Shown here: positions 1 to 64,000 of the stretch, one piece after another | Position numbering within the stretch: position 1 is the stretch's first letter | How the letters are laid out: the number at the start of each line of letters is the position of its first letter | Source: Verrucomicrobiota bacterium | GTDB taxonomy: Bacteria > Verrucomicrobiota > Kiritimatiellia > SS1-B-03-39 > UBA6053 | NCBI GenBank assembly: GCA_020831635.1 | Contig: JAFIGC010000013.1 | Location: forward strand, 385 to 64,384 | Direction of reading: 5' to 3' | Length of the DNA: 64,000 bases | Position numbers and translations under genes: made by a program | Notes under the pieces: model-generated | Database searches by the model: none | What the model was told of the DNA's origin: nothing | Seen by the model: the letters and a program-made list of their open reading frames with translations, nothing else

Positions 1-536
1 AGAAAGAAGGGCGCGTCGGCTGGACCCCGCTCTCGCAGGAAACGCACGGCCCGGTCGGTGTAGTGGATTTCCTGGTGACCGAACAACTTGACCCGCTCAT
101 GACCGTCCACGAAATCCTGTTCCTGAAAACGGGCGTTCGTGCCTTTGAGGCTGGTGAACCAGGTGTCGTATCCGGGCATGGGTTCCCAATAATCGCCCGC
201 GTGCCATTTGCCCACCATGCCGGTGTGATACCCGATTTCCTTAAGCAGGGCGCCCAGGGTGGGTTGGCCGGCGATTCCGTGATGTTCCGGATTTTCGTTG
301 GGTTCGCCCAGAAAATCGTGCACCCCGTGGCGACTGGGAATTTGTCCGGTCCAAAAGGAGGCGCGGGAAGGCGAACAGACCGGGTTGGTGCAAAACGCGT
401 GTTCAATGCGCGCGCCGGTGTCGGCCATCCATTGCATGACCGGAGAGTGAATTTCACGGTTGCCATACGCGGAGGAGGCCCATTGGCCGTGGTCGTCGGT
501 AAGAAATACGAGAATGTTGGGCTTGCGGGCAGGCAT
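1..536 (-). CDS. Formylglycine-dependent sulfatase (arylsulfatase-like), N-terminal part; C-terminal part lies beyond the window start
   Basis: Reverse-complement reading from ATG (complement of 534-536) gives MPARKPNILVFLTDDHGQWASSAYGNREIHSPVMQWMADTGARIEHAFCTNPVCSPSRASFWTGQIPSRHGV... It contains the sulfatase C-x-P-x-R motif (CSPSR) with the following SFxTG context, and the N-terminal TDDHG metal-site motif. It is absent from the ORF track because it is open at the window edge. Confidence 0.85.
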   Translation of the reverse strand, partial: MPARKPNILVFLTDDHGQWASSAYGNREIHSPVMQWMADTGARIEHAFCTNPVCSPSRASFWTGQIPSRHGVHDFLGEPNENPEHHGIAGQPTLGALLKEIGYHTGMVGKWHAGDYWEPMPGYDTWFTSLKGTNARFQEQDFVDGHERVKLFGHQEIHYTDRAVRFLRERGPADAPFF

Positions 537-786
537 AGAGTCACTTTCAGTAGGTAACGGATTCAGGGTGAATTGCACCTAAAGGGCCAACACCCACAAT
601 AACAGAAAAATCGCAACTTGCATGATGAGACTTCGTCTGTCGCTACAGATGAAAAACCTGATCACATCACCTTTCCGTAAAATCCTTCTTGTAGGTAGTG
701 TGGGTAATTTGCTAGGGACTTGAAATCACAAAACCAAGCACGTTGATGGCTCTCGTCCCTATCCATGGAGTTTTTAGACCCAGCGC

Positions 787-3234
787 ATGAAAAACAAAAT
801 TCCGCAATCTTCCATTTTGAGTTTCCGTGCCGTGGCATTGGGCCTTCTCCTTGGCCTGTTTATCGCCGGATTTGCCTATTTCAACGATCAAGTCGTGCAG
901 AGCACGTTTCTGATTGGCAATTTTCTGCCAATTGGGGTTTTCGGGGTGGTGTTGTTGCTGATTTTGCTGGTGAACCCTCTTTTGGTGTCCATCCGGGAAT
1001 CGCTGGCGCTGAAGGGGAGTGAACTGGCCATCATTACCGCCATGGGCTTGGCGGCCTGCGCCTGGCCGGGATCCAATCTGTACAGGACTTCCACGGGAAT
1101 ACTGGCGTTGCCGAACCATCTGATCAACTTTGAAAGCAGTTGGCAGTCCAATCATCTCATGTCCTACGTACCGGGCCTTTCGGACGAACTGGCACAAGGG
1201 CATGTCCGGGACTGGGGCGTATTTGCCCGTGACATCACCAACGCCCAGCAGGATGAAGACAGCCCATTTGGGCGTTTAAAAGCGATGATGACCCCAGTGG
1301 AACGAGGCGTCTTTGAAAGGGCGGCTTCCGCCGAAGCCGTCAGTGCCAATGCGGTCCGACAGATGACCGCGACCCTGAACCGTCTGCTGCGGGAACCCGA
1401 CTTGCCAAGTGCCTTGGGGTTGGAGGAAACCCAAGGCATCCAAGATGAGACCGGCGGCGAGTTTTCCGACGTACAACGTATCAAACGAAACCGGGCCCTG
1501 TTGGTGGCCGCATTTCCGGGCCAAGTCTTGCCGTCTCCCCGTGGAGCGTCGGTGTTGGTGGATGTCCGGGAAAACGAAGATCGCGCCCTGAGTCCTTTGC
1601 TCGAAGGCCGCCCCGGGGAGGAGCGCCTGTCGGTTGCCCGACTCCCCTGGGACGTATGGGGGCCGACCATCGGTTTGTGGGGGACGGTGGTGTTGTCCCT
1701 GGGTCTGGCCACGGTTTGCATGGCCCTGATTGTGCACCGCCAGTGGTCCGGCAATGAACTGCTCTCTTATCCGGTGGTGCGATTCCTCGAGGAAACGCTG
1801 GATCGTCAACCCGGCAAACGCCTGCCGGTGATTTTGCAGAATAAATTGTTCTGGCTGGGGTTTGTGCTCATCATCCTTTTTCACCTGCAAAACGGTTTGG
1901 CCGCTTGGTTTCCCGCCGTTCCAAGCTATCCGGAAACCGTCGATTTAAGTCCGCTGACCCGACTTTTTCCCAACGCCCGGCAGGTGCCCGGTGCGGGCGG
2001 AGTTTTTAATGCCCCCCTGTTTTTTTCCGTGATCGCCTTCGCCTTTTATCTCGATTCGCGGATTTCGCTGTCCTTGGGACTCAGCAACCTGTTTTGGGTC
2101 ATATTCGGCGCGTTCTTAATTGGCAATGGCATCACCATCGGCAACAGCTACATGGGGGCGGAAAACGGAAATCTGTTAAGGTTCGGGGCCTACATCGGTT
2201 TTGCCTGCATGATCCTTTACACGGGCCGCCGTCACTACCGGGAGGCCTTTTTGGGCAGTATCGGGCTGCGTCCGAAAGGGGAGCTTCCCGCATACATTTC
2301 TTGGGCGGGTCGCGGTTTGGCGTTGGGTTCGGTGATTTCCGTGATAGGCATGCACGCGGCCGGTCTCACCTTGTTCTGGGCGATCATGTTCACTGGCGCG
2401 GTCTTGATTATTTTTCTGGTGCTGGGGCGAATCGTGGCCGAAACGGGTGCCTTTTTTCTCCAACCGCAGTGGTTGCCCATCGGGGTGTTCACGGCCTTGT
2501 TCGGCTTTGAAGCCATTGGTCCCACCCAGTATATTGTGATGGCCGTGGCCAGCGCCCTGCTGGCGGGAGATCCTCGCACCACCTTGATGCCTTTTATTCT
2601 CAATGGCTTGAAGCTCGGGGATACGGCGGCCGCCAAAGAGAAAAAAAGCGTCGGTGGCAGGTTAGGACTGCTGCTTTTGGGGATGGTGTTTCTTTCCTTT
2701 TTCGTTGCGGGTGCCGCCACCCTTTGGTTTCAATACAATGAGGGTGTGAGTGGCGACCAGTGGGCCAATCGTTCCTTGCCTTCGATGCCGTTTCAGAATT
2801 TGGATCGCAATATCTCCGAACTGGGTGCCCGAGGCACCTTGTCCGAGGTCACCGCAAACACCGCGCGGGGCCGGATCCCTTTCCCCAACCCGGATAAAGG
2901 GGCGGTGGGGTGGATGCTCGGAGGCATGGGGTTGGTGCTGGTGTTTGCGATCGCCCGCCTTCGCCTGACCTGGTGGCCTTTTCATCCGGTGATCTTTTTA
3001 GTGTGGGGCACCTTTCCCATGGGACGCTTTGGCCTCAGTTTCCTGGTGGGCTGGATGATCAAAGAAGCAGTGATTAAAACCGTGGGCGCCAAAGGCTTTC
3101 ATACCGTGAAACCCCTGATGGTGGGGGTGATTTGCGCGGAAGTCCTTGCCGCCATCTGCTGGGGGATTGTGGCGCTGCTCTATTACCGTTCCACCGGTCT
3201 GCCTCCCATCACGTATCGAGTGTTTCCAGGATGA
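787..3234 (+). CDS. Polytopic membrane protein, family A of the duplicated module (function unknown)
   Basis: 815-aa ORF with ATG at 787. It has many hydrophobic helices with a soluble insertion of roughly 230 aa after the first helices. The C-terminal motif WWPFHP...IKEAVIKTVGAKG...KP is shared with 33535-36393 (FPFHP...IKSLVIKYGGMN...KP). The N-terminus LSFRAVALGLLLG resembles the OPT-family N-terminal pattern. The stop overlaps the next start (ATGA at 3231). Confidence 0.8.
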   Translation: MKNKIPQSSILSFRAVALGLLLGLFIAGFAYFNDQVVQSTFLIGNFLPIGVFGVVLLLILLVNPLLVSIRESLALKGSELAIITAMGLAACAWPGSNLYRTSTGILALPNHLINFESSWQSNHLMSYVPGLSDELAQGHVRDWGVFARDITNAQQDEDSPFGRLKAMMTPVERGVFERAASAEAVSANAVRQMTATLNRLLREPDLPSALGLEETQGIQDETGGEFSDVQRIKRNRALLVAAFPGQVLPSPRGASVLVDVRENEDRALSPLLEGRPGEERLSVARLPWDVWGPTIGLWGTVVLSLGLATVCMALIVHRQWSGNELLSYPVVRFLEETLDRQPGKRLPVILQNKLFWLGFVLIILFHLQNGLAAWFPAVPSYPETVDLSPLTRLFPNARQVPGAGGVFNAPLFFSVIAFAFYLDSRISLSLGLSNLFWVIFGAFLIGNGITIGNSYMGAENGNLLRFGAYIGFACMILYTGRRHYREAFLGSIGLRPKGELPAYISWAGRGLALGSVISVIGMHAAGLTLFWAIMFTGAVLIIFLVLGRIVAETGAFFLQPQWLPIGVFTALFGFEAIGPTQYIVMAVASALLAGDPRTTLMPFILNGLKLGDTAAAKEKKSVGGRLGLLLLGMVFLSFFVAGAATLWFQYNEGVSGDQWANRSLPSMPFQNLDRNISELGARGTLSEVTANTARGRIPFPNPDKGAVGWMLGGMGLVLVFAIARLRLTWWPFHPVIFLVWGTFPMGRFGLSFLVGWMIKEAVIKTVGAKGFHTVKPLMVGVICAEVLAAICWGIVALLYYRSTGLPPITYRVFPG

Positions 3235-4568
3235 TGACAAGCTCCCAAACCCCCATGGACCCGGCATGTCCCTCCACTGGTCAAGAGATCCGTTGGATGG
3301 GCCTCAGGATGCAGGTGCCCCTGGACTGGGAGATACGCCGCCATGGCATCTCCCCGGATATTGGTTCCCTGGTGTTCGTGGATCATCGAACCCAACGCAT
3401 GGAAGTCCGCTGGCAACGTCCCGACAAGGAACCGGATCTGAACCGCACCTTGGAACATGCCATGGACGCGGTCCGAAAGGCACACCCCGATGTGCATATC
3501 TCCCCCAGACTTCCGTCCCGAACCGGTGCTTGGACGGGCTTCGTGTATGATCGGGAATCCAGGGTTTATCGCGCGGTATTGTATGAGAAAGACACCAACG
3601 TGTTGTTGCAGACCACCCTGACGCTGGACGGCAGCCGCGAGGAGACCCACGAGTTCGTCCGCAATCTGCTCAATCATCTGACCCTCACCGAAGCGCCGGA
3701 AAAGGCAACCCACTGGCGGGCCTTCGGCATCGATTGCCGGGTCCCTGCGGACTGGGTATTGCGGGAAGCGGTCGCCAAGCCCATGGATATCCGGCTGAAA
3801 TTCGACTGCGGCACCAAACGCATGCTGTCCAAGCAACGCACGACCGCAGAGGTCCGCCGGCTGGGGATGGTCAAAGACTGGTTCGATGGCGACCTCCACG
3901 GTTTCGCCAAAAGCCGGGCCTTGGGCAACCACCCGCACGTTCTCACCGACAATACGGGAGGCAGGGACGTGTTGCGGGTGGAATCCGACGTGGGCCGGTT
4001 TTTCTTTTTGGGACCCTTGGGGCCGAAAGACCACCAACAGTTGCGGCTTTGGCACGACCCGGACATTAACTCCATCCTGGTGCTCAGTCTGACCAACCCC
4101 CGCATTGCCCGAGTCTCGATGGAGGACATTCAGGTGGAAAGCAGTGTGGATGCGTTTCTTTCCCCCGCCGTTCTCGAAGCCCCGCGCTCGGAAAACCAGC
4201 CCCGTTCCCCTCAAGATGCGCTGTTGGACGCCATCCCCGTGCGCAACGAAGCCGTCACCTTGGAACGCGAAGCCGAGGGGGCGATATTGAGGGCGCCCCT
4301 GCGGCAACGCTGGTGGATGCGTCCTCCGTTCGGGTGGTTTTTTCCTTTTCGAGACACCCGGGGGTTCGGCGTGGATGCCTATGGCATGGAGGTGTGGGAG
4401 GCCTGTGACGGCACCCGGAGCGTCAAGGGGATTTGCGAGCGTTTCGCCAAGGCCCACGCCATCAGTTTCGGAGAGGCGCGGGTGGCCGTCTACCAATTTT
4501 TACAAACCCTCACCAAGCGGGAGCTGATTGTGATTCAAGTCACCCAAGACCCCCGGGAGATTGCATGA
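3231..4568 (+). CDS. Soluble protein with an internally duplicated N-terminal domain and a C-terminal PqqD/RRE-like peptide-binding domain
   Basis: 445 aa from ATG 3231 (the ORF-track start at 3132 overlaps the upstream gene). No TM segment is visible. The motif W-x-x-G-[LI]-x-x-x-VP-x-DW occurs twice (WMGLRMQVPLDW and WRAFGIDCRVPADW). The C-terminus FGVDAYGMEVWEACDGTRSVKGICERFAKAHAISFGEARVAVYQFLQTLTKRELIVI fits the PqqD-family pattern. ATGA overlaps occur at both ends. Confidence 0.6.
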   Translation: MMTSSQTPMDPACPSTGQEIRWMGLRMQVPLDWEIRRHGISPDIGSLVFVDHRTQRMEVRWQRPDKEPDLNRTLEHAMDAVRKAHPDVHISPRLPSRTGAWTGFVYDRESRVYRAVLYEKDTNVLLQTTLTLDGSREETHEFVRNLLNHLTLTEAPEKATHWRAFGIDCRVPADWVLREAVAKPMDIRLKFDCGTKRMLSKQRTTAEVRRLGMVKDWFDGDLHGFAKSRALGNHPHVLTDNTGGRDVLRVESDVGRFFFLGPLGPKDHQQLRLWHDPDINSILVLSLTNPRIARVSMEDIQVESSVDAFLSPAVLEAPRSENQPRSPQDALLDAIPVRNEAVTLEREAEGAILRAPLRQRWWMRPPFGWFFPFRDTRGFGVDAYGMEVWEACDGTRSVKGICERFAKAHAISFGEARVAVYQFLQTLTKRELIVIQVTQDPREIA

Positions 4569-6040
4569 AAGAGATCGTCGCCAAAAATCAAGTGGAATTG
4601 GGATCCGCGCGCTGCATACAACTCGCGCTTTCCGGGATCATGTTCCGCCTGTTTCGATCCTCCATCACCATCGTGATTTTGGGTTTGGCGGTGGCCTTTC
4701 TGGCCCACATGCTGGCCTACAGCGTGATTTCCGGCACCACGGAGCGCGCCATTTGGGCGGAATTGGAGGCGGAACGCAGCCTCGGGGTTCGGTTGCGCCG
4801 CTTGGAAAGTCCGGATGCCTTTGCCTCCCTGCTTCTACAGTTCCAGAAACAGGATGCCCATCGCTTGGCCGAGTACAGCCGCTGGGGCGCGTTGAGTGCG
4901 TCGGAGATGGAGCAGACGCTCCGTCGCGCGGCGTTGGTCGCGGATTTTGAACGCGCCGTGCAAAACTTCACCAACCGGCAACGGGCCATTTTGGCGGGGG
5001 ACCGCAATGCGATCGAGTTGCTGGAATATATCGTATCTCCCGAAGCCCTGAACGCCTTTTTGGAACGCTGTCGGCAAATTGAGGTGAGGAGCCCGTTGGG
5101 AAGCCGCGAAGCGCTGGAGACCCTGGTCACGGTGGAATGGCCCGCATTGCAAGAAGTCCTGCACCGGGTGCGGGAAGGGCATCGCCGCGCGGTCGCCCAA
5201 CTGGAACGGGAACTGGAGGGTCAACGTATTTCCGATGCGCTCATTCAAACTCCAGAGGAGGTCAAGGGTGCCGCGGAGGCCGTTGGTTTTTACACCGCCG
5301 CCTATGATTTCGACCGCTTGGCCGCCTTTGCCCGGGATGCCCGCCATCAACGCCGCGTCGAGGAGTCCATCGGGTCATTGCGCATCCGCCAAAGTCTGGC
5401 CGGTCGTTTGAACGTCCCTCCGGTGGAGATACACAGCCTCCGGGTCATGGAATGGATCGCCGAAAATAAAGATCATGCCGCCGAACTGGATCAACTCTTG
5501 GGGGAAACCGAGGGGGTGGAAGCCATTGGCGCGGACAATCTGTACCGCGTCGCCACCCATTTTCTGAAATTTCGCCGTTTGCAAAGTCTGGTGCCGATCG
5601 CCCCCGATCTGGATGCCGAAGACCGTTTCTTTGGTTTGGATCAAAGCGGACGCTGGCTCATCCTGCTCGCTTTTCTGGTCTGCGTGATCGGGGTGGCCAA
5701 CGCCATGTTGATGTCCGTGACCGAACGCTTTACCGAAATTGCCACCATGAAATGCCTGGGGGCGATGGATAAATTCATTATGATGATGTTTGTCTTCGAG
5801 GCCGCCATTCAGGGGCTGGTCGGAGGAATCTTCGGCGCATTGTTTGGCGTGTTTCTGGCCTGGGTGCGCGGGGTCTCCGAATTTGGAGGCACCCTGGTGC
5901 TTGCCGGGGTGTTCGGCACGGTGTTGCTTTCCGCGCTCCTGGCGCTGACCGTGGGCATCCTGCTGGCGGTGCTTGCGGCGGTGGGGCCCTCCTTTGCCGC
6001 CGCCCGCCTCGCGCCGATGGAAGCCATGCGTGTTGAATAA
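4565..6040 (+). CDS. FtsX/MacB-type ABC permease (small partner, copy 1) with a long helical loop between TM1 and TM2
   Basis: 491 aa from ATG 4565 (ATGA overlap). TM1 is SSITIVILGLAVAFLAHMLAY, followed by about 335 aa rich in Arg, Glu, Leu and Ala. The C-terminal FtsX domain reads WLILLAFLVCVIGVANAMLMSVTERFTEIATMKCLGAMDKFIMMMFVFEAAIQGLVGGIFG and ends ARLAPMEAMRVE. Confidence 0.8.
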   Translation: MKEIVAKNQVELGSARCIQLALSGIMFRLFRSSITIVILGLAVAFLAHMLAYSVISGTTERAIWAELEAERSLGVRLRRLESPDAFASLLLQFQKQDAHRLAEYSRWGALSASEMEQTLRRAALVADFERAVQNFTNRQRAILAGDRNAIELLEYIVSPEALNAFLERCRQIEVRSPLGSREALETLVTVEWPALQEVLHRVREGHRRAVAQLERELEGQRISDALIQTPEEVKGAAEAVGFYTAAYDFDRLAAFARDARHQRRVEESIGSLRIRQSLAGRLNVPPVEIHSLRVMEWIAENKDHAAELDQLLGETEGVEAIGADNLYRVATHFLKFRRLQSLVPIAPDLDAEDRFFGLDQSGRWLILLAFLVCVIGVANAMLMSVTERFTEIATMKCLGAMDKFIMMMFVFEAAIQGLVGGIFGALFGVFLAWVRGVSEFGGTLVLAGVFGTVLLSALLALTVGILLAVLAAVGPSFAAARLAPMEAMRVE

Positions 6041-6051
6041 TCCCCTATGGA

Positions 6052-6837
6052 ATGTACCCGATGATCATGACTGCTGAAAACGAAAAGCCAAAACAAACCC
6101 CGCCGGATCGGGCGGTGATCGTGCGGACCCTGGACCTGGAGAAGGTCTATGGCAGCGGCGAGGCCGCCACCTACGCGCTCAACGGGGTGGACAGCACCAT
6201 CATGCGGGGCGAACTCATTGCCATCATGGGCCCTTCCGGTTCCGGCAAAAGCACCTATTTCAACATGATCGGCGCCCTCGACGCCCCCACAAAGGGGCGC
6301 ATTCTCATTGACGAGGTGGATGTGGCCCAACTGTCCGCCTCCGAACTGGCCTTTTTGCGGTGCCGGAAAATCGGCTATATTTTCCAATCTTACAACCTCA
6401 TCCGCTACATGACCGCCCTCGAAAACGTGACCGTGCCCATGACTTTTTCCGGAACCACCCCCGAGGACGCCCGCCGACGGGGCATGGAGCTGTTGGACCT
6501 GGTGGGGCTGGGCGACCGTTGGCAGCACCGCCCCATCGAAATGTCAGGCGGACAGCAGCAACGGGTGGCCATCGCCCGCTCTCTGGCCAATCAACCCCAA
6601 ATCCTGCTGGCCGACGAACCCACCGCCAACCTCGATTTTCAAACCGGGGAAGAGGTGCTTGAAATTCTGCGCAAAATCAACCAGGAACGCGGGGTGACGG
6701 TGATTTGCTCCACCCACGATCACCGTCTGCTCTACCTCTGCAACCGCATCATGTGGATTCGGGACGGCAAGGTCGAACGGGTCGAAAAACGCGAAAACAT
6801 GACCATTAAAACCGGGAAAATCGGAGGAGAATCCTGA
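6052..6837 (+). CDS. ABC transporter ATP-binding protein, MacB/LolD/FtsE-like (class I of the module)
   Basis: Walker [10 protein letters not shown], signature [13 protein letters not shown], Walker [14 protein letters not shown]-loop STHDH. It shares LRCRKIGYIFQSYN and ERGVTVICSTHDH with 44696-45520. Confidence 0.9.
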   Translation: MYPMIMTAENEKPKQTPPDRAVIVRTLDLEKVYGSGEAATYALNGVDSTIMRGELIAIMGPSGSGKSTYFNMIGALDAPTKGRILIDEVDVAQLSASELAFLRCRKIGYIFQSYNLIRYMTALENVTVPMTFSGTTPEDARRRGMELLDLVGLGDRWQHRPIEMSGGQQQRVAIARSLANQPQILLADEPTANLDFQTGEEVLEILRKINQERGVTVICSTHDHRLLYLCNRIMWIRDGKVERVEKRENMTIKTGKIGGES

Positions 6838-9800
6838 TGTCGAAGTCTCTTCAATCCCGTATCCTCGTTCACGCGCTTTTCGCGTCGCTTGGCCTGTTCG
6901 GCACGGTCGCCCGCGCCGTGGAGATCGACGAAAGCGTTTTTCGGAGCGATTTCCAAGCGCTGACCGCATTCGATCACCGCCTCCCCGGCAGTGAAGGACA
7001 ACGGGAAACCGCCCGGTTCCTCGAATCCCGTCTGCGGGAAATTGGCATCGATGAGGTGCACACCCTCCGCTTTGAAACCTGGTATCCCGAATTGCAGCGG
7101 TCGGAAATGGTGGTGGACGGGGCGGGCATTCCCATTTTTCCCCTGCGCCCCAATCTGGTGATCTGGCCCAACACCCCCGAGGAGGGTTTGACCGCGCCGC
7201 TGTTGTACGTGGGCAAAGGGGATATACAGGATTACGGTGCCCGGAATCCTGAAGGCCGCATCGTGCTCATGGACTATGCCGCAAGTGAAAACTGGCGGGT
7301 GGCCTTTTCCCTGGGTGCCAAGGCGGTGGTGTTTGTCGGAGAACCCGGGGACGCTCCCACTGCGCCGCTCCACGTTCCCGCCCCGGTGAATTTCCTCCGT
7401 TTTTATGTGGACCGCTCCGATCTGCCCGCCGATCCCGGCGAACTGGAGGGGCGCGAAGTCAGTCTGTTCTCACGGGTCAAATGGCAATCCAGACCGGATC
7501 AGGTGATCTACGGACGGGTGCATGGCCGCGATTCCGAGCAGTTGGAACCCATTCTGCTCGCCGCCCATTACGATTCATTTGGCAATGTCCCCCACCGCTC
7601 GCCCGCAGCCAGGGGCGCGGCCAACACTGCGCTGGTGCTGCAGGCGGCCCGGCATTTTGCAGCAAACACCCCCCAACGGGATGTCGCGTTTCTACTGACC
7701 AGTTCCCGTGCCTACAATCACCAGGGCGCTCGCTATTTTTATGAGGCCCTCACGATTCCCGACGCACAGTTGAACGACGTCTATAATGCCCGTCTTCGGG
7801 AGGAATCGGAGATCCAAGGCGCGTTGGATTTGTTGCTGTCGGAGGGCTTGCGAGCGGATCCCCGGGCGGGACACGGGGATTTGCTCGCCCGCCAGATCTT
7901 TCAGGAAGCCGAGTTCATGAACGCCGATTTGACCGCGGCCCTCCAACGCAGGCGGCTGACGGTGGACCGAATGGACGATCCGGAGATGGAGGCGCTTCGC
8001 TTGGAAATCGAAGAGAAGGTCGTGCGCCGAACGGTCATTGACGACATCAGACGGGCCCTCTTCGGCAACCGCTTTTTGGAAGTCTACGCGCAATTGGAAG
8101 CCGTGCGAAGCGGGGAGGCGAAGATGGAGGACCTTGCCTTGACCTCATTGACGGGAGATGCGGAGGTCGACCGACGCATTCTCACCGAAATCATTCCCTC
8201 TGTATTGGAGGAGCTTCTGGAATTGACTCGCGCCCGTTTCGAGGGACGGCTCGCCGAATTGAACGAAGAGCGCACCTATTGGGAAAACACCCAATCCCTG
8301 CGCGCGGAAGGCCGGGCCTCCGGAGAGTCTCCGGCCGGTCGCATGCATCTGCATGTCAGTTTCAATCTGGGCGATGCCAGTTCCCGATGGGGGGTAGTGG
8401 TGGGCGATCCCGTGGAGGGCATGAGCAACATGGGGGTTCAGTCCGGCGCCGATGCCCCCGGGCTTTATGTCCGCTTGTTGTCCCAACTCGGGGAGATCTC
8501 CCGAAACCGGGGCGATATTTTCCAACTCAACACCCGCACGCTCACCGATACGCTCTTCGGTCCCAGTTTTGTAGGCGAGCCTTATACCAGCAGTGCCAAA
8601 ACCGCCGGAGATTATGGGTTTCACAACATTTCCCTTATGACGGAAAACGATTCCCGTCTTCGCGACGGACATCCCGGGGACACCCCGGAGGCCCTCCGGA
8701 TCGAGACCTTTCTCAATCAGGGCCGTGAAGCCCTCTCGCTTGTCGAGGGTATGCTCGACACCCCCAATCTCGCGGTCACCCGCCCGATTGCCAGAATGGT
8801 GACCAGCAAGTACTACGATTGGCGAAACGGACGTTCCTGGGGAGATTTTGTCTCTCGCACCGTGGTGGGGGGGCTGGCCGAAAGCCGACCCGCCGAAAAC
8901 GCACTGATCGCACATTGGCCCACGGGCGGGGGCAGTGACAGCGGCCACTGGGCCAATATTGAAAAAAGCGGCATTTACCGGGACTACATGCCCTTTGGCT
9001 TGCAACGCGCGAATTATTTCGGACGATTTTCCATGGTGGGCCAGAGAAGCGTACAGGCAAGGCTGGCCCTTTTCAGCGCGTATTTCGATGAGCGGGGGGA
9101 TCTGGAGGCCATTTCCAACCAACGCTCCCAACTGATTCCCCGCATGGCCGCCAGCATCCGCTTGACCCTATTTCAGGCCCGCGGGCATGCCATTCTGACC
9201 AATCCCGGACATCAGACCTTTCCCGACAGCCTCAACATCATGAAAGGCACCACCAACTTTGCCTTTCCAAACGACCGGGTGCTTTGGGGAACCGTGAATG
9301 ACGTCAGTTTCGCCTATCTGGCCGAGCGGGATTTTGCAGGCGGTTTGAAGTTTTTCCAGCGGTTGGGTCCGGTGTTGATGGCCCTGCCCGGCCGGGACCC
9401 GGTGGCGGATGGGGGAATTCCCACCGGCGATTTGCTCAGTCCGCCGAGGGTAAGCGGATTTTCCGCCGAAAATCTGTGGGCGCTCAACGAATCCCGTCTG
9501 TCCACCATGCGTCAACGCGGGGTCAGCCGCACCGATCTGGAAACCTACCACAGCCGGGCCCTGGCCGCCCGCGAGCAGGCCAACGAGGCCACGTCCTTGG
9601 CCGAGGAGGAGTCCCTGCGTCTCTCAAGCGCCTCCATCTCCCACCGATTGCACGAACCGCTCCGCAGTTCCATGGATGACCTGGTCACTGCCATCATACT
9701 CTTGCTGCTGCTGACGCTGCCCTTTGCCTTTGCCATGGAACGTCTACTGGTGGGCGCCACTTCCATTTATGGTCGACTGAGCGGATTCTGCGTGTTTTTC

Positions 9801-11759
9801 ATCCTGACCTTCGGTTTGTTGTATTTTCTGCACCCCGGATTCGCCATTGCCTCGGCCCCCATGATCATTTTCCTGGCCTTCACCGTATTGGGGCTTTCCG
9901 CCATGGTCATCCAGATGCTCTTGCGCCGTTTCAAACAGGAATTGAAGATGCTGCAGGGGCAGGGGGTGCAGGCCCACGACGCCGAAGTCTCCCGGGCGGG
10001 CACCACTCTGGCCGCCATCGGCATGGGCATGTCCACCATGCGCCGCCGCCCCACTCGAACCTTCCTCACCGCCATCACCGTGGTGGCCCTGACTTTCACC
10101 ATCCTCTGTTTCGCCTCCTTCACCCGGGAAATGGGGGTTCGCGCCACTTATTTGGGACCCAGCCCGGAAGATCAGCCCGACGGCGTGCTCGTACGCACCC
10201 TCAATTACGCCCCTTTGCCCAACGGACAACGCGAATTGCTGTTGCGCTACCATGACGGGGAATCCGTGCTCACCAGCCGTTGGTGGCTGCGGCGCCAGAA
10301 TGTCGAAAGTCCGCGAATTTTCATCACCAATCCCGCCAATGGAAATTCCGTGGAGCAGGAGGCCATGATCGGCTTTGATGTCGACGAACTCCGCCGCTGG
10401 CCCGCGTTGCGGGAGGTGGCGGGCCGCGAGCCCGAGCAGGCTCGGTTTATGCGGGATATCCAGGAGAACAAACTGTTTCTCCCCCCGTTTGTCATGGAAC
10501 TCCTGGAGGTGGAACCCGGGGACCCCGTGATCGTCAAAGGGCGCGAAATGGTGGTGGCCGAGCCTCTGGACCTCAATCGTCTGCAACGCCTCAACGGCAT
10601 GGATCTTGAGTCCTTGATTCCCCTCGACAGCCGTCAGGTCGATGCCGATGCCATGGCTCCGACCACGGAGGCCGATATCTTGAATCTCGATGCGGAAGTC
10701 GAACAGAACTTCATTCGCCTCGGGGTGGGGGAAATCTCCATGACCTCCAACGCGATGATCCGGGAATTGGGCGGCAAACCCCACATCATGACCCTGTATC
10801 CCGCCGAAACCGTGAATGCCCGCGAATTGGGGCAAACCTTGGCCGCCATCGTGTCCTCTCCCGTGTGGGTGGTCAGCGAGATCGGCGTGGAGCGCATGGT
10901 GCTCACCCATTTGACCCAGATCTCCGGGGTATTCGCCATCGCCATTCCCCTGTTTCTGGGGGGGCTCATCATCTTCGGCACCCTGCTCGGATCGATCAGC
11001 GACCGCGAAAAGGAAATTTACACCTTCTCCGCCCTGGGGCTGGGCCCTTCGCACGTGGGCATGCTCTTCTTCGCCGAAGCCGGGGTTTACGCCGTGGTCG
11101 GGGGGATGGGCGGACAGTTGATCGCGCAAATCATCGCCTGGATCGCGTCGGTGCTGGCCAACCGGGGGATCATCGATCCGGTTTCCATCAATTTCTCCTC
11201 CACCAATTCGCTGTTTGCCATCGGGTTGGTGATGCTGCTGGTGCTGGTCTCCTCCCTTTATCCCGCCTATCGCGCCTCCAAAAGCGCCAACCCCGGGCTC
11301 GCCCGCGACTGGAGCATGCCCGATCCGGATAACGATGTCATCGACCTCACCTTCCCCTTCACCGTCTCCGCCTATGACATCACCGGGGTGGTCAGCTTCC
11401 TGGCTGAACATTTCCGCAGCTTCGACGATGCCGGTTTCGGGAAATTCGCCACCACCGTGACCGAGATTCGGCGAAACGAAGGCGGCAACCTCGAAATCCG
11501 ATCCGAACTGGCCCTGTCGCCCTTCGACCTGGGCGTGACCGAAGAACTGTTGTTGGCCTCCCGTCCCTCCTCGATCGAAGGCGTCGACGAAGTGCATGTC
11601 CGCATCAAGCGCCTCAGCGGCGCCGAGAACGACTGGGTTCGCGGCACCCGGGTGTTTCTCAAGGAACTGCGCACCCAATTCCTGGTCTGGCGCACCCTGT
11701 CGGACGAGCGAATCGAGTCCTACCGCCACGCCACCTTTCAAGAACTGGGGGAGGTCTAA
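6837..11759 (+). CDS. Giant FtsX/MacB-type permease fused to a degenerate PA/M28 peptidase-like ectodomain (copy 1)
   Basis: 1640 aa; the ATG at 6837 overlaps the upstream stop (TGATG). Signal anchor is ILVHALFASLGLFGTVARA. PA-like segment is GRIVLMDYAASENWRVAFSLGAKAVVFVGE. The M28-like scaffold AHYDS...ARGAANTAL...FLLTSSRAYNHQGARYF lacks the GADDN and EE metal and catalytic residues. A helical insert and a TM cluster follow, then a MacB-type TM1 (RRRPTRTFLTAITVVALTFTILCFA), a second periplasmic domain, and an FtsX domain (SDREKEIYTFSALGLGPSHVGMLFFAEAGVYAVVGGMGG). A soluble C-terminal tail of about 150 aa completes the protein. Confidence 0.75.
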   Translation: MSKSLQSRILVHALFASLGLFGTVARAVEIDESVFRSDFQALTAFDHRLPGSEGQRETARFLESRLREIGIDEVHTLRFETWYPELQRSEMVVDGAGIPIFPLRPNLVIWPNTPEEGLTAPLLYVGKGDIQDYGARNPEGRIVLMDYAASENWRVAFSLGAKAVVFVGEPGDAPTAPLHVPAPVNFLRFYVDRSDLPADPGELEGREVSLFSRVKWQSRPDQVIYGRVHGRDSEQLEPILLAAHYDSFGNVPHRSPAARGAANTALVLQAARHFAANTPQRDVAFLLTSSRAYNHQGARYFYEALTIPDAQLNDVYNARLREESEIQGALDLLLSEGLRADPRAGHGDLLARQIFQEAEFMNADLTAALQRRRLTVDRMDDPEMEALRLEIEEKVVRRTVIDDIRRALFGNRFLEVYAQLEAVRSGEAKMEDLALTSLTGDAEVDRRILTEIIPSVLEELLELTRARFEGRLAELNEERTYWENTQSLRAEGRASGESPAGRMHLHVSFNLGDASSRWGVVVGDPVEGMSNMGVQSGADAPGLYVRLLSQLGEISRNRGDIFQLNTRTLTDTLFGPSFVGEPYTSSAKTAGDYGFHNISLMTENDSRLRDGHPGDTPEALRIETFLNQGREALSLVEGMLDTPNLAVTRPIARMVTSKYYDWRNGRSWGDFVSRTVVGGLAESRPAENALIAHWPTGGGSDSGHWANIEKSGIYRDYMPFGLQRANYFGRFSMVGQRSVQARLALFSAYFDERGDLEAISNQRSQLIPRMAASIRLTLFQARGHAILTNPGHQTFPDSLNIMKGTTNFAFPNDRVLWGTVNDVSFAYLAERDFAGGLKFFQRLGPVLMALPGRDPVADGGIPTGDLLSPPRVSGFSAENLWALNESRLSTMRQRGVSRTDLETYHSRALAAREQANEATSLAEEESLRLSSASISHRLHEPLRSSMDDLVTAIILLLLLTLPFAFAMERLLVGATSIYGRLSGFCVFFILTFGLLYFLHPGFAIASAPMIIFLAFTVLGLSAMVIQMLLRRFKQELKMLQGQGVQAHDAEVSRAGTTLAAIGMGMSTMRRRPTRTFLTAITVVALTFTILCFASFTREMGVRATYLGPSPEDQPDGVLVRTLNYAPLPNGQRELLLRYHDGESVLTSRWWLRRQNVESPRIFITNPANGNSVEQEAMIGFDVDELRRWPALREVAGREPEQARFMRDIQENKLFLPPFVMELLEVEPGDPVIVKGREMVVAEPLDLNRLQRLNGMDLESLIPLDSRQVDADAMAPTTEADILNLDAEVEQNFIRLGVGEISMTSNAMIRELGGKPHIMTLYPAETVNARELGQTLAAIVSSPVWVVSEIGVERMVLTHLTQISGVFAIAIPLFLGGLIIFGTLLGSISDREKEIYTFSALGLGPSHVGMLFFAEAGVYAVVGGMGGQLIAQIIAWIASVLANRGIIDPVSINFSSTNSLFAIGLVMLLVLVSSLYPAYRASKSANPGLARDWSMPDPDNDVIDLTFPFTVSAYDITGVVSFLAEHFRSFDDAGFGKFATTVTEIRRNEGGNLEIRSELALSPFDLGVTEELLLASRPSSIEGVDEVHVRIKRLSGAENDWVRGTRVFLKELRTQFLVWRTLSDERIESYRHATFQELGEV

Positions 11760-11802
11760 ACCATGACATGCCTCTTTTCACCCATCAACCCCTCCATCTG
11801 CC

Positions 11803-13890
11803 ATGAGTGATTCCACCTCCAACACATCCCCCCCCCCGAAGAAACTCCGCAAGGAGCGCGGAGTCGACAAGGAATTCGAGATTTTCCGCGACCAGATGCG
11901 TCCGCCGAAGCATTTCGACGAAGGTTTCTCCTGGGAATCCTTTTTCGGGGCCCTGTTTATCGGCGCGGTGATGGTGCCCGGAGCCATTTACATGACCCTG
12001 CTGGCCGGGGAGTCCATCGGCCCCGCCGCCCAGTGGGTCACCCTGATTCTGTTTTTGGAAGTGGCCCGCCGGGCCAACCGCGACATTCCCAACGCCCAGA
12101 TTTTTACCCTCTTTTACATTTCCGGGGCCCTCATGGCCACCGCCAGCGGTTCCGGCGGCGACTTTCACGGCGGACTGCAAACCCTCTACAATCAATTTTT
12201 CGTGCAATCCGACGCCGCCCGCGCCGCCGGCATCGCCGATCAAATCCCCTCCTGGGTGGTGCCCTCGGATCCCGCCGTGCTCGAAACCCGATCCCTGTTC
12301 CGCATCGAGTGGCTCGCGCCCCTCGGCCTGATTGTGTTCACCATGATTCTGGGACGCATCGACAGCATGATCATCGGCTACGGTCTGTTTCGGCTCACCA
12401 GTGACATCGAAAAGCTGCCTTTCCCCCTGGCCCCCGTGGGTGCCCAGGGCATTCTCGCGCTCTCCGAAGAGCAGAAAGGGCACGAAATTTCCGAGGACAG
12501 CAATCGAGAGGGGGTGTCGAAATGGCGAATGTTCTCCATTGGGTCGGTGATCGGACTGATCTTCGGATTTTTGTATCTGGGAATCCCCACCATTACCGGG
12601 GCCCTGCTCGCGGAACCCATTACCCTCATTCCGCTGCCCTTCGTGGACTTCACCCCGGACACCGCCGCCTATATTCCCGCCGCCGCCGTGGGATTGGCCT
12701 TTGATCTCGGGTTTGTCATCGTGGGCATGGTCCTGCCTTTCTGGGCCATGGTGGGGTCTTTCCTTGGGTTGCTGATTACCCTCATCCTCAATCCCATCCT
12801 CTATCATACCGGGGTGCTGACCTCCTGGAATCCGGGAGACAGCCTGCAGGAGACCTTTTACAAAGGAAACATCGACTTTTATTTCAGTTTCTCCATCGGG
12901 ATCGCCCTCTCCATTGCCATTGCCGGGATTGTGAGCATCGTCCTCAAAACCCGAAAAGAAAAGGCGAGGAAGGCAAAGGATGAAAATCCGCTCTCCCGCT
13001 CGGCCTACGCGATTCCCGAAGGGCGCGGGGACATTCGCGCCATCTGGGTATTCGCCACCTACCTGATTGCCTGCAGCCTCTACATTGGCGTGTCCATGTT
13101 TCTGCTCTACGTCACCGATGGCAGCATTTTCTGGCCCGTGGTCTGGGTCATGCTGTTTTACGCCTTCGTGTTCACCCCGTTCATCAGCTACATGACCGCC
13201 CGCATGGAGGGGATTGCCGGACAGGTGGTCACCATTCCCTTCGTGCGCGAAGCCTGCTTCATTCTCTCCGGTTATTCCGGGGTGGCGGTCTGGTTTTTGC
13301 CCATTCCCCTCCACAACTATGGCCAAATGACCGTGTTCTACCGCCAGTGCGAACTCACCGGCACCAAATTCACCTCCATTTGGAAATCCGAGGTGCTGTT
13401 GATGCCCATCATTCTCGGGTTCAGTCTGTTCTTCGCCCACATGATTTGGCAGATGGGCGACATCCCCGGCCCGAACTTCCCCTTTGCCCAAGAGTGGTGG
13501 GAAGTCACCGCCGCCCAGAAGTCGCTGATCTTCTCCTCCACCATGGGCGGATTCACCGAATTCGAGCAGGCCCTCAATCCCGCCTACATCGGCTGGGGAT
13601 TGGGCTTGGGCTGTCTCGCCTTCGGGGTCATGGGTTACTTTGCCCTCCCCGTATTCCTCATTTACGGCGTGGTGCGCGGACTCAACCAAACCCTGCCCTT
13701 CATGGTGATTCCGCAATTCCTCGGCGCCATGATCGGCCGCCTCTATTTCCAGCGCAAATTCGGCGCCAAAAAATGGCGGCAGATGATTCCGGTGCTTTTC
13801 GCCGGCTTCAGTTGCGGCATGGGGCTGATCGCCGTGTTCACCCTCGGATTCGTCTTCCTCAAGGGAAGCGTCCTCACCCTCCCGTTTTAA
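11803..13890 (+). CDS. Polytopic membrane protein, family B of the duplicated module (possible distant OPT-like transporter)
   Basis: 695 aa with about 14-16 hydrophobic segments. It is a clear paralog of 41966-44050; shared strings include MSD..., GF(S/T)W..., LPFPLAP, ARMxGIAGQ and CELT(G/R)TK(F/L)TSI. The N-terminal GFSWESFFGALFIGAVMVPG and the LPFPLAPVGAQG motif resemble OPT-family patterns (ELTxRAxxxG; LxFPSGxA). Confidence 0.6.
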   Translation: MSDSTSNTSPPPKKLRKERGVDKEFEIFRDQMRPPKHFDEGFSWESFFGALFIGAVMVPGAIYMTLLAGESIGPAAQWVTLILFLEVARRANRDIPNAQIFTLFYISGALMATASGSGGDFHGGLQTLYNQFFVQSDAARAAGIADQIPSWVVPSDPAVLETRSLFRIEWLAPLGLIVFTMILGRIDSMIIGYGLFRLTSDIEKLPFPLAPVGAQGILALSEEQKGHEISEDSNREGVSKWRMFSIGSVIGLIFGFLYLGIPTITGALLAEPITLIPLPFVDFTPDTAAYIPAAAVGLAFDLGFVIVGMVLPFWAMVGSFLGLLITLILNPILYHTGVLTSWNPGDSLQETFYKGNIDFYFSFSIGIALSIAIAGIVSIVLKTRKEKARKAKDENPLSRSAYAIPEGRGDIRAIWVFATYLIACSLYIGVSMFLLYVTDGSIFWPVVWVMLFYAFVFTPFISYMTARMEGIAGQVVTIPFVREACFILSGYSGVAVWFLPIPLHNYGQMTVFYRQCELTGTKFTSIWKSEVLLMPIILGFSLFFAHMIWQMGDIPGPNFPFAQEWWEVTAAQKSLIFSSTMGGFTEFEQALNPAYIGWGLGLGCLAFGVMGYFALPVFLIYGVVRGLNQTLPFMVIPQFLGAMIGRLYFQRKFGAKKWRQMIPVLFAGFSCGMGLIAVFTLGFVFLKGSVLTLPF

Positions 13891-13917
13891 CCCAAGCCTT
13901 GCAACGCCTCCACGAAC

Positions 13918-14697
13918 ATGAGTGAAGAACCACCCCAAGCCCAATCAGCCCCGCCCTCGGGCGCCACCACCACGCCCATCGTGCAAGTATGCGGGGTCTC
14001 CAAGATCTATCGCCTCCGCGAGGAAACCGTGTATGCCTTGAAAAAGGTGGATCTCACCATCTACCAAGGGGAATATCTCTCCATCATGGGTCCGTCCGGT
14101 TCCGGAAAATCGACCCTCTTCAACATCGTAGGCGCTTTGGACAAAGCCTCGGAAGGGTATGCCCAGATCGGCGACCTGCGTCTCACCGAATTGAGCCCCA
14201 GCCAGCTCTCACACGTCCGGTGCAACTATATCGGCTACGTCTTCCAAGCCTTCAACCTCATTCCCTCCCTCAGCGCCCTCCGCAATGTTTCCCTGCCGCG
14301 CATTTTCATGGGGGCGAGCCCCGAGGAGGCGGATGCCAAAGCCGCCGAAGTGCTGGAATCCGTTGGACTGGGGCACCGTCTCACCCACACCCCCGACGAA
14401 CTCTCCGGCGGACAACAGCAACGCGTGGCCATCGCCCGGGCCTTGATCAACGAACCCGTGATCATCCTCGCCGACGAGCCCACCGCCAACCTCGACCTCA
14501 ACACCGGCTCCGACGTGATCAAGATTCTCAAGAATCTTTCCGTCGAAAAAGGGGTGACCATCATCACCGCCACCCACGACCACAAAATGCTCAGCCAATC
14601 CGACCGCGTCGTCCGCATCCGCGAAGGCGAAATCGAGGCCATCCAAAACCGCGACGAACTCGAAATCGAAGAAGGCACGATCGAGTTTTCGCATTGA
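13918..14697 (+). CDS. ABC transporter ATP-binding protein, MacB/LolD/FtsE-like (class II of the module)
   Basis: Walker [41 protein letters not shown]. It shares [16 protein letters not shown], SALRNVxLP and ATHDH with 32798-33538. Confidence 0.9.
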   Translation: MSEEPPQAQSAPPSGATTTPIVQVCGVSKIYRLREETVYALKKVDLTIYQGEYLSIMGPSGSGKSTLFNIVGALDKASEGYAQIGDLRLTELSPSQLSHVRCNYIGYVFQAFNLIPSLSALRNVSLPRIFMGASPEEADAKAAEVLESVGLGHRLTHTPDELSGGQQQRVAIARALINEPVIILADEPTANLDLNTGSDVIKILKNLSVEKGVTIITATHDHKMLSQSDRVVRIREGEIEAIQNRDELEIEEGTIEFSH

Positions 14698-14844
14698 TCC
14701 GACACGTGGAAGGTCGGCGGGAAGTTAGCCACCAAACGGCATCCAACCTGCATAAAATCAGCGGACCAGTCCATGCATCGTCCGAAAATTCCCTTGACCC
14801 ACGAGGAATTTTTCCGCAGGGTCTTTTTCAACAAGGAGCCCTTT

Positions 14845-15894
14845 ATGATCCGTATATCCTGTTTGGTTGTTTTGCTTTCCGGTCTGATTTGCGTTCAGGG
14901 CGCGGAAATGTTGACCCGAAGCTATGTCATCGGGCAAATTCCGGTTTTTCATGAGCAGCCCCATGGAGGGGGTGGGGGCTTCGGGGATGCTTTTGGAGGG
15001 GAGCCTGTCGTTGGCCGAGGCGATGTTTCCCCGCGTCGTCCCCGGGCGGATGAATCCGACCTCCCTTGGGCCCGCCGAACCGCCAATCCGGAATTTCTCC
15101 AGCAATATGTGACCCATCACCTCGGCGTGGAATTTCCGGAGGGCAGTTGGCTGCGGTATCAACGGGCCGGACATGTCCTGCACATGCACAACACCGAGGA
15201 CAATCACGCCTTTATGAAATTCGGGCTCATCAGCCATCGTTTGCTTGCTTATCAGGTTGCCCTCACCCTTCGCATGGTTCGCTTTGATGACGCGGTGATT
15301 GAAGCCTTGGAACGAAACCACCCCGCCGGCATCCCCGACCGGCTTTTGGTCGATCTCTGGCGCGAGGGAGAAGGAGAGGTTCTGTCCAGCCAAAGCCTCA
15401 AAACCATCAATGGCGTGAATGCCATTATTCACTGTGTGGAAGAATTCATTTATCCGACGCATATGAGGACCACGTCTGAAAAGAAGGCGTCCGGAGCCGC
15501 GGAAAATGAGAATCCGGAAAAACATCCTCCGGTTTATGGGGGACACGAAACGATGCAAATCGGGGCAATTTTCAACATTACCCCAACGGTTTCCGCGGAT
15601 ATGCAAACGGTGAACCTGATGTTGCTTCCTGAAACGACCCAACTCAAGGGCGACAATCCCCTGCATCCGCCGGAACTGCAGCCGATGACCCCGATCTTCC
15701 ATTCCATCAACCTCACCACCGCCTTGGTGGTTCAGTCCGGGTCCACCTTGGTGGCCGGACAAAGCAGCGACTTGGTGCCGGGCTCCTGGATTGTCATTTT
15801 CGTGGGCGCGCAACTGGTGGACACGAAAGGCGAGCCCATCGAACTTCCGCTGACCCCGCCCGAAGCGAATGCCGGTGAGGAGGTTCGGCCATGA
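14845..15894 (+). CDS. Secreted protein with secretin-like N-domain and short secretin-core-like C-terminus
   Basis: Start chosen at ATG 14845, which follows AAGGAG at 14832-14837 and gives the signal peptide MIRISCLVVLLSGLICVQGAE. The C-terminal GAIFNITPTVSADMQTVNLMLLPETTQL...PIFHSINLTTALVVQSGSTLVAGQ fits the secretin core pattern (G..l.vtP.v..d...i.l...pe.s...P.f..r...t.v.v.dG.t.v.gG). It is a paralog of the next gene. Confidence 0.5.
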   Translation: MIRISCLVVLLSGLICVQGAEMLTRSYVIGQIPVFHEQPHGGGGGFGDAFGGEPVVGRGDVSPRRPRADESDLPWARRTANPEFLQQYVTHHLGVEFPEGSWLRYQRAGHVLHMHNTEDNHAFMKFGLISHRLLAYQVALTLRMVRFDDAVIEALERNHPAGIPDRLLVDLWREGEGEVLSSQSLKTINGVNAIIHCVEEFIYPTHMRTTSEKKASGAAENENPEKHPPVYGGHETMQIGAIFNITPTVSADMQTVNLMLLPETTQLKGDNPLHPPELQPMTPIFHSINLTTALVVQSGSTLVAGQSSDLVPGSWIVIFVGAQLVDTKGEPIELPLTPPEANAGEEVRP

Positions 15895-16862
15895 TTCGTC
15901 GTCCCCTCTTTTTTGCAATCCTCTTCGTCTTTGCCGCGCACGCCCAAGAAGCGGTTACGGAAGCCGCCTCGGATGATTCGACCGAATTCATCACCCGGGC
16001 CTACCACATTCCACCGACCCGATTCGGCGACCCTTTTGCAGAATTTCAGGTGCCTTCCGCCGATCGTGGCGATGAAGCGTTGCCTTGGGCCCGAAAGGTG
16101 GCCACGGAAGCGGATACCCTGGAATTTTTCGCGTCCACCTTCAATATCGATTTTCCCGAGGGCAGCCGGATTCGGGTGTTGCGCGCGACGACGGGCCTTA
16201 CCGTGATCCTTCACAATACCCGCCGCAATCACGAGCGCTTCCAGACCATATTGCGCTTGAACGGCGTTTGGTCGGCCAATATTCGGGTCGTTTGGCGGGT
16301 GGTGAGCATGCCCAACGACGTTGTGGATCCCTTGGAGCGTGAAGCCGGCGGGGATCTGGATGACGAAACCCTCTTGGACCTCTGGAAACAGGGGCACGGA
16401 GAAAACCTGGCCACCCAAACGCTCATGAGTATAAATGGGGCGAACAACATATTGACCCTGAGCGACGAAATCATTTATCCCGCGGATATGGATACGCACG
16501 GGGAAGAGAATCCTCAGGTGATTTATGGAAATTTTCAGAAACGTGACGCGGGATTCATCCTGAACGTAACCCCCGTCATTCAACCGGGTTTTGAGACGAT
16601 TTCGTTGACCCTGCTCCCGGAAGTGGTGGAGTATCGCGGTCACCTCCCCAATGTTCCCGAAACCCTGGCACCGCTCAGTCCGCTGTTTCGCACATTGAGC
16701 TATACGGGTTCCATCGAAATCCCCAACGGCGGCACCCGCATGGTGGGCATGAGCAACAACCACGACGGCACGCACCGCATTTTGATGTTCATCGGCGCCA
16801 CCGCGATCGAGCCCGACGGCACCCCGGTCAAGCCGCTGGACACGGGCCTTTTTCAGGAGTGA
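15891..16862 (+). CDS. Secreted protein with secretin-like N-domain and short secretin-core-like C-terminus (tandem paralog)
   Basis: ATGA overlap with the upstream gene. Signal peptide is MIRRPLFFAILFVFAAHAQE. The segment GFILNVTPVIQPGFETISLTLLPEVVEY...PLFRTLSYTGSIEIPNGGTRMVGM parallels 14845-15894, as do the shared LPWARK/R and DLWxxGxGE motifs. Confidence 0.5.
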   Translation: MIRRPLFFAILFVFAAHAQEAVTEAASDDSTEFITRAYHIPPTRFGDPFAEFQVPSADRGDEALPWARKVATEADTLEFFASTFNIDFPEGSRIRVLRATTGLTVILHNTRRNHERFQTILRLNGVWSANIRVVWRVVSMPNDVVDPLEREAGGDLDDETLLDLWKQGHGENLATQTLMSINGANNILTLSDEIIYPADMDTHGEENPQVIYGNFQKRDAGFILNVTPVIQPGFETISLTLLPEVVEYRGHLPNVPETLAPLSPLFRTLSYTGSIEIPNGGTRMVGMSNNHDGTHRILMFIGATAIEPDGTPVKPLDTGLFQE

Positions 16863-16876
16863 GTTGCGTTGTCAGG

Positions 16877-17311
16877 TCACCGCCAGCGGTGTCCGCATTC
16901 TTCGCATTCAAAGCGGGGCCAACGAAACAGCAGGTTGAAAACTCCCAACGTGGCCACCAGGAGAATGGCGAATAAAAAGGGGCGTTTGATGAACTTGGCG
17001 TTCGTGGCCCTGCATTCCGGGCAGGTTCTTTCCAGGGCGGAGGCATCGTCCATACGTCGTTGATAATAGTCCTTGAGCACTTCCCGGGCCTTTTCCGCAT
17101 CCTCCTCCGCCACCACAATGCGGATGCCGCCGATGGCGTTGGATAGAATCGGGTCCACGGCCAAGGTGTATTCCCCCTCTTGTTCGGAGGTAATGTCATT
17201 GGCCTCCAGTTCCATTTGCAGGAGGCTGGCATCCAGCGGCTGGGGGGCATTCCCCACCACCACGCGGTGGGTACCGGGTTGGAGGCTTTGGCGTTCTTCG
17301 TATTCATTCAT
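16877..17311 (-). CDS. DUF2007-like small protein with C-terminal zinc-ribbon pair flanking a TM helix
   Basis: Start set at the internal ATG (complement of 17309-17311), MNEYEERQ... The pattern VVVGNAPQPLDASLLQMELEANDI...IRIVVAEEDAEKAREVLKDY matches the DUF2007 fold pattern. It is followed by CPEC...TM (RPFLFAILLVATLGVFNLLF)...CEECGHRW. Confidence 0.55.
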   Translation of the reverse strand: MNEYEERQSLQPGTHRVVVGNAPQPLDASLLQMELEANDITSEQEGEYTLAVDPILSNAIGGIRIVVAEEDAEKAREVLKDYYQRRMDDASALERTCPECRATNAKFIKRPFLFAILLVATLGVFNLLFRWPRFECEECGHRWR

Positions 17312-17506
17312 GGGATTGGGAGACCTTGGGGACCGGGCGGACCGGAGGGGGTGTTGACATGCAAAATGGGGGAAATCCACCGAAGGGTCAAGGTTTTCCG
17401 AGCCTCGGAACGCGTTTTGTTTTGTCTTCCGACACTCGGAACCCCCCTTTGTCCACCTCAAGTGTCATGCGGAGTGTCATGTGGAGTGCCGTGCAAGTCC
17501 CCTTGT

Positions 17507-17538
17507 AAAAAAAATAAAACCCCTTGGAAACCAAGGGG
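17507..17538 (-). terminator. Rho-independent terminator downstream of tRNA-His
   Basis: On the minus strand the stem CCCCTTGG, loop TTT and stem CCAAGGGG are followed by TTTTATTTTTTTT. The hairpin begins 6 nt after the tRNA 3-prime end. Confidence 0.75.
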
Positions 17539-17544
17539 TTAAAA

Positions 17545-17622
17545 TGGGGTGAGTAACGGGATTTGAACCCGCGGCCTCCAGTGCCACAAACTGGCGCTCT
17601 AACCAACTGAGCTATACCCACC
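17545..17622 (-). tRNA. tRNA-His (anticodon GTG), with encoded G-1 and 3-prime CCA
   Basis: The reverse complement is GGTGGGTATAGCTCAGTTGGTTAGAGCGCCAGTTTGTGGCACTGGAGGCCGCGGGTTCAAATCCCGTTACTCACCCCA. Acceptor stem is GTGGGTA/TACTCAC, D stem GCTC/GAGC, anticodon stem CCAGT/ACTGG with loop TTGTGGC, and T arm GCGGG-TTCAAAT-CCCGT. The extra 5-prime G opposite C73 is typical of tRNA-His. Confidence 0.95.
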
Positions 17623-17638
17623 ATGTTTGAGGGGCAGT

Positions 17639-17666
17639 TCTATACTGCGTTCCGCGTGCCTTGGAA
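17639..17666 (-). promoter_or_regulatory. Candidate sigma70-type promoter for tRNA-His
   Basis: On the minus strand TTCCAA, a 16-nt spacer and TATAGA lie with the -10 element ending about 17 nt upstream of the mature tRNA 5-prime end. This is pattern matching only. Confidence 0.3.
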
Positions 17667-17757
17667 AGAAAAAAAACGGAATTTTCCCGAAGGTTCGCGA
17701 GTTGTTCGTGAATCGGGTTTGCCTTTGTGTGTGGCTTGCATATGATAACGGGTGTCT

Positions 17758-18864
17758 ATGGAACAATCAGCGCCTCAACTTCATATTGCCTTGGCCTGCG
17801 GGGGAACCGGCGGGCATATCTTTCCGGGTCTTGCCACTGCGGAGGTGCTCCATGCCCGCGGGCATCGGATCACGTTGTGGTTGGCGGGCAAGGATATTGA
17901 GGCGGAGGCGGTGGGGGATCGTCCGTGGACCCGTCACACGGTGCCGGCGAAGGGCTTTGAGGGAGGGATGTCGCAGGTGCCGAAGATCGTGTGGGGCTTG
18001 ATGATGGCGAAACGGGCTTCGGTGAAGACGATGTCGAAGGATGTGCCGGACGTTTTGCTGGGCATGGGCAGTTATGCCTGTTCGGGTCCGGTGAGCGCGG
18101 CCCTGAATTTGGGGGTGCCGGTGGTGCTGCACGAGGCGAATGCGGTGCCGGGCAAGGCGGTGGATTTTTTCGCGCGGCGGGCCACGCGGGTGGCGGCGAG
18201 CTTTGAGATGACGCGTCACGCCTTGAAAAACAAGGCGCGTTTGCATATCACGGGGTTGCCTTTGCGGGAGGATTTGGCCAAGGCTTCGCTGGCGCCGCGG
18301 CGTGAAAAGGGTCCGGATGAACCGTTCCGCATCCTGTGCATGGGCGGTTCGCGGGGAGCCCGGGCTTTGAATTTGATCGTGCGCCGGGCGGTGCGGGAGT
18401 TGCACAAGCGGGAACCGAATTTGTTTATTACGCATCTGACGGGTCACGAGGACGAGGAATCGGTGCGCACCTGCTACGAAAACGCGGGGATTCCGCATCG
18501 GGTGGCCGCGTTTGAGCACAATATGGCGGGGGTGTATCATGAAACGGATTTGGCGGTGTGCCGGGCGGGTGCGGCCACCTGCGCGGAATTGAGTGTGTTT
18601 GGGATTCCCGCGCTTTTGGTGCCTTATCCGTATGCGGCCCGGGATCATCAGACCGCGAACGCGGAGGAGTTTTCCCGCTTGAAGGCGGCGGATATGATTG
18701 CGGAGCGGGATTTGGGGGTGGATTGGCTGGCGGAATATTTCGAGGGCAGCATGCACTCGCCGGAACGTTTGCAGCGCATGCGCGCGGCTTCGCGCAAGCG
18801 GGGCATTACCGACGCGGCGGCGCGGCTGGCGGATTTGGTGGAGGAGGCGGCGGCCGATGAATGA
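17758..18864 (+). CDS. murG: UDP-N-acetylglucosamine--N-acetylmuramyl-(pentapeptide)-pyrophosphoryl-undecaprenol GlcNAc transferase
   Basis: N-terminal IALACGGTGGHIFPGLATAEVL is the MurG G-loop; length is about 368 aa. It sits in a dcw-cluster context. ATG 17758 is preferred over GTG 17752. Confidence 0.9.
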   Translation: MEQSAPQLHIALACGGTGGHIFPGLATAEVLHARGHRITLWLAGKDIEAEAVGDRPWTRHTVPAKGFEGGMSQVPKIVWGLMMAKRASVKTMSKDVPDVLLGMGSYACSGPVSAALNLGVPVVLHEANAVPGKAVDFFARRATRVAASFEMTRHALKNKARLHITGLPLREDLAKASLAPRREKGPDEPFRILCMGGSRGARALNLIVRRAVRELHKREPNLFITHLTGHEDEESVRTCYENAGIPHRVAAFEHNMAGVYHETDLAVCRAGAATCAELSVFGIPALLVPYPYAARDHQTANAEEFSRLKAADMIAERDLGVDWLAEYFEGSMHSPERLQRMRAASRKRGITDAAARLADLVEEAAADE

Positions 18865-20233
18865 TTTGCCCGCGCATTGGCTGGCTTCGCCCACAAGGGT
18901 GCATTTGATCGGCGTGGGCGGCGTGGGCATGGCGGGCGTGGCCCGTTTGCTGCAACAGGGTGGTTTTGTCTTGAGCGGTTCGGATACGGCGCCGAATCGG
19001 CTGACGGAGGGGTTTCAGGCCAAGGGCGGGCGTTTTTTTCGGGGTCATGCGGTCGCGCATCTGGATGACGATGTGGTTTGGGCGGTGCGGACGCCGGCGG
19101 TGGGGGAGGACAATCCGGAGGTGGCGGCCCTGCGGGCCCGTCACATTCCAGTGTTTGCCCGCGGGGATGTGTTGGCGGCCTTCAGTCGTCAAAGGCAAAC
19201 TGTGGCGGTGGCGGGTGCCCATGGCAAGACCACCACCTCGGCGATGTTGACGCATTTACTGCGCAATGCGGGGATCGAATGCGGCTACGCCATTGGCGGG
19301 GAGACGGGTTTTCCCGGTAGGGTGGGGGATGCGGGAACTTCGCCTTGGTTTGTGTGTGAGGCGGATGAAAGCGACGGGACGCTGGTGCAATACGCGCCCG
19401 AAATCGGGGTGCTGACGCATGTGGAATGGGATCATGTGGAGCGTTTTTCCTCGGAAGCGGCCTTGATGCGCTGTTACCGCGCGTTTGCGAGGCGTTGCGG
19501 CACCTTGGTGGTGCGCGCGGATGACGCGTTGGCGATGGAAATCGCGGCGGATCATCCCCGGGTGATTCGGGTGGGGGAAAACCCCAAATTGCTTTCCGCG
19601 CAAAGCGATCCGACGGGTCAGGAGATGGAAGTCGAGGTGGACGGGCAAATCAGTCGGTTGCGTTTGCCCTTGCCGGGGAAGCATCAGGCGTGGAACGCTT
19701 TGTTGGCGATCACGGCGGCCCATTGCGCCTGCGGGGTGTCGAGGTTCGATTTGTCCGATTTTGTTTCGGTGGGGCGGCGTTTTGAGCGGCATGAGGTCGC
19801 GGGGGTGACGGTGATCCACGATTATGCCCACCATCCCACGGAGGTGCGGGCGTTGATGGATTCGGTGCGGGCGCTGGGGGATCGTCGGGTGGTGGCCGCG
19901 TTTCAGCCGCACCGTTACAGCCGGACCCGGCATTTGCTGGAAGGCTTTGCGGACGCGTTTCGCGGGGTGGCTTCCCTGCATTTGTTGCCCGTGTACGCGG
20001 CTTCGGAAGGGCGTGAGCGCGGGGTGGACTCCGATGCGCTGGCGGTTTGTTGCCGGCAACGGAACCCCGGATTGGCGGTGGGGTTCCATCGTTCCCGGAC
20101 GGAACTGGCGGGGGCGGTGATGAAAGAACTTGGCCCCGAAGACATTTTCATGGTTGTCGGAGCCGGGGATATCCTTATGGTAGTCCCCATGATCTTGGAA
20201 CAACTCAAAGAAAAGGAAATTGCCCATGCCTGA
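18857..20233 (+). CDS. murC: UDP-N-acetylmuramate--L-alanine ligase
   Basis: Start at ATG 18857 (overlaps the murG stop). Motifs are HLIGVGGVGMAGVARLL and the Mur-ligase P-loop GAHGKTTTSAM. The ORF-track N-terminal extension from 18698 overlaps murG and is Arg/Trp-rich. Confidence 0.9.
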   Translation: MNDLPAHWLASPTRVHLIGVGGVGMAGVARLLQQGGFVLSGSDTAPNRLTEGFQAKGGRFFRGHAVAHLDDDVVWAVRTPAVGEDNPEVAALRARHIPVFARGDVLAAFSRQRQTVAVAGAHGKTTTSAMLTHLLRNAGIECGYAIGGETGFPGRVGDAGTSPWFVCEADESDGTLVQYAPEIGVLTHVEWDHVERFSSEAALMRCYRAFARRCGTLVVRADDALAMEIAADHPRVIRVGENPKLLSAQSDPTGQEMEVEVDGQISRLRLPLPGKHQAWNALLAITAAHCACGVSRFDLSDFVSVGRRFERHEVAGVTVIHDYAHHPTEVRALMDSVRALGDRRVVAAFQPHRYSRTRHLLEGFADAFRGVASLHLLPVYAASEGRERGVDSDALAVCCRQRNPGLAVGFHRSRTELAGAVMKELGPEDIFMVVGAGDILMVVPMILEQLKEKEIAHA

Positions 20234-21152
20234 ACGCTTTCAACATGTGGCCGTACTCAAAGGGGGACCTGGCGCCGAGCGGGAGGTGTCCCTGCGCTCC
20301 GGCGCGGCGGTAGCGGCGGGATTGCGCGATGCGGGATACACGGTGGACGAGGTGGAGGTGCGGCGCTTGGATTTCACCCTGCCCGCGGGCGTGGAGGCGG
20401 TGTTTCCGGTGTTGCACGGCGAATTTGGCGAAGATGGCATGGTCCAAAGGCGTCTGGAGGAATTGGGGGCGCCGTATGTGGGCGGACGCAGTTGGGAGAT
20501 GCCGCGTAGTTTTGACAAGGAAATCTCCCACGCCCTACTTGCCGCCAATGGACTGCCGGTGGCGACCCACGAAATGATCACGGCGGGCATGAAACCCACG
20601 TTACCGTTGCCCTTGGTGTTGAAAGCGCCGCGGCAGGGGTCGAGCATTGGCGTGGAAATCGTGCGGGAGGCCGGACAATTGGACGGGGCCCTGGCGCGAA
20701 CCTTTGTCCACGGACCCCGGGTTTTGGTGGAAGCGTACGTGCCGGGACGGGAATGTACGGTCGGGTTTTTGGGGGACGACGCCTTGCCGCTCATTGAAAT
20801 CGTGCCCGCGGAGGGCGCGTATGATTTTCAGGCCAAATACGAGCGAAACGACACCCGATACCTGGTGCCGGCCCCGTTTCCGGCGGATTGGATGGAAAAA
20901 ATCAACGCCCTTGCCCGCCGTGCCTATTCGGTTTTGGGGGGGCGTCACCTGGGTCGCGTCGATTTTCGAGTGACAGAGGATGGACAGCCCGTTATTCTTG
21001 AGTTAAACCCATTGCCGGGCTTTACCGCCACCAGTTTGCTGCCGAAGGCGGCCGCGGCGGCGGGCATGGACTTTGCCACCCTGTGCGCCCGCATTATGAA
21101 TATGGCCGAATCCCAAAGTGAATGTATGGAGACCGAAACGACGAGCCCATGA
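20226..21152 (+). CDS. ddl: D-alanine--D-alanine ligase
   Basis: Motifs VAVLKGGPGAEREVSLRSG and VLHGEFGEDGMVQRRLEELGAPYVG, with an ATP-grasp C-terminus GRVDFRV...ILELNPLPGFT. ATG 20226 lies 8 nt after GGA; the ORF-track start at 20220 is TTG. Confidence 0.9.
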   Translation: MPERFQHVAVLKGGPGAEREVSLRSGAAVAAGLRDAGYTVDEVEVRRLDFTLPAGVEAVFPVLHGEFGEDGMVQRRLEELGAPYVGGRSWEMPRSFDKEISHALLAANGLPVATHEMITAGMKPTLPLPLVLKAPRQGSSIGVEIVREAGQLDGALARTFVHGPRVLVEAYVPGRECTVGFLGDDALPLIEIVPAEGAYDFQAKYERNDTRYLVPAPFPADWMEKINALARRAYSVLGGRHLGRVDFRVTEDGQPVILELNPLPGFTATSLLPKAAAAAGMDFATLCARIMNMAESQSECMETETTSP

Positions 21153-22015
21153 AAAAAGGACCCCCGAAATCCCAGCGCGTGAAACGCAAGAAATCCAAGA
21201 CGATTTCCGGCGGCCTGCTGCAGGTGAACGCCAAGGCCACGGCGGCGCCTGCGGGCCTGGCCATGCCGCCCGTGATCGCCATTGTGGTGATGGGGTTGTG
21301 TTGTCTGGTGATTGCGTGGGGCTTGGGGCGGGGGGTGGGGGGGTGGGGGCGCTTGTTGTTCACGGAAAACGACAGATTCAATTTGCAGCGGATCGAAGCC
21401 CGCACCGACGGGGTGATTTCTGAGGCGTTGTTTGTGCAGTGGTCGGGCGTGAACCTGAATGAAAATCTGTTCCAAATCAATTTAAACAGCGTTCGTACCG
21501 AGCTTGAATCCCATCCCATTGTCCGCCGGGCGGTGGTGCGGCGGAAGTTGCCCGCCAATCTGGAAATCATCATCAATGAACGGGTGCCGATCGCGCGCAT
21601 GGGGCAGGTGGACGGCAACATGAGCTGGCTGGTGGACGCGGAGGGGATCATCATCCGCAAAAGCGTGCGGGATCAGCATTTGCCCCTGTTGTTGGGCGCA
21701 CCTGCCGAGGCAACGCTTGGGGATGATATTTCCCGAGGGCGTTCGGGGGCAGCCTTGGAAGTGCTGGCCCGTCTGCGGGAAATGCCGGCCTTGAAACGGG
21801 AGCTTTTCGAAGTCCAACAGGTCAATGTGCGGCACCCCGATTTTCTGGAATTCCGTTTGCGGAACGGGATCACGGTGTTTTTGCCCTTGGAGGGCGATGC
21901 CCGGGCACGCTTGGAGAAGGCGACGCGCATTTTGGATGAAAACCAGCGTTTGGATCCTCCCCGCAACGAAATCAGCATTTTGCCTTCCGGTCCCAATCAC
22001 ATAGGAGCCCGGTGA
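21149..22015 (+). CDS. ftsQ: Cell division protein FtsQ/DivIB (POTRA domain)
   Basis: ATGA overlap with the ddl stop. It has a basic N-terminus, a single TM (PPVIAIVVMGLCCLVIAWGL) and a POTRA-like segment FNLQRIEARTDGVISEALFVQWSGVNLNENLFQINLNSVRTELESHPIVRRAVVRRKLPANLEIIINERVPIA. It lies between ddl and ftsA. Confidence 0.8.
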   Translation: MKKGPPKSQRVKRKKSKTISGGLLQVNAKATAAPAGLAMPPVIAIVVMGLCCLVIAWGLGRGVGGWGRLLFTENDRFNLQRIEARTDGVISEALFVQWSGVNLNENLFQINLNSVRTELESHPIVRRAVVRRKLPANLEIIINERVPIARMGQVDGNMSWLVDAEGIIIRKSVRDQHLPLLLGAPAEATLGDDISRGRSGAALEVLARLREMPALKRELFEVQQVNVRHPDFLEFRLRNGITVFLPLEGDARARLEKATRILDENQRLDPPRNEISILPSGPNHIGAR

Positions 22016-22049
22016 TGCGCCAACCGTTTGCCTTGGAAAGTTTTCGTTT

Positions 22050-23252
22050 ATGAGTCATCCCATCGCCGTATTGGAAATTGGAACCTCGGAAGTTCGCGTC
22101 CTCGTGGCCGAACCCCGTGAAGATGGTCACTTGATGATTACCGGAGTCGGCGTGGCTCCTTCGCGCGGCATCCGGAAAAGCGAGGTCATTGATTTCGACA
22201 ATGCCTTGGCTTGCGTGAAAAGCGCGATTCAAGAGGCGGAAAACAACGCCCAGGTTTCGATTCAGGATGTGATGCTGGTCTTCAGCGGCGGTCATATCCG
22301 GCAGTTGATCAACCGGGGGACGGTGACGGTTTTGTCCGAAAACCGGGTGATTCAGCGGGAGGACATGGACGATGTCATGGAAAACGCGCGGGCGGTGAAT
22401 CTTCCCCCCGATCACGAAATTCTGCACAGCATTTATCAGCATTTTTATATCGATGATCAGCCCCGGGTGGTGAATCCGGACGGCATGATCGGCTCCAGGC
22501 TTTCGCTGGACATGTTGATCCTCTACGGGGTGCGCAACCGGGTGCGCAATCTCGTGCATGTGGCCGAGGAGGCGGCGGTGGAAGTGGCGGACGCCGCGTT
22601 CGGAGGGCTTTGCTCGGCTTTGGCGGTGCTGTCGCGTCAGCAAAAAGAGGGCGGGGCGATTGTGATTGATCTGGGGGCGGGCACCACCGACTATGTGCTC
22701 TATTCGGAACAAATTATCGCCCGGGCGGGGTCGATTGCGGTGGGCGGCGACCATGTGACCAATGACATTTCCCTGGGACTCAATCTTTCCGGCAGCCAGG
22801 CGGAAAGACTAAAGCGGAAGCATGGCGCGGCCATGATCGATTTGGGGGCGAGGGACCGCAAAATCCCGATTACCCCCGAAAGCGGGTATCCGGTCCGGGA
22901 AATCCAGTTGCGCGATCTCAATACGATCATGCACGCCCGGATGCAGGAGATTTTCGAGTTGGTGAAGTCGGACATTGGCAAGGAATCGTTGCGCAGGCGT
23001 TTTAGCGCCGGGGTGGTGTTGACCGGAGGCGGCGCCCGCATGGCTCGGGCCACGGAACTGGCGTCCCGGGTGTTTGAAATGCCCTGCCATATCGGCTTGC
23101 CCAAAGAAGTGACGGGTCTGGCCATGCCGGGAGAATCCCCCGAATATGCGGCCACGGTGGGGATGCTGAAATACGCGATGCGAAATCCCGGGGCCACCAG
23201 CCGGGGATTCTCGATCAAAAACATTTTCAAAACCCTGTTTCTGAAAGCCTGA
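22050..23252 (+). CDS. ftsA: Cell division protein FtsA (actin-like ATPase)
   Basis: Motifs VLEIGTSEVRVLVAE, IDLGAGTTDY and VLTGGGA. 400 aa, located immediately upstream of ftsZ. Confidence 0.9.
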   Translation: MSHPIAVLEIGTSEVRVLVAEPREDGHLMITGVGVAPSRGIRKSEVIDFDNALACVKSAIQEAENNAQVSIQDVMLVFSGGHIRQLINRGTVTVLSENRVIQREDMDDVMENARAVNLPPDHEILHSIYQHFYIDDQPRVVNPDGMIGSRLSLDMLILYGVRNRVRNLVHVAEEAAVEVADAAFGGLCSALAVLSRQQKEGGAIVIDLGAGTTDYVLYSEQIIARAGSIAVGGDHVTNDISLGLNLSGSQAERLKRKHGAAMIDLGARDRKIPITPESGYPVREIQLRDLNTIMHARMQEIFELVKSDIGKESLRRRFSAGVVLTGGGARMARATELASRVFEMPCHIGLPKEVTGLAMPGESPEYAATVGMLKYAMRNPGATSRGFSIKNIFKTLFLKA

Positions 23253-23260
23253 AGTTCCGA

Positions 23261-24469
23261 ATGAGCACCCCCGCACCCGCTTTCGACCCCGACGCCCCCC
23301 GCGATCCTTTGCGGATTCTGTTTCTCGCCCTCGGCAATGCGGGCATGCAGTTGATTGCCCACTTGCCGCGACGGGTGCCTGAATTGCATTATGCGGCCGT
23401 GGATACCGACGCCCAGGCGCTGGAGGCCTGCAAGTTTGAGAACAAACTTCTGATCGGCGAAGGCAAAACCGGGGGGCTGGGCACGGGCAGCAATCCGGAT
23501 TTGGCCCGTCAGTGCGCCGAAGCCCAGGATGAGGAGTTGGTGGATCTGCTGCGCGACATGCGGGTGGTGATTTTGGTGGGCGGACTCGGGGGCGGGACCT
23601 GTGGCGGGGTGGGCCCGTATTTGGCGGAACGGGCCCGCGACATGGGTTGCGTGGTATTGGCGGCGGTGGTGCGGCCCATGGAAGCGGAGGGCGGGCATCG
23701 TCGTCATGCCGCCGACGCGGCTCTGGCGCACTTCCGCGAACATTGTCAGGCGGTGACCCTGTTTCCGCTAGATGTCCTGCGGGAAGACAACGGCATGACC
23801 CTGCAGCGTCTGATCAGTCGCTGCGGTTTGGAAATCAGCCGGGCCTTGGGCGGCTTGGCGGTGCTGTTGCGCACCGGCTGGTTGTTGCCCTTGACCATAC
23901 AGGATATCATTCAGGTGATGCAGCGCGCGGATGGATATTGCCGATTGGTCGCGGTGTCGTCGGATGGCGAGGACCGTATGCCGGATGCGTTGGACACCTT
24001 GTTTGCCCATCCGCTGATCGACAAGGGGAGCCTGCTGGCGCACAGCGGCGGGGTGGTGATCGGAATTTTGTGCGGACCCAAAACCACGGTGCGCGAACTG
24101 GAGCATATCAGCGCGGAAATTCGTTCCGTGTTGCGCTCCGATGCCGAGTTGAAGATCGGCGTGGCCCAAGACGAGCGGTTTGGCAGTCATCTGGCCCTGG
24201 TGGCCATGGTGGCGGAGCGTTGGTCGGAACGGGCGGTGGCTTTGGAAGTGGTGAATCAGAAGGAGACGGATGAAGACACCGATGAGGAGGCCGCGCCGAC
24301 GGATCCCAAATTGGTGCAGGGGGAAATCGATCTGGGGGCCAATGCCAATGCCAACCATGCCCGCGGACGGTTCAAAGGGGCGGAACCGACCATCGTGGAA
24401 GGCATGGATCTGGACACGCCCACGTTTATTCGCAAGGGCATCCGCCTGAGCCCACCAATCAAGCGGTAG
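23261..24469 (+). CDS. ftsZ: Cell division GTPase FtsZ, divergent
   Basis: It lies in the dcw position after ftsA. The T3-like loop is GGLGTGSNPDLA, the T4 signature GGLGGGTCGGVGP and the T7 region LTIQDIIQVM. An acidic linker is followed by the C-terminal peptide LDTPTFIRKG, which resembles the FtsA-binding D-I-P-A-F-L-R-K motif. The T1 loop is degenerate (ALGNAGMQ instead of GGGGxNA). Confidence 0.8.
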   Translation: MSTPAPAFDPDAPRDPLRILFLALGNAGMQLIAHLPRRVPELHYAAVDTDAQALEACKFENKLLIGEGKTGGLGTGSNPDLARQCAEAQDEELVDLLRDMRVVILVGGLGGGTCGGVGPYLAERARDMGCVVLAAVVRPMEAEGGHRRHAADAALAHFREHCQAVTLFPLDVLREDNGMTLQRLISRCGLEISRALGGLAVLLRTGWLLPLTIQDIIQVMQRADGYCRLVAVSSDGEDRMPDALDTLFAHPLIDKGSLLAHSGGVVIGILCGPKTTVRELEHISAEIRSVLRSDAELKIGVAQDERFGSHLALVAMVAERWSERAVALEVVNQKETDEDTDEEAAPTDPKLVQGEIDLGANANANHARGRFKGAEPTIVEGMDLDTPTFIRKGIRLSPPIKR

Positions 24470-24471
24470 CC

Positions 24472-27400
24472 CTATTTCGCCAGCGGGATATTCGGTATTT
24501 CGCCCAAGGGGGCGACTTCTTCGGTTTCGAGCAGGATTCTTTCCACGCCATTGCGGCGGATGACCGCTTGCCCGGGAATGCCTTCGGCGGGATTGGTGGC
24601 GAGGAAGATTTCATCGCTGACCCCGTTGAGGGTGACGCGCACGCCGGTGCCGTTGGCGAGGGTTTCGAAGGTGGGTTGCGGGGTACCGCGTTCGTAGGGA
24701 TACAACACCCATAGCACCGGGGTGCCGGGGGCGGTTTCCAAGCGGACCCACTGTTGGTATTCGCCGTACATCCAGGTTTCCGTCCAGCCGGGCGGGGGAA
24801 TGAGGGCTTTGCCGTCGCTTTCTTCGATCAGTTTCCGCCAGGCTTGCCATGCTTCGGGTTCCTGACGTCCCGGACGCCAGGCGGGTTTCCAGCCGGGTAG
24901 GGGAATGCTGTCGACGCCGTGTTCGCGCTTGAGCGCCTCCATGCGCGCGGCCCATTCGTCCATGGTCTCGCCCACCCGAAAGGTGTATTGTTCGCCGGGA
25001 GACATCATCCAGGAATCGGAATAGGACCAATGGCGTTGGTCGATCTTGAGGTCCGTGGCCTCGGCCACGTAGAGGGCCATGTCCATTTTGTGTTGTCCGG
25101 TGGCGGTGATGAGGTTGCCATCCACGGAGAGTTCACGGGAGAGCAGGTGGATGTTCACCGCCTGGGCTTCCTCGCTTTGGGTTTCATCGCGGACCACCAG
25201 ATAATCGGCGAAAGGACTGCCTTCCTCGTGTTTGACCATGCTGATCAATCGGCGGTGCACGATGGGCGAGACCTCCCGGCCTTCGTAACTGCGTCCGAAT
25301 TCATGGTCTTCGGGGTAGAGCGGGGTCATGTTGACGCTGTTGGAGCGTCGTTCGGCCACAAAGACGTCGGCGAATTCAGAGGATCCGAAGCCGCCGGCGT
25401 TCGCGGTACTGAAAATTTGCTCCATGCCCTGCACATTTGCGTTGCGCTGGTTGTGCCGCACGGTGCCTTCGCGGCCAAAGGTCATGGAGTTGTGCAGGGC
25501 GGCGTGGTCGCCGCGCGGGGTGTAACTGCAGTTGTAGTCGAGGCTGATGGGTTCGCCGTGGGAATAGAAGTGGTAGGCGAGTTCGTCATTGTGGTAGTGG
25601 CCGCGGGTGGGGCCAGCCTTGACGGTGAGGAAGGATTCGCGCTCGGAACCGAAGTTGTTGCGCAGAATCGCCCCGAAACCGTAAAAAGTTTCGCTGTCCC
25701 AGTCCATGTCCATGGGATCCATGGGGGGGATGGTGGCGTCGGCATCGATGAGTTGGGTGCGCAGGCGATTCCGCAACCGCATGCCGCTGTCGAGCAGCAG
25801 TTGCCAGGCACCTTGCATTTCCGAGGCGAATTCGGGATCTTTTTCGGCATAAAAACTGGCGAGGCTGCCGAATCCATGACCCAGGCCCGAGGTCCAGCGG
25901 TGGGTGTCCCCGATGGGGGCGGCGTGTCGGAGGTTGATGCGATGATTGAAGGGGGTGATGAGCTTGCGGTGCCAGCGCCCGGTTTCCTTGAACAAGGGGT
26001 TCGCGGTGACGGGGTTGCCGAATCCGGTGTTCAGGAAGATGCGGGCGAGTTCGAGTTGGTGCTTGAGGGAGTAGCCGGAATAACCGGGGCATTCGTAGCC
26101 GACGCCATCGGGAGCGAGCAGGACTTTGTCGATGTCTTCCATGAAGTTCTCGTATCCAAAGCCGAGCCATTCATCGCTGTGGGGGTGGTCGCGCATGGCG
26201 GAACCGATGTAAATGGCGCCCATGTATTTGTCGGTGTGGAAGTTGGGGTTGCCGGGGGACCAGCCTTGGTGCCAACCCGGCCAGGCGTCCAGATCGGTGA
26301 CGATGTATCCCATGGCGGCGTGCAGGGGACCGCCCACGGGCCTTCCGCCGGCAAAGAGGTCCGCTTCCGCGAAATTGGCGACGTTCCGGGTGGCGCGCTG
26401 GGTGGGATTGAGGAAATCGTCCTGATATCGGCGCTCCAGCCAAAGGCCGGCGTCCTGGGGATTGATGTTTTTGCTATAGTCCGAGGTGATCATTCGCAGG
26501 ATTTCCATGTCGGTGCTGCCCAATTGTTGTTCGACCTCCCGCAATTCGCGGTTGAGTTCGTCGTGGGCCTCCTCGGCGGCGGCGCGCTCGGCTTCGTCGC
26601 GCCCGTTGTCGCGACGGATTTGGTTCAATTCCTGCACGCGGGGACGGAGTTCCTCGCGTTTGGCTTCGAGTTCGCGCAGTTCCGCGAGTTCTTCGGCGAA
26701 AATTTCCGCTTCCGCGCCCTCCCCGGAACTGTACGCTTCCCGGAGTTGTTCCAGTCGTTTGCGGGAGATCATGGCGTTGGGGCCGGCGAGATCGGGGTCG
26801 CGTTCCCAGTCGAGAATATATTTGTTGGTGACCGCGACGAGGGTCCAGTCGGTGTGGCGACGGACGAGACTGTTGAGGTGGTTGAATTCCCTGCGGGGAC
26901 CGATGCAAAGCGCGAAGGCGCGTTGGCCATAATGCAAACCGCTGCGTTCGCCGTCCCGAAGCGGAAAGCGGGCGCTGCCGCGATTGCAGTCCTGAGCGTA
27001 GGCGGCGATGGTGGCGGGGTAGGGGCCCACCCATTTGGAGGCGAAGGCGGCAATGATGCCCACGGCGGGGTTGTCGGGGCTGTAGTTGTCCGCCGCCCGG
27101 GTCAGTTCCACTTCGAGCAAATCGGCGATTTCGTAGAGAGCTTTATACCGCTCATTCAGGGGGATTTTATTGTTATCGGTGATGAGGCGTAGGTTTCCGA
27201 CGCGGTCCCGTTTGGCGGCGGCTTCTTCGTCATCGTTGGCGGCACGGTCGAGATCGCGGAGGGGATTGCGCCAGCTTCGGTTGAGGGTGTGGTCGATGCC
27301 GGGCGGGTTTTCGCCGCCACTGGTCAGAATAAAATCCTGGGAGCCGCCGCCCCCTTGATTCCACCGGGGACGCAGCAAGGCGAAGGGCCGTCCGGTTTGG

Positions 27401-28401
27401 TCGGGGCGGGGTTCGGCGGGCACCCAATGCTGGGTGGTGTTGCCGCCGAATTGGTCGTAAAGGAACCAGCGAACCCAAGTGACCGTGTCCACGGGCATGT
27501 GCTCGTCCGGGGAAAATCCAGGCAAATCGGGTGCATTCGTGGGGTCGCCCCAGGCCATCCAATGTTGATGGATGCCGAAAGGACCCGCCGCATCGCTGGC
27601 GGGCAGATGAAAGCGTTCGTTGGCTTCGATCCAGGGATCGCCCATGACGAAGCGCAGGTGGACTTCGTAGGCGTGGCTCAACTTGGGAATTTCCTCGCGC
27701 GGGGGTTGGTTGGGCTCCCAATCGTGGACTTGTTTGCCCAATTGCAGGGGCAGGGCGGACGTGAGGCCGTCTTCTTCGGCCACGAAGTCATAGCGCACGG
27801 CCACGTCGATGAAGACCGGTCCTTGTTGCAAAATTTCGACCTCAACGCCCCGCACCAAAGCGTCCCCTTCAAACCAGGCCCGTCCGTCCCAGGCCTCGGT
27901 TCCTTTCACCCGTCCGCCGGCAAACCAATGCGGGACCTCCGAAAAGGGGCGGGGATCGGTAAACTGTTGGCCCTTGCGGAGGCGAAACTCGTACATGCCG
28001 TTGTCGATCAGATGATAAGTGTCCTGGTCCCGCATGGAAATTCCGGGTGGGATTTCCTCGGTGCCAAATGTGACGGGCACGCGGTCGAGAATTCCGGTGA
28101 CATTGCGTCCGCGTGAATCTTCATAGCTTTCTTCCTCATCAATGGTGGCCACGAACCAAGCCCGGGCGATTTCCCGTCCGTCGCGTTGCACGCGTTCGAT
28201 TTGTACGGGGCGGGTGTGTCCGGAGGCGGTGGCGGTGGCAAGGGTGTCGGCGATCTCCGCATCCACCTCCAAATAGGTCAAGTCCCAAGGCCAAGAGCTG
28301 CGGAGGGTATTGGGAATGACGCCTTCGACTTGGGCGAACAGGGTAAAGGGGAGGAGCACAAAGGCCGATAGCAAAGATTTTGAGTTCAAGAGGGGATTCA
28401 T
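24472..28401 (-). CDS. Large secreted heparinase II/III-like (polysaccharide lyase-like) protein
   Basis: 1309 aa with signal peptide MNPLLNSKSLLSAFVLLPFTLFAQ. The segment FLTVKAGPTRGHYHNDELAYHFYSHGEPISLDYNCSY matches the heparinase II/III C-terminal pattern (H-x-H-x-D...D-x-G..Y). An internal Glu/Arg-rich coiled-coil segment is present. Confidence 0.6.
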   Translation of the reverse strand: MNPLLNSKSLLSAFVLLPFTLFAQVEGVIPNTLRSSWPWDLTYLEVDAEIADTLATATASGHTRPVQIERVQRDGREIARAWFVATIDEEESYEDSRGRNVTGILDRVPVTFGTEEIPPGISMRDQDTYHLIDNGMYEFRLRKGQQFTDPRPFSEVPHWFAGGRVKGTEAWDGRAWFEGDALVRGVEVEILQQGPVFIDVAVRYDFVAEEDGLTSALPLQLGKQVHDWEPNQPPREEIPKLSHAYEVHLRFVMGDPWIEANERFHLPASDAAGPFGIHQHWMAWGDPTNAPDLPGFSPDEHMPVDTVTWVRWFLYDQFGGNTTQHWVPAEPRPDQTGRPFALLRPRWNQGGGGSQDFILTSGGENPPGIDHTLNRSWRNPLRDLDRAANDDEEAAAKRDRVGNLRLITDNNKIPLNERYKALYEIADLLEVELTRAADNYSPDNPAVGIIAAFASKWVGPYPATIAAYAQDCNRGSARFPLRDGERSGLHYGQRAFALCIGPRREFNHLNSLVRRHTDWTLVAVTNKYILDWERDPDLAGPNAMISRKRLEQLREAYSSGEGAEAEIFAEELAELRELEAKREELRPRVQELNQIRRDNGRDEAERAAAEEAHDELNRELREVEQQLGSTDMEILRMITSDYSKNINPQDAGLWLERRYQDDFLNPTQRATRNVANFAEADLFAGGRPVGGPLHAAMGYIVTDLDAWPGWHQGWSPGNPNFHTDKYMGAIYIGSAMRDHPHSDEWLGFGYENFMEDIDKVLLAPDGVGYECPGYSGYSLKHQLELARIFLNTGFGNPVTANPLFKETGRWHRKLITPFNHRINLRHAAPIGDTHRWTSGLGHGFGSLASFYAEKDPEFASEMQGAWQLLLDSGMRLRNRLRTQLIDADATIPPMDPMDMDWDSETFYGFGAILRNNFGSERESFLTVKAGPTRGHYHNDELAYHFYSHGEPISLDYNCSYTPRGDHAALHNSMTFGREGTVRHNQRNANVQGMEQIFSTANAGGFGSSEFADVFVAERRSNSVNMTPLYPEDHEFGRSYEGREVSPIVHRRLISMVKHEEGSPFADYLVVRDETQSEEAQAVNIHLLSRELSVDGNLITATGQHKMDMALYVAEATDLKIDQRHWSYSDSWMMSPGEQYTFRVGETMDEWAARMEALKREHGVDSIPLPGWKPAWRPGRQEPEAWQAWRKLIEESDGKALIPPPGWTETWMYGEYQQWVRLETAPGTPVLWVLYPYERGTPQPTFETLANGTGVRVTLNGVSDEIFLATNPAEGIPGQAVIRRNGVERILLETEEVAPLGEIPNIPLAK

Positions 28402-28561
28402 GGAGGTCCTTAAATCGGGTTGTTCGAATCGGATAAAATTTATTTGTACCTATACCATAGGATTTCGCGAACAGGCAAGCCCAAGTCGGGCTTTCTATGC
28501 CCCAACCGACTTTCGGCGGTTTTTTCTGGTCAAATGAATTGGCGGGGGTATCCTTTCCATA

Positions 28562-29797
28562 ATGAATCGCATTATTTTTTCTTTACCGCTCCTGATGATG
28601 TGTGTCGGGCTAACGACGGTATGGGGACAAAGCCTCAATATCGAAAGCCAATACAGCCCCTTGAATCGACAGCGCTCTCCGCGTTCCTCCACGGAATACA
28701 TTATCCTGCACACCACCGAAGGCGGAGGGCGGGGCAGCTTGGAAAAATTGCGCAGATTTGGGGAGGCTCATTATATGGTGGATACGGACGGAAAAGTCTA
28801 CCGGATCATCGAACACCGGCGGATCGCCACCCACGCGGGGCGCAGTATGTGGGATGGCCGCTCCAACGTGGACAATTTTTCCATCGGCATCGAAATCGTG
28901 GGGTATCACGACCGCCCGATCACCAATGCGCAAAAACAGGCGGTGCGGGAATTGTTGCGTCAACTGAAAGCCATTTACCGGATTCCCGACAATCGGATTT
29001 TGCCGCATTCCATGGTGGCTTATGGGCGGCCCAACCGCTGGCATCGTGCCGCTCACCGGGGGAGGAAGCGTTGTGGCATGCTCTTTGCCCGCGAGGATGT
29101 GCGCCGTGAACTGGGTTTAACCTCAAAACCCGCTTTCGACCCGGACGTGCGCGCGGGGCGCTTGGTGGTGGCCGACAGTTATTTGGAACGGGTGCTTTTC
29201 GGACCCTCGCCCGTGGGAACCACGACCGCGGCTGCGGCGACGGCAACCGTTCCCGACGCCCCGAATGTCATTGCCCGCAACCGTTCCGCCTGGGACATTG
29301 CCAGGGAGCAGTACAATTCCCCGGAAACGCGATATGAATTTCCGGATGGAACCGTACGGCGCGGCAATGAGATATCGAATTGGAACCGAATGCCGGCCGG
29401 CACCGTCGTGCACATGGGCAATGTCGCCGAGGCCGATCAGCAACGGGAAGCCGAACGCGTGCAACTGATCGGACGGGACGGGCAAACCGCGTCCGAAATC
29501 GCCGGGGATGCCACCCGGGACGCCCGGACCATCTATTTTATGGGGGATGGTCGCGTCGTTCAGGGCAACGAAATGACCGAAGAGGAGGTGAACCGCCTCC
29601 CGCGCGGGACGGGGATGTTGGTGGGCTATATGCATGGGGGCGTCATCAGCGCGCGGCGCCGGGCGTTTGACATCGTGGGGCCGCGATGGAACCTTTCCAC
29701 CACCTTTTACCGTTTGCCCGACGGGCGCATTCAAAGTGGCGAGGAAATCAACGAACGCAATATTCCCAACGGCACCATGGTGTTTTTCCAACCTTGA
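28562..29797 (+). CDS. N-acetylmuramoyl-L-alanine amidase (Amidase_2/PGRP fold) with three C-terminal repeats
   Basis: It has a signal peptide. Motifs YIILHTTEG...HYMVDTDGKVYRIIEHRRIATHAG...NFSIGIEIVG...LPHSMV fit the AmpD/Amidase_2 zinc-amidase pattern. The C-terminus has three copies of about 30 aa of F/Y-x-x-x-DG-x-(V/I)-x-x-GxE...(P/I)xGT(V/M). Confidence 0.75.
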   Translation: MNRIIFSLPLLMMCVGLTTVWGQSLNIESQYSPLNRQRSPRSSTEYIILHTTEGGGRGSLEKLRRFGEAHYMVDTDGKVYRIIEHRRIATHAGRSMWDGRSNVDNFSIGIEIVGYHDRPITNAQKQAVRELLRQLKAIYRIPDNRILPHSMVAYGRPNRWHRAAHRGRKRCGMLFAREDVRRELGLTSKPAFDPDVRAGRLVVADSYLERVLFGPSPVGTTTAAAATATVPDAPNVIARNRSAWDIAREQYNSPETRYEFPDGTVRRGNEISNWNRMPAGTVVHMGNVAEADQQREAERVQLIGRDGQTASEIAGDATRDARTIYFMGDGRVVQGNEMTEEEVNRLPRGTGMLVGYMHGGVISARRRAFDIVGPRWNLSTTFYRLPDGRIQSGEEINERNIPNGTMVFFQP

Positions 29798-29811
29798 GCC
29801 TGGCAAGAGTC

Positions 29812-30210
29812 ATGAAGGTTTCCAAAGCCAATGTACGCACTTTCACGATGGAGGACGGGTGGGTGGCCCGGGTGGGGTGCACCGACGTGGACAACGATAT
29901 ACTTGTCTTTCAGGAATCTTTTCCCCAAGACATGTGGCTGCATGTCAAAGGGTGTCCGGGCTCCCACGTGGTGCTGCACCATCCCGAGGATTCCGATCCG
30001 CCCAAGGCGGTCTTGCAGGCCGCCGGACGCCTGGCCGTTCAGCACAGCAAAGCCAAGAATGCCGGAAAAGCGGCGGTCACCCTATCACGGGTTTCGGATT
30101 TGAGCAAACCCCGGGGAGCGCCCGCCGGTCAGGTTGTAGTGCGCAAAGGACGGACCCTGACGGTGCAAACGAGGGTCAGAACGAACGAGGAAATCCCGAA
30201 ACCCCATTGA
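29812..30210 (+). CDS. Small NFACT-R/DUF814-domain protein
   Basis: 132 aa from ATG 29812. DMWLHVKGCPGSHVVLHHPE...AAGRLAVQHSKAKNAGKAAVTLSRVSDLSKPRGAPAGQVVV matches the DUF814 core (W.Hv....GSHVv...; A...aa.yS.a......V.y). The ORF-track start at 29686 overlaps the amidase gene. Confidence 0.6.
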   Translation: MKVSKANVRTFTMEDGWVARVGCTDVDNDILVFQESFPQDMWLHVKGCPGSHVVLHHPEDSDPPKAVLQAAGRLAVQHSKAKNAGKAAVTLSRVSDLSKPRGAPAGQVVVRKGRTLTVQTRVRTNEEIPKPH

Positions 30211-30330
30211 AAACCGGCATTATTTTCAACCAATGTGTTTTGGAGCTTGTCGAAGGGGGAGAAGGTTTGTTAGTGTTTTTTTGATTTAGATTTGAACAAA
30301 CCCCGCAAATCGGGGTAGGATGAATTGATT

Positions 30331-31107
30331 ATGAATGTACCCTCCTCCAATCCAAACAGCGTTAAAGACGCAAAGCGGGCACCGGCTTACCCCGGGTGTC
30401 GGCATTCCGGTGTCGCATCTGGCTTCACATTGGTTGAATTGCTGGTGGTCATGGCCATCATCATCCTGATTTCGGGCTTTATCGTCACCGCGATTTCCGG
30501 CGGTGATGGTAGCCAAGCCCTGAATTCCGGCATTTCCAAGGCAAACGGAATTTTCAGTGTGGCCCGATCCGCGGCGGTGCAGCGGAAAGCACCCATGCGG
30601 GTTTTGGTTCACTTTGATCCAGAGGACCCCGACAAATTCTTGAGGTACATGGTGACCCTGTATTTGGATGACAGCGAAACGCCTCCCCAATGGAAAGTAT
30701 ATTCAGAGGGTCAATATTTACCTAACGGGGTGTATTTCAGCCCTGGCTACTCCGGTCAGGCGGGCAATTTGCGCCTCCAAACTTGGCGATTGACCGTGGG
30801 GGATGATTATCAAGTGAATTTGATTCAACCAAACCCTCTTTTTCGTAATCCTTATGCCATGGGCAATCTGAATGTTGACCCGCTTAGTCATGCCATTCCC
30901 GGGCGTGACCAGTGGTACACGTTTGAGTTTAATGCAAATGGCACCTCCCATCAACCGGGTGTCCGTTTTGTATTGGCCAATGGCATATTGAACCTTCAAA
31001 ATCTTGAGTTGCGTATTCCCAACGCGGAAATCCTGGGTGGGTTTGTGATTTTTCGAAGCGGAAAAGCCGTCCATTTTCAAGATACCAGTCAAATCACAGG
31101 AAATTAA
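30331..31107 (+). CDS. Prepilin-type N-terminal cleavage/methylation domain protein (pseudopilin-like)
   Basis: G-FTLVELLVVMAIIILISGF is the class III signal and N-methylation motif. The pre-sequence of about 31 aa before the G-F site is unusually long. ATG 30331 is preferred; the ORF-track start at 30325 is TTG. Confidence 0.8.
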   Translation: MNVPSSNPNSVKDAKRAPAYPGCRHSGVASGFTLVELLVVMAIIILISGFIVTAISGGDGSQALNSGISKANGIFSVARSAAVQRKAPMRVLVHFDPEDPDKFLRYMVTLYLDDSETPPQWKVYSEGQYLPNGVYFSPGYSGQAGNLRLQTWRLTVGDDYQVNLIQPNPLFRNPYAMGNLNVDPLSHAIPGRDQWYTFEFNANGTSHQPGVRFVLANGILNLQNLELRIPNAEILGGFVIFRSGKAVHFQDTSQITGN

Positions 31108-31110
31108 ACG

Positions 31111-31794
31111 ATGATGAATAATTCACCTAAGCAGGGCCACCGACGACGGGCCGGATTCACCTTGGCGGAAATCCTGTTGGCAATGTTGGTTTTCGCCATT
31201 GCCATTACCACGATTTTGGCTTTGCTCGCTCGTTCCATTGAAACCGTGGATGAAATCGTTTTGAGAGATGAAGCCATGCGGTTAAGTTCGGCCGTTGAAA
31301 GCTTCATGAGAGATTTACCTTTCAATGAGGCCTATGAATTTGTCCGAAATGAAAGCGTTTATCTGCAAGGCAACTTTTATTCAGCTGACCCGAACAGAAA
31401 TCTCCGCGTAGATGGCACCATGTGGGAAATCCCCATTACCGATCGGAATCAAGCCCAAATGAATGCGGGTGAGGATTTCCTGGTCGCTCCCGTCGTCAGA
31501 CCGAACAGACCTTTCACAGCCAACAACGGTAGGGCCATTAATTTGGGTGCAGCGAGGAACCTCGCAGAACGTGACTATAGAGCCCGCATGGGGCGCTATT
31601 TTCAAATCCGATTGGTGGTTTCGGAAACCAACCCCATTGCCGCGGCGGACATGCCGAGCAACCCGGATGATTATGAGTCGGCCGTCATCGTGGTCTATGC
31701 CGAATTTTACCCCATGCCCACTTGGGAGCGCGTTTTTTCCGACAACCCCAACGCCCGGCCGGTTTACTCCTATAACTTTGCGGTGAGACGATGA
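31111..31794 (+). CDS. Prepilin-type N-terminal cleavage/methylation domain protein (pseudopilin-like)
   Basis: RRRAGFTLAEILLAMLVFAIAITTILALL is a prepilin motif with Glu at position +5. It begins 3 nt after the upstream gene. Confidence 0.8.
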   Translation: MMNNSPKQGHRRRAGFTLAEILLAMLVFAIAITTILALLARSIETVDEIVLRDEAMRLSSAVESFMRDLPFNEAYEFVRNESVYLQGNFYSADPNRNLRVDGTMWEIPITDRNQAQMNAGEDFLVAPVVRPNRPFTANNGRAINLGAARNLAERDYRARMGRYFQIRLVVSETNPIAAADMPSNPDDYESAVIVVYAEFYPMPTWERVFSDNPNARPVYSYNFAVRR

Positions 31795-32657
31795 AAAATA
31801 TGAGTACCACATCCTGTCCATCCTCTCAAGGCATTCGCAAACGCGCTGGTTTCACCCTCATGGAGGTGATGGTCAGCTCGGCCTTGACTTTGGTCATTCT
31901 TGCCATGCTGTTCGGTATTCTCATGGGTGCCATGAACGCTTGGCAGACGGGATCTTCCCGCCTTCAGGAAAACGCGGATGCCCGCATGGCACTGGATTTG
32001 ATCGCCCGGGATTTGCAAAGCATGGTCGTGCGGCAGACCACCATTGATCAGGAATGGCTGGTCTCGGGCCCCGTGGTGACCCCCGGCGATCCAACAGGCA
32101 CCTCCAATCCGCATACATCAAACTGGCTGATGTTTTTTTCGCCCTCCTTGGATCGTGATGCGGGTCAAGAGGGCGATATTGTTGCCGTGAGCTACCGCGT
32201 GGGGTATCAGGATCCCATGACGAATAACACGGACAGTAACTACAAACTTTTCGGCTTGTACAAGCAAATGGAAAGCACCACCAATACCTTCTTGAATGTG
32301 CTGGGGCTCCAAGACATCATGGCGGATCATTGGATGGCGGCGGATACGTTGAACGCCAGTGGTTTGATTATTCCAAATGTCGTGGATTTCTCCATCAACT
32401 GGCAAATTCGCCAGCAGAATGGAGACATTGGGTACGAGCCGGAAGTCGTGCGCTTGGGGAATACATTGACAACTTCGACGGTCGGCAATCCGCTTCGCAT
32501 AGTAGCCGCGGACATTTCCCTGACGGTTGTCAATGATGCCGGAGCAAAGCGCCTGCAACTTCTGGAGCGGACCGGGAATTTGGGGCAAAACCAGTTGAAT
32601 GACGTGATCACGCAATTTGGACGCGTATTCACCACTCGGGTCAAAATCGAGTATTAA
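31791..32657 (+). CDS. Prepilin-type N-terminal domain protein, GspJ/PulJ-like pseudopilin
   Basis: KRAGFTLMEVMVSSALTLVILAMLFGIL is followed by QENADARMALDLIARDLQSM, which is typical of GspJ-like minor pseudopilins. ATGA overlap with the upstream gene. Confidence 0.7.
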   Translation: MKNMSTTSCPSSQGIRKRAGFTLMEVMVSSALTLVILAMLFGILMGAMNAWQTGSSRLQENADARMALDLIARDLQSMVVRQTTIDQEWLVSGPVVTPGDPTGTSNPHTSNWLMFFSPSLDRDAGQEGDIVAVSYRVGYQDPMTNNTDSNYKLFGLYKQMESTTNTFLNVLGLQDIMADHWMAADTLNASGLIIPNVVDFSINWQIRQQNGDIGYEPEVVRLGNTLTTSTVGNPLRIVAADISLTVVNDAGAKRLQLLERTGNLGQNQLNDVITQFGRVFTTRVKIEY

Positions 32658-32663
32658 ACAGGC

Positions 32664-32686
32664 AAGTGCACGTCCCGCACTTTTTT
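32664..32686 (+). terminator. Weak candidate intrinsic terminator after the pseudopilin trio
   Basis: Stem AAGTGC, 7-nt loop and stem GCACTT are followed by TTTT. The stem is only 6 bp, so this is tentative. Confidence 0.3.
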
Positions 32687-32797
32687 GGCGAGTCATGCTT
32701 GCCAATTTTTTCTGTGTGGGTATGGGGAGGGTATTGTTATATTTCTCCTTGGATTCCCCCTCATTCACACGACCCTCGATGACAGCGTAATGCCGAT

Positions 32798-33538
32798 ATG
32801 ACCGAGACACACCATTCTCAATCCCCATTGATTCAAGCCAAAAATTTGGAGCGGGTCTACCGTACCGGCGAAGAAGTGGTGTATGCGATCAAAGACGTGA
32901 CCCTCGACATTTATCCCGGGGAGTACCTCTCCCTGATGGGGCCGTCGGGTTCCGGCAAAAGCACGTTTTTTAATATGGTGGGGGCTTTGGACATTCCCAC
33001 GGATGGCACGATTTCCATCGGTGGGCGGGACCTGCGAAAACTCAAAAGACCCGAATTGGCCTACCTGCGCTGCGTGAACATCGGCTATATTTTCCAGAAT
33101 TATAACCTGATCGAAGTGGTCAGCGCCCTGCGAAACGTGACTCTTCCCATGCGATTTCGAGGATTGTCCGAGGCGGATGCCCGGGAAAAGGCCGCGGTTT
33201 TGTTGGAAAGCGTGGGGTTGGGAGAGCGGATGCATCACTTGCCCGGCGAACTTTCCGGCGGCCAACAACAGCGCGTGGCCATCGCAAGAGCGTTGGCCAA
33301 CGATCCCAGCCTCCTGCTGGCGGACGAACCGACCGCGAACCTCGACAGTAAAACCGGCTTGCAGATCGTGGAATTGTTAAGCCAGTTGAGTCATGAACGC
33401 GGGGTGACCGTGGTTTCCGCCACCCACGACCACAATATGTTGGCCGTCAGCGACCGGGTGGTTTACCTTCGGGACGGGGCCGTGGAACGCGTGGTGAAAC
33501 GTGAAGATTTGGACATTCAAGTGGGACACATCGAATGA
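32798..33538 (+). CDS. ABC transporter ATP-binding protein, MacB/LolD/FtsE-like (class II of the module, copy 2)
   Basis: [41 protein letters not shown]. The class II marker SALRNVTLP is shared with 13918-14697. Confidence 0.9.
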
Positions 33539-36393
33539 AGCATGCCCTGACGATTCTTTTTGGCGCCCTGTTGATCGCCATCATCACGCCTTTGGCCCAA
33601 TTCAGCACCTTGGCCATGGTCAACCACGATCTGGAGACTTCGGCCGCTTCCGGTTGGGTGTTTGGCCTCCTCTTCGCCTTTGTGTTGGCGGCGGTGGCGT
33701 TGCGTCTGATTACCCGCAAGCCTTGGTTGAATCGCGGGCAGGTGGTGCTGATTTTCTCCATGCTTTCCATTGCCGTGCCCATCATGAACCTGGGATTGGT
33801 CCGCCCGTTGTTCCTCTCCTTGCGGGCCGTCCAGCAACATTATGTGGGTTTGGGCGTGGATACCTACCGGCGCGCGTATCAGGAACAATCTCCCAATTGG
33901 TTTCCGGTGGTGCCCACCACCGAGGGGTTGGCCCATCACAAGGCCGATCGGCTTTTGCGTCTTTTGAATGACGACGGCTTGGCCCGGCGGAGGCAAAACG
34001 CCCTGAACGAGTGGTTGTTGGATCTGCAAATCGAGGCCCGCCAAGTCGAGCGGGGCCTGGACCCCCGCGAGGAGGTCGGCGCGGAATTGTTGGAACGCTT
34101 GGAAGATTTGGGACTGATTGAAGTGGAGCGCATCCGCTTGACCTTGGATCGCGACGAGAATTTGCAGGAAGTCGCCGCGCGTTTGCAACTCATCCAACCC
34201 GTGGAAACCCTCTACGCGCGTTTGCGAACCGAAAGCGCCGAGGCCGCGGAAACCCTTTTGGCGCGAATTCAAGATTTGGACGAGCGGGACTTCTATTTTG
34301 TCCCCAGTGTGCGCCGTGAATTCGATCGGGGCATTCGCGGGCGTTTGACCCGCTTGTTGGATGAGCAACTCGACGCCGAAGAACGAAACGCGGTTTTGGC
34401 GCGGGGCCGCGCCCTCGAGGAGGAGCTGCCGGCGTTGCGGTCCTTGATCATGCAAATGGGGGAGCGGGATCGGGGACAAGTGCAGCGGGCCCGGCGGGAG
34501 GCCCATGAGCAAGTGTTCCACGCCATGGACCCCGTCGAACTCGCCGAAATTCGCACCGAATTTATTTTCCGCTCCCGGACCCAGGAGCGTAGCGGCATGT
34601 ATGCCCAACGTCCGGCCGCCGAAATTCCCAATCACGATCTCGCGGCCATGGAAGAATCCGTGTTCAGAACCAGCGAAGAAAAGGACATGCTGCGGGAAAT
34701 GGGCTTCAGGCAACGGATCGGATTTGTCATGGGCCAAGTCCCCGCGGAACTGTGGCGGGGTCCCCTGATCCGTTGGGCATTGTTTTTCCTCTCGATTTTC
34801 CTGTTCCTCATGTGTCTGGCGGAATGGTTGCGCCGCAAATGGGTGGATCGCGAAAACCTGGCCTTCCCCCTGGTGGAAGTGGCCGATCAGTTGATCCGCC
34901 ACGATTTCCGCTTGGAAACCGCCGAGGACTTGTTGCACCCCGAAAAACGGCGGGGCATGTTTTCCAACGTCTTCTGGGGCGGATTCGCCTTGGGCATGCT
35001 GATTATGGTGGTGGAAGCGGTCGGATATTACGGGCAGGGCACCCAACGGGTCATTGCCTGGGATTTGACCGCCGTCTTTGGCTTGCGGGAACTCAACAAT
35101 CTGGTCTTCGTGCTTTCGCCCATCCTGATCGGTCTCTTCTTTTTGGTGAGCTTGGAAATCAGCTTTTCGGTCTGGACCCTTTATCTGATTACCCGGGTGA
35201 CCTTCCTGGCCATTGGATTGCGGGCCGATGGCGCGATTCGAGATCCAAACTACGTGGGATGGGCCTCCCGGGGCTTTCCCTTCGAAATGGAACAGTTGCT
35301 CGGCGCGGGCGTGTGTTGTGGCGTGCTTTTGCTGATCAAGGCTTGGGGCGCCTCCGGAAAAAGCGAGTCCGCCGGCACCTCCGGCACCCCTTATTTGCCC
35401 GGAAAATTGACCTTGGCCGGATTGATAGTCTTGCCCTTGCTGATGATGGGGTTTGTCTATGATCTGGGGATGAAACATATCGGCGTGATGATTTTCTTCG
35501 GGGTGGTGTTGCTTTTGATGGTGATCACCTCCGCGCGCTTGCGCGCCGAAACGGGCCTGCCCATGCAGCAGGTCAATTACGATTTCACGCGATTCCCCAT
35601 GATGTTCGGGCTGTCGGGAACGATGGGGGTCAAATCCTTCCTGAATTATTTCGCCCTGGTGTTTCTGCCCGTCAGCCTCTTGTTCCGCCTTCTGCCCCAA
35701 CAGCTTGAAAATCTGGAGTTGGCCCGGCGCCACCAAGTCAAGGGCGGAATGTTGGCCTTGGCCACGTTGGTGGCCTTTGTTACCGCCTTGGGCGTGGGGC
35801 TGTTCAGTTTTCTTCTCATGGTCTATTGGGTGGGGGCGCCCGCTTTGGGCGCGGGCGCCGTGGGGCAAGGACCCGAGCCTTCCGCGATCATGGCCTATCC
35901 GCTCTGGGTTTCGCACTTTCTTGGCGAACAAGGATTGGGCACTTTCACCCAAATTCATCGTACCCGTTTGATTTTTGTTTTCGTGGGCGCATTCATTTTC
36001 GGCGTGCTCACCCTGCTGCGCAATCGAATTTTGCGCTTCCCGTTTCACCCCTTGGGCTATTTGCTGTTCCTGTTCAGCGTTTATCATGTTTGGTTGTCCC
36101 CTTATCACAAGGGCATCGATGGCGTGAGCTTGAACGGGGCCTCTTGGTTGTGGGGCAGCGCATTCGTGGCTTGGGGCATTAAAAGCCTGGTAATCAAATA
36201 TGGGGGGATGAATACCTACCGCAGTGCCAAACCCGGCTTCGTCGGCTTGATCGTCGGCGCCTTGGTGGCCCTGTTTCTGATCAACCTCGTGGATCTCGCA
36301 TATTCCATTCGGGCCACCGATCCGCAATACGAGCCGGGGGATGGGCAAAAGTCCTTTGTCGAATCCCCCGCTTTCACCCCCAGAGTTTATTGA
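33535..36393 (+). CDS. Polytopic membrane protein, family A of the duplicated module (copy 2)
   Basis: 952 aa; ATGA overlap with the upstream ATPase. It has a long Arg/Glu/Leu-rich soluble insertion after the first helices. The membrane core and C-terminal FPFHP...IKSLVIKYGG motif are paralogous to 787-3234. Confidence 0.8.
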   Translation: MKHALTILFGALLIAIITPLAQFSTLAMVNHDLETSAASGWVFGLLFAFVLAAVALRLITRKPWLNRGQVVLIFSMLSIAVPIMNLGLVRPLFLSLRAVQQHYVGLGVDTYRRAYQEQSPNWFPVVPTTEGLAHHKADRLLRLLNDDGLARRRQNALNEWLLDLQIEARQVERGLDPREEVGAELLERLEDLGLIEVERIRLTLDRDENLQEVAARLQLIQPVETLYARLRTESAEAAETLLARIQDLDERDFYFVPSVRREFDRGIRGRLTRLLDEQLDAEERNAVLARGRALEEELPALRSLIMQMGERDRGQVQRARREAHEQVFHAMDPVELAEIRTEFIFRSRTQERSGMYAQRPAAEIPNHDLAAMEESVFRTSEEKDMLREMGFRQRIGFVMGQVPAELWRGPLIRWALFFLSIFLFLMCLAEWLRRKWVDRENLAFPLVEVADQLIRHDFRLETAEDLLHPEKRRGMFSNVFWGGFALGMLIMVVEAVGYYGQGTQRVIAWDLTAVFGLRELNNLVFVLSPILIGLFFLVSLEISFSVWTLYLITRVTFLAIGLRADGAIRDPNYVGWASRGFPFEMEQLLGAGVCCGVLLLIKAWGASGKSESAGTSGTPYLPGKLTLAGLIVLPLLMMGFVYDLGMKHIGVMIFFGVVLLLMVITSARLRAETGLPMQQVNYDFTRFPMMFGLSGTMGVKSFLNYFALVFLPVSLLFRLLPQQLENLELARRHQVKGGMLALATLVAFVTALGVGLFSFLLMVYWVGAPALGAGAVGQGPEPSAIMAYPLWVSHFLGEQGLGTFTQIHRTRLIFVFVGAFIFGVLTLLRNRILRFPFHPLGYLLFLFSVYHVWLSPYHKGIDGVSLNGASWLWGSAFVAWGIKSLVIKYGGMNTYRSAKPGFVGLIVGALVALFLINLVDLAYSIRATDPQYEPGDGQKSFVESPAFTPRVY

Positions 36394-39300
36394 TGGAGTC
36401 TTTTGACGGCATGAACAAGCATATTCGATTTTCTCAAAACGCATTTTTGACGGCTTTCCTTGTCCTTTCCTTCGCTTTGACCGGCGTCGTGGACCGGGTA
36501 TTCGCCGGTCAACAGGATGCGGTGGCGGGTCGATTGAGCCGGGAAGAGCGGCGCATTTTGCGCAGTTTGCCGGCCTTGGGCGGGGAAGCGTTGCGGGATT
36601 TGTCTTTGGCCGTTTCTCCGGAGGCTTTGGAGTCGGACGTACGGGAAATCCTTGCATTCGCCCCGCTCTCCCTGGGCGCGCGGCAGGACGGGGACGCGTC
36701 CGTACACGATTGGGTGAAAACCCGGCTGTCCCCATTGTCGGGCGTCGAATGGTTGGGTGAGCTTCGCGAACGGATTCCCGTGCCCGTCCCGCTCTCGCAG
36801 GCCACGAGTTTGCGCGAGCGCCGCGAGTTGCACACCGAACTGCGCGTTGGGGACGAAACCTACGAGATTCACCCGTTTTGGCCCAATGGCGCCTTGCCGA
36901 CTTTGGCGCCGGAAGGCGGATTGCGGGGGCGGTTGGTTTATGTCGATGACGGCGAGTGGCAGGACCTGGAAGGTTTGGAAATCCGGGATGCCATCATCCT
37001 GATGAATTTCAAGGGCGGTCGCAATTGGAACCAGGCCTTGGAACTGGGGGCCAAAGCCGTGATTGCCATCGAAGACAACTACATCACCCGCCCACTCGCG
37101 GAGCGGTTCTTTTCGAATACGCCCATTCCTTTTCCCCGTTATTACGTGGACCGGGAAACCGGGGCGCGGTTGATCGACCGCGCGGAACGCAAACAAGCCG
37201 AGGATGACGGATACGCCGTGGTGCAAGGGGAAGAGGTGGAAATCCACGGCGGCAATTGGTTCGAAAACCGAATCGCCCGCAGCATGTTTGCCTGGATGCC
37301 CCCGCATGACGCGCTGGAAATCACCATTCGGGACACCGATTTGATAGACCGGATCGCCGCGCAATTCGGCTTGGAGGCTTCGGATATCCGCGATGAAAAC
37401 CAGTTGCCGGGGCCCGCGTTGTCCGCGGGGACCGAACTGATCATTCCCGGTCGGTTGGAAACCTATACGGTCAGGGAAGGGGACCTGTTGGAACGACTGT
37501 TGCGGGAATACCAAATCAGCCGCGAAGAGCTTGAAGCCGCCAGCGGCGCGCTGAATCCCGAGTTGCCCGCCGGAACCACCTTGCGCATTCCCCCGTTGGA
37601 CCGCCCCATGGTCGTCCTCGTTCGCCTGGAATCCGTCAGTTCCGTGCCCGGCTTGCCCCATGGCGCGAATGCGGCCGCGAACATCGCCGTGGCCACCCGA
37701 CTCTTGGAAATGTCCCACGCCATGCCCGAGGGCACCCGCAGACGCGGACTGCTGGTTGCGTTTTTGGAAGGGGATGTGCATGGCGGACGGGCCACCCGCC
37801 GCCTGTTGGAAACCTATTTGATGGACAACCAATTGATCGCGCCTGCCGCCGTGACCGCTTCCGGGGGCGCGGACGAAGAGGTCAATTTCCAGCGCTATCT
37901 GGATGTGGCCAAATGGCTTCGAAACGAAAAAGATCGTCCAGGGGAGGAGGCGTTGAACTGGTTTGTGGAGGATTGGCTGTACAACCAATTGAATCAATTC
38001 CGGGTGGAAGTCGCGGAAATGCGGGTGGATGCCATTCGCACGGCCATCAATCACCCCGGCCAAGTGGACGAAATGACCGCCATTCGCTCGCGAATGGAGT
38101 CCAAAATCGACACCATCGTAAAAATTCGCGACAGGACCCTGACCAACCGGGGCTTGGGCTATTTGCAACGGGCGGAAAACTTTCTGAGCGCCGCCGACGA
38201 TTTTATCGCGGAAGTGGAGGGGGATCCCTCGCTGGATCGCGCCTCGATGCTGGAGCTTTTCTTCATGGAAGTGGATGAAGAGCAACAACTGCGGGAACTC
38301 ATGGACTCGAACCGCATCGTGGCCGAAAAAGTATTGAATGTGATCCGTCCGACCGGAGCGTCCATTCCCCTGGATTCGCCCCGTCAGGGATGGTGGTTGA
38401 ACTTGAGCCCCGGGAGCCCGCACCTGGAGTTTACCCCCGTGGGCGATTACCGGGAGATGACCGGCCCGAACAACGCCACCGTCCGCACCATGGTCGAACG
38501 ATTTGACCGCGTGCAGGCCTTCGCGGCCCTGCAGGCCGGGTGGACCGAATCCTGGCCGTTTGTCGGAAACGACGTCCGCGCCGTTTTTCCCTTGTTGTCC
38601 ATCAATCCTCCGCCCGCATATGCCGAACTGTGGGCCGCCATGGGCGTGAGCTTGATCCCGCTGCGCGCCGCGAACGATCCCCGCCACAAATTGGATACAC
38701 CCCTCGATGTGCCCGATCATTTTGATTTTGACGCCTTTTCCACGTTGGCGCGCGGCGGGCTACTCCTGTTTCGGGTGAGTTTGGAAAGCGCCAGGGACGG
38801 TTCCGTTCCCGGCTCCCTTTCCCCGCCCCCGATGAGCCGTTTGGTGGGGACCACCACCCGCTTCAATATCCGCAGCGGGATTGACGCCCGTGATCCGGTG
38901 CCCCGGACCTTGGTATATTTCCCCGCGATCCGCAACCCGGGCGGGATCACCGCCGAATGGGGGGCGCACAACACCGCCACCTTTATGGGCAACCGCCTTG
39001 GCGTCATGCAATTTTCGCTCCTCAACGGACGCTATTCCCTGCCCGTGGAAGCCCAGACCTTCAGAGGCGGCAAAAACGTCCATGCCTATGTGCACGATGA
39101 ACGCAGCGGCTTGTTTTCCATGATCATGGACGGCGGACGCATCGGCACCCAGGTGCAAAGTTACTCCTTCGATTTCGCCGAAAGCCGGGACGCTTACAAA
39201 AACCTGATCATGTACGAGTTGTACCCCCTCGTGCTCAGTCCCGGGGTCGAACCCCTCGGTTACAGCACCCCCAGCACGCCCGCCATGCTGCCGCAAATTC

Positions 39301-41969
39301 AGGATGCGGTGCTCAAAGGCGTTCCCCGCCATTACAATATCGAACATCCGCGCATCCATTTCGGAGAAAGCGAGTTGGAAGGGACCCTCATCTACATGGA
39401 ACCCGGACGCCGCCTGATCATGCTCGATTCGCGCCAAGGCAATCTCCGCAGCCTGTTGATCGGAGATTTGGACCCCAACGACCCCACCAGTTTGGAGGGA
39501 CGGGGGATCCCCTTTGGCCCCGTTGGAGACAATCGCAACCTCGTGTTGCCCATCGCCCCCTATGAAATCGCCAAAAACCTCCAGGCTGTCAGTGAACGGC
39601 GCATGAATATTTACGAGGCTTTTGGCATTCGCGACCAGGAACTCAGCGCCACCTTGGAGATCAGCCGTCAAAAATTGGAGGAAGTGGAAGCTCATTTGGC
39701 GGCCCGCGAATGGCAGCAGGCCATTGGGCGATCCCGCGAATCCTGGGGGATGTTGATCAAAAATTATCCGGCCATCATGCGGCTGGGACGCGAGGCCGTG
39801 CTGTCGGTGGTCATCCTCATGGGCCTGTTGGCGCCCACATCCGTTTTCCTCGAAAAATTGGTGCTTGGCGGCAAACATATTCTCGCGCGTCTGGGCGGCA
39901 CCGTGCTCATTTTCGTGTTGGGCACCGTATTTTTGAATTTTTTCCATCCGGCCTTCAAAATCGCCATGTCGCCCTTTATCGTGGTGATCGCTTTCACCAT
40001 GATTCTCATGGCCGGTATTGTGCTCAGCATTTGTTATCAGCGGTTTGAAGTGCTTGTGCGCCGGGCCCGCATCGAAGGCGGGGAAGCCGAAAGCGAGGAA
40101 ATCAGTTTGATGAGCACCCTGAGCACCGCTTTTTCGCTAGGGGTTTCCAACTTGAAAAAACGTCCCACGCGAACCATTCTCACCGCGTTTACCGTAACCG
40201 TGCTGACGTTTTCCATCGTATCCTTCGTGTCCGTTCGCGGACAGGACACCCTGTTTTTGCGCCCCGTCGAACTCGACCAAACCATCCAAGGGGTGGCGAT
40301 GGAGGAAGGGGAGGCCATGCCCCCGGATTACCAAGGCGCTTTGTTCCGGGAATCCAATTGGGCGCCGCTCAACAACGATTTCATGAACGCCATTCGCACC
40401 GAATTCGGTTCCCGCTTCCAACTCGCGCGACGCGCCCATTACATTGAAGTCGCCGGTGGGAACAACGCCGCCCTCGAAGGACGCAATCAAATTGAAATCA
40501 GCAAGGGACGTGAGCGCGAAATCGTCACCGCGCTCATGGCCTTCGAACCCATCGAAACCGAATTCACGGGCTTGAACCGGGCCGTGAACCATGGCAATTG
40601 GTTCCGGGGCGCCGAAGGGGATCGACCCGAGGATCGCTTCCACATCATCCTGCCCGCTCGGGTTGCCGAAGTGTTGGGCATCACTCCCGGGGACTTGGTG
40701 GACGGCGAAGGAGACCGACGCCCCGACGCGGAACTGCCGCAAGTGAGGATGATGAACAATGACTGGCGGGTTGTCGGCATTCTTGATCCCCACATTGCCG
40801 ACCGCATCCGGGATGTGAATGGCAAATCCCCGGCATTGGTCGATTATTTGCGCAGCGCCATCACCCCCGCCCTGGGCACCGGCGCCCTTGAAACCGAAGA
40901 TGAACACACGCACATGAGCTTCGACGATCTGGCCATCGTCCCCTTGTCGGCTAGAACCAATGTGCGGGCCGGATGGAGTTCCCTCGCGATCCGCTTCCCG
41001 GACGATTTTGATTTCGAAGCCTTCCGCTCCGAATTGGCCCGCCGCATGGACCGGGCCATGTACGCGCATGTCGGAAACGACATCAGCCTTTTGTCCGCAC
41101 GCAAACAACAAAGCGTGGGCGGGCTGGCCAAGGTCATCGTCCCCATTATTCTCTGCGTGCTCATCGTGTCCAACACCATGATGGGCACCGTGGACGAGCG
41201 CGTGAGCGAAGTGCAAATGTTGGGCGCGATCGGCTTGTCTCCCTCCCAAATCAGCTTTTTGCTCCTCTCCGAATCCACCGTATTCTCTTGTATCGGCATT
41301 ATTTTCGGCACCTTTGCCGGGCTATTGTTCTCGCAATTGGTGGGCTTTTTCCCGGACACCTTGGGCCAATTGAGTTTTAATTTCACCTCGCTCGCCTCCA
41401 CCTTTCTGGCCATGGGCACCGGCGGCATCGTCTTGTTGGCCACCCTGATCCCCGCCAAAAAAGCCGCCGCCCTCGCCGCCCCCAGCGGCATGGACAAATG
41501 GGAGCTTCCCGAACCGGAGGCCGATGGCCACATCCGTTTCAGGCTGCCCTTTACCCTGACCCGCGGCAACGCCATCGGCATGGCCGCTTTCTTCCGGCGC
41601 TTTCTCCTGAACCACGTGGACAGTTCCTCCGCCGATTTCATCAGCAAAGGCGCGGCCATGTATCGCGAAAGCGCGGAAACCGGGCAGGGACTGCGTGTGA
41701 CCTGTCACATGTGGCTGGCCCCTTACGACCTCGACGTGGCCCAAGACTTGGTGCTGCACATCGATCCCACCGAAAACGAAGGTGTATTCGGGGTGACCAT
41801 TGTCTTGAACCGCACTTCCGGATCCGCCGATGCGTGGATGCGTACCAACTACGGATTTTTGGATTTGGTCCGCAAACAGTTTCTGCTGTGGCGGAACCTC
41901 GACCCCGCCATGCGAAAACGATATATTCAGGAAGGCGCCACCGAACTTGAAGGAAACCAACCGGTATGA
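36393..41969 (+). CDS. Giant FtsX/MacB-type permease fused to a degenerate PA/M28-like ectodomain carrying two LysM-like motifs (copy 2)
   Basis: About 1858 aa. ATG 36393 overlaps the upstream stop (TGATG); an alternative ATG is at 36411. PA-like segment is RDAIILMNFKGGRNWNQALELGAKAVIAIED. Two LysM-like motifs lie at 37320-37592. The M28-like scaffold VLVRLESVS...HGANAAANIA...VAFLEGDVHGG lacks canonical metal ligands. A MacB-type TM1 (KKRPTRTILTAFTVTVLTFSIVSF) and an FtsX domain (VDERVSEVQMLGAIGLSPSQISFLLLSESTVFSCIGIIFG) follow, then a C-terminal tail paralogous to that of copy 1. Confidence 0.75.
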   Translation: MESFDGMNKHIRFSQNAFLTAFLVLSFALTGVVDRVFAGQQDAVAGRLSREERRILRSLPALGGEALRDLSLAVSPEALESDVREILAFAPLSLGARQDGDASVHDWVKTRLSPLSGVEWLGELRERIPVPVPLSQATSLRERRELHTELRVGDETYEIHPFWPNGALPTLAPEGGLRGRLVYVDDGEWQDLEGLEIRDAIILMNFKGGRNWNQALELGAKAVIAIEDNYITRPLAERFFSNTPIPFPRYYVDRETGARLIDRAERKQAEDDGYAVVQGEEVEIHGGNWFENRIARSMFAWMPPHDALEITIRDTDLIDRIAAQFGLEASDIRDENQLPGPALSAGTELIIPGRLETYTVREGDLLERLLREYQISREELEAASGALNPELPAGTTLRIPPLDRPMVVLVRLESVSSVPGLPHGANAAANIAVATRLLEMSHAMPEGTRRRGLLVAFLEGDVHGGRATRRLLETYLMDNQLIAPAAVTASGGADEEVNFQRYLDVAKWLRNEKDRPGEEALNWFVEDWLYNQLNQFRVEVAEMRVDAIRTAINHPGQVDEMTAIRSRMESKIDTIVKIRDRTLTNRGLGYLQRAENFLSAADDFIAEVEGDPSLDRASMLELFFMEVDEEQQLRELMDSNRIVAEKVLNVIRPTGASIPLDSPRQGWWLNLSPGSPHLEFTPVGDYREMTGPNNATVRTMVERFDRVQAFAALQAGWTESWPFVGNDVRAVFPLLSINPPPAYAELWAAMGVSLIPLRAANDPRHKLDTPLDVPDHFDFDAFSTLARGGLLLFRVSLESARDGSVPGSLSPPPMSRLVGTTTRFNIRSGIDARDPVPRTLVYFPAIRNPGGITAEWGAHNTATFMGNRLGVMQFSLLNGRYSLPVEAQTFRGGKNVHAYVHDERSGLFSMIMDGGRIGTQVQSYSFDFAESRDAYKNLIMYELYPLVLSPGVEPLGYSTPSTPAMLPQIQDAVLKGVPRHYNIEHPRIHFGESELEGTLIYMEPGRRLIMLDSRQGNLRSLLIGDLDPNDPTSLEGRGIPFGPVGDNRNLVLPIAPYEIAKNLQAVSERRMNIYEAFGIRDQELSATLEISRQKLEEVEAHLAAREWQQAIGRSRESWGMLIKNYPAIMRLGREAVLSVVILMGLLAPTSVFLEKLVLGGKHILARLGGTVLIFVLGTVFLNFFHPAFKIAMSPFIVVIAFTMILMAGIVLSICYQRFEVLVRRARIEGGEAESEEISLMSTLSTAFSLGVSNLKKRPTRTILTAFTVTVLTFSIVSFVSVRGQDTLFLRPVELDQTIQGVAMEEGEAMPPDYQGALFRESNWAPLNNDFMNAIRTEFGSRFQLARRAHYIEVAGGNNAALEGRNQIEISKGREREIVTALMAFEPIETEFTGLNRAVNHGNWFRGAEGDRPEDRFHIILPARVAEVLGITPGDLVDGEGDRRPDAELPQVRMMNNDWRVVGILDPHIADRIRDVNGKSPALVDYLRSAITPALGTGALETEDEHTHMSFDDLAIVPLSARTNVRAGWSSLAIRFPDDFDFEAFRSELARRMDRAMYAHVGNDISLLSARKQQSVGGLAKVIVPIILCVLIVSNTMMGTVDERVSEVQMLGAIGLSPSQISFLLLSESTVFSCIGIIFGTFAGLLFSQLVGFFPDTLGQLSFNFTSLASTFLAMGTGGIVLLATLIPAKKAAALAAPSGMDKWELPEPEADGHIRFRLPFTLTRGNAIGMAAFFRRFLLNHVDSSSADFISKGAAMYRESAETGQGLRVTCHMWLAPYDLDVAQDLVLHIDPTENEGVFGVTIVLNRTSGSADAWMRTNYGFLDLVRKQFLLWRNLDPAMRKRYIQEGATELEGNQPV

Positions 41970-44050
41970 GTGACCCAACCCCCGACCCCACCACAAAGAA
42001 AAAACCGGCCAAAGGCAACGCGGAAGCCTTTTACGACTCACAGTTCAGCATCGAAGCGATGCAAAACGAGCCGTGTGAGAACGGCTTCACCTGGCGAACG
42101 GTCGTCGGTGCCCTGTTCATCGCCCTGGTGATGCTGCCCGGCATTATCTTCATGGGCCTCATGATCGGGGAAGACATGGGCAGCGCCGCCGACTGGGTGG
42201 TGATCATCCTTTTCGTGGAAATCGCCCGCCGCTCCTTCATTACCCTGCGCAAGCAGGAATTGTATATTCTCAAATATACCGTCAGCAGTTTGTCGAGTGT
42301 CTCCGGGAGCGTGGCGCTGGGCGGAGGCGTGTTCGCGTGGATGGTATTCAACCGATATCTGCGCAACTCCGAGGAATTCGCCAACTTTGGCATTGCCCAT
42401 GAAGTGCCCGACTGGTTTGCGCCCTTTGGCGACGCCGCCTACCAAGGCGGATTTTTCGCGGAAGTCTGGTGGCCCGTCCTCATCGTCACCGTTCTCACCA
42501 TGGTGCTCAACAAACTCACCCAGCTTTCCCTGGGCTTTCTCGCGTACAAAGTCACGGTCGACGTGGAACAGCTTCCCTTTCCGCTGGCGCCCATTCAGGC
42601 GGAAGGCGCCATCGCCTTGGCCGAAAGCAGCGAGGACAAAGACAAAAAGAATTTCCGGCAATACTGTTTTTCCATTGGCGCCATGATCGGGGCCGTGTTC
42701 GGCATTTTCTACGTGGCCGTCCCCATTCTGACCAGCGCCTTTTTCGACAGACCCCTGCAACTGATTCCCATTCCCTTCCTGGACTTGACCTTGGCCATGG
42801 AGCACATCATTCCGGGGGCCTTGATTGGCATCACCCTGAACCTCGGCCTCTTGTTCACCGGGTTCGTTTTGCCGTGGCGCATTGCCGTGGGCATGTTTTT
42901 CTCCACGGTTTTCTTCAAAATCATCTTCAACACCGTCCTGCAACGCAACGGCCTGTTGCCGAGTTGGGCCCCGGGCAAAGACGCCATCGAAACCCAGGTG
43001 GCCGACACCCTCGACTTTTATTTGTCCTTTGGCATTGGCACCAGTTTCGCCGTGTTCGCCGTGGGGCTTTTCGGCATGATCAAAGCCATCAAGGCCTACA
43101 GTAAAAAGAGCAAATCCAGTGATGATGACGTCCACGCCTCCGGGGGCGGCGACATCGATCTGTCCAAATTCTGGGAACGCAACAAAGACCGCGGCGATCC
43201 GCCCACCGGCCTGATGGTCGGCATCTGGGTGATCTCCGCATTTTGCTTTGTGCTGCTGTCCAATCATTTGATCAACGCGGGCACACCGGCCGAGGAGCGT
43301 TTCCCCGTGGCTTGGCTCATGGGCTTCGCCTTCCTGTGGACCCCCATCAACACCTACATCAACGCCCGCATGAGCGGGATTGCCGGACAGCACGCCGGGG
43401 TGCCCTTTGTCTTTGAATCCGCCATTTTCGCTTCCGGATACCGCGGAGTCAACATTTGGTTCGCCCCGCTCCCGCTCAACAACTATGGTGGCGTTGCCGA
43501 CATGTTTCGGGTTTGCGAACTGACCCGCACCAAGCTCACCTCCATTTTCAAGGCGGAGTTGTTCATTTTCCCGCTGATGTTGGTGGCCTCTTTCATTTTC
43601 TGGAGCTACATCACCGGATTGGGCCCCATTCCCTCCGACAATTATCCCTACGTTCAGAAATTCTGGCCCATGCACGCCCAGATGCGGGCCCTTTGGGCAT
43701 CCGCCATGCAGGAAGGTCAGTCCCTCCTGCTCGATGCCTTGAAACCTGGTGTCATCGGCGGCTCCTTTGCGCTGGGCTGTGCGCTGTTCGCCGGATTTGC
43801 CTTTCTCGGCATCAGTTCCCAATACATTTACGGCGCCCTGGCCGCCGCCAACGGCTATCCCCACAATGCCATCATGATCTTTGCCGGCGCCTGTCTGGGT
43901 CGGTACGTCCTGGCCCAAAAATTCGGGAAAGAGCGTTGGCAAAACTTCGCCCCCATTCTCGCGGTCGGATTTGGCGCCGGAATGGGCTTGGTCGGGATGC
44001 TCGCCATCGCCATTAACTTCCTTTGGGCCTCCATAGGAGTCAGCTACTAA
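41966..44050 (+). CDS. Polytopic membrane protein, family B of the duplicated module (copy 2; possible OPT-like)
   Basis: 694 aa; ATGA overlap with the upstream gene. It is collinear in sequence with 11803-13890 (GFTWRTVVGALFIALVMLPG, LPFPLAPIQAEG, ARMSGIAGQ, CELTRTKLTSI). Confidence 0.6.
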   Translation: MSDPTPDPTTKKKPAKGNAEAFYDSQFSIEAMQNEPCENGFTWRTVVGALFIALVMLPGIIFMGLMIGEDMGSAADWVVIILFVEIARRSFITLRKQELYILKYTVSSLSSVSGSVALGGGVFAWMVFNRYLRNSEEFANFGIAHEVPDWFAPFGDAAYQGGFFAEVWWPVLIVTVLTMVLNKLTQLSLGFLAYKVTVDVEQLPFPLAPIQAEGAIALAESSEDKDKKNFRQYCFSIGAMIGAVFGIFYVAVPILTSAFFDRPLQLIPIPFLDLTLAMEHIIPGALIGITLNLGLLFTGFVLPWRIAVGMFFSTVFFKIIFNTVLQRNGLLPSWAPGKDAIETQVADTLDFYLSFGIGTSFAVFAVGLFGMIKAIKAYSKKSKSSDDDVHASGGGDIDLSKFWERNKDRGDPPTGLMVGIWVISAFCFVLLSNHLINAGTPAEERFPVAWLMGFAFLWTPINTYINARMSGIAGQHAGVPFVFESAIFASGYRGVNIWFAPLPLNNYGGVADMFRVCELTRTKLTSIFKAELFIFPLMLVASFIFWSYITGLGPIPSDNYPYVQKFWPMHAQMRALWASAMQEGQSLLLDALKPGVIGGSFALGCALFAGFAFLGISSQYIYGALAAANGYPHNAIMIFAGACLGRYVLAQKFGKERWQNFAPILAVGFGAGMGLVGMLAIAINFLWASIGVSY

Positions 44051-44691
44051 TGAGTACCGCATCCTCCAGCGCGCAACCCACGCCCACGCCAACTCCCCGG
44101 GCCAATGCCCAGTCCACCTGGGACATTGGACAGCTCAAGCTTTCCCCCGAAGTCGTGGCTTCCATGGCCGTCAACAGCCTGCGACAGCGTATCAGCCGGG
44201 CAATCCTCACCCTGTTGACCATCAGCACCGCCACCGCATTCATGATGTATCTGCTCACCATGCCGCGCTCGACGGATCCCGTGGACGTGCAAAGTTGGCG
44301 TTTGATGATGGTGCTGTCTCTCGTGGTCAGCGGCGCGGGTGTTTTGAACACCATGCTCATGTCCGTCACCCAGCGATACCGCGAGATCGGCACCATGAAA
44401 TGCCTGGGCGCCCTGGACAGCTTTATTTTGTACAGCGTTTTGCTCGAAGCCGCCATTTTGGGGTTGATCGGCGCCATTGCCGGTGCCATTTTCGGCCTGG
44501 TGATCTCCATTCTGCTCGCCATGGCCGACCATGGCGGAAACGTCTTCGCGGCCATGGAACTCGAAGGCATCGGCGGCAAATTCCTTTTCGTCTTTTTCGT
44601 CGGCATGGCCCTCACAACCCTCGGGGCGCTCTTCCCCGCCTTCATCGCCTCCAAAATGCCCCCCATGGAAGCCATGAGAGGAGAAAAATAA
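44050..44691 (+). CDS. Minimal FtsX-type ABC permease (small partner, copy 2)
   Basis: 213 aa from ATG 44050 (TAATG overlap). TM1 AILTLLTISTATAFMMYLLTM is followed by a loop of only about 12 residues, then the FtsX domain LNTMLMSVTQRYREIGTMKCLGALDSFILYSVLLEAAILGLIGAIAG and the ending KMPPMEAMRGEK. The TMKCLGA(M/L)D motif is shared with 4565-6040. Confidence 0.8.
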   Translation: MSTASSSAQPTPTPTPRANAQSTWDIGQLKLSPEVVASMAVNSLRQRISRAILTLLTISTATAFMMYLLTMPRSTDPVDVQSWRLMMVLSLVVSGAGVLNTMLMSVTQRYREIGTMKCLGALDSFILYSVLLEAAILGLIGAIAGAIFGLVISILLAMADHGGNVFAAMELEGIGGKFLFVFFVGMALTTLGALFPAFIASKMPPMEAMRGEK

Positions 44692-44695
44692 TCCA

Positions 44696-45520
44696 ATGAC
44701 TTTGAATCCTCCAGATCCCTCGACTACTCCTGATACGCCACTAGAAACTCGTCACTCGACACTCGAAACTCGTCATTCCATAGATGATTCCGTTGAATAT
44801 ACGGTGATGACCCGCGACGTGGTGAAGGTTTACCGCATGGGCGACACCGAAGTGCGGGCCTTGGATGGCGTGGACGTCACCATCCGCACCGGAGAGTACA
44901 TTTCCATCATGGGCCCTTCCGGTTCGGGAAAAACCACCCTCTTCAATGCCATTGGCGGACTCATGAAACCCACCTCGGGCAATGTGTTCATCGACGAAAT
45001 CGACGTGGCCCAGCTCGATGCCAACGAACTGGCTTGGCTGCGCTGCCGGAAAATCGGCTACATCTTTCAAAGCTACAACATCGTCAAAGTCATGACCGCC
45101 CTCGAAAACGTCACCCTCCCCATGCTTTTTGGCGGGGTGCCGCCCGACGAAGCCCAGGACCGCGCCGTGGAAATCTTGGAAAGGGTGGGGCTGGGGGACC
45201 GCTTGTTGCACACCCCCAAAGAGCTTTCCGGCGGACAACAGCAACGCGTGGCCATTGCCCGCGCCTTCGCCAACAACCCCGCGATTATTCTGGCCGACGA
45301 ACCCACCGCCAACCTCGACATCCACACCGGCGAGGAAATCATCTCGCTCATGAAAGAGATGAACCGGGAACGCGGCGTCACCGTCATCTGCTCCACCCAC
45401 GACCATAAAATGCTCGATATTTCCGACCGCATCGTCTGGATGCGCGACGGAAAAGTCCAGAAAATCGCCCGGCGCGACGAGGTGGACATCGAAATCAACA
45501 CCATGAAAGACAAAGGTTGA
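44696..45520 (+). CDS. ABC transporter ATP-binding protein, MacB/LolD/FtsE-like (class I of the module, copy 2)
   Basis: [40 protein letters not shown]. Class I markers LRCRKIGYIFQSYN and ERGVTVICSTHDH are present. The N-terminal approximately 35 aa include a tandem heptapeptide (ETRHSTL/ETRHSID). An alternative start at 44807 would truncate the first beta strand, so the long form is preferred. Confidence 0.85.
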   Translation: MTLNPPDPSTTPDTPLETRHSTLETRHSIDDSVEYTVMTRDVVKVYRMGDTEVRALDGVDVTIRTGEYISIMGPSGSGKTTLFNAIGGLMKPTSGNVFIDEIDVAQLDANELAWLRCRKIGYIFQSYNIVKVMTALENVTLPMLFGGVPPDEAQDRAVEILERVGLGDRLLHTPKELSGGQQQRVAIARAFANNPAIILADEPTANLDIHTGEEIISLMKEMNRERGVTVICSTHDHKMLDISDRIVWMRDGKVQKIARRDEVDIEINTMKDKG

Positions 45521-45668
45521 TCCACAACAACTATTAACGGCTTGCTCATAAAATCCTGACATCTGAAGTGCATATTGTGCGCGGTTTTACGGACCACTTT
45601 CAGGTCCATATGAAACATCCAGATAAACCCCGGCGGCAAAAGCCGTCAAACAGGAGAGAGACAAGTAC

Positions 45669-46850
45669 ATGAAAAACACATGGATTAAAACCTTGGCCGG
45701 CATTTCCGCCGCAGGCGTGATGACGATCAGTCAAACCGCAAGCGCCGATTACGGCAAACTGCTCGAAACCCTTCGGGACAACGGCACCATCACCGCGGAA
45801 CAGGCCGAAGGCCTCAAAGCCCAGCGTGTTCGTCCCGCGAACAGCTTCGTGCGGGACTTGCAGATCCGCGGACGCGTCCAGACGCAGTTCGGATACACCA
45901 CCACCGACAACGACGAAGGCAGCAGCGATTACAGCACTTTCGAAGTGCGCCGCGCCCGCATCGGCCTGCGCGGAACCTTCCCGAATGATCTGCGTGCCCA
46001 GTTGGAAGCCAACCTCGTGCCCGGCTCCAGCCTCAGCATGCGCAGCGCCTTCTTGCAGTGGCGCAAACACAAACCCGCCTACATCAAGGTCGGATTTGAC
46101 AAACCCCACAGCTCCTTGGAAGAAAACACCTCCTCGGCTGAAATTATCACCGTGGAGCGGACCCTTATCAGCAATACCGTGGCCGCTCCCGGCCCCATGA
46201 CCGGTTTTGCGGTGGACGGTGATCTTGGCACCATTTATTACGGCGCCGGCGTTTACACCGATCAAGACAACAGCAACGCTGCCAACGCCAGCTCCGACTA
46301 CCTCGTCAATCTGCACCTCGGCGTCAAACTCGACGGCCTCGTTGGCGAAGGCTCGAAGTTGCGCATTCAAGGATCTTACCTGACCAGCGATGATGAAAGT
46401 GGCAGTTTGGCATACGAAGACGTATACACCCTCGCGCTGCACTTTGCGCAGGGCGCCTTCGATCTGCGCACCGAATACATCCTGGGCGACAATGATGGCG
46501 AAGAAACCTCCGGTTTCTACATCATGCCGTCTTTGATGCTGTCCAACAAACTGCAAGGCGTGGTCCGTTATGAGTACGCCGAGTCCGACAAGGCCACCGG
46601 TCTGCGTGCCGCCAGTCGCTATGCCCGTCGTTCCGAAGACCTCGCCGTGCGCGACGCAACCGAAACCAGCCCCAAATTCGATCCCCAACGCGGTGACGAA
46701 TACCAGGCCGTTTACCTCGGTTTGAACTACTACATCCAAGGCGATGGCAACAAGGTCATGCTCGGCATCGAGTTCTCCGAACTCGACAACACCTATGCGG
46801 GTACCCTTGAGGCCACCACCCTCTACGCCGCCTGGCGCGCATTGTTCTAA
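45669..46850 (+). CDS. Outer-membrane porin of the phosphate-selective porin O/P (OprO/OprP) family
   Basis: Signal peptide MKNTWIKTLAGISAAGVMTISQTASA. IRGRVQTQFGY...FEVRRARIGLRGTF...LRAQLEANL...SAFLQW matches the Porin_O_P N-terminal pattern. The rest is beta-rich and ends in an aromatic residue (ALF). Confidence 0.75.
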   Translation: MKNTWIKTLAGISAAGVMTISQTASADYGKLLETLRDNGTITAEQAEGLKAQRVRPANSFVRDLQIRGRVQTQFGYTTTDNDEGSSDYSTFEVRRARIGLRGTFPNDLRAQLEANLVPGSSLSMRSAFLQWRKHKPAYIKVGFDKPHSSLEENTSSAEIITVERTLISNTVAAPGPMTGFAVDGDLGTIYYGAGVYTDQDNSNAANASSDYLVNLHLGVKLDGLVGEGSKLRIQGSYLTSDDESGSLAYEDVYTLALHFAQGAFDLRTEYILGDNDGEETSGFYIMPSLMLSNKLQGVVRYEYAESDKATGLRAASRYARRSEDLAVRDATETSPKFDPQRGDEYQAVYLGLNYYIQGDGNKVMLGIEFSELDNTYAGTLEATTLYAAWRALF

Positions 46851-46877
46851 TCGAATCGATTCGATTCGAATACACCC

Positions 46878-46904
46878 GGCCCCGCTTCGGCGGGGCCTTT
46901 TTTT
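46878..46904 (+). terminator. Rho-independent terminator after the porin gene
   Basis: Stem GGCCCCGC, loop TTCG and stem GCGGGGCC are followed by TTTTTTT, 28 nt after the porin stop. Confidence 0.85.
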
Positions 46905-47183
46905 GGCCTTCCGAGCGGAAGCATTTTCAGGGCCTCCGCAGGCGGTGTCCGGGCCGCAGTTTGAAAAATTCAGTCTGTCTTGACCCGGATTCAAGGCCCG
47001 GAGCGCCGAAATATATTCAGCCCCAGGCGCAGCCTGGGGGGCGGTTCGACCAAAACCGAAAGGCTCGGAGGGCTGAAATTCCATGGATTTGATCAGTTCG
47101 TATTTTCAAACCCACACTCACCGTGATATGCATTTCATTTACGAGCCCATTATTCCGCCCCCTTTTCAAAAATCTGGAATACG

Positions 47184-48935
47184 ATGACACACAATACGCC
47201 AACCCCAACGTCCCCGGGTTTTCCCGTCCGGGCGCTCAAGGTGAATCTTCCTTGGGCTTCCTATCGCCAACACGCCTCCCTGGACTTGCACGACTCCACC
47301 CTGCGCGACCCGTTGTATTGGGAAAAACTCCTCGACTTCATGGTGGATTGTCGGCTGAATCTGCTCTCCCTCTGGTCGCTTCATCCTTTTCCGTGGATGG
47401 CCATGCCCCCTGATTTTCCCGAGGGGCACGACTTTACCGGGGAGGAAATGGCCGGTTGGCAGTCCCTGTGGTCCCGGGTGTTCGCCATGGCCCATGAGCG
47501 GGGCATTCAAACCTACGTCTTTTTTTGGAATATTTTCGTCTCCCAATCTTTCGCCCGCGCCCACGGGATCGCAGATTATTGCCTGAATTGGGACTACATC
47601 GGGGACGGGGACACGTCGGATTTGGTGCGGGACTACAACCGCGCCTGCGTTCGAACCCTGATTGACACTTACCCGGATCTGGATGGACTGGGATTGGCCA
47701 TGAGTGAACGCATGGGCGGGATGAGCCCCGCCGAACGCGCGGAATGGGTGGAGGACGTCACCATTGCCGGAATCAATCAGGCCAAACGTTCCGTGGATCT
47801 CTGCCTGCGCATTCCCCATTCCGCCGGGCTCAACAACGGGGGTTCCACCAGCGCGGACTCCGAGGCGTTGGGGCGTGATCTCCTCGAACGGGTGCGTATC
47901 CAGGGGAAGGTCTGGACCGAGATCAAATTCAACTGGTCCCATGGTCATTCGACCCCGCATCTGCGAAAAATCCATGGAGGACCTCCCTCGGACACCTTTT
48001 GGAAGCCGCCGCCGGAAAAATACAGCATCGGCTGGATGGTCCGAAACGAGGATTTTTTCGTATTGCGCTGGGCTTCGCCCGGCTACGTGCGCGAACACAT
48101 CCGCCTCAATGGCATTCCCGGTGTGTGCGGGTATTTCATCGGTTCTGAATGCCATATTCCCGGAAAAGACTACATCAGCCGTCCCGGTTTTCACGAGGGT
48201 CCCCGGTATGCCTTTGAGCGGAACTGGCTTTTTTACGAGGTCTGGGGACGGCTGTTGGCGGATCCCGACACCCCGGACGAAACTTTCGAGGACTTGATCG
48301 ACCGGCGACATGGTTCTGGAACCGGAAAACCTCTGCTCGCCGCTTACGAATCCTGCTCCCTGGTTCCCCTGCGCATCGCCTGTTTTCTCAATTATACCTG
48401 GGATCACACCCTTTATGCAGAGGGATTTCTCATTCAGCATGGCTTTGCCACCCTCGACGATCTGATCGTGGCCCGGCCCATTGAACCCGACTGGCTTTCA
48501 GTGGAAGCCTTTGTTCGCCAAGAGGCGAATGCCCCAAGCGTCGCCCAAAAGTTCACCCCGATCCTGCTCGCAAAAGAACTGGACGACGCCATGGACCGCA
48601 CCCTGGAAATCCTCAAGTCGTTTCCCGAGCCAAATGGCGGAGACCTTGCCGAGGAAATCGCCGATATCCACGCCTGGATTCACCTCGGACGATATTTTGC
48701 CGACAAACTCCGGGCCGCGGTACACTTGGCCCGTCACCGTATTCACGGTGCCCCCGGCGAGCGGGACCTCGCCGCGGAAAACCTCGAAACCGCAATCCAA
48801 CACTGGCGTCATCTCGCCGAAAACACCGCCGAGCGCTACCAGCCGATTCCCCTTCAGATCCTTGGGGACCGTTTGTTCTCCTGGCAGGACCTTTTGCCCG
48901 ACGTGGAACGAGATCGGGTTTGTTTGGACGCATAG
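47184..48935 (+). CDS. Hypothetical protein, possibly a TIM-barrel glycoside-hydrolase-like enzyme (family unassigned)
   Basis: 583-aa ORF with coding-like composition and no signal peptide. The alternating pattern (NLLSLWSLHPFPWM, YVFFWNIF, LDGLGLAMSE, EIKFNWSHGHS, WMVRNEDFFVLRW) suggests a beta/alpha barrel. The functional call is weak. Confidence 0.35.
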   Translation: MTHNTPTPTSPGFPVRALKVNLPWASYRQHASLDLHDSTLRDPLYWEKLLDFMVDCRLNLLSLWSLHPFPWMAMPPDFPEGHDFTGEEMAGWQSLWSRVFAMAHERGIQTYVFFWNIFVSQSFARAHGIADYCLNWDYIGDGDTSDLVRDYNRACVRTLIDTYPDLDGLGLAMSERMGGMSPAERAEWVEDVTIAGINQAKRSVDLCLRIPHSAGLNNGGSTSADSEALGRDLLERVRIQGKVWTEIKFNWSHGHSTPHLRKIHGGPPSDTFWKPPPEKYSIGWMVRNEDFFVLRWASPGYVREHIRLNGIPGVCGYFIGSECHIPGKDYISRPGFHEGPRYAFERNWLFYEVWGRLLADPDTPDETFEDLIDRRHGSGTGKPLLAAYESCSLVPLRIACFLNYTWDHTLYAEGFLIQHGFATLDDLIVARPIEPDWLSVEAFVRQEANAPSVAQKFTPILLAKELDDAMDRTLEILKSFPEPNGGDLAEEIADIHAWIHLGRYFADKLRAAVHLARHRIHGAPGERDLAAENLETAIQHWRHLAENTAERYQPIPLQILGDRLFSWQDLLPDVERDRVCLDA

Positions 48936-48987
48936 CGGCTATCGGCAGCTTTGAATTTTGCGGAGTAAAGTGCGCGGCGAAGCCGCT

Positions 48988-49110
48988 TTGGAGTGCGTGT
49001 AGCGAGTGCAACGAAGCTACCGCTTTACCCACGGCAAAACGAAAAGGCCCTGCCTATGGCAAAGGCTCTGCAAAGCGGTAGCTTCGTTGCACTCGCTACG
49101 CGCACTCCAA
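48988..49110. repeat. Large imperfect palindrome (39-bp arms, 45-nt spacer) between convergent genes
   Basis: Left arm 48988-49026 is TTGGAGTGCGTGTAGCGAGTGCAACGAAGCTACCGCTTT. The reverse complement of 49072-49110 is TTGGAGTGCGCGTAGCGAGTGCAACGAAGCTACCGCTTT, a single mismatch. Weaker complementarity extends outward to about 48975 and 49120. Confidence 0.9.
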
Positions 49111-49148
49111 AGACGCTTCGCGTCGCTAATCCTCCGTGCTCGTCTGAC

Positions 49149-49715
49149 TCAAAGACCGTCGCGCATCTCCTTGAAAAACTCCGGGAAGCCTTCTCGTAAT
49201 TCCGTTTCGTGTCGGAGGAGTTCGGGGAGGAGGGCGCTGAGATCGTAGGGACGGCGCAGGCGTTGGCTCATGCGTCGCAGGACGTCCTCGATTTCCAGCG
49301 GGTCGGCGTAGGCTTCGAGCAGGTCGTGGTCGAGAATGAGGGTGGCGAATCTTTGCGCGGGCGGGGGCAGGGGATGGCGAGGTTTGGCGAGGAGTTGGTA
49401 GGCGATCCGAAAATATTCCGCCTTGTCCACGGTCATGATGTCCGCCCAGCATTGGTGCAGAAGGTAGTCGCAGAGCACGTCCATCACCAGTCCGCCGTAT
49501 CGTCTGTCGCCGGCGGGTAAATGTTGTTTGGCCGCCCACACAAAGGGGTGCGCGTCGCCAAGGGCATCCGCGCGTCGATGGGCGCGGATGCCTTGGCGAA
49601 CGGACTCCGGATAGGGCAGCAGGTCCACCGGGCCCCGGGTGAAATCACCGAGAAACTGCCCCAACATGGTGTCGGGGCAACCGCCGCCCAGGGCCAGATG
49701 ACAAAGGACGTTCAC
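49149..49715 (-). CDS. acpH: Acyl carrier protein phosphodiesterase
   Basis: A GTG start gives MNVLCHLALGG...GQFLGDFTRGP...IRAHRRADALGD, collinear with the E. coli AcpH N-terminus (MNFLAHLHLA...GNLLADFVRG...HRRID). 188 aa. Confidence 0.75.
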   Translation of the reverse strand: MNVLCHLALGGGCPDTMLGQFLGDFTRGPVDLLPYPESVRQGIRAHRRADALGDAHPFVWAAKQHLPAGDRRYGGLVMDVLCDYLLHQCWADIMTVDKAEYFRIAYQLLAKPRHPLPPPAQRFATLILDHDLLEAYADPLEIEDVLRRMSQRLRRPYDLSALLPELLRHETELREGFPEFFKEMRDGL

Positions 49716-49718
49716 GGG

Positions 49719-51317
49719 TTATTCCAATTGCAGGTGCACCCGGCTCTGGTCGATGTTGCTGTAATAGGTTTCGTGGGTTTCGGGACTGGAGATCACGAAT
49801 TCTTCGATGTGCAGGTGGGTGTCGGACACGAAGGTGAGGTGACTGCCGTATTTTTCTTCCAATTGCACCAACAGGTTTTCATCGGAGCGGCGCAGGCGGT
49901 CCATGACGATGGGATGGATGGTGATGCGGGTGTGGAGGGATTTTCCTTCGGCCTTGAGTTTGCGGAGGATCTCGTGGATGTGGCGTTGCACTTCCACGCT
50001 CATGGTGATCGGGGATTTCACGATTCCGCGTCCGCGACAGTAGGGACAGTCGGTGTGGGCGGCGGACCCGATGCTTTGCTTGGCCCGCTGACGGGTCATT
50101 TCCAAAAGACCGAGGTCGGAAATGGGCAGCAAGTTGGTGCGGGCTTTGTCTTTGCGAACCCCTTCGCGGAGGCGGCGGTAGACGGCCTGCCGGTTTTTGC
50201 GCTGACGCATGTCGATGAAGTCGATCACGACCAGACCGCCGACATTGCGAAGGCGCAACTGCCGGGCGATTTCATCGGCGGACTCGAGGTTGACTTCGAG
50301 GATGCTTTCCTCTTGGGTGGCCCCGCCTTTGTGTCGTCCGGTGTTGATGTCGATGGCCACGAGGGCTTCGGTTTCGTCGAAAACCAGGTATCCGCCGCCG
50401 GGGAGCCACACTTTGCGGCGGAAGGCGTTGCTGAGCTGGCGCTCGATGTCGAAATGCTCGAAGATGGGGGTGCTGCCTTCGTAGACTTTGATGTTGCGTT
50501 TGGCGTTTCGGGCCACGCGGCTAATGGATTTGCGGATGCGCTCGGCTTCTTCGGGCTGATCGATGACAATGCGTTCGATGTCCTCGGTGAGGGCGTCGCG
50601 CACCACGCGTTCGAGCAGGTCGGGCTCCTGATAGAGCTGACAGGGGGCGGGGGTGTTTTTGATGCCGTTGTCGATTTCCGCCCAGATGTCTAGCAGGGCG
50701 CGCAGGTCCCGGGCAAAGCCGGTTTTGCGGGCGCCTTCCCCGGCGGTGCGGATGATGAACCCGAGGTTGTCGGGCGTTTTCATGCGTCCGAGAATTTGCT
50801 TGAGGCGGCGGCGTTCCACGTCCCCGGAGATTTTGCGACTGACGCCCTTGAGGCCGGAGCCGGGCATCATCACCAGATACCGTCCGGCGATGCTGAGGTT
50901 GGCGGTGACCCGGGGGCCCTTGGTGCCGATGGCGGCCTTGGAGACCTGCACGATGATTTCGGAACCGATGGGGAATTGCTTTTGAATTTCGCCGGCTTGG
51001 AATTTCTTTTTGCGGGCGGTGCGTCCGCCCCGGCTCATGCCTTCTTCGGCTTCGAGGCGGGCGGCGTCTTCCGGAATCATGTCCCAGTAGTGAATAAAGG
51101 CGTTCTTTTTGAGGCCGATATCCACGAAGGCGGCTTGAAGGCCGTCCTCCAGGTTCTGGATTTTGCCTTTGAAAATGCTGCCCACGATGCGTTCGTCGCT
51201 GGAGCGTTCCACGAAATAGTCCTCCAGCTTGCCGTCTTCGAGGAAGGCGATGCGCGTTTCCAGACTTTCGATGTTGGCGACGATTTCTTTTCTGATTTTC
51301 TTTTCTTGTTTGGCCAT
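49719..51317 (-). CDS. rng: Ribonuclease E/G family endoribonuclease (RNase G-sized)
   Basis: S1-domain motif VGSIFKGKIQNLEDGLQAAFVDIG, catalytic-core DFIDM, and zinc-link CPYCRGRG. 532 aa, downstream of the mre/rodA genes as in many bacteria. Confidence 0.85.
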   Translation of the reverse strand: MAKQEKKIRKEIVANIESLETRIAFLEDGKLEDYFVERSSDERIVGSIFKGKIQNLEDGLQAAFVDIGLKKNAFIHYWDMIPEDAARLEAEEGMSRGGRTARKKKFQAGEIQKQFPIGSEIIVQVSKAAIGTKGPRVTANLSIAGRYLVMMPGSGLKGVSRKISGDVERRRLKQILGRMKTPDNLGFIIRTAGEGARKTGFARDLRALLDIWAEIDNGIKNTPAPCQLYQEPDLLERVVRDALTEDIERIVIDQPEEAERIRKSISRVARNAKRNIKVYEGSTPIFEHFDIERQLSNAFRRKVWLPGGGYLVFDETEALVAIDINTGRHKGGATQEESILEVNLESADEIARQLRLRNVGGLVVIDFIDMRQRKNRQAVYRRLREGVRKDKARTNLLPISDLGLLEMTRQRAKQSIGSAAHTDCPYCRGRGIVKSPITMSVEVQRHIHEILRKLKAEGKSLHTRITIHPIVMDRLRRSDENLLVQLEEKYGSHLTFVSDTHLHIEEFVISSPETHETYYSNIDQSRVHLQLE

Positions 51318-51353
51318 GGTGTTGTTTCCATTGTTGGGTGTGGGTCCCGCTGT

Positions 51354-52454
51354 CTAGCTTCTTCGGATGTAGACGCTTTGGGCCAGCCCGAGGGCCAGCA
51401 TCATGCTCAAAACGAATGATCCGCCATAACTGACGAGCGGGAGAGGGAGTCCGATGATTGGCAGCAACCCGATGGTCATGGCCACGTTAATGGTCACGTG
51501 GGCACAGAGCATGGTGAGGATGCCAATGGTCATCAGACGACCGAATACGTCTTGGCTGCGCAGACTGGTGCGGGCGAGGGCAACGAACAATACGCTGTAC
51601 AACGTCAGCATCAGCGTGCAGCCGATGAATCCTTTTTCCTCCGCGATCACGGAGTAAATAAAATCGGTGGGAGCGACGGTGACGGGCAGGAAGCCGAGCA
51701 CGTTTTGGGTGCCCTGTTTGAAGCCTTTGCCGTGGAGACCGCCGGAGCCGATGGCAATTTCGGATTGCCGTCGGTTCCATCCGCGCCCGAGGGGGTCGCG
51801 GTCGGGTTCGAGATAAACCATGATCCGGTCGCGGTGGTAGGGACGCAGCATGGTCCACGCGATCGGGAGAGAGAGGACGCCGAGCAGGGCAAGCATGCCC
51901 AGCAGTTTCCAGGAGACCCCGGCGCTGAAGAGGATGGCCCCGAAAATGCAAAGCAGAATGAAGGCGGTGCCCACGTCCGGTTGGGCGGCGATGAGCCCGA
52001 AGGGCAACAGGGTCAGGAGGAGGGGCACGATGACATTCGCGGGTCGCCGCAGGTTGCGCAGGGTGTCGCTGAACCACATGGCCAGCAGACAGATGATGGC
52101 GAGTTTGGCGACTTCGGCGGGCTGAAAATACAAAAGCCCGAAAATGTTGTACCAGCGTCGGGCGCCGTGGATGGACATGCCGAAAAAGTACAGGCCCACC
52201 AACAGCACGAGGCTGATCAGGTAGAGCGGATAGGCCCACTCCCGCAGGCGGCGGTAGTCGAAAAAGGCGGCGAACAAATACACGGGAATGCCGAGAAGGA
52301 TAAACAGGATCTGCCGAATCCATTGCGTGCTTTCGCGTCCGTAACCGGCGCTGTAAATGAACGCCACACCGATGCCGAGCAGGCTGAAGGTGCAGATCAA
52401 GGCCACCCAATCCATGCGTCCGAGAGGGCCGAGGGTACGGCGCAAATTATCCAT
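51354..52454 (-). CDS. rodA: Peptidoglycan glycosyltransferase RodA (SEDS family)
   Basis: Start set at ATG (complement of 52452-54), MDNLRRTLGPLGRMDW... Motifs QPDVGTAFILL and GSGGLHGKGFKQGTQ fit the FtsW/RodA family. It lies directly downstream of the PBP2 gene. The ORF-track extension to 52652 overlaps mrdA. Confidence 0.85.
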   Translation of the reverse strand: MDNLRRTLGPLGRMDWVALICTFSLLGIGVAFIYSAGYGRESTQWIRQILFILLGIPVYLFAAFFDYRRLREWAYPLYLISLVLLVGLYFFGMSIHGARRWYNIFGLLYFQPAEVAKLAIICLLAMWFSDTLRNLRRPANVIVPLLLTLLPFGLIAAQPDVGTAFILLCIFGAILFSAGVSWKLLGMLALLGVLSLPIAWTMLRPYHRDRIMVYLEPDRDPLGRGWNRRQSEIAIGSGGLHGKGFKQGTQNVLGFLPVTVAPTDFIYSVIAEEKGFIGCTLMLTLYSVLFVALARTSLRSQDVFGRLMTIGILTMLCAHVTINVAMTIGLLPIIGLPLPLVSYGGSFVLSMMLALGLAQSVYIRRS

Positions 52455-54270
52455 CCGCACCTCCCTGCCCGAAGAGGGCGCGCATGATGACATGAAGGCG
52501 GGGAACCGCGTCCACGCCCGCTCCGAGACCGGAATCGACCAGGACCACGGCCGCAAGGCGGGGGTTGTCGTACGGGGCGAAGCCAATGACCCAAGAGCGG
52601 TAGCGGCGGTTTCCGGGCGGACCGTATTGGGCGGTGCCGGTTTTGGCGGCATAATCCAGCCCCGGAACCCGGGCGCTGCGGGCGGTGCCGCGGTCGCCCA
52701 TCACCGCTTCCCGCATGCCTTCGCGAATCACCCGGACCGCTTCGGGGTCCCATCCGAGGTTGATGGGCGGGTTCCGAGGCTCGGAACGGGTGAAGGTTTC
52801 GCTTTCCGAGTCTCGGAAACCGCGCACGAGGGTGGGGGCGTGCAGGGTGCCGCCGTTGGCGAGGGCGGCGGTGATGGAGGCCATTTGCAGGGGAGTGGTG
52901 GTCAGGAAACCCTGTCCAATGGCGATGTTGGCGATGTCGCCGCGTCTGAGACTGTCTCCGTGGACCCGGCGTTTCCACTCGTTGGTGGGGAGGATGCCGC
53001 TGACTTCGAAGTCGGTTTCGACGCCCGTTTGCCGTCCGAGGCCGAGGCCGCCCAAGGTGGCGAGCATGGGGGGGTAACCAATGTCTTCGGCCAGCATCCA
53101 CATGTAGACGTTGCAGGAGCGGGCGATGGCTTCGCGCATGTCCAGGGTGCCGTGGCCAAAGCGGTTGTTGCAGTGCATGACCGCGGCGTTGGGTCCGGGC
53201 TGGTAGGAGCCGTGGCAGGTGTATTCTTGGTCTCCGTCCACCTGACCGGAGAGCAGTCCCGCCAAACAAACGAAGGGTTTGATGGTGCTGCCGGGGGCAT
53301 AGTGCTCGCGGACGGGGCGGTTGACGAGGGGACGGCGTGGATCGGTGGTGAGGCGTCCCCAGGTCGTGTGGGTAATGAAAGGCACCATGTCGTTGAGGTT
53401 GTAGCGCGGAAAGGTGGCCATGGCAAGGATTTCACCGTTGCGGGGGTCCATGAGCACAATGGTGCCGGTTTCTTCGCTGAGAATGTTTTCGGCCAGGCTC
53501 TGAATGCGGGCGTCGATGGTGAGTTGCAAATCCTGGCCGGGCACGGAGGGTTGGCTGACTTCGACGCTGTATTTGTAGCTGGTCACGTCGATGCGCACCA
53601 GTTCGGCCCCGGCTTCGCCGCGGAGGATTTTATCGAATCTGAGTTCCAGCCCGGCCTTGCCTTCCATTTCCTCAACTTGATAGTGGTAGCGTCCCTCGTC
53701 GGCATCGGCCATGCCGCCGCGTCCGACGTAGCCCAGGGTTTGCGCGAGCAGGTCCTCGTAGGGATAGTTGCGCACGGGTTGGGTGAGCAGATCCACGCCT
53801 TCTTGGGGACCGACGCGTTCGGCCCAGCGGGCGATGGCGGTGTCGTCGAGATCCCGCCAGGCGATCAGGGGTAAAATGCGATCCGAATAAAGGTGGGCGG
53901 CGACTTCTTCGCGGGAGAGGGTGCGGGGCAGTTCGATTTTCAGGGCGAGGTTGTCGAGGATCTCGTCGATCCGGTCGAGGGTGCGGGATTGGCGCCCGGG
54001 AAGGCGGAGTTCCTCGGGATACAGGGCGATGCCCACGGAGGGGCGGTTGTCGGCCAAGACCACGCCATTGCGATCCACGATGAGTCCCCGGTGTCCGGGA
54101 TGGCGCACCCTGCGGAGGCTTTGTTTGCTGATTTCTTCTTGGAAGGTGTGCCCCTGCACCACCTGGAGGTTCCAGAGCGAGGCGAGAATGGCGCCTTGCA
54201 GAGACAAAATCAGTCCCAGCAACACTCGGATGCGGATGCGGATGCGTTCGGTTTCGGAAAGTTTTCGCAT
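52447..54270 (-). CDS. mrdA: Penicillin-binding protein 2 (elongasome transpeptidase)
   Basis: 607 aa with an N-terminal TM. Transpeptidase motifs are STIKP (SxxK), SCN (SxN) and KTGTA (KTG). It lies between mreD and rodA. Confidence 0.9.
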   Translation of the reverse strand: MRKLSETERIRIRIRVLLGLILSLQGAILASLWNLQVVQGHTFQEEISKQSLRRVRHPGHRGLIVDRNGVVLADNRPSVGIALYPEELRLPGRQSRTLDRIDEILDNLALKIELPRTLSREEVAAHLYSDRILPLIAWRDLDDTAIARWAERVGPQEGVDLLTQPVRNYPYEDLLAQTLGYVGRGGMADADEGRYHYQVEEMEGKAGLELRFDKILRGEAGAELVRIDVTSYKYSVEVSQPSVPGQDLQLTIDARIQSLAENILSEETGTIVLMDPRNGEILAMATFPRYNLNDMVPFITHTTWGRLTTDPRRPLVNRPVREHYAPGSTIKPFVCLAGLLSGQVDGDQEYTCHGSYQPGPNAAVMHCNNRFGHGTLDMREAIARSCNVYMWMLAEDIGYPPMLATLGGLGLGRQTGVETDFEVSGILPTNEWKRRVHGDSLRRGDIANIAIGQGFLTTTPLQMASITAALANGGTLHAPTLVRGFRDSESETFTRSEPRNPPINLGWDPEAVRVIREGMREAVMGDRGTARSARVPGLDYAAKTGTAQYGPPGNRRYRSWVIGFAPYDNPRLAAVVLVDSGLGAGVDAVPRLHVIMRALFGQGGADG

Positions 54271-54776
54271 CAGACTTCCTTTAACTCCACGTTGCCAAGC
54301 AGATAGTCGAGGCGTTCAATGCATTTGAATACCAGGGGGATGATGACGATCCCCATGAGGGACATGCCCAGGGCTTTGGACAGCACGAAGGGCATGCGGA
54401 TGCCGCTGCGGGCGCCGCTGCTGACGAGCAGCAGATAGAGAATGAAGGTGACCAGGGCCGCGGAGGCGACCCCGAGCATGACGTGGGTGAACCAGTGATC
54501 GCCGAACACGCGGTCGCGGTAATTGTTGGTGAGCAGGGCCACGGGGAGGAAGGCGATCACGGAAAAACCGAGCGGAATGAGCCCCAAACTGTCGTGCAGG
54601 AGGCCCGCGATCACGGCGGCTTCAATCACCTGGCTGTTGTTGCGTGTGAGGGCGTAATATAGCACGCCGCCCAACAAAAGTGGGGGCTTGGCTTGGCCGA
54701 GGGCGGTCCAAGAGGGGAGAACGGCCTGGGCCATGGCGCAGAGTACGAGGGCCACGAACATCACCAATCGATTCAT
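54270..54776 (-). CDS. mreD: Rod shape-determining protein MreD
   Basis: 168-aa multi-TM protein located between mreC and mrdA, with start-stop overlaps on both sides. Confidence 0.75.
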   Translation of the reverse strand: MNRLVMFVALVLCAMAQAVLPSWTALGQAKPPLLLGGVLYYALTRNNSQVIEAAVIAGLLHDSLGLIPLGFSVIAFLPVALLTNNYRDRVFGDHWFTHVMLGVASAALVTFILYLLLVSSGARSGIRMPFVLSKALGMSLMGIVIIPLVFKCIERLDYLLGNVELKEV

Positions 54777-55600
54777 CGCAGGTCCTCCCGGTCATCGGTT
54801 TCGGTGACGATGAAGACCACGCGCAAATCCGAAAGATTGGCCCTGGGGCGGACGGTGGCGCTTTGGTGGAGGCCGTTTTCGTCCAGAGTGACATCCTCGA
54901 TGTATCCCACCAGAAATCCCTTGGGGAAGATGCCCCCGAGGCCCGAGGTATAGACGGGGTCGCTGCGTTCGATGGGAATGTTTTTGTTGATCAACTCCAC
55001 GCGGCAGAGAACGCTGCCGCGCCAGGAGAGGCCCTGTCCGCTGAGAATGCCGAAAGCGCCTTTGTCGCCGATTTCCACGGCCACCCGGCAGGCGGGGTCG
55101 GAGATCAACAGCACCTCGGCGGTGCGCCCGGAGATTTCCAGGGTTTTGCCGGCCAGGCCCTCTGCGGTGGTGACCGCCTGATTGGCCCTGACGGCGGGGT
55201 TGCCGCCGTGGTCCACGCGGATGGTTTGCCACCATCCGCTGATGTCGCGGGCGAGCACCTCGGCGGGGATGAGTTCGCGGGGCGAGCGGTCCACGAAATT
55301 CAGTTGACGGCGCAGCAGCAGGTTTTCGCGCCGCAGTTCCTCGAGTTCCAAAAGCTGGTGCTGGAGATCCACCAATTCGCGGCGAAGGGTCTGGTGTTCT
55401 TCGGGGAGGCCCCCGCGGGCCATGATGGCTTCGCGGGCATTGCGGAAGCGCGAGGAAACGGATGCGCCCAGGCTTTGCAGGGGGGCGATGAACTCACGGG
55501 TCATGCTTTTCAACGCCCGGCTTGCGGGCGCGGGGAGATTCAGCGCGATCAGAAGAATCGCGCCAATACTCAACCAAAATATCCATCCTTTTCGTTTCAC
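54773..55600 (-). CDS. mreC: Rod shape-determining protein MreC
   Basis: It has a GTG start, an N-terminal TM and a coiled coil (LRRELVDLQHQLLELEELRRENLLLRRQL). A beta-rich domain with VYTSGLGGIFPKGFLVG follows, typical of MreC. Confidence 0.85.
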   Translation of the reverse strand: MKRKGWIFWLSIGAILLIALNLPAPASRALKSMTREFIAPLQSLGASVSSRFRNAREAIMARGGLPEEHQTLRRELVDLQHQLLELEELRRENLLLRRQLNFVDRSPRELIPAEVLARDISGWWQTIRVDHGGNPAVRANQAVTTAEGLAGKTLEISGRTAEVLLISDPACRVAVEIGDKGAFGILSGQGLSWRGSVLCRVELINKNIPIERSDPVYTSGLGGIFPKGFLVGYIEDVTLDENGLHQSATVRPRANLSDLRVVFIVTETDDREDLR

Positions 55601-55704
55601 CGTGCTTGTTCCGGATCGGAACCGCAGCGGTGGCGGTGAAGCGGGTCAATCACTCTGTCGGGAGGGGGGGGAAGTGGGTGGGATTGTCGTCATGAATCTC
55701 TCCA

Positions 55705-56751
<1,047 letters not shown>

Positions 56752-56831
56752 TCAAAATTCTGTTGTACCTCTTTGACGGATTATTGTGAAGGGTCAAGCG
56801 CAAAGGGTTTTGAATCTCACGGATTCAGGTT

Positions 56832-57476
56832 TCATCCTAACACAAGCGTCACCGCTTCCAGGCGGCTGGAGACCACGGGACAACCGGTGGCGTGGAGGCG
56901 GGCGGGGGGCTGGTTGCCGCCGGGGATGAGGATGCATTGCATGCCGAGTTCGGCGGCGACATCGGCGTCGTGGGTGGTGTCGCCAATGAGCACGGTTTCG
57001 GCGGGATCCACGCCCAGGGCGGTCAAAGCCCGCCGTCCCTGCGGGGTTTTGCCGTCGGCGTAGTGGTCGTGGTGTCCGTGCAGATCATGAAAAAACGCAT
57101 CCAGACCGTGGTCGGAAACCAGAGAAACCAGGGTTTGATGTTGATAGGCGGAAAGTATGCTTTGTCCGAGGCCTTGCTCGCGAATCCTTTCGAGTCCGTC
57201 CCGCGCATCCGCGTGCAGTCGGGCTTCTTTTCTGCGGAGTTCGTAGCCCCGAATGAATTCCATCCCCAAAGTCTCGAAAGACTCGAGGTTGAAATCAAAC
57301 CCGATGCGTTCATAATAGCGACGTACCGGAAAATCGAAAATTTCCATGTAGCGTTCGGTGCTCATTTCCGGCATCTGACGCGAGACGAGCATGCGGTTCA
57401 TCACGTCCCGACAAAGCCAGGCGTCGTTAAAGAGGGTGCCGTTCCAATCCCAAAACACATGTTGGATTTTTTTCAT
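56832..57476 (-). CDS. HAD-superfamily hydrolase (phosphoglycolate phosphatase-like subfamily IA)
   Basis: Motif I is FWDWNGTLFND (D-x-N rather than the usual D-x-D) and motif IV is IGDTTHDADVA. 214 aa. Confidence 0.7.
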   Translation of the reverse strand: MKKIQHVFWDWNGTLFNDAWLCRDVMNRMLVSRQMPEMSTERYMEIFDFPVRRYYERIGFDFNLESFETLGMEFIRGYELRRKEARLHADARDGLERIREQGLGQSILSAYQHQTLVSLVSDHGLDAFFHDLHGHHDHYADGKTPQGRRALTALGVDPAETVLIGDTTHDADVAAELGMQCILIPGGNQPPARLHATGCPVVSSRLEAVTLVLG

Positions 57477-57606
57477 GTTTGGACTGTATACGCTTTAAAG
57501 TTGGATGGAAATGAAAAATCCGCAAAAGAGGATCATGGACCTCATCCCTGAAATGGTGTGGTTTGAGGGCAAACGTTCCGCTCAACCGATGAGCAAATGG
57601 GACCTA

Positions 57607-57749
57607 CGGATGCCGAGACACGGCCTGCGGATCTTCCGGCATGGAAGGTGATTTTCATGTGAGTCAAAAGATTGGGTTTTTTCGTTGAATGGTCTGTAGT
57701 GAATGGTCTGTAGGTTTCAGAGCATCCGCAGGCCGTGTCTTGGCATCCG
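57607..57749. repeat. Inverted repeat (26-nt arms, one mismatch) enclosing a perfect 14-nt tandem duplication
   Basis: Arm 57607-57632 is CGGATGCCGAGACACGGCCTGCGGAT. The reverse complement of 57724-57749 is CGGATGCCAAGACACGGCCTGCGGAT. Inside the spacer, TGAATGGTCTGTAG occurs twice in tandem (57686-57713). Confidence 0.9.
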
Positions 57750-58004
57750 CAGGGAAAAAAACAATCTGTCGCGATCCGTTGTCCGGCGAAGCCATCCGTT
57801 GGTTCTTCTTCTGATCGGATGTGACGGGTTTACGCCTTAGATCCATCAGCGGCAGCGAAAAGCCGTGGGGCACGCTTTGCCATTGCCAAGTGCCCCTGAT
57901 TTTTTTATAGGAGATACAGAAGAGCATTATTCAGAACTTTCAGAAAAAAATGAATATTATCGGTTGCGCATTCCGCGTGCCCGTGCATATTGACGTATAG
58001 ACCT

Positions 58005-58874
58005 ATGACGACCCTCACCCAAATCGAACGCCCCGCAGGCCTGGATCATCACTTGGAACAGGTGAGGAGCCTTATATTCCGGACCCTGGAAGAAACCAGT
58101 TTGCGGGAGGTGCTTCACGATTCCCCCTCTCTGGCCTCCATCGGCGGCAAAATGTTGCGTTCCCGTCTCGCGCATCGCGTGGGATCGGTCACGGGCGTGG
58201 ATACCAATCTGCTGGTGCATGGTTCCGCCGCCGTGGAAATGATCCACACCGCCAGCCTTTTGCACGACGATGTGATCGACGGCGGGGTCATGCGGCGCGG
58301 ATTGCCGACCTTTTGGGTGGAGAAGGGAAAGGCTGGCGCCATTCTTTTGGGAGATTTGCTTTTGTTCAAGGCCGTGGATTTGATTTGCCGGGTCGCCGAT
58401 GGACGTTACACCCATGAATTGGTGAAACTGACCGGGGAAGTCTGCGAGGCGGAATCCGAACAGGAATTGATTTTACAGGGCGAGGAATCCCAACTCGAAA
58501 TTTGCCAAAGCATTGCCCGCCGCAAGACCGGCGCCCTTTTCGCTTTTGCCTCGCTCCTGGGCGGGGATGGGGACGCGCATCGCCGCGAGGTCCTCAAGGA
58601 ATCCGGATATTTGCTGGGCACCGCCTACCAATTGGCCGATGATATCCTCGATACCCGCCCCGAAGACGACGCCTCGGGCAAAACCCTGGGGACCGACGCC
58701 GCCCGCGACATCGTCTCCGCCGCCCGGTTGGAACATGTCGATCTGCGAGCGCATTTGGATGACCTTTTGGTACAGTCCGTGAAAATCCTGAATGGCGATC
58801 AACAGGCCGTAAAGGGCATCCAGACGTACATTGCCCAAGATCTGCAACCGGCACTGTCTGCGCTATTGGGGTGA
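58005..58874 (+). CDS. Polyprenyl diphosphate synthase (trans-isoprenyl diphosphate synthase family)
   Basis: The first aspartate-rich motif is LLHDDVIDGG and the second is LADDILD. ATG 58005 is preferred; the ORF-track start at 57990 is TTG. Chain-length specificity cannot be read from the sequence. Confidence 0.85.
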   Translation: MTTLTQIERPAGLDHHLEQVRSLIFRTLEETSLREVLHDSPSLASIGGKMLRSRLAHRVGSVTGVDTNLLVHGSAAVEMIHTASLLHDDVIDGGVMRRGLPTFWVEKGKAGAILLGDLLLFKAVDLICRVADGRYTHELVKLTGEVCEAESEQELILQGEESQLEICQSIARRKTGALFAFASLLGGDGDAHRREVLKESGYLLGTAYQLADDILDTRPEDDASGKTLGTDAARDIVSAARLEHVDLRAHLDDLLVQSVKILNGDQQAVKGIQTYIAQDLQPALSALLG

Positions 58875-58970
58875 AACTAAACATGAATGACATAATAACA
58901 TGATTCTGTCTTGACTTCCTGTCTGGGTCCGCGATGGTGTGAACGTGCAACCTCACACCTCCGGAGAACC

Positions 58971-60197
58971 ATGGCAAAAATAGACGAATTGTTACGTGAA
59001 TTGATTTCAAAAGGCGGCAGCGACCTGCATCTGTCCTCGGAACGGGTCCCCATGCTGCGGGTGGACGGCGAAATGGAGATGTCCAGTTGGGACCCCCTGG
59101 CCCCCGAGGACGTGGAAGCCTTGCTCAGGGAAATCATGGATGAACGGGCCTGTCGTGAATATGACCAAGTCGCGGATACGGATTTCGCTTATGAAATCGA
59201 AGGCTTGGCCCGCTTCCGCGCGAACGTGTTCCAAGATCGGTATGGCATGGGCGGGGTGTTCCGCCAAATTCCGTCCTCGGTGTTGACCGCCGATCAATTG
59301 AAGCTGCCAAAAGCGATCCGGGACCTGTGTTGGTTGTCCAAAGGATTGGTTTTGGTGACGGGTCCGACGGGCAGTGGGAAATCGACCACGCTTGCCGCCA
59401 TGATCGATCTCATCAACAAAAGCAGATCCGACCACATCATCACCATCGAAGATCCCATCGAATTCGTGCACTACGACCAAAGTTGCCTCGTGAACCAGCG
59501 GGAAGTGAAGAACAACACGAAAAGTTTTGCCTCCGCCCTGCGGGCGGCTCTGCGACAGGATCCGGACATTGTGCTTGTCGGCGAATTGCGGGACTTGGAA
59601 ACCATTGAGATGGCCATGGAAACCGCGGAAACCGGGCATTTGGTGTTTGGCACCTTGCATACGAACACCGCCGCAAGCACGGTGGACCGCATCATCGACT
59701 CGTTTCCGGCGGATCGGCAAAATCAAATCCGGTCCATGCTGTCCAATTCCCTGAAAGCGGCCATTTCGCAGACGCTTTGCAAAAAAATTGGCGGCGGCAG
59801 GGTGGCGGCCTTGGAAATCCTGATGATTGATCAGGGGATCTCCTCCATGATTCGGGACGGGAAAATCCATCAAATCCCCTCCGCCATGCAGGTCGGCGCC
59901 AGTAAGGGCATGAAGCTGCTCAACCAGGCCTTGGGCGAGTTGGTGCAATCGAAGCAAGTCACACCGGAGGAAGGATATCTTCGGGCCGTGGACAAGGAGT
60001 CCTACCTCAAAGTGCTCGAGCGTCTACAGTGTCCGGCTCCGAGATTGGGCGGGGCGAAAACGGAAGTGCCGGCGGACCTGGCGACCCACGATGAACTTGA
60101 ATCCACTTTTGACGAGGACACGTTCTCAACCGCAGAAACCAGCTTCAACAAAGTGGAGCCGGAGTCGCGGAAGAAAAAATTGGCGTTTTTTGGATAA
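58971..60197 (+). CDS. pilT: PilT-family type IV pilus retraction ATPase with C-terminal extension
   Basis: ATG 58971 follows GGAGA. Walker A is GPTGSGKSTTLAAM, with IITIEDPIEF and the His-box GHLVFGTLHTNTAASTVDRIID. An extra acidic C-terminal tail of about 60 aa is present. Confidence 0.85.
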   Translation: MAKIDELLRELISKGGSDLHLSSERVPMLRVDGEMEMSSWDPLAPEDVEALLREIMDERACREYDQVADTDFAYEIEGLARFRANVFQDRYGMGGVFRQIPSSVLTADQLKLPKAIRDLCWLSKGLVLVTGPTGSGKSTTLAAMIDLINKSRSDHIITIEDPIEFVHYDQSCLVNQREVKNNTKSFASALRAALRQDPDIVLVGELRDLETIEMAMETAETGHLVFGTLHTNTAASTVDRIIDSFPADRQNQIRSMLSNSLKAAISQTLCKKIGGGRVAALEILMIDQGISSMIRDGKIHQIPSAMQVGASKGMKLLNQALGELVQSKQVTPEEGYLRAVDKESYLKVLERLQCPAPRLGGAKTEVPADLATHDELESTFDEDTFSTAETSFNKVEPESRKKKLAFFG

Positions 60198-60293
60198 ACC
60201 TGAATCGGATTCAGGATAAATTCATCGAGACATGGATTGACGTTTGCCTTTCGTCTGTCAAAGATTGGCAAAACCAACTCAGGAGTACTTCCC

Positions 60294-62510
60294 ATGTCTG
60301 CCAAAAAATCAACACCCGTCCCCAAAAAATATCCCGAAGACATTCAAAGGCTTGTGGATGCGGTCCACTACAATCCCTACGGGGTGTTGGGACCGCAATC
60401 CATGGAGGGGCCCGAAGGGAAAGGCGGCGTGATCCGCGCCTTTTTTCCCCATGCCAAAAGCGTGAACGTGGTGGACGGCGACCGCACCGTGGCCATGGAA
60501 ATGGTGCACCCCCACGGAATCTACGAAGCGAAGATGGATGCGTTGCCCGAGTCTTATGCGTTTGACGTGGAGGATCGGGAGCACGGGAAAACCACTTGTC
60601 TGGACCCTTACGCGCATCGGGTCAGTATTCCCGACACCGATTTGTATTTGTTTGGCGAAGGTACCCATTACCGCACCTACGACAACATGGGCGCGCATGT
60701 GGTGGAGGTCAACGGGGTGTCCGGCGTTCGTTTCGCGGTGTGGGCGCCCAATGCCGAACGCGTGAGCATCATTGGTGATTTCAACCGCTGGGACGGGCGT
60801 ACCCATCCCATGCAAAGCCTGGGGGCCTCCGGCATTTGGGCCTTGTTTATTCCGGGGATGGGGCTCGGCGACTTGTATAAATTCGAGATCAAGGGGCAAA
60901 ACGGATTTTTGTCCCATAAATCCGATCCTTACGCCTTCAGCGCCGAACTCCGTCCCCGCACCGCCTCCCGGGTGTGGGACATTCATGCCTATGAGTGGCA
61001 AGACGCGGAATGGATGGACCAACGCCGCAAACACCCGGACTTCCTGAACCGTCCGGTCTCGGTGTACGAATGTCATTTGGGCTCCTGGAAACGCGTGGCC
61101 GACGAAGAGGGTCGCTTTATGACCTACCGGGAATTGGCAGCCGACCTGCTGCCCTACGTCAAGGAAATGGGCTTCACGCATATTGAACTCATGCCCGTCA
61201 CCGAGCATCCGTTTGACGGGTCCTGGGGTTATCAGACCCTGGGATACTACGCGGTCACCTCTCGGTTCGGCACCCCCGACGATTTCAAATATTTCGTGGA
61301 TTGCTGTCACCGGGAAGGGATTGGCGTCGTCCTGGACTGGGTTCCCGCCCATTTCCCAAAGGACCCCCATGGTTTGGGCTTTTTCGATGGCTCCCACCTC
61401 TATGAGCACGCCGATCCCCGCAAGGGCGAGCACATGGACTGGGGCACCCTGATCTTCAATTACGACCGCAACGAAGTCCGCACCTTCCTTCTGAGTTCCG
61501 CGATGTTTTGGGCGGATGTGTACCATCTGGACGGCATTCGCGTGGATGCCGTGGCCAGTATGTTGTACTTGGACTACAGCCGCGAAGGCGGCGAGTGGCT
61601 TCCCAACGAATTCGGCGGACGTGAAAACCTGGGGGCGGTGTCTTTTCTAAAGCAATTCAATGAAGTGATCCACCGGGAATTCCCCGGCTTCCTCACCTTT
61701 GCCGAGGAATCCACCGCCTGGCCCATGGTCAGTCGTCCCACCTATCTGGGCGGACTCGGGTTTGGCTTGAAATGGAACATGGGCTGGATGAACGACACCC
61801 TCGAATACATCGAAAAAGAGCCCATCCACCGCAAATACCATCACGGCGAAATCACTTTTTCCCTGATCTATGCCTTCAACGAAAACTTTATCCTGCCCTT
61901 TTCCCATGACGAAGTGGTGCATGGCAAAAAAAGCATGCTGGATAAAATGCCGGGCGATTTCTGGCAGAAATTCGCGAATTTGCGACTGCTCTACAGTTAC
62001 ATGTGGACCCATCCCGGCAAAAAACTTTTGTTCATGGGCTGTGAATTCGGCCAATGGAAGGAATGGGACAGTGCCGACCAACTGGAGTGGCACCTCACCC
62101 AGTACGAACCTCACCTCAAGATTCGCAATCTGGTGCGGGACTTAAATCACCTGCACCAAAATATGTCCGCCCTGCATGAACTCGATTTCAGTGGGGAAGG
62201 GTTTGAATGGATCGATCTGCATGACAGCGAGCAGAGTATTCTCTGCTACCTGCGAAAAGGCAAGGATCCCAAGGATGTGGTGGTGGTCGGCTTGAATTTC
62301 ACCCCGCAAGTCCGCGAGAACTATCGCATGGGCGTTCCTCGTCCCGGTTTCTACCGGGAAATCCTCAACAGCGATTCGGAAATCTACGGCGGAAGCAACC
62401 GCGGCAACGCAGGCGGGGTGCACAGCGACCCCACACCCTGGATGGGGCGGCCCCATTCCATCTGCCTCACCTTGCCACCTTTGGGCGCGGTTTTGCTGAA
62501 GCCGGAATGA
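60294..62510 (+). CDS. glgB: 1,4-alpha-glucan branching enzyme
   Basis: ATG 60294 lies 8 nt after AGGAG. GH13 motifs are [33 protein letters not shown] and [10 protein letters not shown]. About 738 aa. Confidence 0.95.
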
Positions 62511-62568
62511 GTTTTGGGTATTGGTTCTCACGGAGGCACAAAGGCACGGAGGGGATGTGAGAATAATC

Positions 62569-62630
62569 GACAAAGCTTCCGACAAAGTTCTATCGAGAAC
62601 TTTGTCTCAAGCTTTGTCCTGAACTTTGTC
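62569..62630. repeat. Heptamer array: 2 x GACAAAG followed by 3 x CTTTGTC at 12-nt spacing (copy 1)
   Basis: GACAAAG lies at 62569 and 62581; CTTTGTC lies at 62600, 62612 and 62624. The central part forms the imperfect palindrome GACAAAGCTTccGACAAAGTTC/GAACTTTGTCtcAAGCTTTGTC. Confidence 0.9.
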
Positions 62631-62887
62631 GAAACCCGCAACCCCAACCTGCCCCGGTGGGGAAACAACCTCGGTGATTTGTGTGGCCTCATAAATGACA
62701 TTCAAGAGGACCTTCGTGGAAACTGGTGGATGAGGTCTCCTCCCGTAAAAAGGAAGACTATGGATTTGATCGGTATACCGTGGCGTACAAGGCGGCAGCT
62801 AAAGCGACCGCACTCCGAAGGCTCGCTGCGCTCGCGCCAAGAGCCCCGCAACGCGGAAGCTCCGCGATTTTATAGGCATGTGGAACT

Positions 62888-63769
62888 CTATTGTGGCAAC
62901 AGTTTGCGCATGATTTCATAATCTTCCGGGGTCCCCACAAACAGAACCCAGCCATCCTCCAGCGGGCGCAACATGGTCCAGTATGAGGGATAACTCAAAT
63001 AATTTGAGAAATAATCAATGAGTTCCACGTCGGCAAGTCGAGGAAACCGTGGGACTCTTTGGCGAGATGCATGGTCTTTGAAATCCGCAAAAAAATCGCC
63101 GACTGGATTAGTCGTTTGTTTTTCCGCCTGTTCCGGATCATTTGCAAGGACCCGTAACGCTTCCACCCTGTCGTGTAATGTCGAGGGGAACTGAAAACGC
63201 CCCACGGATAATTCCGGAGGGAGAGGGCGGAAGACATAGTCCCCGTCCTTTTTGAGGATATACCAGTTGTTCATGGCCGTGATCACTTCGAGAAGGATTC
63301 CCAAGGGAGCTTCCCCCAACTCCAGCGTGACGGTTTCAAGGGGCTCTTTCCGTAGAAAATGAGACTCATATTCTTTTCGGATTTCCTGAAAAATTTCTTG
63401 ATCCACGTATTCCTTGTCTACATGCCAGACCGGAGGAACCTCGAAAGCCATTTTTAACCTGGGCAGTTTGTCTGCGTCGGGCCGCTTCTCGATCATTCCA
63501 TTGATTTGCTCGACAACTTCGGTCAATGGGGTGTCACGAAAGCGAAGCGATTCAAACACAATCTCAGCAGCCATTCCATTCGTCGATCCGTCTGACCGTC
63601 CGGACTCCGAATCCATCGCATGGGACTTTGCGCGGGATGCACAAGCCGTTTGCGATACGAATGCAAGCGATGAAAGCAGGATCAAAGTCAGGCATTGGAT
63701 AAGTAACCGGTAGATGCATCTCCGAGGTTTGACGGATGGATCCTGCGGAATGGATGTCATGTGAAGCAT
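62888..63769 (-). CDS. Hypothetical secreted protein with secretin-N/STN-like segments
   Basis: Start set at ATG 63769 or 63760, giving the signal-like RRCIYRLLIQCLTLILLSSLAFVSQTACA; the ORF-track start at 63850 is TTG and lies inside the repeat array. The segments FRDTPLTEVVEQING and a C-terminal ...GWVLFVGTPEDYEIMRKLL resemble N-domains of secretin-like proteins. The gene is visibly more AT-rich than its neighbours. Confidence 0.5.
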   Translation of the reverse strand: MLHMTSIPQDPSVKPRRCIYRLLIQCLTLILLSSLAFVSQTACASRAKSHAMDSESGRSDGSTNGMAAEIVFESLRFRDTPLTEVVEQINGMIEKRPDADKLPRLKMAFEVPPVWHVDKEYVDQEIFQEIRKEYESHFLRKEPLETVTLELGEAPLGILLEVITAMNNWYILKKDGDYVFRPLPPELSVGRFQFPSTLHDRVEALRVLANDPEQAEKQTTNPVGDFFADFKDHASRQRVPRFPRLADVELIDYFSNYLSYPSYWTMLRPLEDGWVLFVGTPEDYEIMRKLLPQ

Positions 63770-63845
63770 GAAAAAACCATGATCCGCAAGGGAGGGCTTG
63801 TCAAGTCGGTAAGTTTTCAAGATTGTGGCACTTTTTGGAAAGAAT

Positions 63846-63907
63846 GACAAAGTTTGCGACAGAGATTGCGGAAGAACTTTGTCTCAAGCTTTGTCCGAAA
63901 CTTTGTC
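63846..63907. repeat. Heptamer array: GACAAAG/GACAGAG followed by 3 x CTTTGTC at 12-nt spacing (copy 2)
   Basis: GACAAAG lies at 63846 and GACAGAG at 63858; CTTTGTC lies at 63877, 63889 and 63901. The 23-nt core GAACTTTGTCTCAAGCTTTGTCC is identical to 62597-62619. Confidence 0.9.
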
Positions 63908-64000
63908 CCCTCGACCCTTGCGTTTTCCTCAAACCCTGCCTATCGGCTGATGGAGGCTTTCTTCACAACCAAGGTTTTTTTACCTTGGGTTCTGAAAATC

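Follow-up and report, generated by a model that had tools for sequence, protein, structure and literature searches.

Organization of the locus

Positions 787-14697 of the window, the 64,000-nucleotide stretch of verrucomicrobial DNA that was analysed, hold seven co-directional genes on the + strand, g1 to g7, as judged from open reading frame calls and reading of the sequence. The first, g1 (787-3234), encodes a polytopic membrane protein of 815 residues with DUF6785 and DUF6784 domains and a predicted OPT/Yellow-Stripe-like fold. It is followed by g2 (3231-4568), encoding a soluble fusion of 445 residues with an N-terminal part of about 340 residues (g2N) and a C-terminal PqqD/RRE-like part; g3 (4565-6040), a small FtsX/MacB-type permease of 491 residues; and g4 (6052-6837), an ABC ATPase of 261 residues, LolD/MacB-like and defining the g4 class. 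The giant g5 (6837-11759) codes for an FtsX/MacB-fold permease of 1640 residues with a PA/M28-like ectodomain, g6 (11803-13890) for a polytopic membrane protein of 695 residues from a putative divergent branch of the OPT superfamily, and g7 (13918-14697) for a second LolD/MacB-like ABC ATPase, of 259 residues, defining the g7 class.

The genes are tightly packed. ATGA overlaps join g1 to g2 (3231-3234) and g2 to g3 (4565-4568), the g4/g5 junction reads TGATG (6835-6839), and the other gaps measure 11 nt (g3/g4), 43 nt (g5/g6) and 27 nt (g6/g7). No convincing terminator or promoter was found within the run. A preliminary description, made from the sequence, had reported seven co-directional genes with these overlaps and short gaps, and both the reading frames and the junctions bear it out. 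Domain calls for g1-g5 and g7 come mainly from a Pfam scan of the window's proteins. The Pfam models MacB_PCD, PA and OPT do not match the window's own proteins; likeness to these families comes instead from PDB profile, fold or family-level matches.

Conservation and a second module

The locus was compared across a sample of 80 loci, on contigs from one genome per species. The same gene order is seen in about 60 of them, in carriers from at least seven phyla (Verrucomicrobiota, Planctomycetota, Lentisphaerota, Kiritimatiellota, Polyangiales, Anaerolineales and Chitinivibrionales), and the order g2N-PqqD-g3-g4-g5-g6-g7 is kept in essentially every locus with sufficient flank. Exact start/stop overlaps of 4 nt or 1 nt are present between the PqqD gene and g3 (38 of 53 loci), g4 and g5 (39 of 60) and g5 and g6 (34 of 77); g7 always comes after g6, with a short gap and without overlap. 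Identity across phyla is 60-88% for g4 and 49-87% for g6. The position of g1 varies: of 50 informative loci, 33 have it immediately upstream in the same orientation and four have it downstream, and in 13 it is out of view. The clustering of g1-g7 is far beyond chance, and these are real genes that form a conserved module in the phyla named. Conservation of the neighbourhood across PVC and other genomes was the point on which the preliminary description had staked its own reading, and in these 80 loci it is strong.

The PqqD domain of g2 (residues 377-433, nt 4359-4529) is matched by Pfam at 1.3e-8, and weakly by a model of the lasso-peptide PqqD chaperone. In 48 of 51 loci, g2N and PqqD are two genes, coding for a g2N protein of about 300 residues without a Pfam family and a PqqD protein of about 130 residues; they are fused only here and in loci L008-L010. 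Nearly all of the 405 cluster representatives of g2N are likewise stand-alone proteins of 280-340 residues, and the few scanned representatives of 420-445 residues are g2N-PqqD fusions. The PqqD-like domain noted earlier is thus confirmed, but the single soluble protein that carried it in the preliminary description is a fusion restricted to particular lineages, which gives the ancestral module eight genes.

A second, diverged paralogous module is located at 32798-45520, also on the + strand (tblastn/blastp and Pfam). Its order is an ATPase of the g7 class, a DUF6785/6784 protein of 952 residues, a giant FtsX protein of 1859 residues, a g6-like protein of 694 residues, a minimal FtsX permease of about 212 residues that has no ectodomain, and an ATPase of the g4 class. 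Metagenome contig L088 has this order too, and L089 has part of it. The giant protein has two LysM domains, a PA-like stretch, the pseudo-M28 motif and the C-terminal domain; its LysM domains indicate that the ligand-binding domains differ between the paralogues. Searches with tblastn/blastp found neither g2N nor PqqD in the second module. Given this absence, and the 13 of 50 loci without g1 in view, neither g1 nor the g2N-PqqD pair appears to be strictly obligatory.

The variable and sometimes unseen g1, together with lone g6 paralogues found without the module (loci L005 and L025), would fit a mere clustering of two ABC systems and two OPT-type transporters, all independent of one another rather than parts of one machine. 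We regard this as very unlikely, as order and composition are kept across at least seven phyla, the giant permease gene is tied by start/stop overlaps to an ATPase gene on one side and to the OPT-like gene on the other, and the second module, in shuffled order, has exactly the same six part types as the first.

The proposed ABC engine

Type VII ABC engines use ATP to move extracytoplasmic domains and do not pump solutes through the membrane; MacB, LolCDE and FtsEX act by such mechanotransmission. The layout of their permeases, with TM1 at the N-terminus, then an extracytoplasmic domain and, at the C-terminus, the FtsX domain of three transmembrane helices, is found in both g3 and g5. Each has exactly one FtsX domain (Pfam PF02687, 9.7e-15 in g3 and 2.1e-10 in g5), and the two are homologous to each other (hhalign probability 98%), in agreement with the two FtsX-type permeases recognized earlier. 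In g3, the region of about 320 residues between TM1 and TM2 matches none of the known domains, and phmmer matches to YtrF, LolF, MacB, LolC/E and FtsX in the PDB cover residues 344-491 only. The two permeases most likely pair as a heterodimer in the manner of LolC/LolE; the small permease of the second module, lacking an ectodomain, fits the partner half of such a pair.

Both ATPases contain the Pfam domain ABC_tran (1.7e-32 in g4, 4.5e-32 in g7) and have LolD as their best NCBIfam match; g4 matches the LolD, MacB and FtsE models at 1e-59 to 1e-65, under their equivalog cut-offs. The Walker A and B motifs, Q-loop, signature and H-loop are conserved in g4 orthologues (n = 60), as are the catalytic motifs in g7 orthologues (n = 64), and by these motifs both ATPases are predicted to be catalytically intact. 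The preliminary description had distinguished a class I and a class II ATPase. Two anciently separated orthologous classes do exist, and both modules retain both; they are not different ABC types, however, but belong to one LolD/MacB-like subfamily, with g4 and g7 48% identical. The two classes would together make the nucleotide-binding dimer.

Like LolCDE, the module combines two different FtsX-fold permeases, with one extracytoplasmic domain each, and LolD-type ATPases. LolCDE, in contrast, has a single ATPase gene and lacks the giant ectodomain, the extra transmembrane block, the cytoplasmic C-terminal domain and the OPT-fold and PqqD partners, and scores of the module's proteins are far under the Lol equivalog cut-offs (38 vs 362 bits for g3, 221 vs 308 for g4 and 216 vs 308 for g7). 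MacAB-TolC shares an FtsX-fold permease with a periplasmic domain and a MacB-like ATPase; in the module, however, ATPase and permease are separate proteins, and the 80 loci contain no conserved HlyD-family adaptor and no outer-membrane duct or TolC-like gene.

The giant permease

The g5 protein starts with a signal peptide (residues 1-27), followed by the PA/M28-like pseudo-peptidase (residues 26-306, nt 6912-7754), a middle stretch of about 600 residues without domain assignment, three extra transmembrane helices (residues ~940-1025, nt 9654-9911), a MacB-like module that comprises TM1, a periplasmic domain (residues ~1094-1363, nt 10116-10925) and the FtsX domain (residues 1366-1482, nt 10932-11282), and a conserved cytoplasmic alpha/beta domain at the C-terminus (residues ~1501-1637, nt 11337-11747), all on the + strand.

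Pfam identifies the pseudo-peptidase as Peptidase_M28 (6e-6), and in a PDB profile search it matches the PA-domain aminopeptidases 2ek8 (3e-10) and YwaD (6hc6, 1e-8). The M28 zinc ligands are lost in all 61 g5 homologues compared, with adjacent residues invariant. The first zinc-binding histidine position is occupied by Asn, Pro, His, Ala or Asp; the position of the bridging aspartate is Ala in 52 of the 61 and never Asp, with a conserved A-R-x-A-A-N motif. Inspection by eye of the g5 sequence of the window did not reveal the EE motif of M28 enzymes. The degenerate M28 fold proposed earlier is therefore confirmed. An active M28 aminopeptidase was considered and rejected, the co-catalytic zinc ligands being missing, although the fold itself is supported by the PDB profile.

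M28-fold ectodomains without zinc ligands are also present in nicastrin (gamma-secretase) and nicalin (BOS complex of the ER), as non-catalytic subunits of membrane complexes; unlike g5, these are eukaryotic, single-pass proteins with no ABC permease attached. Profile matches of g5 to Nicalin and Nicastrin are weak (E 0.04-0.05) and a Nicastrin Pfam domain is found on one g5 homologue (P0286), a similarity at the edge of detection that points to shared descent no further than the M28 fold.

An AlphaFold2 (AF2) model of residues 903-1640 (pLDDT 82.7) matches LolC/E, Spr0694-5, HrtB, MacB, YtrF, FtsX and the periplasmic region of MacB in Foldseek, with LolC/LolE as the best structural matches; the periplasmic region of E. 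coli MacB (5c59) is matched at probability 0.99. Among the top structural matches is the MacB-like transporter of S. pneumoniae (5xu1), which is implicated in peptide resistance. This match, and the peptide-related domains of the module (PqqD, OPT and M28), raise the idea of antimicrobial-peptide resistance, in which a peptide antibiotic would be sensed or bound by the ectodomain, cleared off the surface of the membrane by the ABC engine, much as BceAB or Spr0693-0695 do, and taken up by the OPT-fold proteins for degradation. We consider this improbable, since no two-component system or regulator, typical of Bce-type modules, is linked to the module in its flanks, and the very high conservation across phyla is more typical of housekeeping systems.

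The C-terminal cytoplasmic domain is well conserved (68% mean column identity), and a sequence search with it gave no match. In the model its topology is beta-alpha-beta4-alpha-alpha, which is not Rossmann-like. Weak local Foldseek matches of g5 to START/Bet v1 proteins, about 150 residues long (E 0.02-0.05), were placed on this domain by the order of secondary structure elements; it is probably START/Bet v1-like, as far as the model indicates. Residues 903-1528 also match the PADLOC model 'CARF_m8--CARF_LolE_TM' at 1e-42, whose name would make the module an anti-phage defence effector with a CARF sensor. This is hardly credible. The PADLOC match covers the transmembrane block together with the MacB-like periplasmic domain, and the C-terminal domain has another topology. 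The top 50 fold matches include no sensor of CARF or Rossmann type, the other proteins of the module have no PADLOC match except through the FtsX domain, and the flanks show no recurring genes of defence or CRISPR systems.

Two membrane proteins of predicted OPT fold

Pfam assigns g1 to DUF6785 (4.6e-74) and DUF6784 (4.3e-17), with no sequence match to the OPT profile PF03169. Its AF2 model is of high confidence (pLDDT 93.3, pTM 0.92) and superposes on barley Yellow Stripe 1 (YS1; 7wst/7wsr), the top Foldseek matches (E 5e-7, probability 1.0, TMt 0.65), with all further matches at E > 0.03. By this model g1 has the OPT/YSL fold. For g6, the protein of the window has no Pfam match, none to OPT at E < 0.1, and no PDB sequence match. 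Its homologues number more than 2500; the best 120 of these are 58-87% identical to it, and some are named 'peptide transporter'. OPT PF03169 matches six of 14 aligned homologues (best 3.6e-10), which at the family level would make g6, by Pfam, a divergent member of the OPT superfamily. The motif R-x-x-S-x-x-E-x-L-x-[YF]-P is common to g1 and g6, and a profile-profile comparison of the two found no link. Of the two polytopic membrane proteins described earlier, with OPT-like helices, g6 is indeed OPT-like, but their assignment to unrelated families A and B does not hold: as g1 also has a predicted OPT/YSL fold, the module would have two OPT-fold subunits.

OPT/YSL proteins (TC 2.A.67) are proton-coupled importers. 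Known members act alone as proton symporters, whereas here two divergent ones, of marginal sequence similarity to canonical OPT proteins, are in one predicted operon with an ABC engine.

Flanking genes

Downstream of g7, after a 75-nt gap, two secretin-domain genes (Secretin PF00263) follow on the + strand, at 14773-15894 (373 residues, 4e-10) and 15891-16862 (323 residues, 1e-6), joined by an ATGA overlap; the proteins are 32% identical to each other. Secretin genes are found near the module in none of 83 other loci; they are lineage-specific and outside the conserved module. The preliminary description had missed this continuation of the run, and the second module.

In the flanks of the 80 loci, no gene is conserved for a precursor (18-70 residues or longer), for a modifying enzyme, for a membrane-fusion protein or other adaptor or for an outer-membrane component, nor is one for a radical-SAM enzyme, cyclase or protease beside PqqD. 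With no other gene conserved in the flanks, the gene set appears self-contained. PqqD domains and RiPP recognition elements (RREs) bind peptides, and g2 shares the PqqD match with them; unlike in those systems, no precursor or enzyme genes are nearby, and the constant partner is the g2N protein. These observations bear on export, in which PqqD and g2N would recognize a peptide or lipopeptide in the manner of an RRE, the OPT-fold proteins translocate it and the type VII engine expel it from the periplasm, as MacB does with enterotoxin STII, with exit here through the adjacent secretins. The PqqD domain, the two secretin genes behind the module, the START-like cytoplasmic domain, which could hold hydrophobic cargo, and the action of MacB-type engines on periplasmic substrates all agree with this. 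We nevertheless think it unlikely, considering that the 80 loci lack the conserved precursor, modifying enzyme, membrane-fusion protein and outer-membrane factor, that the secretins are unique to this genome, that the second module has no PqqD and that import is the known activity of the OPT family.

In this genome both modules are situated among cell-wall genes (murG to ftsZ, Amidase_2, RodA and PBP2). FtsEX-EnvC and FtsEX-PcsB offer a precedent here: in them a type VII engine uses ATP to move an extracytoplasmic partner that is non-catalytic or regulatory, in EnvC a degenerate enzyme-like activator. An FtsEX-like regulator could use ATP to switch the pseudo-enzyme ectodomain, activating or positioning a peptidoglycan hydrolase encoded elsewhere, with the OPT-fold proteins recovering released peptides; the LysM domains of the paralogous giant protein would suit such a role. 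However, the pseudo-enzyme of the module forms one polypeptide with the permease and belongs to the M28 rather than the LytM or CHAP type, no division or peptidoglycan gene is present within 10 kb in 83 other loci, and here a tRNA gene and an opposite-strand gene stand between the module and murG. The first module has no peptidoglycan-binding domain, and FtsX and FtsE equivalog scores are far under the cut-offs (25-28 bits vs 225-255, and 199 and 188 vs 265). A cell-wall regulator thus seems quite unlikely, somewhat more so than export.

Proposed mechanism and implications

Profile libraries and the literature assign the gene set to no characterised system and describe no function for it, in line with the earlier statement that it resembles none. 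Our tentative preference is for an ATP-driven type VII engine and receptor coupled to OPT-fold permeases, which together would handle a peptide-containing ligand. The products of g1-g7 would form one assembly in the cytoplasmic membrane around a MacB/LolCDE-like engine, in which ATP binding and hydrolysis move the large non-catalytic ectodomain of g5. This ectodomain may act as a ligand receptor, as in nicastrin, catching a peptide-containing ligand from the envelope or from outside and passing it to, or gating, the OPT-fold pair g1 and g6, which would carry it across, most likely into the cell. On the cytoplasmic side, g2N and PqqD, which are repeatedly fused, may bind peptide or a tail of the machine, and the START-like domain of g5 would add a second ligand or regulatory site. 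On substrate, the preliminary description had suggested action on peptides or peptidoglycan; no riboswitch, regulator or catabolic gene that might hint at it is linked to the module.

Since OPT importers do not depend on an ATPase, the coupling of ABC engine and OPT-fold proteins is a conjecture, and we know of no characterised system that couples ABC mechanotransmission to a proton-coupled permease. That the module represents a new hybrid class, with a type VII engine obligatorily coupled to an OPT/YSL pair and a nicastrin-like pseudo-peptidase receptor, its ATP-driven motion gating or feeding a proton-coupled permease, is a more doubtful proposal.

Type VII ABC systems (Lol, MacB, FtsEX and Bce) are central to envelope building and antibiotic resistance, and every partner that has come to be understood has shown a further use for mechanotransmission. 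The module described here is almost unchanged in hundreds of hard-to-study species, among them planctomycetes, verrucomicrobia, lentisphaerae and polyangia. If its products form one complex, it would connect a primary, ATP-driven engine with the folds of secondary transporters, provide a bacterial counterpart to nicastrin-type receptors, and give a role to DUF6785, DUF6784, g2N and the 'peptide transporter' family of g6.

Organization and surroundings of the operon

The seven co-directional genes of the preliminary description, here named g1 to g7 (plus strand, 787–14697), were recovered when the window was read for open reading frames. Their junctions are also as had been claimed: ATGA overlaps at 3231–3234 (g1/g2) and 4565–4568 (g2/g3), TGATG at 6835–6839 (g4/g5), and gaps of 11, 43 and 27 nt elsewhere, all under 45 nt. 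A consensus scan gave no convincing promoter or terminator candidate inside the run, and Rfam no riboswitch or other RNA element upstream of it. A database record from a Verrucomicrobia MAG already contains the exact g1 protein, annotated as hypothetical; the closest relatives are Puniceicoccaceae-like.

The co-directional run continues past 14697. After a gap of 75 nt come two small secretin-domain paralogues (14773–15894 and 15891–16862, plus strand), which overlap each other by ATGA, are 32% identical and carry the secretin C-domain only. They may supply an outer-membrane partner in this lineage, or may be unrelated. On their 3' side lie a DUF2007 gene on the opposite strand and a tRNA gene (17548–17621, minus strand), the latter adjoined by a strong terminator-like hairpin (17540–17518, minus strand), followed by the tail of the dcw cluster, murG-murC-ddl-ftsQ-ftsA-ftsZ (17752–24469). 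Cell-wall and division genes are unusually abundant in the window, which also contains an Amidase_2 N-acetylmuramoyl-L-alanine amidase (28562–29797) and RodA with PBP2 (51354–54270), and both this module and a second, paralogous one (32798–45520) sit among them. A 1309-residue open reading frame on the minus strand (24472–28401) has a weak match to a heparinase II/III-like C-terminal domain as its sole Pfam signal (E 2.8e-4). Immediately 5' of the second module, three consecutive plus-strand genes (30325–31107, 31111–31794 and 31791–32657) encode proteins with prepilin-type N-terminal methylation motifs.

Conservation across genomes

Conservation was surveyed on contigs from one genome per species; at least 351 species have a g6 relative, and the best 80 loci were examined. 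These span Verrucomicrobiota, Planctomycetota (Phycisphaerae, Brocadiaceae, Planctomycetaceae), Lentisphaerota, Kiritimatiellota, Polyangiales, Anaerolineales and Chitinivibrionales, and a Spirochaetes match was also seen. Conservation of the gene neighbourhood, proposed earlier as a check, is pronounced: tblastn with nine window proteins found the order g2N-PqqD-g3-g4-g5-g6-g7 in essentially every well-flanked locus, g2N and PqqD being the N-terminal part and C-terminal domain of g2. The exceptions are one locus (L038) in which g5 and g6 alone were detected and two with lone g6 paralogues. The latter genes, about 61% identical, are from Phycisphaera mikurensis and a member of the Phycisphaeraceae, and the 10 kb around each are free of other module genes; in P. 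mikurensis a gene for an 821-residue protein without Pfam domain follows.

The position of g1 varies more: of 50 informative loci, 33 have it immediately upstream and four have it downstream, and in 13 it is not in view. Exact overlaps of 4 nt or 1 nt join PqqD to g3 (38/53 loci), g4 to g5 (39/60) and g5 to g6 (34/77), while g6 and g7 rarely overlap (1/74; median gap 23 nt). The genes quite probably encode one functional unit; that they are independent transporters which merely cluster appears very unlikely.

Clustering of flanking open reading frames of at least 60 residues yielded no further conserved gene, and in the flanks no conserved precursor peptide, membrane-fusion protein, outer-membrane factor, regulator, enzyme or hydrolase was found, nor any conserved open reading frame of 18–70 residues. 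Two other functions were considered: export of a peptide by the module, which we consider unlikely, and FtsEX-like control of wall hydrolysis, which we rate lower still. The upstream 164-residue open reading frame was seen beside the module at this locus alone. Genes of the dcw, peptidoglycan, pilin and secretin types were rejected as regular neighbours, since they lie near it in this genome and in none of 83 other loci.

The FtsX permeases and their ATPases

The small permease g3 (4565–6040) and the giant permease g5 (6837–11759, 1640 residues) each contain one FtsX domain, and these are homologous (hhalign probability 98%). Three extra transmembrane helices of g5, at about residues 940–1025, are not detectably FtsX-like; a duplicated FtsX permease, and with it the possibility of two distinct ABC machines, was rejected, as hhalign gave no FtsX signal in this block. 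The model of residues 903–1640 (pLDDT 82.7) matches the folds of LolC/LolE, the pneumococcal MacB-like Spr0694-0695, HrtB, MacB, YtrF and FtsX, and the isolated periplasmic region of MacB also matches it. The C-terminal domain of g5, about 140 residues, is cytoplasmic and highly conserved, with no match in a PDB sequence search or in Pfam. Local fold matches of the g5 model, of about 150 residues, are to START/Bet v1/SRPBCC proteins (probability up to 0.99, E 0.02–0.05); these probably belong to the C-terminal domain, to which they were assigned by its beta-alpha-beta4-alpha-alpha order, the aligned region not being reported. The ATPases g4 (6052–6837) and g7 (13918–14697) are both LolD/MacB-like and 48% identical, and all catalytic motifs are kept in 60 orthologues of g4 and 64 of g7.

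Residues 903–1528 of g5 (nt 9543–11420) match the PADLOC models 'CARF_m8--CARF_LolE_TM' (1e-42) and 'CARF_m8--CARF_Beta-galactosidase_LolE_TM' (1e-18). A CARF census has therefore already covered this family, in which there also seems to be a form whose ectodomain is beta-galactosidase-like. A CARF-type defence effector, suggested by the first of these matches, is nevertheless highly improbable: the model name is the whole of its basis, the fold search gave no CARF-like domain, and the surrounding genes do not suggest defence.

A degenerate peptidase ectodomain

Over residues 26–306, a profile made from the N-terminal part of g5 matches PA-domain-containing M28 aminopeptidases in the PDB (2ek8, 3e-10; YwaD, 1e-8). 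Weak matches are to nicalin and nicastrin, two eukaryotic M28-fold proteins that sit in membrane complexes and are no longer catalytic, and one homologue carries the Nicastrin Pfam domain. The label 'pseudo-peptidase' used in the preliminary description is correct, the zinc-ligand positions being degenerate in 61 homologues: the first zinc-binding histidine is replaced by Asn, Pro, Ala or Asp or is still His, and where the canonical GADDN motif has the bridging aspartate, 52 have Ala and none has Asp. Residues near the lost site (Asp246, Pro252, Arg259 and Asn263) are conserved in the same 61 proteins, so the loss of catalysis is old and has been maintained.

Two proteins of probable OPT fold

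The first protein, g1 (787–3234), carries the Pfam domains DUF6785 and DUF6784. An alignment of 39 homologues gave an AlphaFold2 model of very high confidence (pLDDT 93.3, pTM 0.92), whose only significant PDB match is barley Yellow Stripe 1 (E 5e-7, probability 1.0; others E>0.03), the solved representative of the OPT/YSL superfamily. For g6 (11803–13890), neither Pfam nor a sequence search of the PDB gave a match. More than 2500 proteins belong to its family, some of them annotated 'peptide transporter', and among 14 homologues that were aligned, six match Pfam OPT (best 3.6e-10). The module thus appears to hold two different OPT-fold proteins. They have the motif R-x-x-S-x-x-E-x-L-x-[YF]-P in common. 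Direct homology was not upheld, a BLAST match at E 0.004 being followed by two non-significant profile-profile runs, and the putative link between g1 and g6 is one of fold and Pfam assignment only.

The g2N-PqqD pair

Pfam confirms the PqqD-like domain of g2 (3231–4568) and places it at the C-terminus. The 445-residue fusion is limited to the window and the three loci closest to it; g2N (about 300 residues) and PqqD (about 130 residues) are separate, adjacent genes in 48 of 51 loci, from which it follows that the ancestral module had eight genes. No Pfam family matches g2N. An exhaustive search gave 405 cluster representatives of its relatives, nearly all stand-alone; the few longer ones scanned, 29–45% identical to g2N of the window, are again fused to PqqD. 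This repeated fusion argues that the two work together. In four loci both genes are in one reading frame, separated by a single stop codon in L041 (1048–2395), L044 (1418–2798) and L075 (1245–2625) and by 24 nt in L085 (1485–2826). Such pairs could be recent fissions, fusion intermediates or cases of stop-codon readthrough.

The second module

The set at 32798–45520 is a diverged, plus-strand paralogue with changed gene order: a g7-class ATPase, a DUF6785/DUF6784 protein (952 residues), a giant FtsX protein (1859 residues), a g6-like protein (694 residues, about 35% identical to g6), a minimal FtsX permease (about 212 residues, no ectodomain) and a g4-class ATPase. Neither g2N nor PqqD is present. 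In the giant protein the C-terminal domain and the PA-like stretch are retained, together with a motif in degenerate form ('GANAAAN'), and two LysM domains have been gained. This gene order recurs on metagenome contig L088, and in part on L089. For each ATPase the best match lies at the g7 or the g4 position in the other loci, so the two classes are old and both have been kept.

The invariant core is formed by two putative OPT-fold proteins, a giant and a small FtsX permease and two ATPases, to which the PqqD pair is accessory; ligand-binding parts of the giant ectodomain differ between the modules, LysM being added in the second. The ectodomain-free small permease fits better as a heterodimer partner than as an independent machine.

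Proposed mechanism and significance

Engines of the MacB, LolCDE and FtsEX fold use ATP hydrolysis to move extracytoplasmic domains and do not translocate solutes across the bilayer. OPT/YSL proteins import their substrates by proton coupling, and PqqD/RRE domains are peptide binders. Zinc-free proteins of the M28 fold, nicastrin among them, serve as receptors. The most economical reading, put forward tentatively, is a single assembly, in which a g3:g5 permease heterodimer and a g4:g7 ATPase dimer would drive the receptor ectodomain. This would capture a peptide-containing ligand and pass it to, or gate, the g1/g6 OPT pair, while the g2N-PqqD pair and the START-like domain would act in the cytoplasm. 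How the parts of this assembly touch one another, what ligand they handle and in which direction it is transported are all inferred. Resistance to peptide antibiotics as the function of the module is improbable.

The module is of the type VII ABC kind. That the gene set is no recognised characterised system, as stated in the preliminary description, agrees with the generic or DUF names given by Pfam, NCBIfam and PADLOC. Full-text literature searches gave no description of it, including under DUF6785/DUF6784, FtsX with PqqD and OPT, nicastrin with FtsX and M28, and type VII ABC with OPT and PVC. The parts come from known families; their combination, conserved in hundreds of species, is uncharacterised, and might possibly embody a new principle that couples subunits with a secondary-transporter fold to ATP-driven mechanotransmission.

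Follow-up and report, generated by a model that had tools for sequence, protein, structure and literature searches.

The locus described here raises the question of what a peptidase-like ectodomain does when it is part of an ABC permease. It lies in a stretch of 64,000 nucleotides (the window), in which an open reading frame at 6837-11759 (+ strand) encodes a giant permease of 1640 aa. The public protein P0007 is identical to it and bears the NCBI name 'MAG: M28 family peptidase [Verrucomicrobia bacterium]'. The region 6837-9677 corresponds exactly to aa 1-947; it opens with the start codon and stops at the first transmembrane helix. The motifs AHYDS (aa 243-247), ARGAANTAL (aa 258-266), TSSRAYNHQG (aa 288-297), YGFHNISL (aa 593-600) and RDGHPGDTPEAL (aa 609-620) were all found in the translation of the giant, which is laid out as follows.

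6837..6917, + strand: signal peptide, aa 1-27 (...VARA|VE); aa 9-27 hydrophobic, model helix 5-22 of low pLDDT
6918..7121, + strand: N-terminal segment of the M28 fold, aa 28-95, with the HRLPGS motif (alignment to BSAP/YwaD, 2ek8, 3iib and TfR)
7122..7481, + strand: PA (protease-associated, apical) domain within the M28 fold, about aa 96-215 (profile alignment, Foldseek)
7482..7754, + strand: M28 central segment, aa 216-306 (Pfam M28 match at aa 227-303), with AHYDS at 7563-7577, the R259 codon at 7611-7613 and R291-A292 at 7707-7712
7755..8324, + strand: helical insert splitting the M28 domain, aa 307-496, about 190 aa long (AF2 helices)
8325..8771, + strand: M28 distal segment, aa 497-645 (Foldseek and weak local alignments), with the G512 codon at 8370-8372 (in LHVSFNLGD) and the G611 codon at 8667-8669 (in RDGHPGDT)
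8772..9431, + strand: beta-rich region, probably two tandem beta-sandwich (Ig/pilin-like) domains, aa 646-865 (AF2 strands 655-841)
9432..9677, + strand: three-helix stalk into the membrane, aa 866-947 (AF2 helices 872-893, 899-916 and 921-946)
9678..11288, + strand: membrane module, aa 948-1484 (hydropathy TM segments, Pfam FtsX, PDB matches)
11289..11759, + strand: family-specific C-terminal cytoplasmic domain, aa 1485-1640, common to copy 2

The initial annotation had read the ectodomain as a PA plus M28-like scaffold, and profile and structure comparisons agree. The Pfam Peptidase_M28 model scores 26.5 bits on the giant (E 6e-6; gathering cutoff 21.3), and phmmer aligned aa 40-311, PA insert included, with BSAP/YwaD (6hc6) at E 1.9e-6. 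A family profile without the helical insert matched YwaD at 5e-21, 2ek8 at 1.5e-20, TfR at 6e-8, AAP at 2e-6, nicalin at 8e-6 and nicastrin at 2e-3; judged by these scores, the M28 similarity of the giant is well beyond chance. The HRLPGS motif near the N terminus is part of it, with R48 and G51 conserved in 91-93% of 179 relatives. Prediction of the structure, proposed earlier as a check, found the M28/PA fold: the AlphaFold (AF2) model of the ectodomain (pLDDT 89.8, pTM 0.88) retrieved with Foldseek 2ek8 and BSAP at 1e-16 (TM on target 0.60-0.63, with about 655 alignment columns against the 407-residue BSAP), TfR at 2e-13 and GCPII at 7e-13. The PA insert (GRIVLMDY...LGAKAVVFV) is covered by the profile alignments to the PA-containing BSAP and 2ek8, and the fold upstream of the HxD strand matched BSAP, PaAP, TfR and GCPII in Foldseek; the Pfam PA HMM had no match on the giant ectodomain, so PA membership stands at the fold and profile level. 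The Pfam M28 HMM missed the distal M28 half even with the insert excised, its match staying at profile positions 5-78. This half, earlier described as still M28-like, does draw support from its fold match, and also from weak local alignments around TPxDT, in which BSAP 'NFNLDMVG' pairs with the family 'sldlsd' and HTPEDS/HTPNDT with 'gtPaDt'. Residues 28-947 of the giant are a periplasmic head with a PA-containing M28 aminopeptidase fold.

The helical insert of about 190 aa that had been said to split the two M28 parts was recovered as five AF2 helices (309-339, 347-376, 381-409, 413-424 and 442-493; pLDDT mostly 87-97), lying between the E-E strand/helix and the strand that bears the N-x-D position. 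It is the least conserved part of the ectodomain and is absent or very short in subfamily B (P0022-P0028); the helical bundle is a clade-specific interruption of the head. A separate model of aa 645-872 reached a pLDDT of 73, and the Foldseek matches, to Gram-positive pilins and Ig domains, were weak (E 1.2e-3 at best), so that no specific fold is given to the beta-rich region. In the stalk, 86% of relatives retain R887. Sequence searches of Pfam and PDB gave no match for the helical insert, the beta/stalk region or the C-terminal cytoplasmic domain.

The membrane module consists of three extra TM helices and a cytoplasmic linker, followed by a MacB/FtsX-type 4-TM permease in which a periplasmic loop of about 260 aa (about aa 1094-1354) separates TM1 (aa 1075-1093) from TM2-4 (aa 1355-1477). 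Pfam FtsX matched aa 1366-1482 at E 2.1e-10 on the same polypeptide as the head, which upholds the fusion first reported from the reading frame. The PDB matches of the permease are the MacB-like Spr0695 (5xu1, 2.7e-6), MacB, LolE, LolF and YtrF, MacB_PCD matches were obtained in subfamily B homologs, and the topology agrees with the description of MacB in PMC5985334. The giant is a MacB/FtsX-type (type VII) ABC permease continuous with its head. Its C-terminal domain, with the motifs WxMPxP...FPFTVSAYD...LAPFDLGV...FLxWRTL, is the most conserved part of the family (54-82% identity across phyla), and the tail motifs are shared with copy 2, as had been claimed.

The positions of the metal ligands were mapped through profile alignments to BSAP/YwaD, 2ek8 and 3iib. 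The ligand His corresponds to H244, retained in the giant within AHYDS, the sequence earlier picked out as a surviving H-x-D context. The bridging Asp falls on R259/G260 in ARGAANTAL, and the catalytic and ligand Glu on R291 and A292 in TSSRAYNHQG; the Asp and both Glu are lost, at the very places named in the initial annotation. The ligand Asp of N-L-D-M is replaced by G512, with D513 one residue on, and the ligand His of H-T-P-x-D-T by G611, with H612 one residue on. Scoring of the five ligands against M28 profiles, also proposed earlier, left H244 as the only one present, and the asserted loss of catalytic and metal-binding residues amounts to replacement of four of the five metal ligands and of the catalytic Glu. 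Since it has neither a binuclear zinc site nor a catalytic Glu, the head is, on its sequence, a pseudo-peptidase.

This state is general in the family. All 178 of 178 fused relatives keep none or one of the canonical ligands. The H244 column holds His in 12% of 179 relatives, and two of the three close orthologs, 75-78% identical over the ectodomain, have Ser or Pro there. At the catalytic-Glu column most relatives have Q, H or R and 16 of 179 have E; Ala predominates at the ligand-Glu column, the G512 column is G/S/A (D in 1%) and the G611 column is G in 72% (H in 1%); D513 is conserved in 66% of relatives and H612 in 28%. D246, the Asp of HxD, is conserved in 92%. The former bridging-Asp loop carries the family motif SPGARxAAN (SPAARGAAN in the giant), with R259 conserved in 85%, A261 in 94-95% and N263 in 93%, and the surrounding block 251-275 shows the highest conservation within the ectodomain, which suggests that the former active-site loop is under selection. 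Arg259 is confined to subfamily A; its place is taken by Asn in copy 2 and by N, E, S or D in subfamily B. Some subfamily B members combine an acidic residue near the bridging position with a His at the Glu-Glu position, so that a single-metal site may be possible in them.

Fusion of such a head to an FtsX permease had been called unusual. It is unstudied: no literature was found on a fusion of M28 or a pseudopeptidase to FtsX or MacB, on a type VII ABC system with Peptidase_M28, or on DUF6785/DUF6784. It is not rare. A word-indexed ectodomain search had yielded 6 relatives, and the reading of a rare family was overturned by an exhaustive profile search with 3094 hits; the 1079 clusters (50% identity) at E<=1e-30 are a lower bound for the fusion. 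A genome scan with the alignment of the C-terminal module placed it in at least 301 species genomes of PVC bacteria, Myxococcota and Fibrobacterota. The ectodomain alignment held no conserved stretch usable for scan patterns, and a genome scan with a single ectodomain found nothing. A second copy, recognized by Pfam and by comparison with the giant, lies in the window itself.

32798..44050, + strand: copy 2, the paralogous locus as a whole
32798-33538, + strand: ABC ATPase of copy 2
33535-36393, + strand: DUF6785/6784 protein of copy 2
36390-41969, + strand: copy 2 giant, 1859 aa
41966-44050, + strand: OPT-like partner of copy 2

The copy 2 giant has two LysM domains inserted before the HxD strand; LysM was found in the copy-2 clade only, in 3 of 24 long members. 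Between the two loci this genome carries murC-ddl-ftsQ-ftsA-ftsZ and an Amidase_2 gene. Both are absent beside the L006 and L007 orthologs of the giant, and a cell-division link was dropped as a conserved feature.

The giant is one gene of an operon that includes the following neighbours.

787-3234, + strand: DUF6785/DUF6784 membrane protein (Pfam)
3132-4568, + strand: protein with a C-terminal PqqD domain (Pfam)
4433-6040, + strand: small FtsX permease with an all-helical periplasmic loop (Pfam)
6052..6837, + strand: MacB/LolD-type ABC ATPase (Pfam ABC_tran 1.7e-32; NCBIfam LolD/MacB/FtsE-like)
11803..13890, + strand: OPT-like polytopic membrane protein, 695 aa, a distant relative of the OPT (oligopeptide transporter) superfamily
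13918..14697, + strand: second ABC ATPase of the operon (Pfam ABC_tran 4.5e-32)

The ATPase at 6052-6837 matches LolD, MacB, DevA and FtsE models. Its TGA stop overlaps the ATG of the giant (TGATG at 6835-6839), the giant gene being translationally coupled to it, and in 65 of 72 loci the gene immediately upstream of the giant encodes an ABC ATPase. On the other side, the OPT-like gene follows the giant directly in 78 of 80 loci. This near-universal neighbour, overlooked in the initial annotation, is a conserved and almost invariable partner of the giant, and is a new finding. The OPT-like protein of the window, like two other orthologs, has no direct Pfam OPT match; its assignment comes from the L002 ortholog, 50% identical to it, which matches Pfam OPT with 30.9 bits (GA 25.8) over 152-649. 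It is 34% identical to the copy-2 partner. The second ABC ATPase has the same position in L002, L006 and L007, where the upstream gene order 787..6040 is repeated as well. In total the operon encodes permeases, ATPases and large polytopic membrane proteins, two of each; homology between DUF6785 and the OPT-like protein is not claimed, BLAST similarity being only marginal (E 0.004). The annotated operons and neighbourhoods showed no hydrolase gene. In one subfamily B locus, three LolA-like DUF2092 genes stand between the giant and the OPT-like gene. Two secretin-domain genes lie shortly downstream in the window; none occurs next to the L006 and L007 orthologs or in any of 80 related loci, and a secretin link was not kept as a conserved feature.

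We favour, at about even chances, a reading in which the ectodomain of the giant serves a type VII ABC machine as a head devoid of catalysis that binds a ligand or acts mechanically, and in which this machine cooperates with the OPT-like partner. The cytoplasmic cycle of ATP binding and hydrolysis would be transmitted through the TM helices and the stalk (mechanotransmission), as in other type VII systems; it would move the periplasmic head, and substrate would not be carried through the permease. For the giant, mechanotransmission without transmembrane substrate passage is taken from its family membership (PMC5985334). Between the PA lid and the former active site, a cleft would be kept as a non-catalytic binding site, a putative site to which sequence conservation in the ectodomain points. 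The conserved Arg of SPGARxAAN, at or next to the bridging-Asp position, would give a positive pocket suited to a ligand that is acidic or bears a carboxylate; a peptide, or a molecule containing one, is the most plausible candidate. The peptide theme recurs in three independent modules of the operon (the M28/PA fold, the OPT-like protein and the PqqD domain), and TfR, nicastrin and nicalin, all among our own matches, are precedents for non-catalytic M28 folds in membrane complexes. The head may capture the ligand or hand it over together with the OPT-like partner, which would supply the inner-membrane path; by analogy with the helical domain of TfR/GCPII, the helical insert may serve to dimerise the heads within a permease dimer. 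It counts against this role that no cooperation of a MacB-type system with an OPT protein is known. A more specific proposal is tentative and on balance doubtful: the giant and its OPT-like neighbour might form an undescribed class of envelope machine, in which a type VII ABC motor drives a built-in pseudo-aminopeptidase receptor that loads, unloads or gates an OPT-type channel, with a peptide or lipopeptide as ligand, which the PqqD-domain protein would also handle in the cytoplasm. If true, a peptide-containing molecule would have an ATP-assisted way across the envelope in PVC bacteria, Myxococcota and Fibrobacterota.

A different function, regulation of cell-wall hydrolysis in the manner of FtsEX, would cast the head in the role of EnvC, a degenerate LytM protein, binding peptidoglycan stem peptides or a hydrolase and switching the hydrolase on with the ATPase cycle. 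The two LysM domains in the copy 2 head would suit it, as would the position of the two loci on either side of the murC-ftsZ cluster and the Amidase_2 gene, and pseudo-hydrolase partners are the norm for FtsEX (PMC7668044). We consider it unlikely, as LysM is present in so few long members, the dcw/amidase neighbourhood is not conserved in close (L006, L007) or distant relatives, the annotated operons contain no hydrolase gene and the conserved partner is instead an OPT-like membrane protein. The parallel with FtsEX and degenerate LytM factors drawn in the initial annotation stays an analogy, given the restriction of LysM to the copy-2 clade and the annotated operons without a hydrolase.

We would give still less credence to a Lol/MacB-like extractor or efflux system, whose ectodomain would be a periplasm-spanning cap or dimerisation scaffold that docks carrier or outer-membrane components and has no specific ligand site. 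Such a scaffold would account for the long helical insert and the stalk, and YbbAP-TesA and LolCDE, both of type VII, extract hydrophobic cargo (PMC12646458, PMC8333309). The LolA-like DUF2092 genes and the downstream secretin genes would also fit, but the former occur in one locus only and the latter are absent from 80 of 80 loci; moreover, the strongest ectodomain conservation falls on the former active-site loop and the weakest on the insert. Finally, an active peptidase with a shifted or non-canonical site, built for example from H244, D513 and H612 at or one residue from ligand positions, is most improbable despite the above-cutoff Pfam M28 match, the NCBI name and the partial conservation of D513 and H612, since Arg occupies the catalytic-Glu position in the giant, as Q, H or R does in most relatives, and both the bridging Asp and the ligand Glu are missing; H244, moreover, gives way to Ser or Pro in close orthologs, and no relative keeps more than one canonical ligand.

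The outcome is an annotation correction and the definition of a conserved operon, rather than a function revealed. The database labels 'M28 family peptidase' and 'ABC transporter permease' both mislead on function, and the family is widespread yet unstudied, its hosts being mostly uncultured PVC bacteria, Myxococcota and Fibrobacterota. Type VII ABC systems (FtsEX, LolCDE, MacAB and YbbAP) are a small, well-studied set of mechanical envelope engines. The family described here has as its periplasmic output device a dead M28 aminopeptidase, which is fused to the permease and genetically tied to an OPT-like protein; it offers a testable case of a pseudo-enzyme coupled to an ATP motor.

With MacB, LolCDE and YbbAP-TesA the giant shares the FtsX-type 4-TM module, the large TM1-TM2 loop and the LolD/MacB-like ATPase; what sets it apart is the N-terminal head (about 920 aa), the three additional TM helices and the family-specific cytoplasmic domain (about 155 aa). 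FtsEX-EnvC, with the further partners PcsB, RipC and CwlO, is likewise a type VII pair whose output passes through a catalytically dead hydrolase fold, and the idea of mechanotransmission holds for it too (PMC7668044, PMC5985334). EnvC, however, is a separate M23/LytM-fold protein bound through a coiled coil, whereas the M28 pseudo-enzyme of the giant is fused N-terminally through the three extra TM helices, and the giant loci have a conserved OPT-like partner, with no hydrolase partner seen in the annotated loci.

The nearest structures to the head are the bacterial PA-containing M28 aminopeptidases (BSAP/YwaD 6hc6, Aneurinibacillus 2ek8, PaAP 8ac7 and Shewanella 3iib), with which it shares the fold, the order of M28 N-part, PA insert and M28 C-part, and the motifs RxxGS, the Asp of HxD and TPxDT. 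Unlike them, it lacks the catalytic Glu and all but one of the five zinc ligands, has its Glu-Glu helix and N-x-D strand separated by the helical bundle of about 190 aa, and belongs to a membrane permease instead of being a secreted enzyme. The initial annotation had compared its layout with the TfR/GCPII branch. In TfR and GCPII the helical domain follows the protease-like domain, as seen in the TfR structure, and dimerises. The three-part likeness stands, but both proteins score below the bacterial aminopeptidases in Foldseek and profile comparisons, and the helices of the giant lie inside the M28 domain instead of after it, so that the layouts are analogous, not homologous, and the likeness to TfR is one of function alone; what follows its M28 fold is the probable beta-sandwich domains, not a C-terminal helical dimerisation domain of the TfR/GCPII type. 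Transferrin receptor 1, nicastrin (gamma-secretase) and nicalin nevertheless resemble the giant in using a protease fold with a degenerate metal site as the binding or gating ectodomain of a membrane complex. They are eukaryotic single-pass proteins with no ABC motor attached, unlike the giant, and the family described here offers a bacterial counterpart to these cases of a protease fold reused as a receptor.

The ORF at 6837-11759 (+) encodes a protein of 1640 residues (hereafter the giant), and its ATG overlaps the TGA of an upstream ABC ATPase gene (6052-6837). The interval 6837-9677 begins at the start codon, stops where the first transmembrane helix begins, and corresponds exactly to residues 1-947. 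The ectodomain is 100% identical to that of P0007, listed by NCBI as 'MAG: M28 family peptidase [Verrucomicrobia bacterium]'. Hydropathy (signal peptide and transmembrane helices) and an AlphaFold2 model (domains of the head) give the following layout, together with the C-terminal domain:

aa 9-27, signal peptide
aa 28-95, N-terminal part of M28
aa about 96-215, PA domain
aa 216-306, centre of M28 (HxD strand 239-244, helix 258-276, strand 283-288, helix 296-306)
aa 309-493, insert of five helices (309-339, 347-376, 381-409, 413-424, 442-493)
aa 497-645, distal part of M28 (strands 505-510, 518-521 and 597-602, helix 622-641)
aa 655-841, beta-rich region
aa 872-946, three helices leading into the membrane
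aa 949 to about 1030, three transmembrane helices
aa 1075-1093, fourth transmembrane helix, followed by a loop of ~260 residues
aa 1355-1477, last three transmembrane helices
11289-11759 (+), aa 1485-1640 (155 residues), C-terminal cytoplasmic domain, WxMPxP...FPFTVSAYD...LAPFDLGV...FLxWRTL

Four independent lines of evidence assign the head to the PA + M28 fold, as the initial annotation had proposed. Pfam Peptidase_M28 covers aa 227-303 (26.5 bits versus a curated cutoff of 21.3). A phmmer search of PDB sequences aligned aa 40-311 with BSAP/YwaD, a Bacillus aminopeptidase that contains a PA domain (E 1.9e-6), and also matched nicalin (E 0.014). A family profile from which the helical insert had been excised matched the aminopeptidases YwaD (5e-21), 2ek8 (1.5e-20), 3iib (6e-9), PaAP (5e-8) and that of Aeromonas (2e-6), as well as the non-enzyme ectodomains of TfR (6e-8), nicalin (8e-6) and nicastrin (2e-3). 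Finally, the AlphaFold2 model, built from 28 sequences (mean pLDDT 89.8, pTM 0.88), retrieved 2ek8 and BSAP from the PDB with Foldseek at E about 1e-16 (TM-score 0.60-0.63 on BSAP), in alignments of ~655 columns that bridge the helical insert; TfR (2e-13) and GCPII (7e-13) came next, then 3iib and PaAP. The Pfam PA model does not match the giant head; the PA assignment is good at the profile and fold level because the BSAP and 2ek8 alignments pass through the PA insert. The distal half of M28 is too diverged to be matched by the Pfam M28 model even with the insert removed; for this half the fold match is the support, together with short local TPxDT alignments. The beta-rich region, modelled alone (pLDDT 73), showed only weak similarity in Foldseek to pilin domains of the tandem Ig-like kind (best E 1.2e-3) and is probably made of tandem beta-sandwiches. 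Every motif quoted in the initial annotation was found in the giant where it had been placed, and the helical insert that it described between the proximal and distal M28 parts is resolved in the model.

Metal-site positions were mapped by profile alignment to solved M28 enzymes. Column frequencies come from 179 sequences, 28 word-search matches plus the best 150 of an exhaustive search, in a profile numbered on the giant:

H244, ligand His of H-x-D: kept; His in 12%, Pro commonest
D246, Asp of H-x-D: kept; Asp in 92%
R259/G260, bridging Asp: lost, two alignments one register apart both failing to yield Asp; Arg in 85% at 259
A261: Ala in about 95%
N263: Asn in 93%
R291, catalytic Glu: lost
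A292, ligand Glu: lost; Ala in 53%
G512, ligand Asp of N-L-D-M: lost, with D513 the next residue; Gly, Ser or Ala, Asp in 1%
G611, ligand His of H-T-P-x-D-T: lost, with H612 the next residue; Gly in 72%, His in 1%

The predicted loss of catalytic and metal-binding residues is thus borne out: one of the five metal ligands, the His of AHYDS, is left, and the general base is absent. All fused relatives (178/178) keep at most one canonical ligand, the sole sequence with two being P0029, a free-standing true M28 enzyme. Even His244 has given way to Ser or Pro in two of the three nearest orthologs, whose ectodomains share 75-78% identity with that of the giant. That the ligands are present but shifted is therefore very unlikely from these alignments. 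The former metal loop (aa 251-275, VPxxSPGARxAANxAxLL) is the most conserved block of the entire ectodomain; conserved residues outside it include R48, N106, R188, W216, D246 and R281. When a degenerate site is strongly selected, the protein is usually a pseudo-enzyme that has kept a binding function.

Two subfamilies were distinguished. Subfamily A (Verrucomicrobiota, Planctomycetota and others) carries the helical insert and the Arg motif. In subfamily B (Zixibacteria-like and others, P0022-P0028) the insert is absent or short, the former metal loop reads PGA[NESD]xA[GS] and the Glu-Glu position is His, a pattern that might still allow a single-metal site.

The permease module (aa 948-1484) contains a Pfam FtsX domain and matches, among PDB sequences, the MacB-like permease Spr0695 (5xu1, 2.7e-6), MacB, LolE, LolF and YtrF, while the adjacent ATPase matches LolD, MacB, DevA and FtsE models. 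Judged by these matches, the giant and its ATPase are assigned to the type VII ABC systems, a class in which mechanotransmission is the mode of action of the characterised members (PMC5985334). The C-terminal domain has no match in Pfam or PDB sequences. It is the best-conserved part of the giant, with 54-82% identity across Verrucomicrobiota, Planctomycetota, Myxococcota and Fibrobacterota; identity over the ectodomain is only about 20-55%. Comparison confirmed that this tail is common to the giant and to its paralogue at 32798-44050, where the window has the system a second time in shorter form.

The fusion had been regarded as unusual; it proved to be widespread. A word-indexed first search returned only a handful of relatives. 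An exhaustive profile search, in which each protein represents one 50%-identity cluster, returned 3094 proteins at E<=1e-3, of which 1079 reached E<=1e-30, the top 150 being almost all of 1500-1900 residues. With each GTDB species represented by a single genome, a scan for the C-terminal module gave 301 loci, in Verrucomicrobiota (including Lentisphaeria and Kiritimatiellae), Planctomycetota (Phycisphaeraceae, Planctomycetaceae, Brocadiaceae), Myxococcota (Polyangiaceae) and Fibrobacterota/Chitinivibrionales. The 80 loci listed are all from MAGs except for one isolate, 'Verrucomicrobia bacterium LW23'. Literature searches on a pseudo-M28/FtsX fusion found nothing.

The giant is the fifth of seven genes, preceded by those for a DUF6785/DUF6784 membrane protein, a protein with a C-terminal PqqD domain, a small FtsX permease and the ABC ATPase, and followed by those for a 695-aa polytopic protein and a second ABC ATPase. 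The same order, with overlapping ends, recurs in two other Verrucomicrobia (L006, L007) and nearly so in a third locus, L002; subfamily B loci retain the giant, a ~670-aa polytopic protein, PqqD, a short FtsX and an ABC ATPase. The 695-aa protein (11803-13890) has no direct match to Pfam OPT (oligopeptide transporter) and is called OPT-like by transitivity, since its L002 ortholog (50% identity) matches that model over almost its full length (30.9 versus a cutoff of 25.8 bits). An OPT-like gene (~670-695 aa, often with overlapping stop and start codons; 11803-13890 and 41966-44050 in the window) directly follows the giant in 78 of 80 loci, which span all the phyla listed above, and in one of the other two the contig ends 71 nt past the giant. 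The ABC ATPase directly precedes it in 65/72. The OPT-like gene thus looks like an obligate partner, and its absence from the initial annotation is here corrected.

The small FtsX permease (4433-6040) has a periplasmic loop of ~300 aa that, by sequence, looks almost wholly helical and unlike a MacB-type Porter/Sabre domain. The listed starts of 4433-6040 and 3132-4568, ORFs that overlap the preceding genes, are probably too early; the true start of the former is probably MKEIVAKNQ, at aa 45. DUF6785/DUF6784 proteins (787-3234 and 33535-36393) occur in both window loci and in the L002, L006 and L007 operons, show marginal BLAST similarity to the OPT-like protein (E 0.004) and returned no literature under either DUF name.

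Several neighbouring genes were also recorded. Just past the second ATPase lie tandem genes (14773-15894 and 15891-16862; 373 and 323 aa) with one secretin domain each; usual secretins are far longer, and secretin genes occur in none of 80 related loci. Between the two giant loci are the end of a dcw cluster (MurC-like ligase, Ddl, FtsQ, FtsA, FtsZ) and an Amidase_2 gene (18698-24469 and 28562-29797), an adjacency that is probably coincidental, as it is not conserved in L006 and L007, and a 1309-aa ORF (24472-28401, minus strand) with a weak heparinase II/III C-terminal match (E 2.8e-4) under the Pfam cutoff. In L003, a subfamily B locus, three DUF2092 (LolA-like) genes and a thioredoxin-like gene separate the giant from the OPT-like gene (6623-9934), which hints at hydrophobic or lipidated cargo in that lineage.

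What the analysis shows is a pseudo-aminopeptidase head, with a signal peptide and a former active-site loop under selection, on the same chain as a type VII permease, plus a coupled ATPase and an OPT-like neighbour. We propose, with even confidence for and against the whole, a non-catalytic ligand-binding head moved by ATP together with an OPT-like passage. ATP-driven motions of the permease would be passed through the three-helix stalk to the head, which would bind its ligand without cleavage in the cleft under the PA lid. With a conserved Arg where active M28 enzymes have the zinc-bridging Asp, the pocket would change the sign of its charge and be suited to a carboxylate. The ligand is proposed to be a peptide, or a molecule that contains one, because three operon modules have peptide-handling ancestry (M28/PA, OPT, PqqD). 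The OPT-like protein would supply membrane passage, and the helical insert may dimerise the heads.

An FtsEX-like regulator of hydrolases seems unlikely, if the best of the alternatives. The copy-2 giant (1859 aa, 36390-41969) bears two LysM domains within its pseudo-M28 head, before the HxD strand (aa about 300-400), which hints at contact of that copy with peptidoglycan; LysM occurs in only 3/24 long family members and so appears to be a clade-specific gain, and the annotated loci show neither a conserved hydrolase gene nor a conserved link to division. Somewhat less probable again is an extractor of the Lol/MacB kind, the systems matched by the permease and ATPase, with a purely architectural head; the head's former metal loop is strongly selected. 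A still-active peptidase, with four ligands and the catalytic Glu replaced, is highly improbable.

The core of the original interpretation, a non-catalytic PA + M28 head on an FtsX permease, is thus upheld, and the observation behind it confirmed. Sequence comparison assigns the giant to a large uncharacterised family of predicted type VII ABC mechanotransmitters whose pseudo-M28 ectodomain would serve as a receptor. Recognising this family shows that a database label misleads and delimits a conserved operon that is open to testing, for which the function given here is a proposal.

The likeness to the transferrin receptor and GCPII holds in part. Their matches are real, yet rank below the bacterial PA-aminopeptidases in both profile and Foldseek comparisons. 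In TfR and GCPII the helical domain comes after the protease-like domain, whereas the helices of the giant sit between the Glu-Glu helix and the N-x-D strand; the shared protease-like, apical and helical layout is therefore convergent and does not reflect common ancestry. The functional parallel is still useful, and extends to nicastrin and nicalin, which are also among the matches.

Follow-up and report, generated by a model that had tools for sequence, protein, structure and literature searches.

The six genes analysed here occupy positions 32798-45520 of the window, by which we mean the whole stretch of 64,000 nucleotides that was analysed; all features given with coordinates in this text lie on its plus strand. 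The open reading frames are tightly coupled and encode, in this order, a class II ABC ATPase (246 aa; 32798-33538), the family A protein A2 (952 aa; 33535-36393), the giant FtsX protein G2 (1859 aa; 36390-41969), the family B protein B2 (694 aa; 41966-44050), a small FtsX protein (213 aa; 44050-44691; Pfam FtsX, E 1e-17) and a class I ABC ATPase (274 aa; 44696-45520). This is the six-component layout given in the original prediction, and the overlaps that it listed at 33535, 36393, 41966 and 44050 can be read directly in the sequence: ATGA at the ATPase II/A (33535) and giant/B (41966) junctions, TTGATG over the TGA stop between A and the giant gene (36390-36393), and TAATG with an overlap of 1 nt between B and the small FtsX gene (44050). 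The small FtsX and class I ATPase genes are separated by 4 nt. A terminator-like hairpin (32685-32705) with a nine-pair stem and a subsequent T-run ends the upstream pseudopilin genes and marks the 5' boundary of this cluster, designated module 2. On the other side, 148 nt separate the class I ATPase gene from a gene (45669-46850) for a porin of the OprO/P family with a signal peptide (Pfam Porin_O_P, 60 bits against a gathering score of 20.9, profile positions 2-175 of 370), which is followed by a strong intrinsic-terminator-like hairpin (46878-46897; eight G-C pairs, then T7).

Both ATPases match Pfam ABC_tran (E 2e-32 for class II, E 3e-35 for class I), and the translated class II protein shows canonical Walker A, LSGGQ, Walker B and H-loop motifs. 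Both ATPases are of the MacB/LolD/FtsE type and, judged by their motifs, catalytically intact. The best NCBIfam matches of the class II protein are LolD, DevA, MacB and FtsE, all under the curated cut-offs; the ATPases score 218-227 bits with the LolD model (cut-off 308) and about 200 bits with the FtsE model (cut-off 265). The division into two classes proved real when gene positions were analysed: in all phyla sampled, the class I gene stands after the small FtsX gene, the class II gene occurring after B, before A or after the class I gene.

In the giant protein, a signal peptide and a periplasmic domain of about 1,090 residues are followed by a membrane bundle of three helices, a single FtsX unit and a cytoplasmic tail that is conserved. 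The periplasmic domain contains a PA-like domain and an M28-like pseudo-peptidase domain, to which G2 adds two LysM domains. The PA-like domain (residues 149-255; 36834-37154) is 35% identical to residues 89-193 of G1, the giant protein of the other cluster in the window, and residues 40-311 of G1 align with the PA- and M28-containing aminopeptidase YwaD. The LysM domains (residues 312-402; 37323-37595; Pfam LysM, E 4e-11; PDB matches 4uz2 and 4xcm) are present in 8 of 40 giant-family members scanned and are confined to the clade of G2. An M28-like domain was detected in 22 of these 40, and G1 passes the Pfam M28 threshold (26.5 against 21.3 bits). Active M28 peptidases have two His, two Asp and one Glu as zinc ligands and in addition a catalytic Glu. 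The zinc ligands are lost throughout the 40 members: the first histidine is mostly replaced by tyrosine or proline, the aspartate of GAxDN and a Glu-Glu pair are absent, and the last histidine ligand is an aspartate in 33 members. Pseudo-M28 ectodomains of the Nicalin/transferrin-receptor type likewise show a PA and M28-like fold devoid of catalytic zinc ligands, and G1 has a weak sequence match to Nicalin; those proteins are eukaryotic and their context is unrelated. This is a resemblance only.

The three-helix bundle recognised by hydropathy (residues 1129-1214; 39774-40031) precedes the FtsX unit. A degenerate second FtsX unit was considered for it and rejected on an hhalign probability of 0.2% against the FtsX region; the original prediction is thus corrected to a single unit. 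This unit (residues 1262-1693; 40173-41468) consists of TM1, a periplasmic domain of about 290 residues and TM2-4; Pfam FtsX is matched at residues 1586-1693, and the hhalign probability for kinship with the small FtsX family is 98.9%. As regards a Porter/Sabre-type periplasmic domain, the insert of about 290 residues has no MacB_PCD match, and the corresponding loop in the small FtsX protein of module 2, which has four membrane helices and almost no periplasmic loop according to hydropathy and sequence, measures about 12 residues. The Pfam FtsX domain is matched by G1, by G2 and by the smaller FtsX protein of each cluster. Sequence matches in the PDB are LolF, MacB and LolC plus LysM proteins for G2, and LolF, MacB, LolE and YtrF for the FtsX-type proteins. 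The cytoplasmic C-terminal domain (residues 1700-1859; 41487-41966) has conserved motifs in an alignment of 21 sequences and is kept across about 1,000 representative clusters; searched alone, also as a profile, it had no counterpart in Pfam or PADLOC and none by sequence in the PDB. In both giants, the membrane half matches the PADLOC model PDLC01991, 'CARF_m8--CARF_LolE_TM' (E 2e-44 for G2, E 1e-42 for G1), so this protein family had been catalogued before.

Family A proteins are filed under DUF6785 and DUF6784, with scores above the gathering scores for A2 (E 1e-45, 156.6 bits, and E 7e-17, 61.9 bits) and for A1 of the other cluster (E 5e-74, 250.2 bits, and E 4e-17, 62.6 bits). The AF2 model of A2 (pLDDT 85.8, pTM 0.88) has as its only significant PDB matches two entries, barley YS1, 7wst (E 1e-4, probability 1.0, TM 0.55 on the target), and 7wsr; the moderate model of B2 (pLDDT 62, pTM 0.60) finds exactly these as well (7wst with E 5e-9, TM 0.54/0.61; 7wsr), the next matches of either protein lying at E >0.1. 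According to these models, families A and B share the OPT/YSL transporter fold, and DUF6785/DUF6784 as well as the B family not covered by Pfam thereby acquire a structural identity. For family B no Pfam match was obtained, and B1 and B2 miss the Pfam OPT model (PF03169) even at E 10, although some relatives exceed its cut-off: the homolog P0115 scores 34.5 bits (gathering score 25.8), and about 30 of 120 relatives of B1 have a precomputed PF03169 match. The names assigned by NCBI to B1 are 'peptide transporter' or 'OPT/YSL family transporter'. A B-family profile found no solved structure by sequence. The comparison of A and B profiles is marginal (hhalign on trimmed sequences 19%, E 1e-3; a second comparison 2%), and an earlier value of 96.7% was discarded as inflated by untrimmed stop-to-stop open reading frames. 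The kinship of A and B rests on the common fold and a shared (E)xLxFPL motif instead of profile statistics. A helical insert of about 310 residues follows the third membrane helix of A2 and would be periplasmic by hydropathy and the positive-inside rule. The idea that the inserts of A2, A1 and the FtsX protein of the other cluster are one domain moved between subunits was dropped, as blastp gave no similarity.

The counterpart of module 2, module 1, extends over 787-14697. It had been described as the same six-component module; in fact it has seven genes, encoding A1 (787-3234), a PqqD-fusion protein (3231-4568), an FtsX protein (4565-6040), which with 491 aa is not small as had been stated, a class I ATPase (6052-6837), the giant G1 (6837-11759), B1 (11803-13890) and a class II ATPase (13918-14697). 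Pairwise blastp and Pfam searches bore out that every component of module 2, the non-generic families A and B included, has a homolog in module 1, and the order of the genes is permuted just as first described. Identities by blastp are 62% for the class I ATPases and 56% for the class II ATPases (48-54% between the classes), 44% for the FtsX pair over the C-terminal 136 residues, 34% for B1 and B2 over their full length (E 5e-129), 24.5% for G1 and G2 over 1,178 residues (E 2e-61) and just 23% for A1 and A2 (E 7e-6). The concern that the similarity might be confined to generic ABC and FtsX domains does not apply, as the B proteins align from end to end and both A proteins carry DUF6785 and DUF6784. 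The absence of a PqqD-like gene from module 2 was likewise confirmed, Pfam PqqD being matched in module 1 only (35.3 bits, cut-off 23.4); the domain is also missing from all loci of the module 2 type.

An assembly or duplication artefact had been named as another explanation of the second copy. No evidence in its favour was found, and its probability is negligible: the proteins are 23-62% identical, DNA similarity is limited to short segments, most of them within the ATPase genes, the longer ones at most 72% identical and three of 34-90 nt reaching 77-88%, and GenBank protein accessions place both copies on one contig in two independent MAG assemblies (64,474 and 75,303 bp). DNA divergence and the two assemblies together rule the artefact out. 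Each copy also has its own orthologs elsewhere, those of B1 and B2 being 59-87% identical in other genomes; the orthologous locus L083 has the gene order of module 1, and both module types are present in sample SRR13748697. The phylogeny called for to date the duplication was built for family B, and B1 and B2 meet only at the root of the tree of 150 sequences. As they stand at opposite ends of the family tree and are 34% identical, the split of the copies is, on this sequence evidence, ancient and not a recent duplication. Module 2 represents an ancient lineage that is sister to module 1; it lost the PqqD-like subunit, gained LysM domains and enlarged A.

Both modules belong to a gene kit of A, giant, B, small FtsX and ATPase, often joined by a PqqD-like gene, that is present, in many gene orders, in no fewer than 564 species genomes of more than ten bacterial phyla, among them Verrucomicrobiota, Planctomycetota, Armatimonadota, Gemmatimonadota, Latescibacterota and Marinimicrobia; for the giant protein alone, clustering at 50% identity yields about 1,000 clusters. 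The PqqD-like protein, which is cytoplasmic, is found in most lineages. Of the 90 loci with sufficient flank, at least 64 have the giant gene immediately before B. Where wide flanks were available (54 loci), the giant gene was present in 43, an ATPase gene in 33, the small FtsX gene in 30, A in 25 and the PqqD-like gene in 15, and about twenty different gene orders were counted. The survey thus reveals which genes stay together, the pairs small FtsX/ATPase I and giant/B being unbroken through every rearrangement. B probably is able to act by itself, because it stands alone in 11 of these 54 loci and in Phycisphaera mikurensis. Much is known about FtsX-type ABC systems and about OPT carriers taken separately. 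The coupling of ABC and OPT-fold genes is widely conserved; we found no earlier report of an FtsX-type ABC system coupled to OPT proteins or of this kit, and literature searches on DUF6785, FtsX with PqqD, FtsX with M28 and CARF_m8 returned nothing relevant.

The presence of the porin gene 148 nt downstream, together with its hairpin, agrees with the original prediction; the porin is no conserved member of the module. A porin follows module 2 otherwise only in the closest relative (L001) and is absent from other loci of the module 2 type with the downstream flank in view and from the other loci surveyed. The secretin-domain genes after module 1 were found nowhere else among the surveyed loci, and the pseudopilin genes upstream of module 2 are common only to relatives with about 68% identity to A2 in their A protein. 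Porin, secretins and pseudopilins were therefore rejected as kit members, each being lineage-restricted among the surveyed loci; the porin and the secretin genes are lineage-specific neighbours.

The kit resembles several known systems in part. An intact ATPase of the LolD/MacB/FtsE type and an FtsX unit made of TM1, a periplasmic domain and TM2-4 are hallmarks of type VII ABC systems, and both are present. As in MacB-type systems such as MacAB-TolC, the ATPases are closest to LolD, MacB, FtsE and DevA, and the four-helix FtsX unit has its periplasmic domain between TM1 and TM2; in contrast to them, the ATPase is unfused, a MacA-like adaptor or TolC is missing, OPT-fold partners are present, and the giant adds its signal peptide, large ectodomain, three-helix bundle and cytoplasmic tail. 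Adaptor or duct domains of the MacAB-TolC kind occur neither in the two modules nor in those related loci listed with Pfam families (the HMM survey of the remaining loci covered the kit families only), and no outer-membrane partner is conserved. LolCDE is composed of a LolC/LolE heterodimer and two LolD subunits, and the kit likewise encodes two different single-unit FtsX proteins with LolD-like ATPases; it differs in that one FtsX partner almost lacks a periplasmic domain and many members have two distinct ATPases. Scores of 15-34 bits with the LolC/E models (NCBIfam cut-offs 362-540) and of 28-32 bits with the FtsX equivalogs (225-255) place it outside LolCDE and FtsEX proper. With FtsEX and its partners EnvC or PcsB it shares an FtsX motor, long helices and a peptidase-like module that is catalytically dead, the LysM domains of the module 2 clade standing in for LolM-type peptidoglycan binding, but its pseudo-enzyme is M28/PA-like instead of LytM or CHAP and is fused in cis, the kit includes no amidase partner, and in relatives it is not at a division locus. 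A and B resemble OPT/YSL carriers (PF03169; barley YS1, 7wst), a family characterised by proton-coupled import of peptides or metal chelates, in their modelled fold, which matches nothing else in the PDB; unlike these, the B proteins of the window miss the Pfam model, A carries its large helical insert, and the genes of both are firmly linked to those of an ABC system, for which we found no OPT precedent in the literature.

Module 2 is a complete member of this conserved kit, and we consider it somewhat probable that the kit forms one composite inner-membrane machine. That the parts work together is suggested by the four start/stop overlaps, the adjacency of giant and B and the synteny across many phyla, which strengthens the functional link proposed earlier. 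The small FtsX protein and the giant would form a heterodimer of the LolC/LolE kind, powered by the two ATPases. Other type VII ABC systems use ATP hydrolysis for mechanical work in the periplasm; by analogy, it would serve this purpose here instead of pumping cargo through the FtsX helices. The pseudo-peptidase ectodomain would perform this work by binding a peptide-like ligand, which for module 2 may be located on or near peptidoglycan, and A and B would be the actual conduits across the cytoplasmic membrane. The peptide theme is suggested by the OPT fold of A and B, the NCBI names of B1, the M28/PA ectodomain and the cytoplasmic PqqD-like protein. Capture and uptake or salvage of a peptide-like cargo is tentatively favoured over a two-step export, to which we assign a rather low probability. 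Transport direction and cargo are guesses in this reading, and a direct association of A or B with the ABC components is hypothetical. The solo B loci, the missing Pfam OPT match of B1 and B2, the marginal A/B profile comparison and the moderate B model speak against the composite machine, as do the missing adaptor or TolC-like gene and the lack of a conserved outer-membrane partner.

These solo genes, which occur in several clades, also fit two separate systems side by side, an FtsX/ABC complex and OPT-fold permeases that act independently, perhaps in the same pathway; to our knowledge, all characterised OPT/YSL carriers work without ATPases. We regard such independence as unlikely, since the adjacency of giant and B outlasts about twenty gene orders in more than ten phyla, translation of the two genes is coupled here, and A too travels with the kit. 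FtsEX with the pseudo-peptidase EnvC is an established precedent for an ABC motor that controls peptidoglycan hydrolysis, and the pseudo-enzyme with long helical segments is reminiscent of EnvC; in a cell-wall device of this kind, the motor would move the coiled-coil pseudo-peptidase ectodomain and so control a hydrolase, with A and B importing the released peptides. The two LysM domains and the position of the modules among murC, ddl, ftsQAZ, an Amidase_2 gene, rodA, pbp2 and mreBCD in the window are in accord with it, but LysM is limited to the module 2 clade, the cell-wall neighbourhood is not kept in the loci of relatives, and the kit has no hydrolase gene, so that we judge it improbable.

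Hardly more can be said for a scheme in which the PqqD-like protein presents a peptide, A or B transfers it to the periplasm and the FtsX/ABC part expels it through an outer-membrane channel as in MacAB-TolC. Export or extraction prevails among the characterised FtsX-type ABC systems, most lineages possess the cytoplasmic PqqD-like peptide-recognition domain, a porin follows module 2 and secretin-domain genes follow module 1, and a radical SAM/SPASM gene is close to the kit in two loci (L166 and L167). On the other hand, a precursor peptide or maturase is not conserved, a membrane-fusion adaptor and TolC are missing, porin and secretins are lineage-specific, module 2 lacks PqqD, and the characterised OPT/YSL members are importers; this export route is as improbable as the cell-wall device. 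The PDLC01991 matches of both giants raise the thought of a defence effector, a CARF-domain/LolE fusion that answers cyclic oligoadenylates. It is very improbable: the match covers the membrane half, the tail alone matches nothing, CRISPR-Cas or cyclase genes are absent from the window and from related loci, and the genomic context is a housekeeping one.

Going beyond the composite machine, we see a speculative possibility that the kit represents a hybrid transporter class not recognised before, in which OPT-fold carriers and a mechanotransducer of the type VII ABC kind form an obligate assembly and ATP-driven movement of the giant periplasmic pseudo-peptidase gates or feeds the carrier; the conserved cytoplasmic tail and the PqqD-like subunit may then serve as ligand sensors. 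With two diverged copies, this one genome provides a natural contrast between PqqD without LysM and LysM without PqqD, and among carriers in culture, Natronomicrosphaera hydrolytica AB-hyl4 and Abditibacterium utsteinense would allow the system to be tested.

The second of the two modules (module 2, 32798-45520) comprises six ORFs on the plus strand, which encode a class II ABC ATPase, the family A protein A2, a giant FtsX protein (G2), the family B permease B2, a small FtsX protein, and a class I ATPase. ORF calling reproduced the coordinates of the original prediction, and the junctions described there were read from the sequence: ATGA overlaps at 33535 and 41966, a TTGATG spanning the TGA stop at 36390-36393, a TAATG junction at 44050, and a 4-nt gap 5' of the last ATPase gene (all plus strand). 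A terminator-like hairpin (32685-32705, plus strand) closes the genes upstream, and on the same strand a 148-nt gap precedes a porin gene (45669-46850, Porin_O_P in Pfam), which is followed by a hairpin of eight G-C pairs and T7 (46878-46897). Pfam detects ABC_tran in both ATPases of module 2, FtsX in the giant and the small proteins, and DUF6785 plus DUF6784 in family A of both modules; two LysM copies are present in G2 and not in G1, a partial M28 match in G1 and not in G2, and PqqD in module 1 only. At the 5' end of the class I ATPase gene, a 21-nt tandem repeat of 2.4 copies (44726-44775) gives rise to a repeated TLETRHS motif in the N-terminal extension of the protein.

Module 1 (787-14697) encodes counterparts of all six module 2 proteins, and the resemblance extends beyond generic ABC and FtsX domains, since the B, giant, FtsX, A, and ATPase pairs all align or share DUFs. 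The full-length identity of B1 and B2 is 34 % (blastp E 5e-129); G1 and G2 are 24.5 % identical over 1,178 residues (E 2e-61), with an additional 35 % in a PA-like domain, and the FtsX C-termini 44 %; A1 and A2 align weakly (23 %, E 7e-6), and both far exceed the DUF6785 and DUF6784 cut-offs. The proposed division of the ATPases into two classes held, with identities of 62 % for the class I pair and 56 % for the class II pair versus 48-54 % for the remaining pairs. In related loci, the class I gene always lies 3' of the small FtsX gene; the class II gene, an additional paralog, can stand after B, before A, or after class I. An assembly duplication as the origin of the second copy is contradicted both by DNA identity and by two assemblies. 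The modules share only short stretches of DNA similarity, located for the most part in the ATPase genes; identity is no more than 72 % in the longer stretches and 77-88 % in three short ones (34-90 nt). According to runs of GenBank protein accessions, A1, B1, B2, and the second ATPase of module 1 lie on one contig in each of two independent assemblies (64,474 and 75,303 bp). The same contig is deposited in two public assemblies under two labels, Verrucomicrobia bacterium and Kiritimatiellae bacterium.

The paralog phylogeny suggested earlier was built for B; B1 and B2 meet only at the root of this neighbour-joining tree (150 sequences, midpoint rooting). With B proteins of other phyla, B1 shares a mean identity of 43.5 %, more than the 34 % it shares with B2. 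Orthologs of B2 (62-86 % identity) occur in Opitutales and Phycisphaerae, those of B1 (59-87 %) in Verrucomicrobiota, Planctomycetota, and Polyangiaceae. The copy-2 clade is divergent and set apart by several features: it lacks a PqqD gene, its giant contains LysM, its A proteins have 950-1,000 residues, and its small FtsX is minimal.

At least 564 B relatives were found among species-representative genomes, and the carriers among the matches listed include Opitutales, Phycisphaerae and other Planctomycetota, Armatimonadota (including Abditibacterium utsteinense), Gemmatimonadota, Latescibacterota, Marinimicrobia, Lentisphaeria, WS1, Desantisbacteria, and others. In a survey of related genomes, as the original prediction had proposed, gene orders and accessory genes were scored in ~160 loci, with ORFs labelled by HMMs made from the window proteins. 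The giant lies immediately 5' of B in no fewer than 64 of the 90 loci whose flanks were long enough; in 54 wide-flank loci, the giant is present in 43, an ATPase in 33, the small FtsX in 30, A in 25, a PqqD-like gene in 15, and two ATPases in 14. About twenty gene orders occur (e.g., GBQfN, NAGBfN, NNAGB, AQfNGBN, GBAQfN, and QfNAGB, with G for giant, f for small FtsX, N for ATPase, and Q for PqqD-like). The module 1 PqqD protein (445 aa; 3231-4568, plus strand) appears to be a fusion; two Phycisphaerales loci (L162, 1251-2644; L163, 1088-2409) have a separate PqqD gene of 139-155 aa next to a ~300-aa unknown gene. All parts of this recurring kit have known folds and the combination appears to be new; no literature was found on an FtsX-ABC set combined with OPT-fold permeases. 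What makes the kit interesting is this conserved coupling, not the mere existence of a second copy.

Family B gave no match in the Pfam search, and B1 and B2 did not match the OPT family even at E 10; the B homolog P0115 passes it (34.5 versus 25.8 bits), ~30 of 120 B1 relatives have a precomputed OPT match, and NCBI product names for B1 are 'peptide transporter' or 'OPT/YSL family transporter'. In the PDB, a moderate-quality AF2 model of B2 (15-sequence alignment, pLDDT 62, pTM 0.60) matched a single protein, the barley Yellow Stripe 1 transporter (YS1; 7wst, E 5e-9, TM 0.54/0.61; next match E 0.13). YS1 was also the sole match (E 1e-4, probability 1.0, TM 0.55 on the target) of a high-quality A2 model (35-sequence alignment, pLDDT 85.8, pTM 0.88). 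Judged by these models, A and B are two OPT-fold proteins and not proven paralogs, because their profile comparison is marginal after alignment trimming. According to hydropathy and the model, A2 carries a helical insert of ~310 residues after the third membrane helix, which would be periplasmic by the positive-inside rule.

Both giants begin with a signal-peptide-like N-terminus (VFA/GQ and ARA/VE). Residues 40-311 of G1 align with the PA+M28 aminopeptidase YwaD and weakly with Nicalin, and 22 of 40 family members match Pfam M28 (best E 9e-13). Across the family, other residues stand in place of the zinc ligands, which points to a pseudo-peptidase; LysM occurs in eight of the 40, corresponding to the copy-2 clade. 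The ectodomain is followed by three non-FtsX-like membrane helices and a single genuine FtsX unit (homologous to the small FtsX, hhalign probability 98.9 %, versus 0.2 % for the three-helix bundle against the FtsX region), and then by a conserved C-terminal tail of ~160 residues, for which Pfam, PADLOC, and PDB sequence searches found no relatives. The membrane half, used as query in an exhaustive search, yielded 997 representative clusters (E ≤1e-30) of ~650 to 3,053 residues, mostly ~1,450-2,150, so that the N-terminal ectodomain is variable.

The kit components and their linkage are observed, and the mechanism beyond them draws on knowledge of type VII ABC systems, in which ATP hydrolysis is transmitted to periplasmic domains, and of OPT/YSL carriers, which are importers where characterised. 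The two ATPases may power a heterodimer of the small FtsX and the giant, the pseudo-peptidase ectodomain would move upon ATP hydrolysis, and peptide-like cargo would cross the membrane via A and B. Uptake or salvage is considered somewhat more likely than peptide export in two steps. Alternatively, the FtsX/ABC part and the OPT-fold permeases could be independent neighbours. In favour of this, B stands alone in 11 of the 54 wide-flank loci; against it, the G-B pair, like f-N(I), is never split across gene orders.

The kit could also regulate the cell wall in the manner of FtsEX and recycle peptides; the cell-wall and division gene context of the modules is not kept in relatives. A defence effector of the CARF type is a remote alternative, raised by the PADLOC model PDLC01991 ('CARF_m8--CARF_LolE_TM'), which matches the membrane halves of G2 (residues 1086-1807, window 39645-41810, E 2e-44) and G1 (residues 903-1528, window 9543-11420, E 1e-42). 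By this match the giant family has already been catalogued, under a name that implies a putative CARF domain, and no CRISPR genes were found near the giants. The match also suggests that the family is listed in a CARF-domain census.

Solo B genes fall into a number of small clades that lie among linked B genes; in L082 (Phycisphaera mikurensis, 10001-12100), L040, and L064, B has no giant FtsX gene within 10 kb. Neighbours outside the kit are not conserved in related loci. A porin 3' of the module recurs once in the surveyed loci, in the closest relative (L001, 86 % B2 identity). It is mirrored in module 1 by two short Secretin-domain genes directly 3' (14773-15894 and 15891-16862, plus strand), which are absent from every other surveyed locus, including an 87 % module 1 ortholog (L083). 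A radical SAM/SPASM gene lies ~3 kb 5' of copy-2-type modules in L166 (5506-6828) and L167 (106-1443) and is absent at the corresponding window position. Directly 5' of module 2, three genes (30325-32657, plus strand) carry a prepilin N-methylation motif. Three genes of similar size occupy this place in L166 (the first a weak N_methyl match), L167, and L168 (no Pfam match on record for the latter two), all with ~68 % identity in A2; L169 (Phycisphaeraceae) and L170 (Puniceicoccaceae) lack them. Between the modules, murC, ddl, ftsQ, ftsA, and ftsZ are located (18698-24469), and rng, rodA, pbp2, mreD, mreC, and mreB follow module 2 on the minus strand (49719-56730). A 1,309-aa ORF between ftsZ and an Amidase_2 gene (24472-28401, minus strand) matches nothing but the Heparinase II/III C-terminal family, and that weakly.
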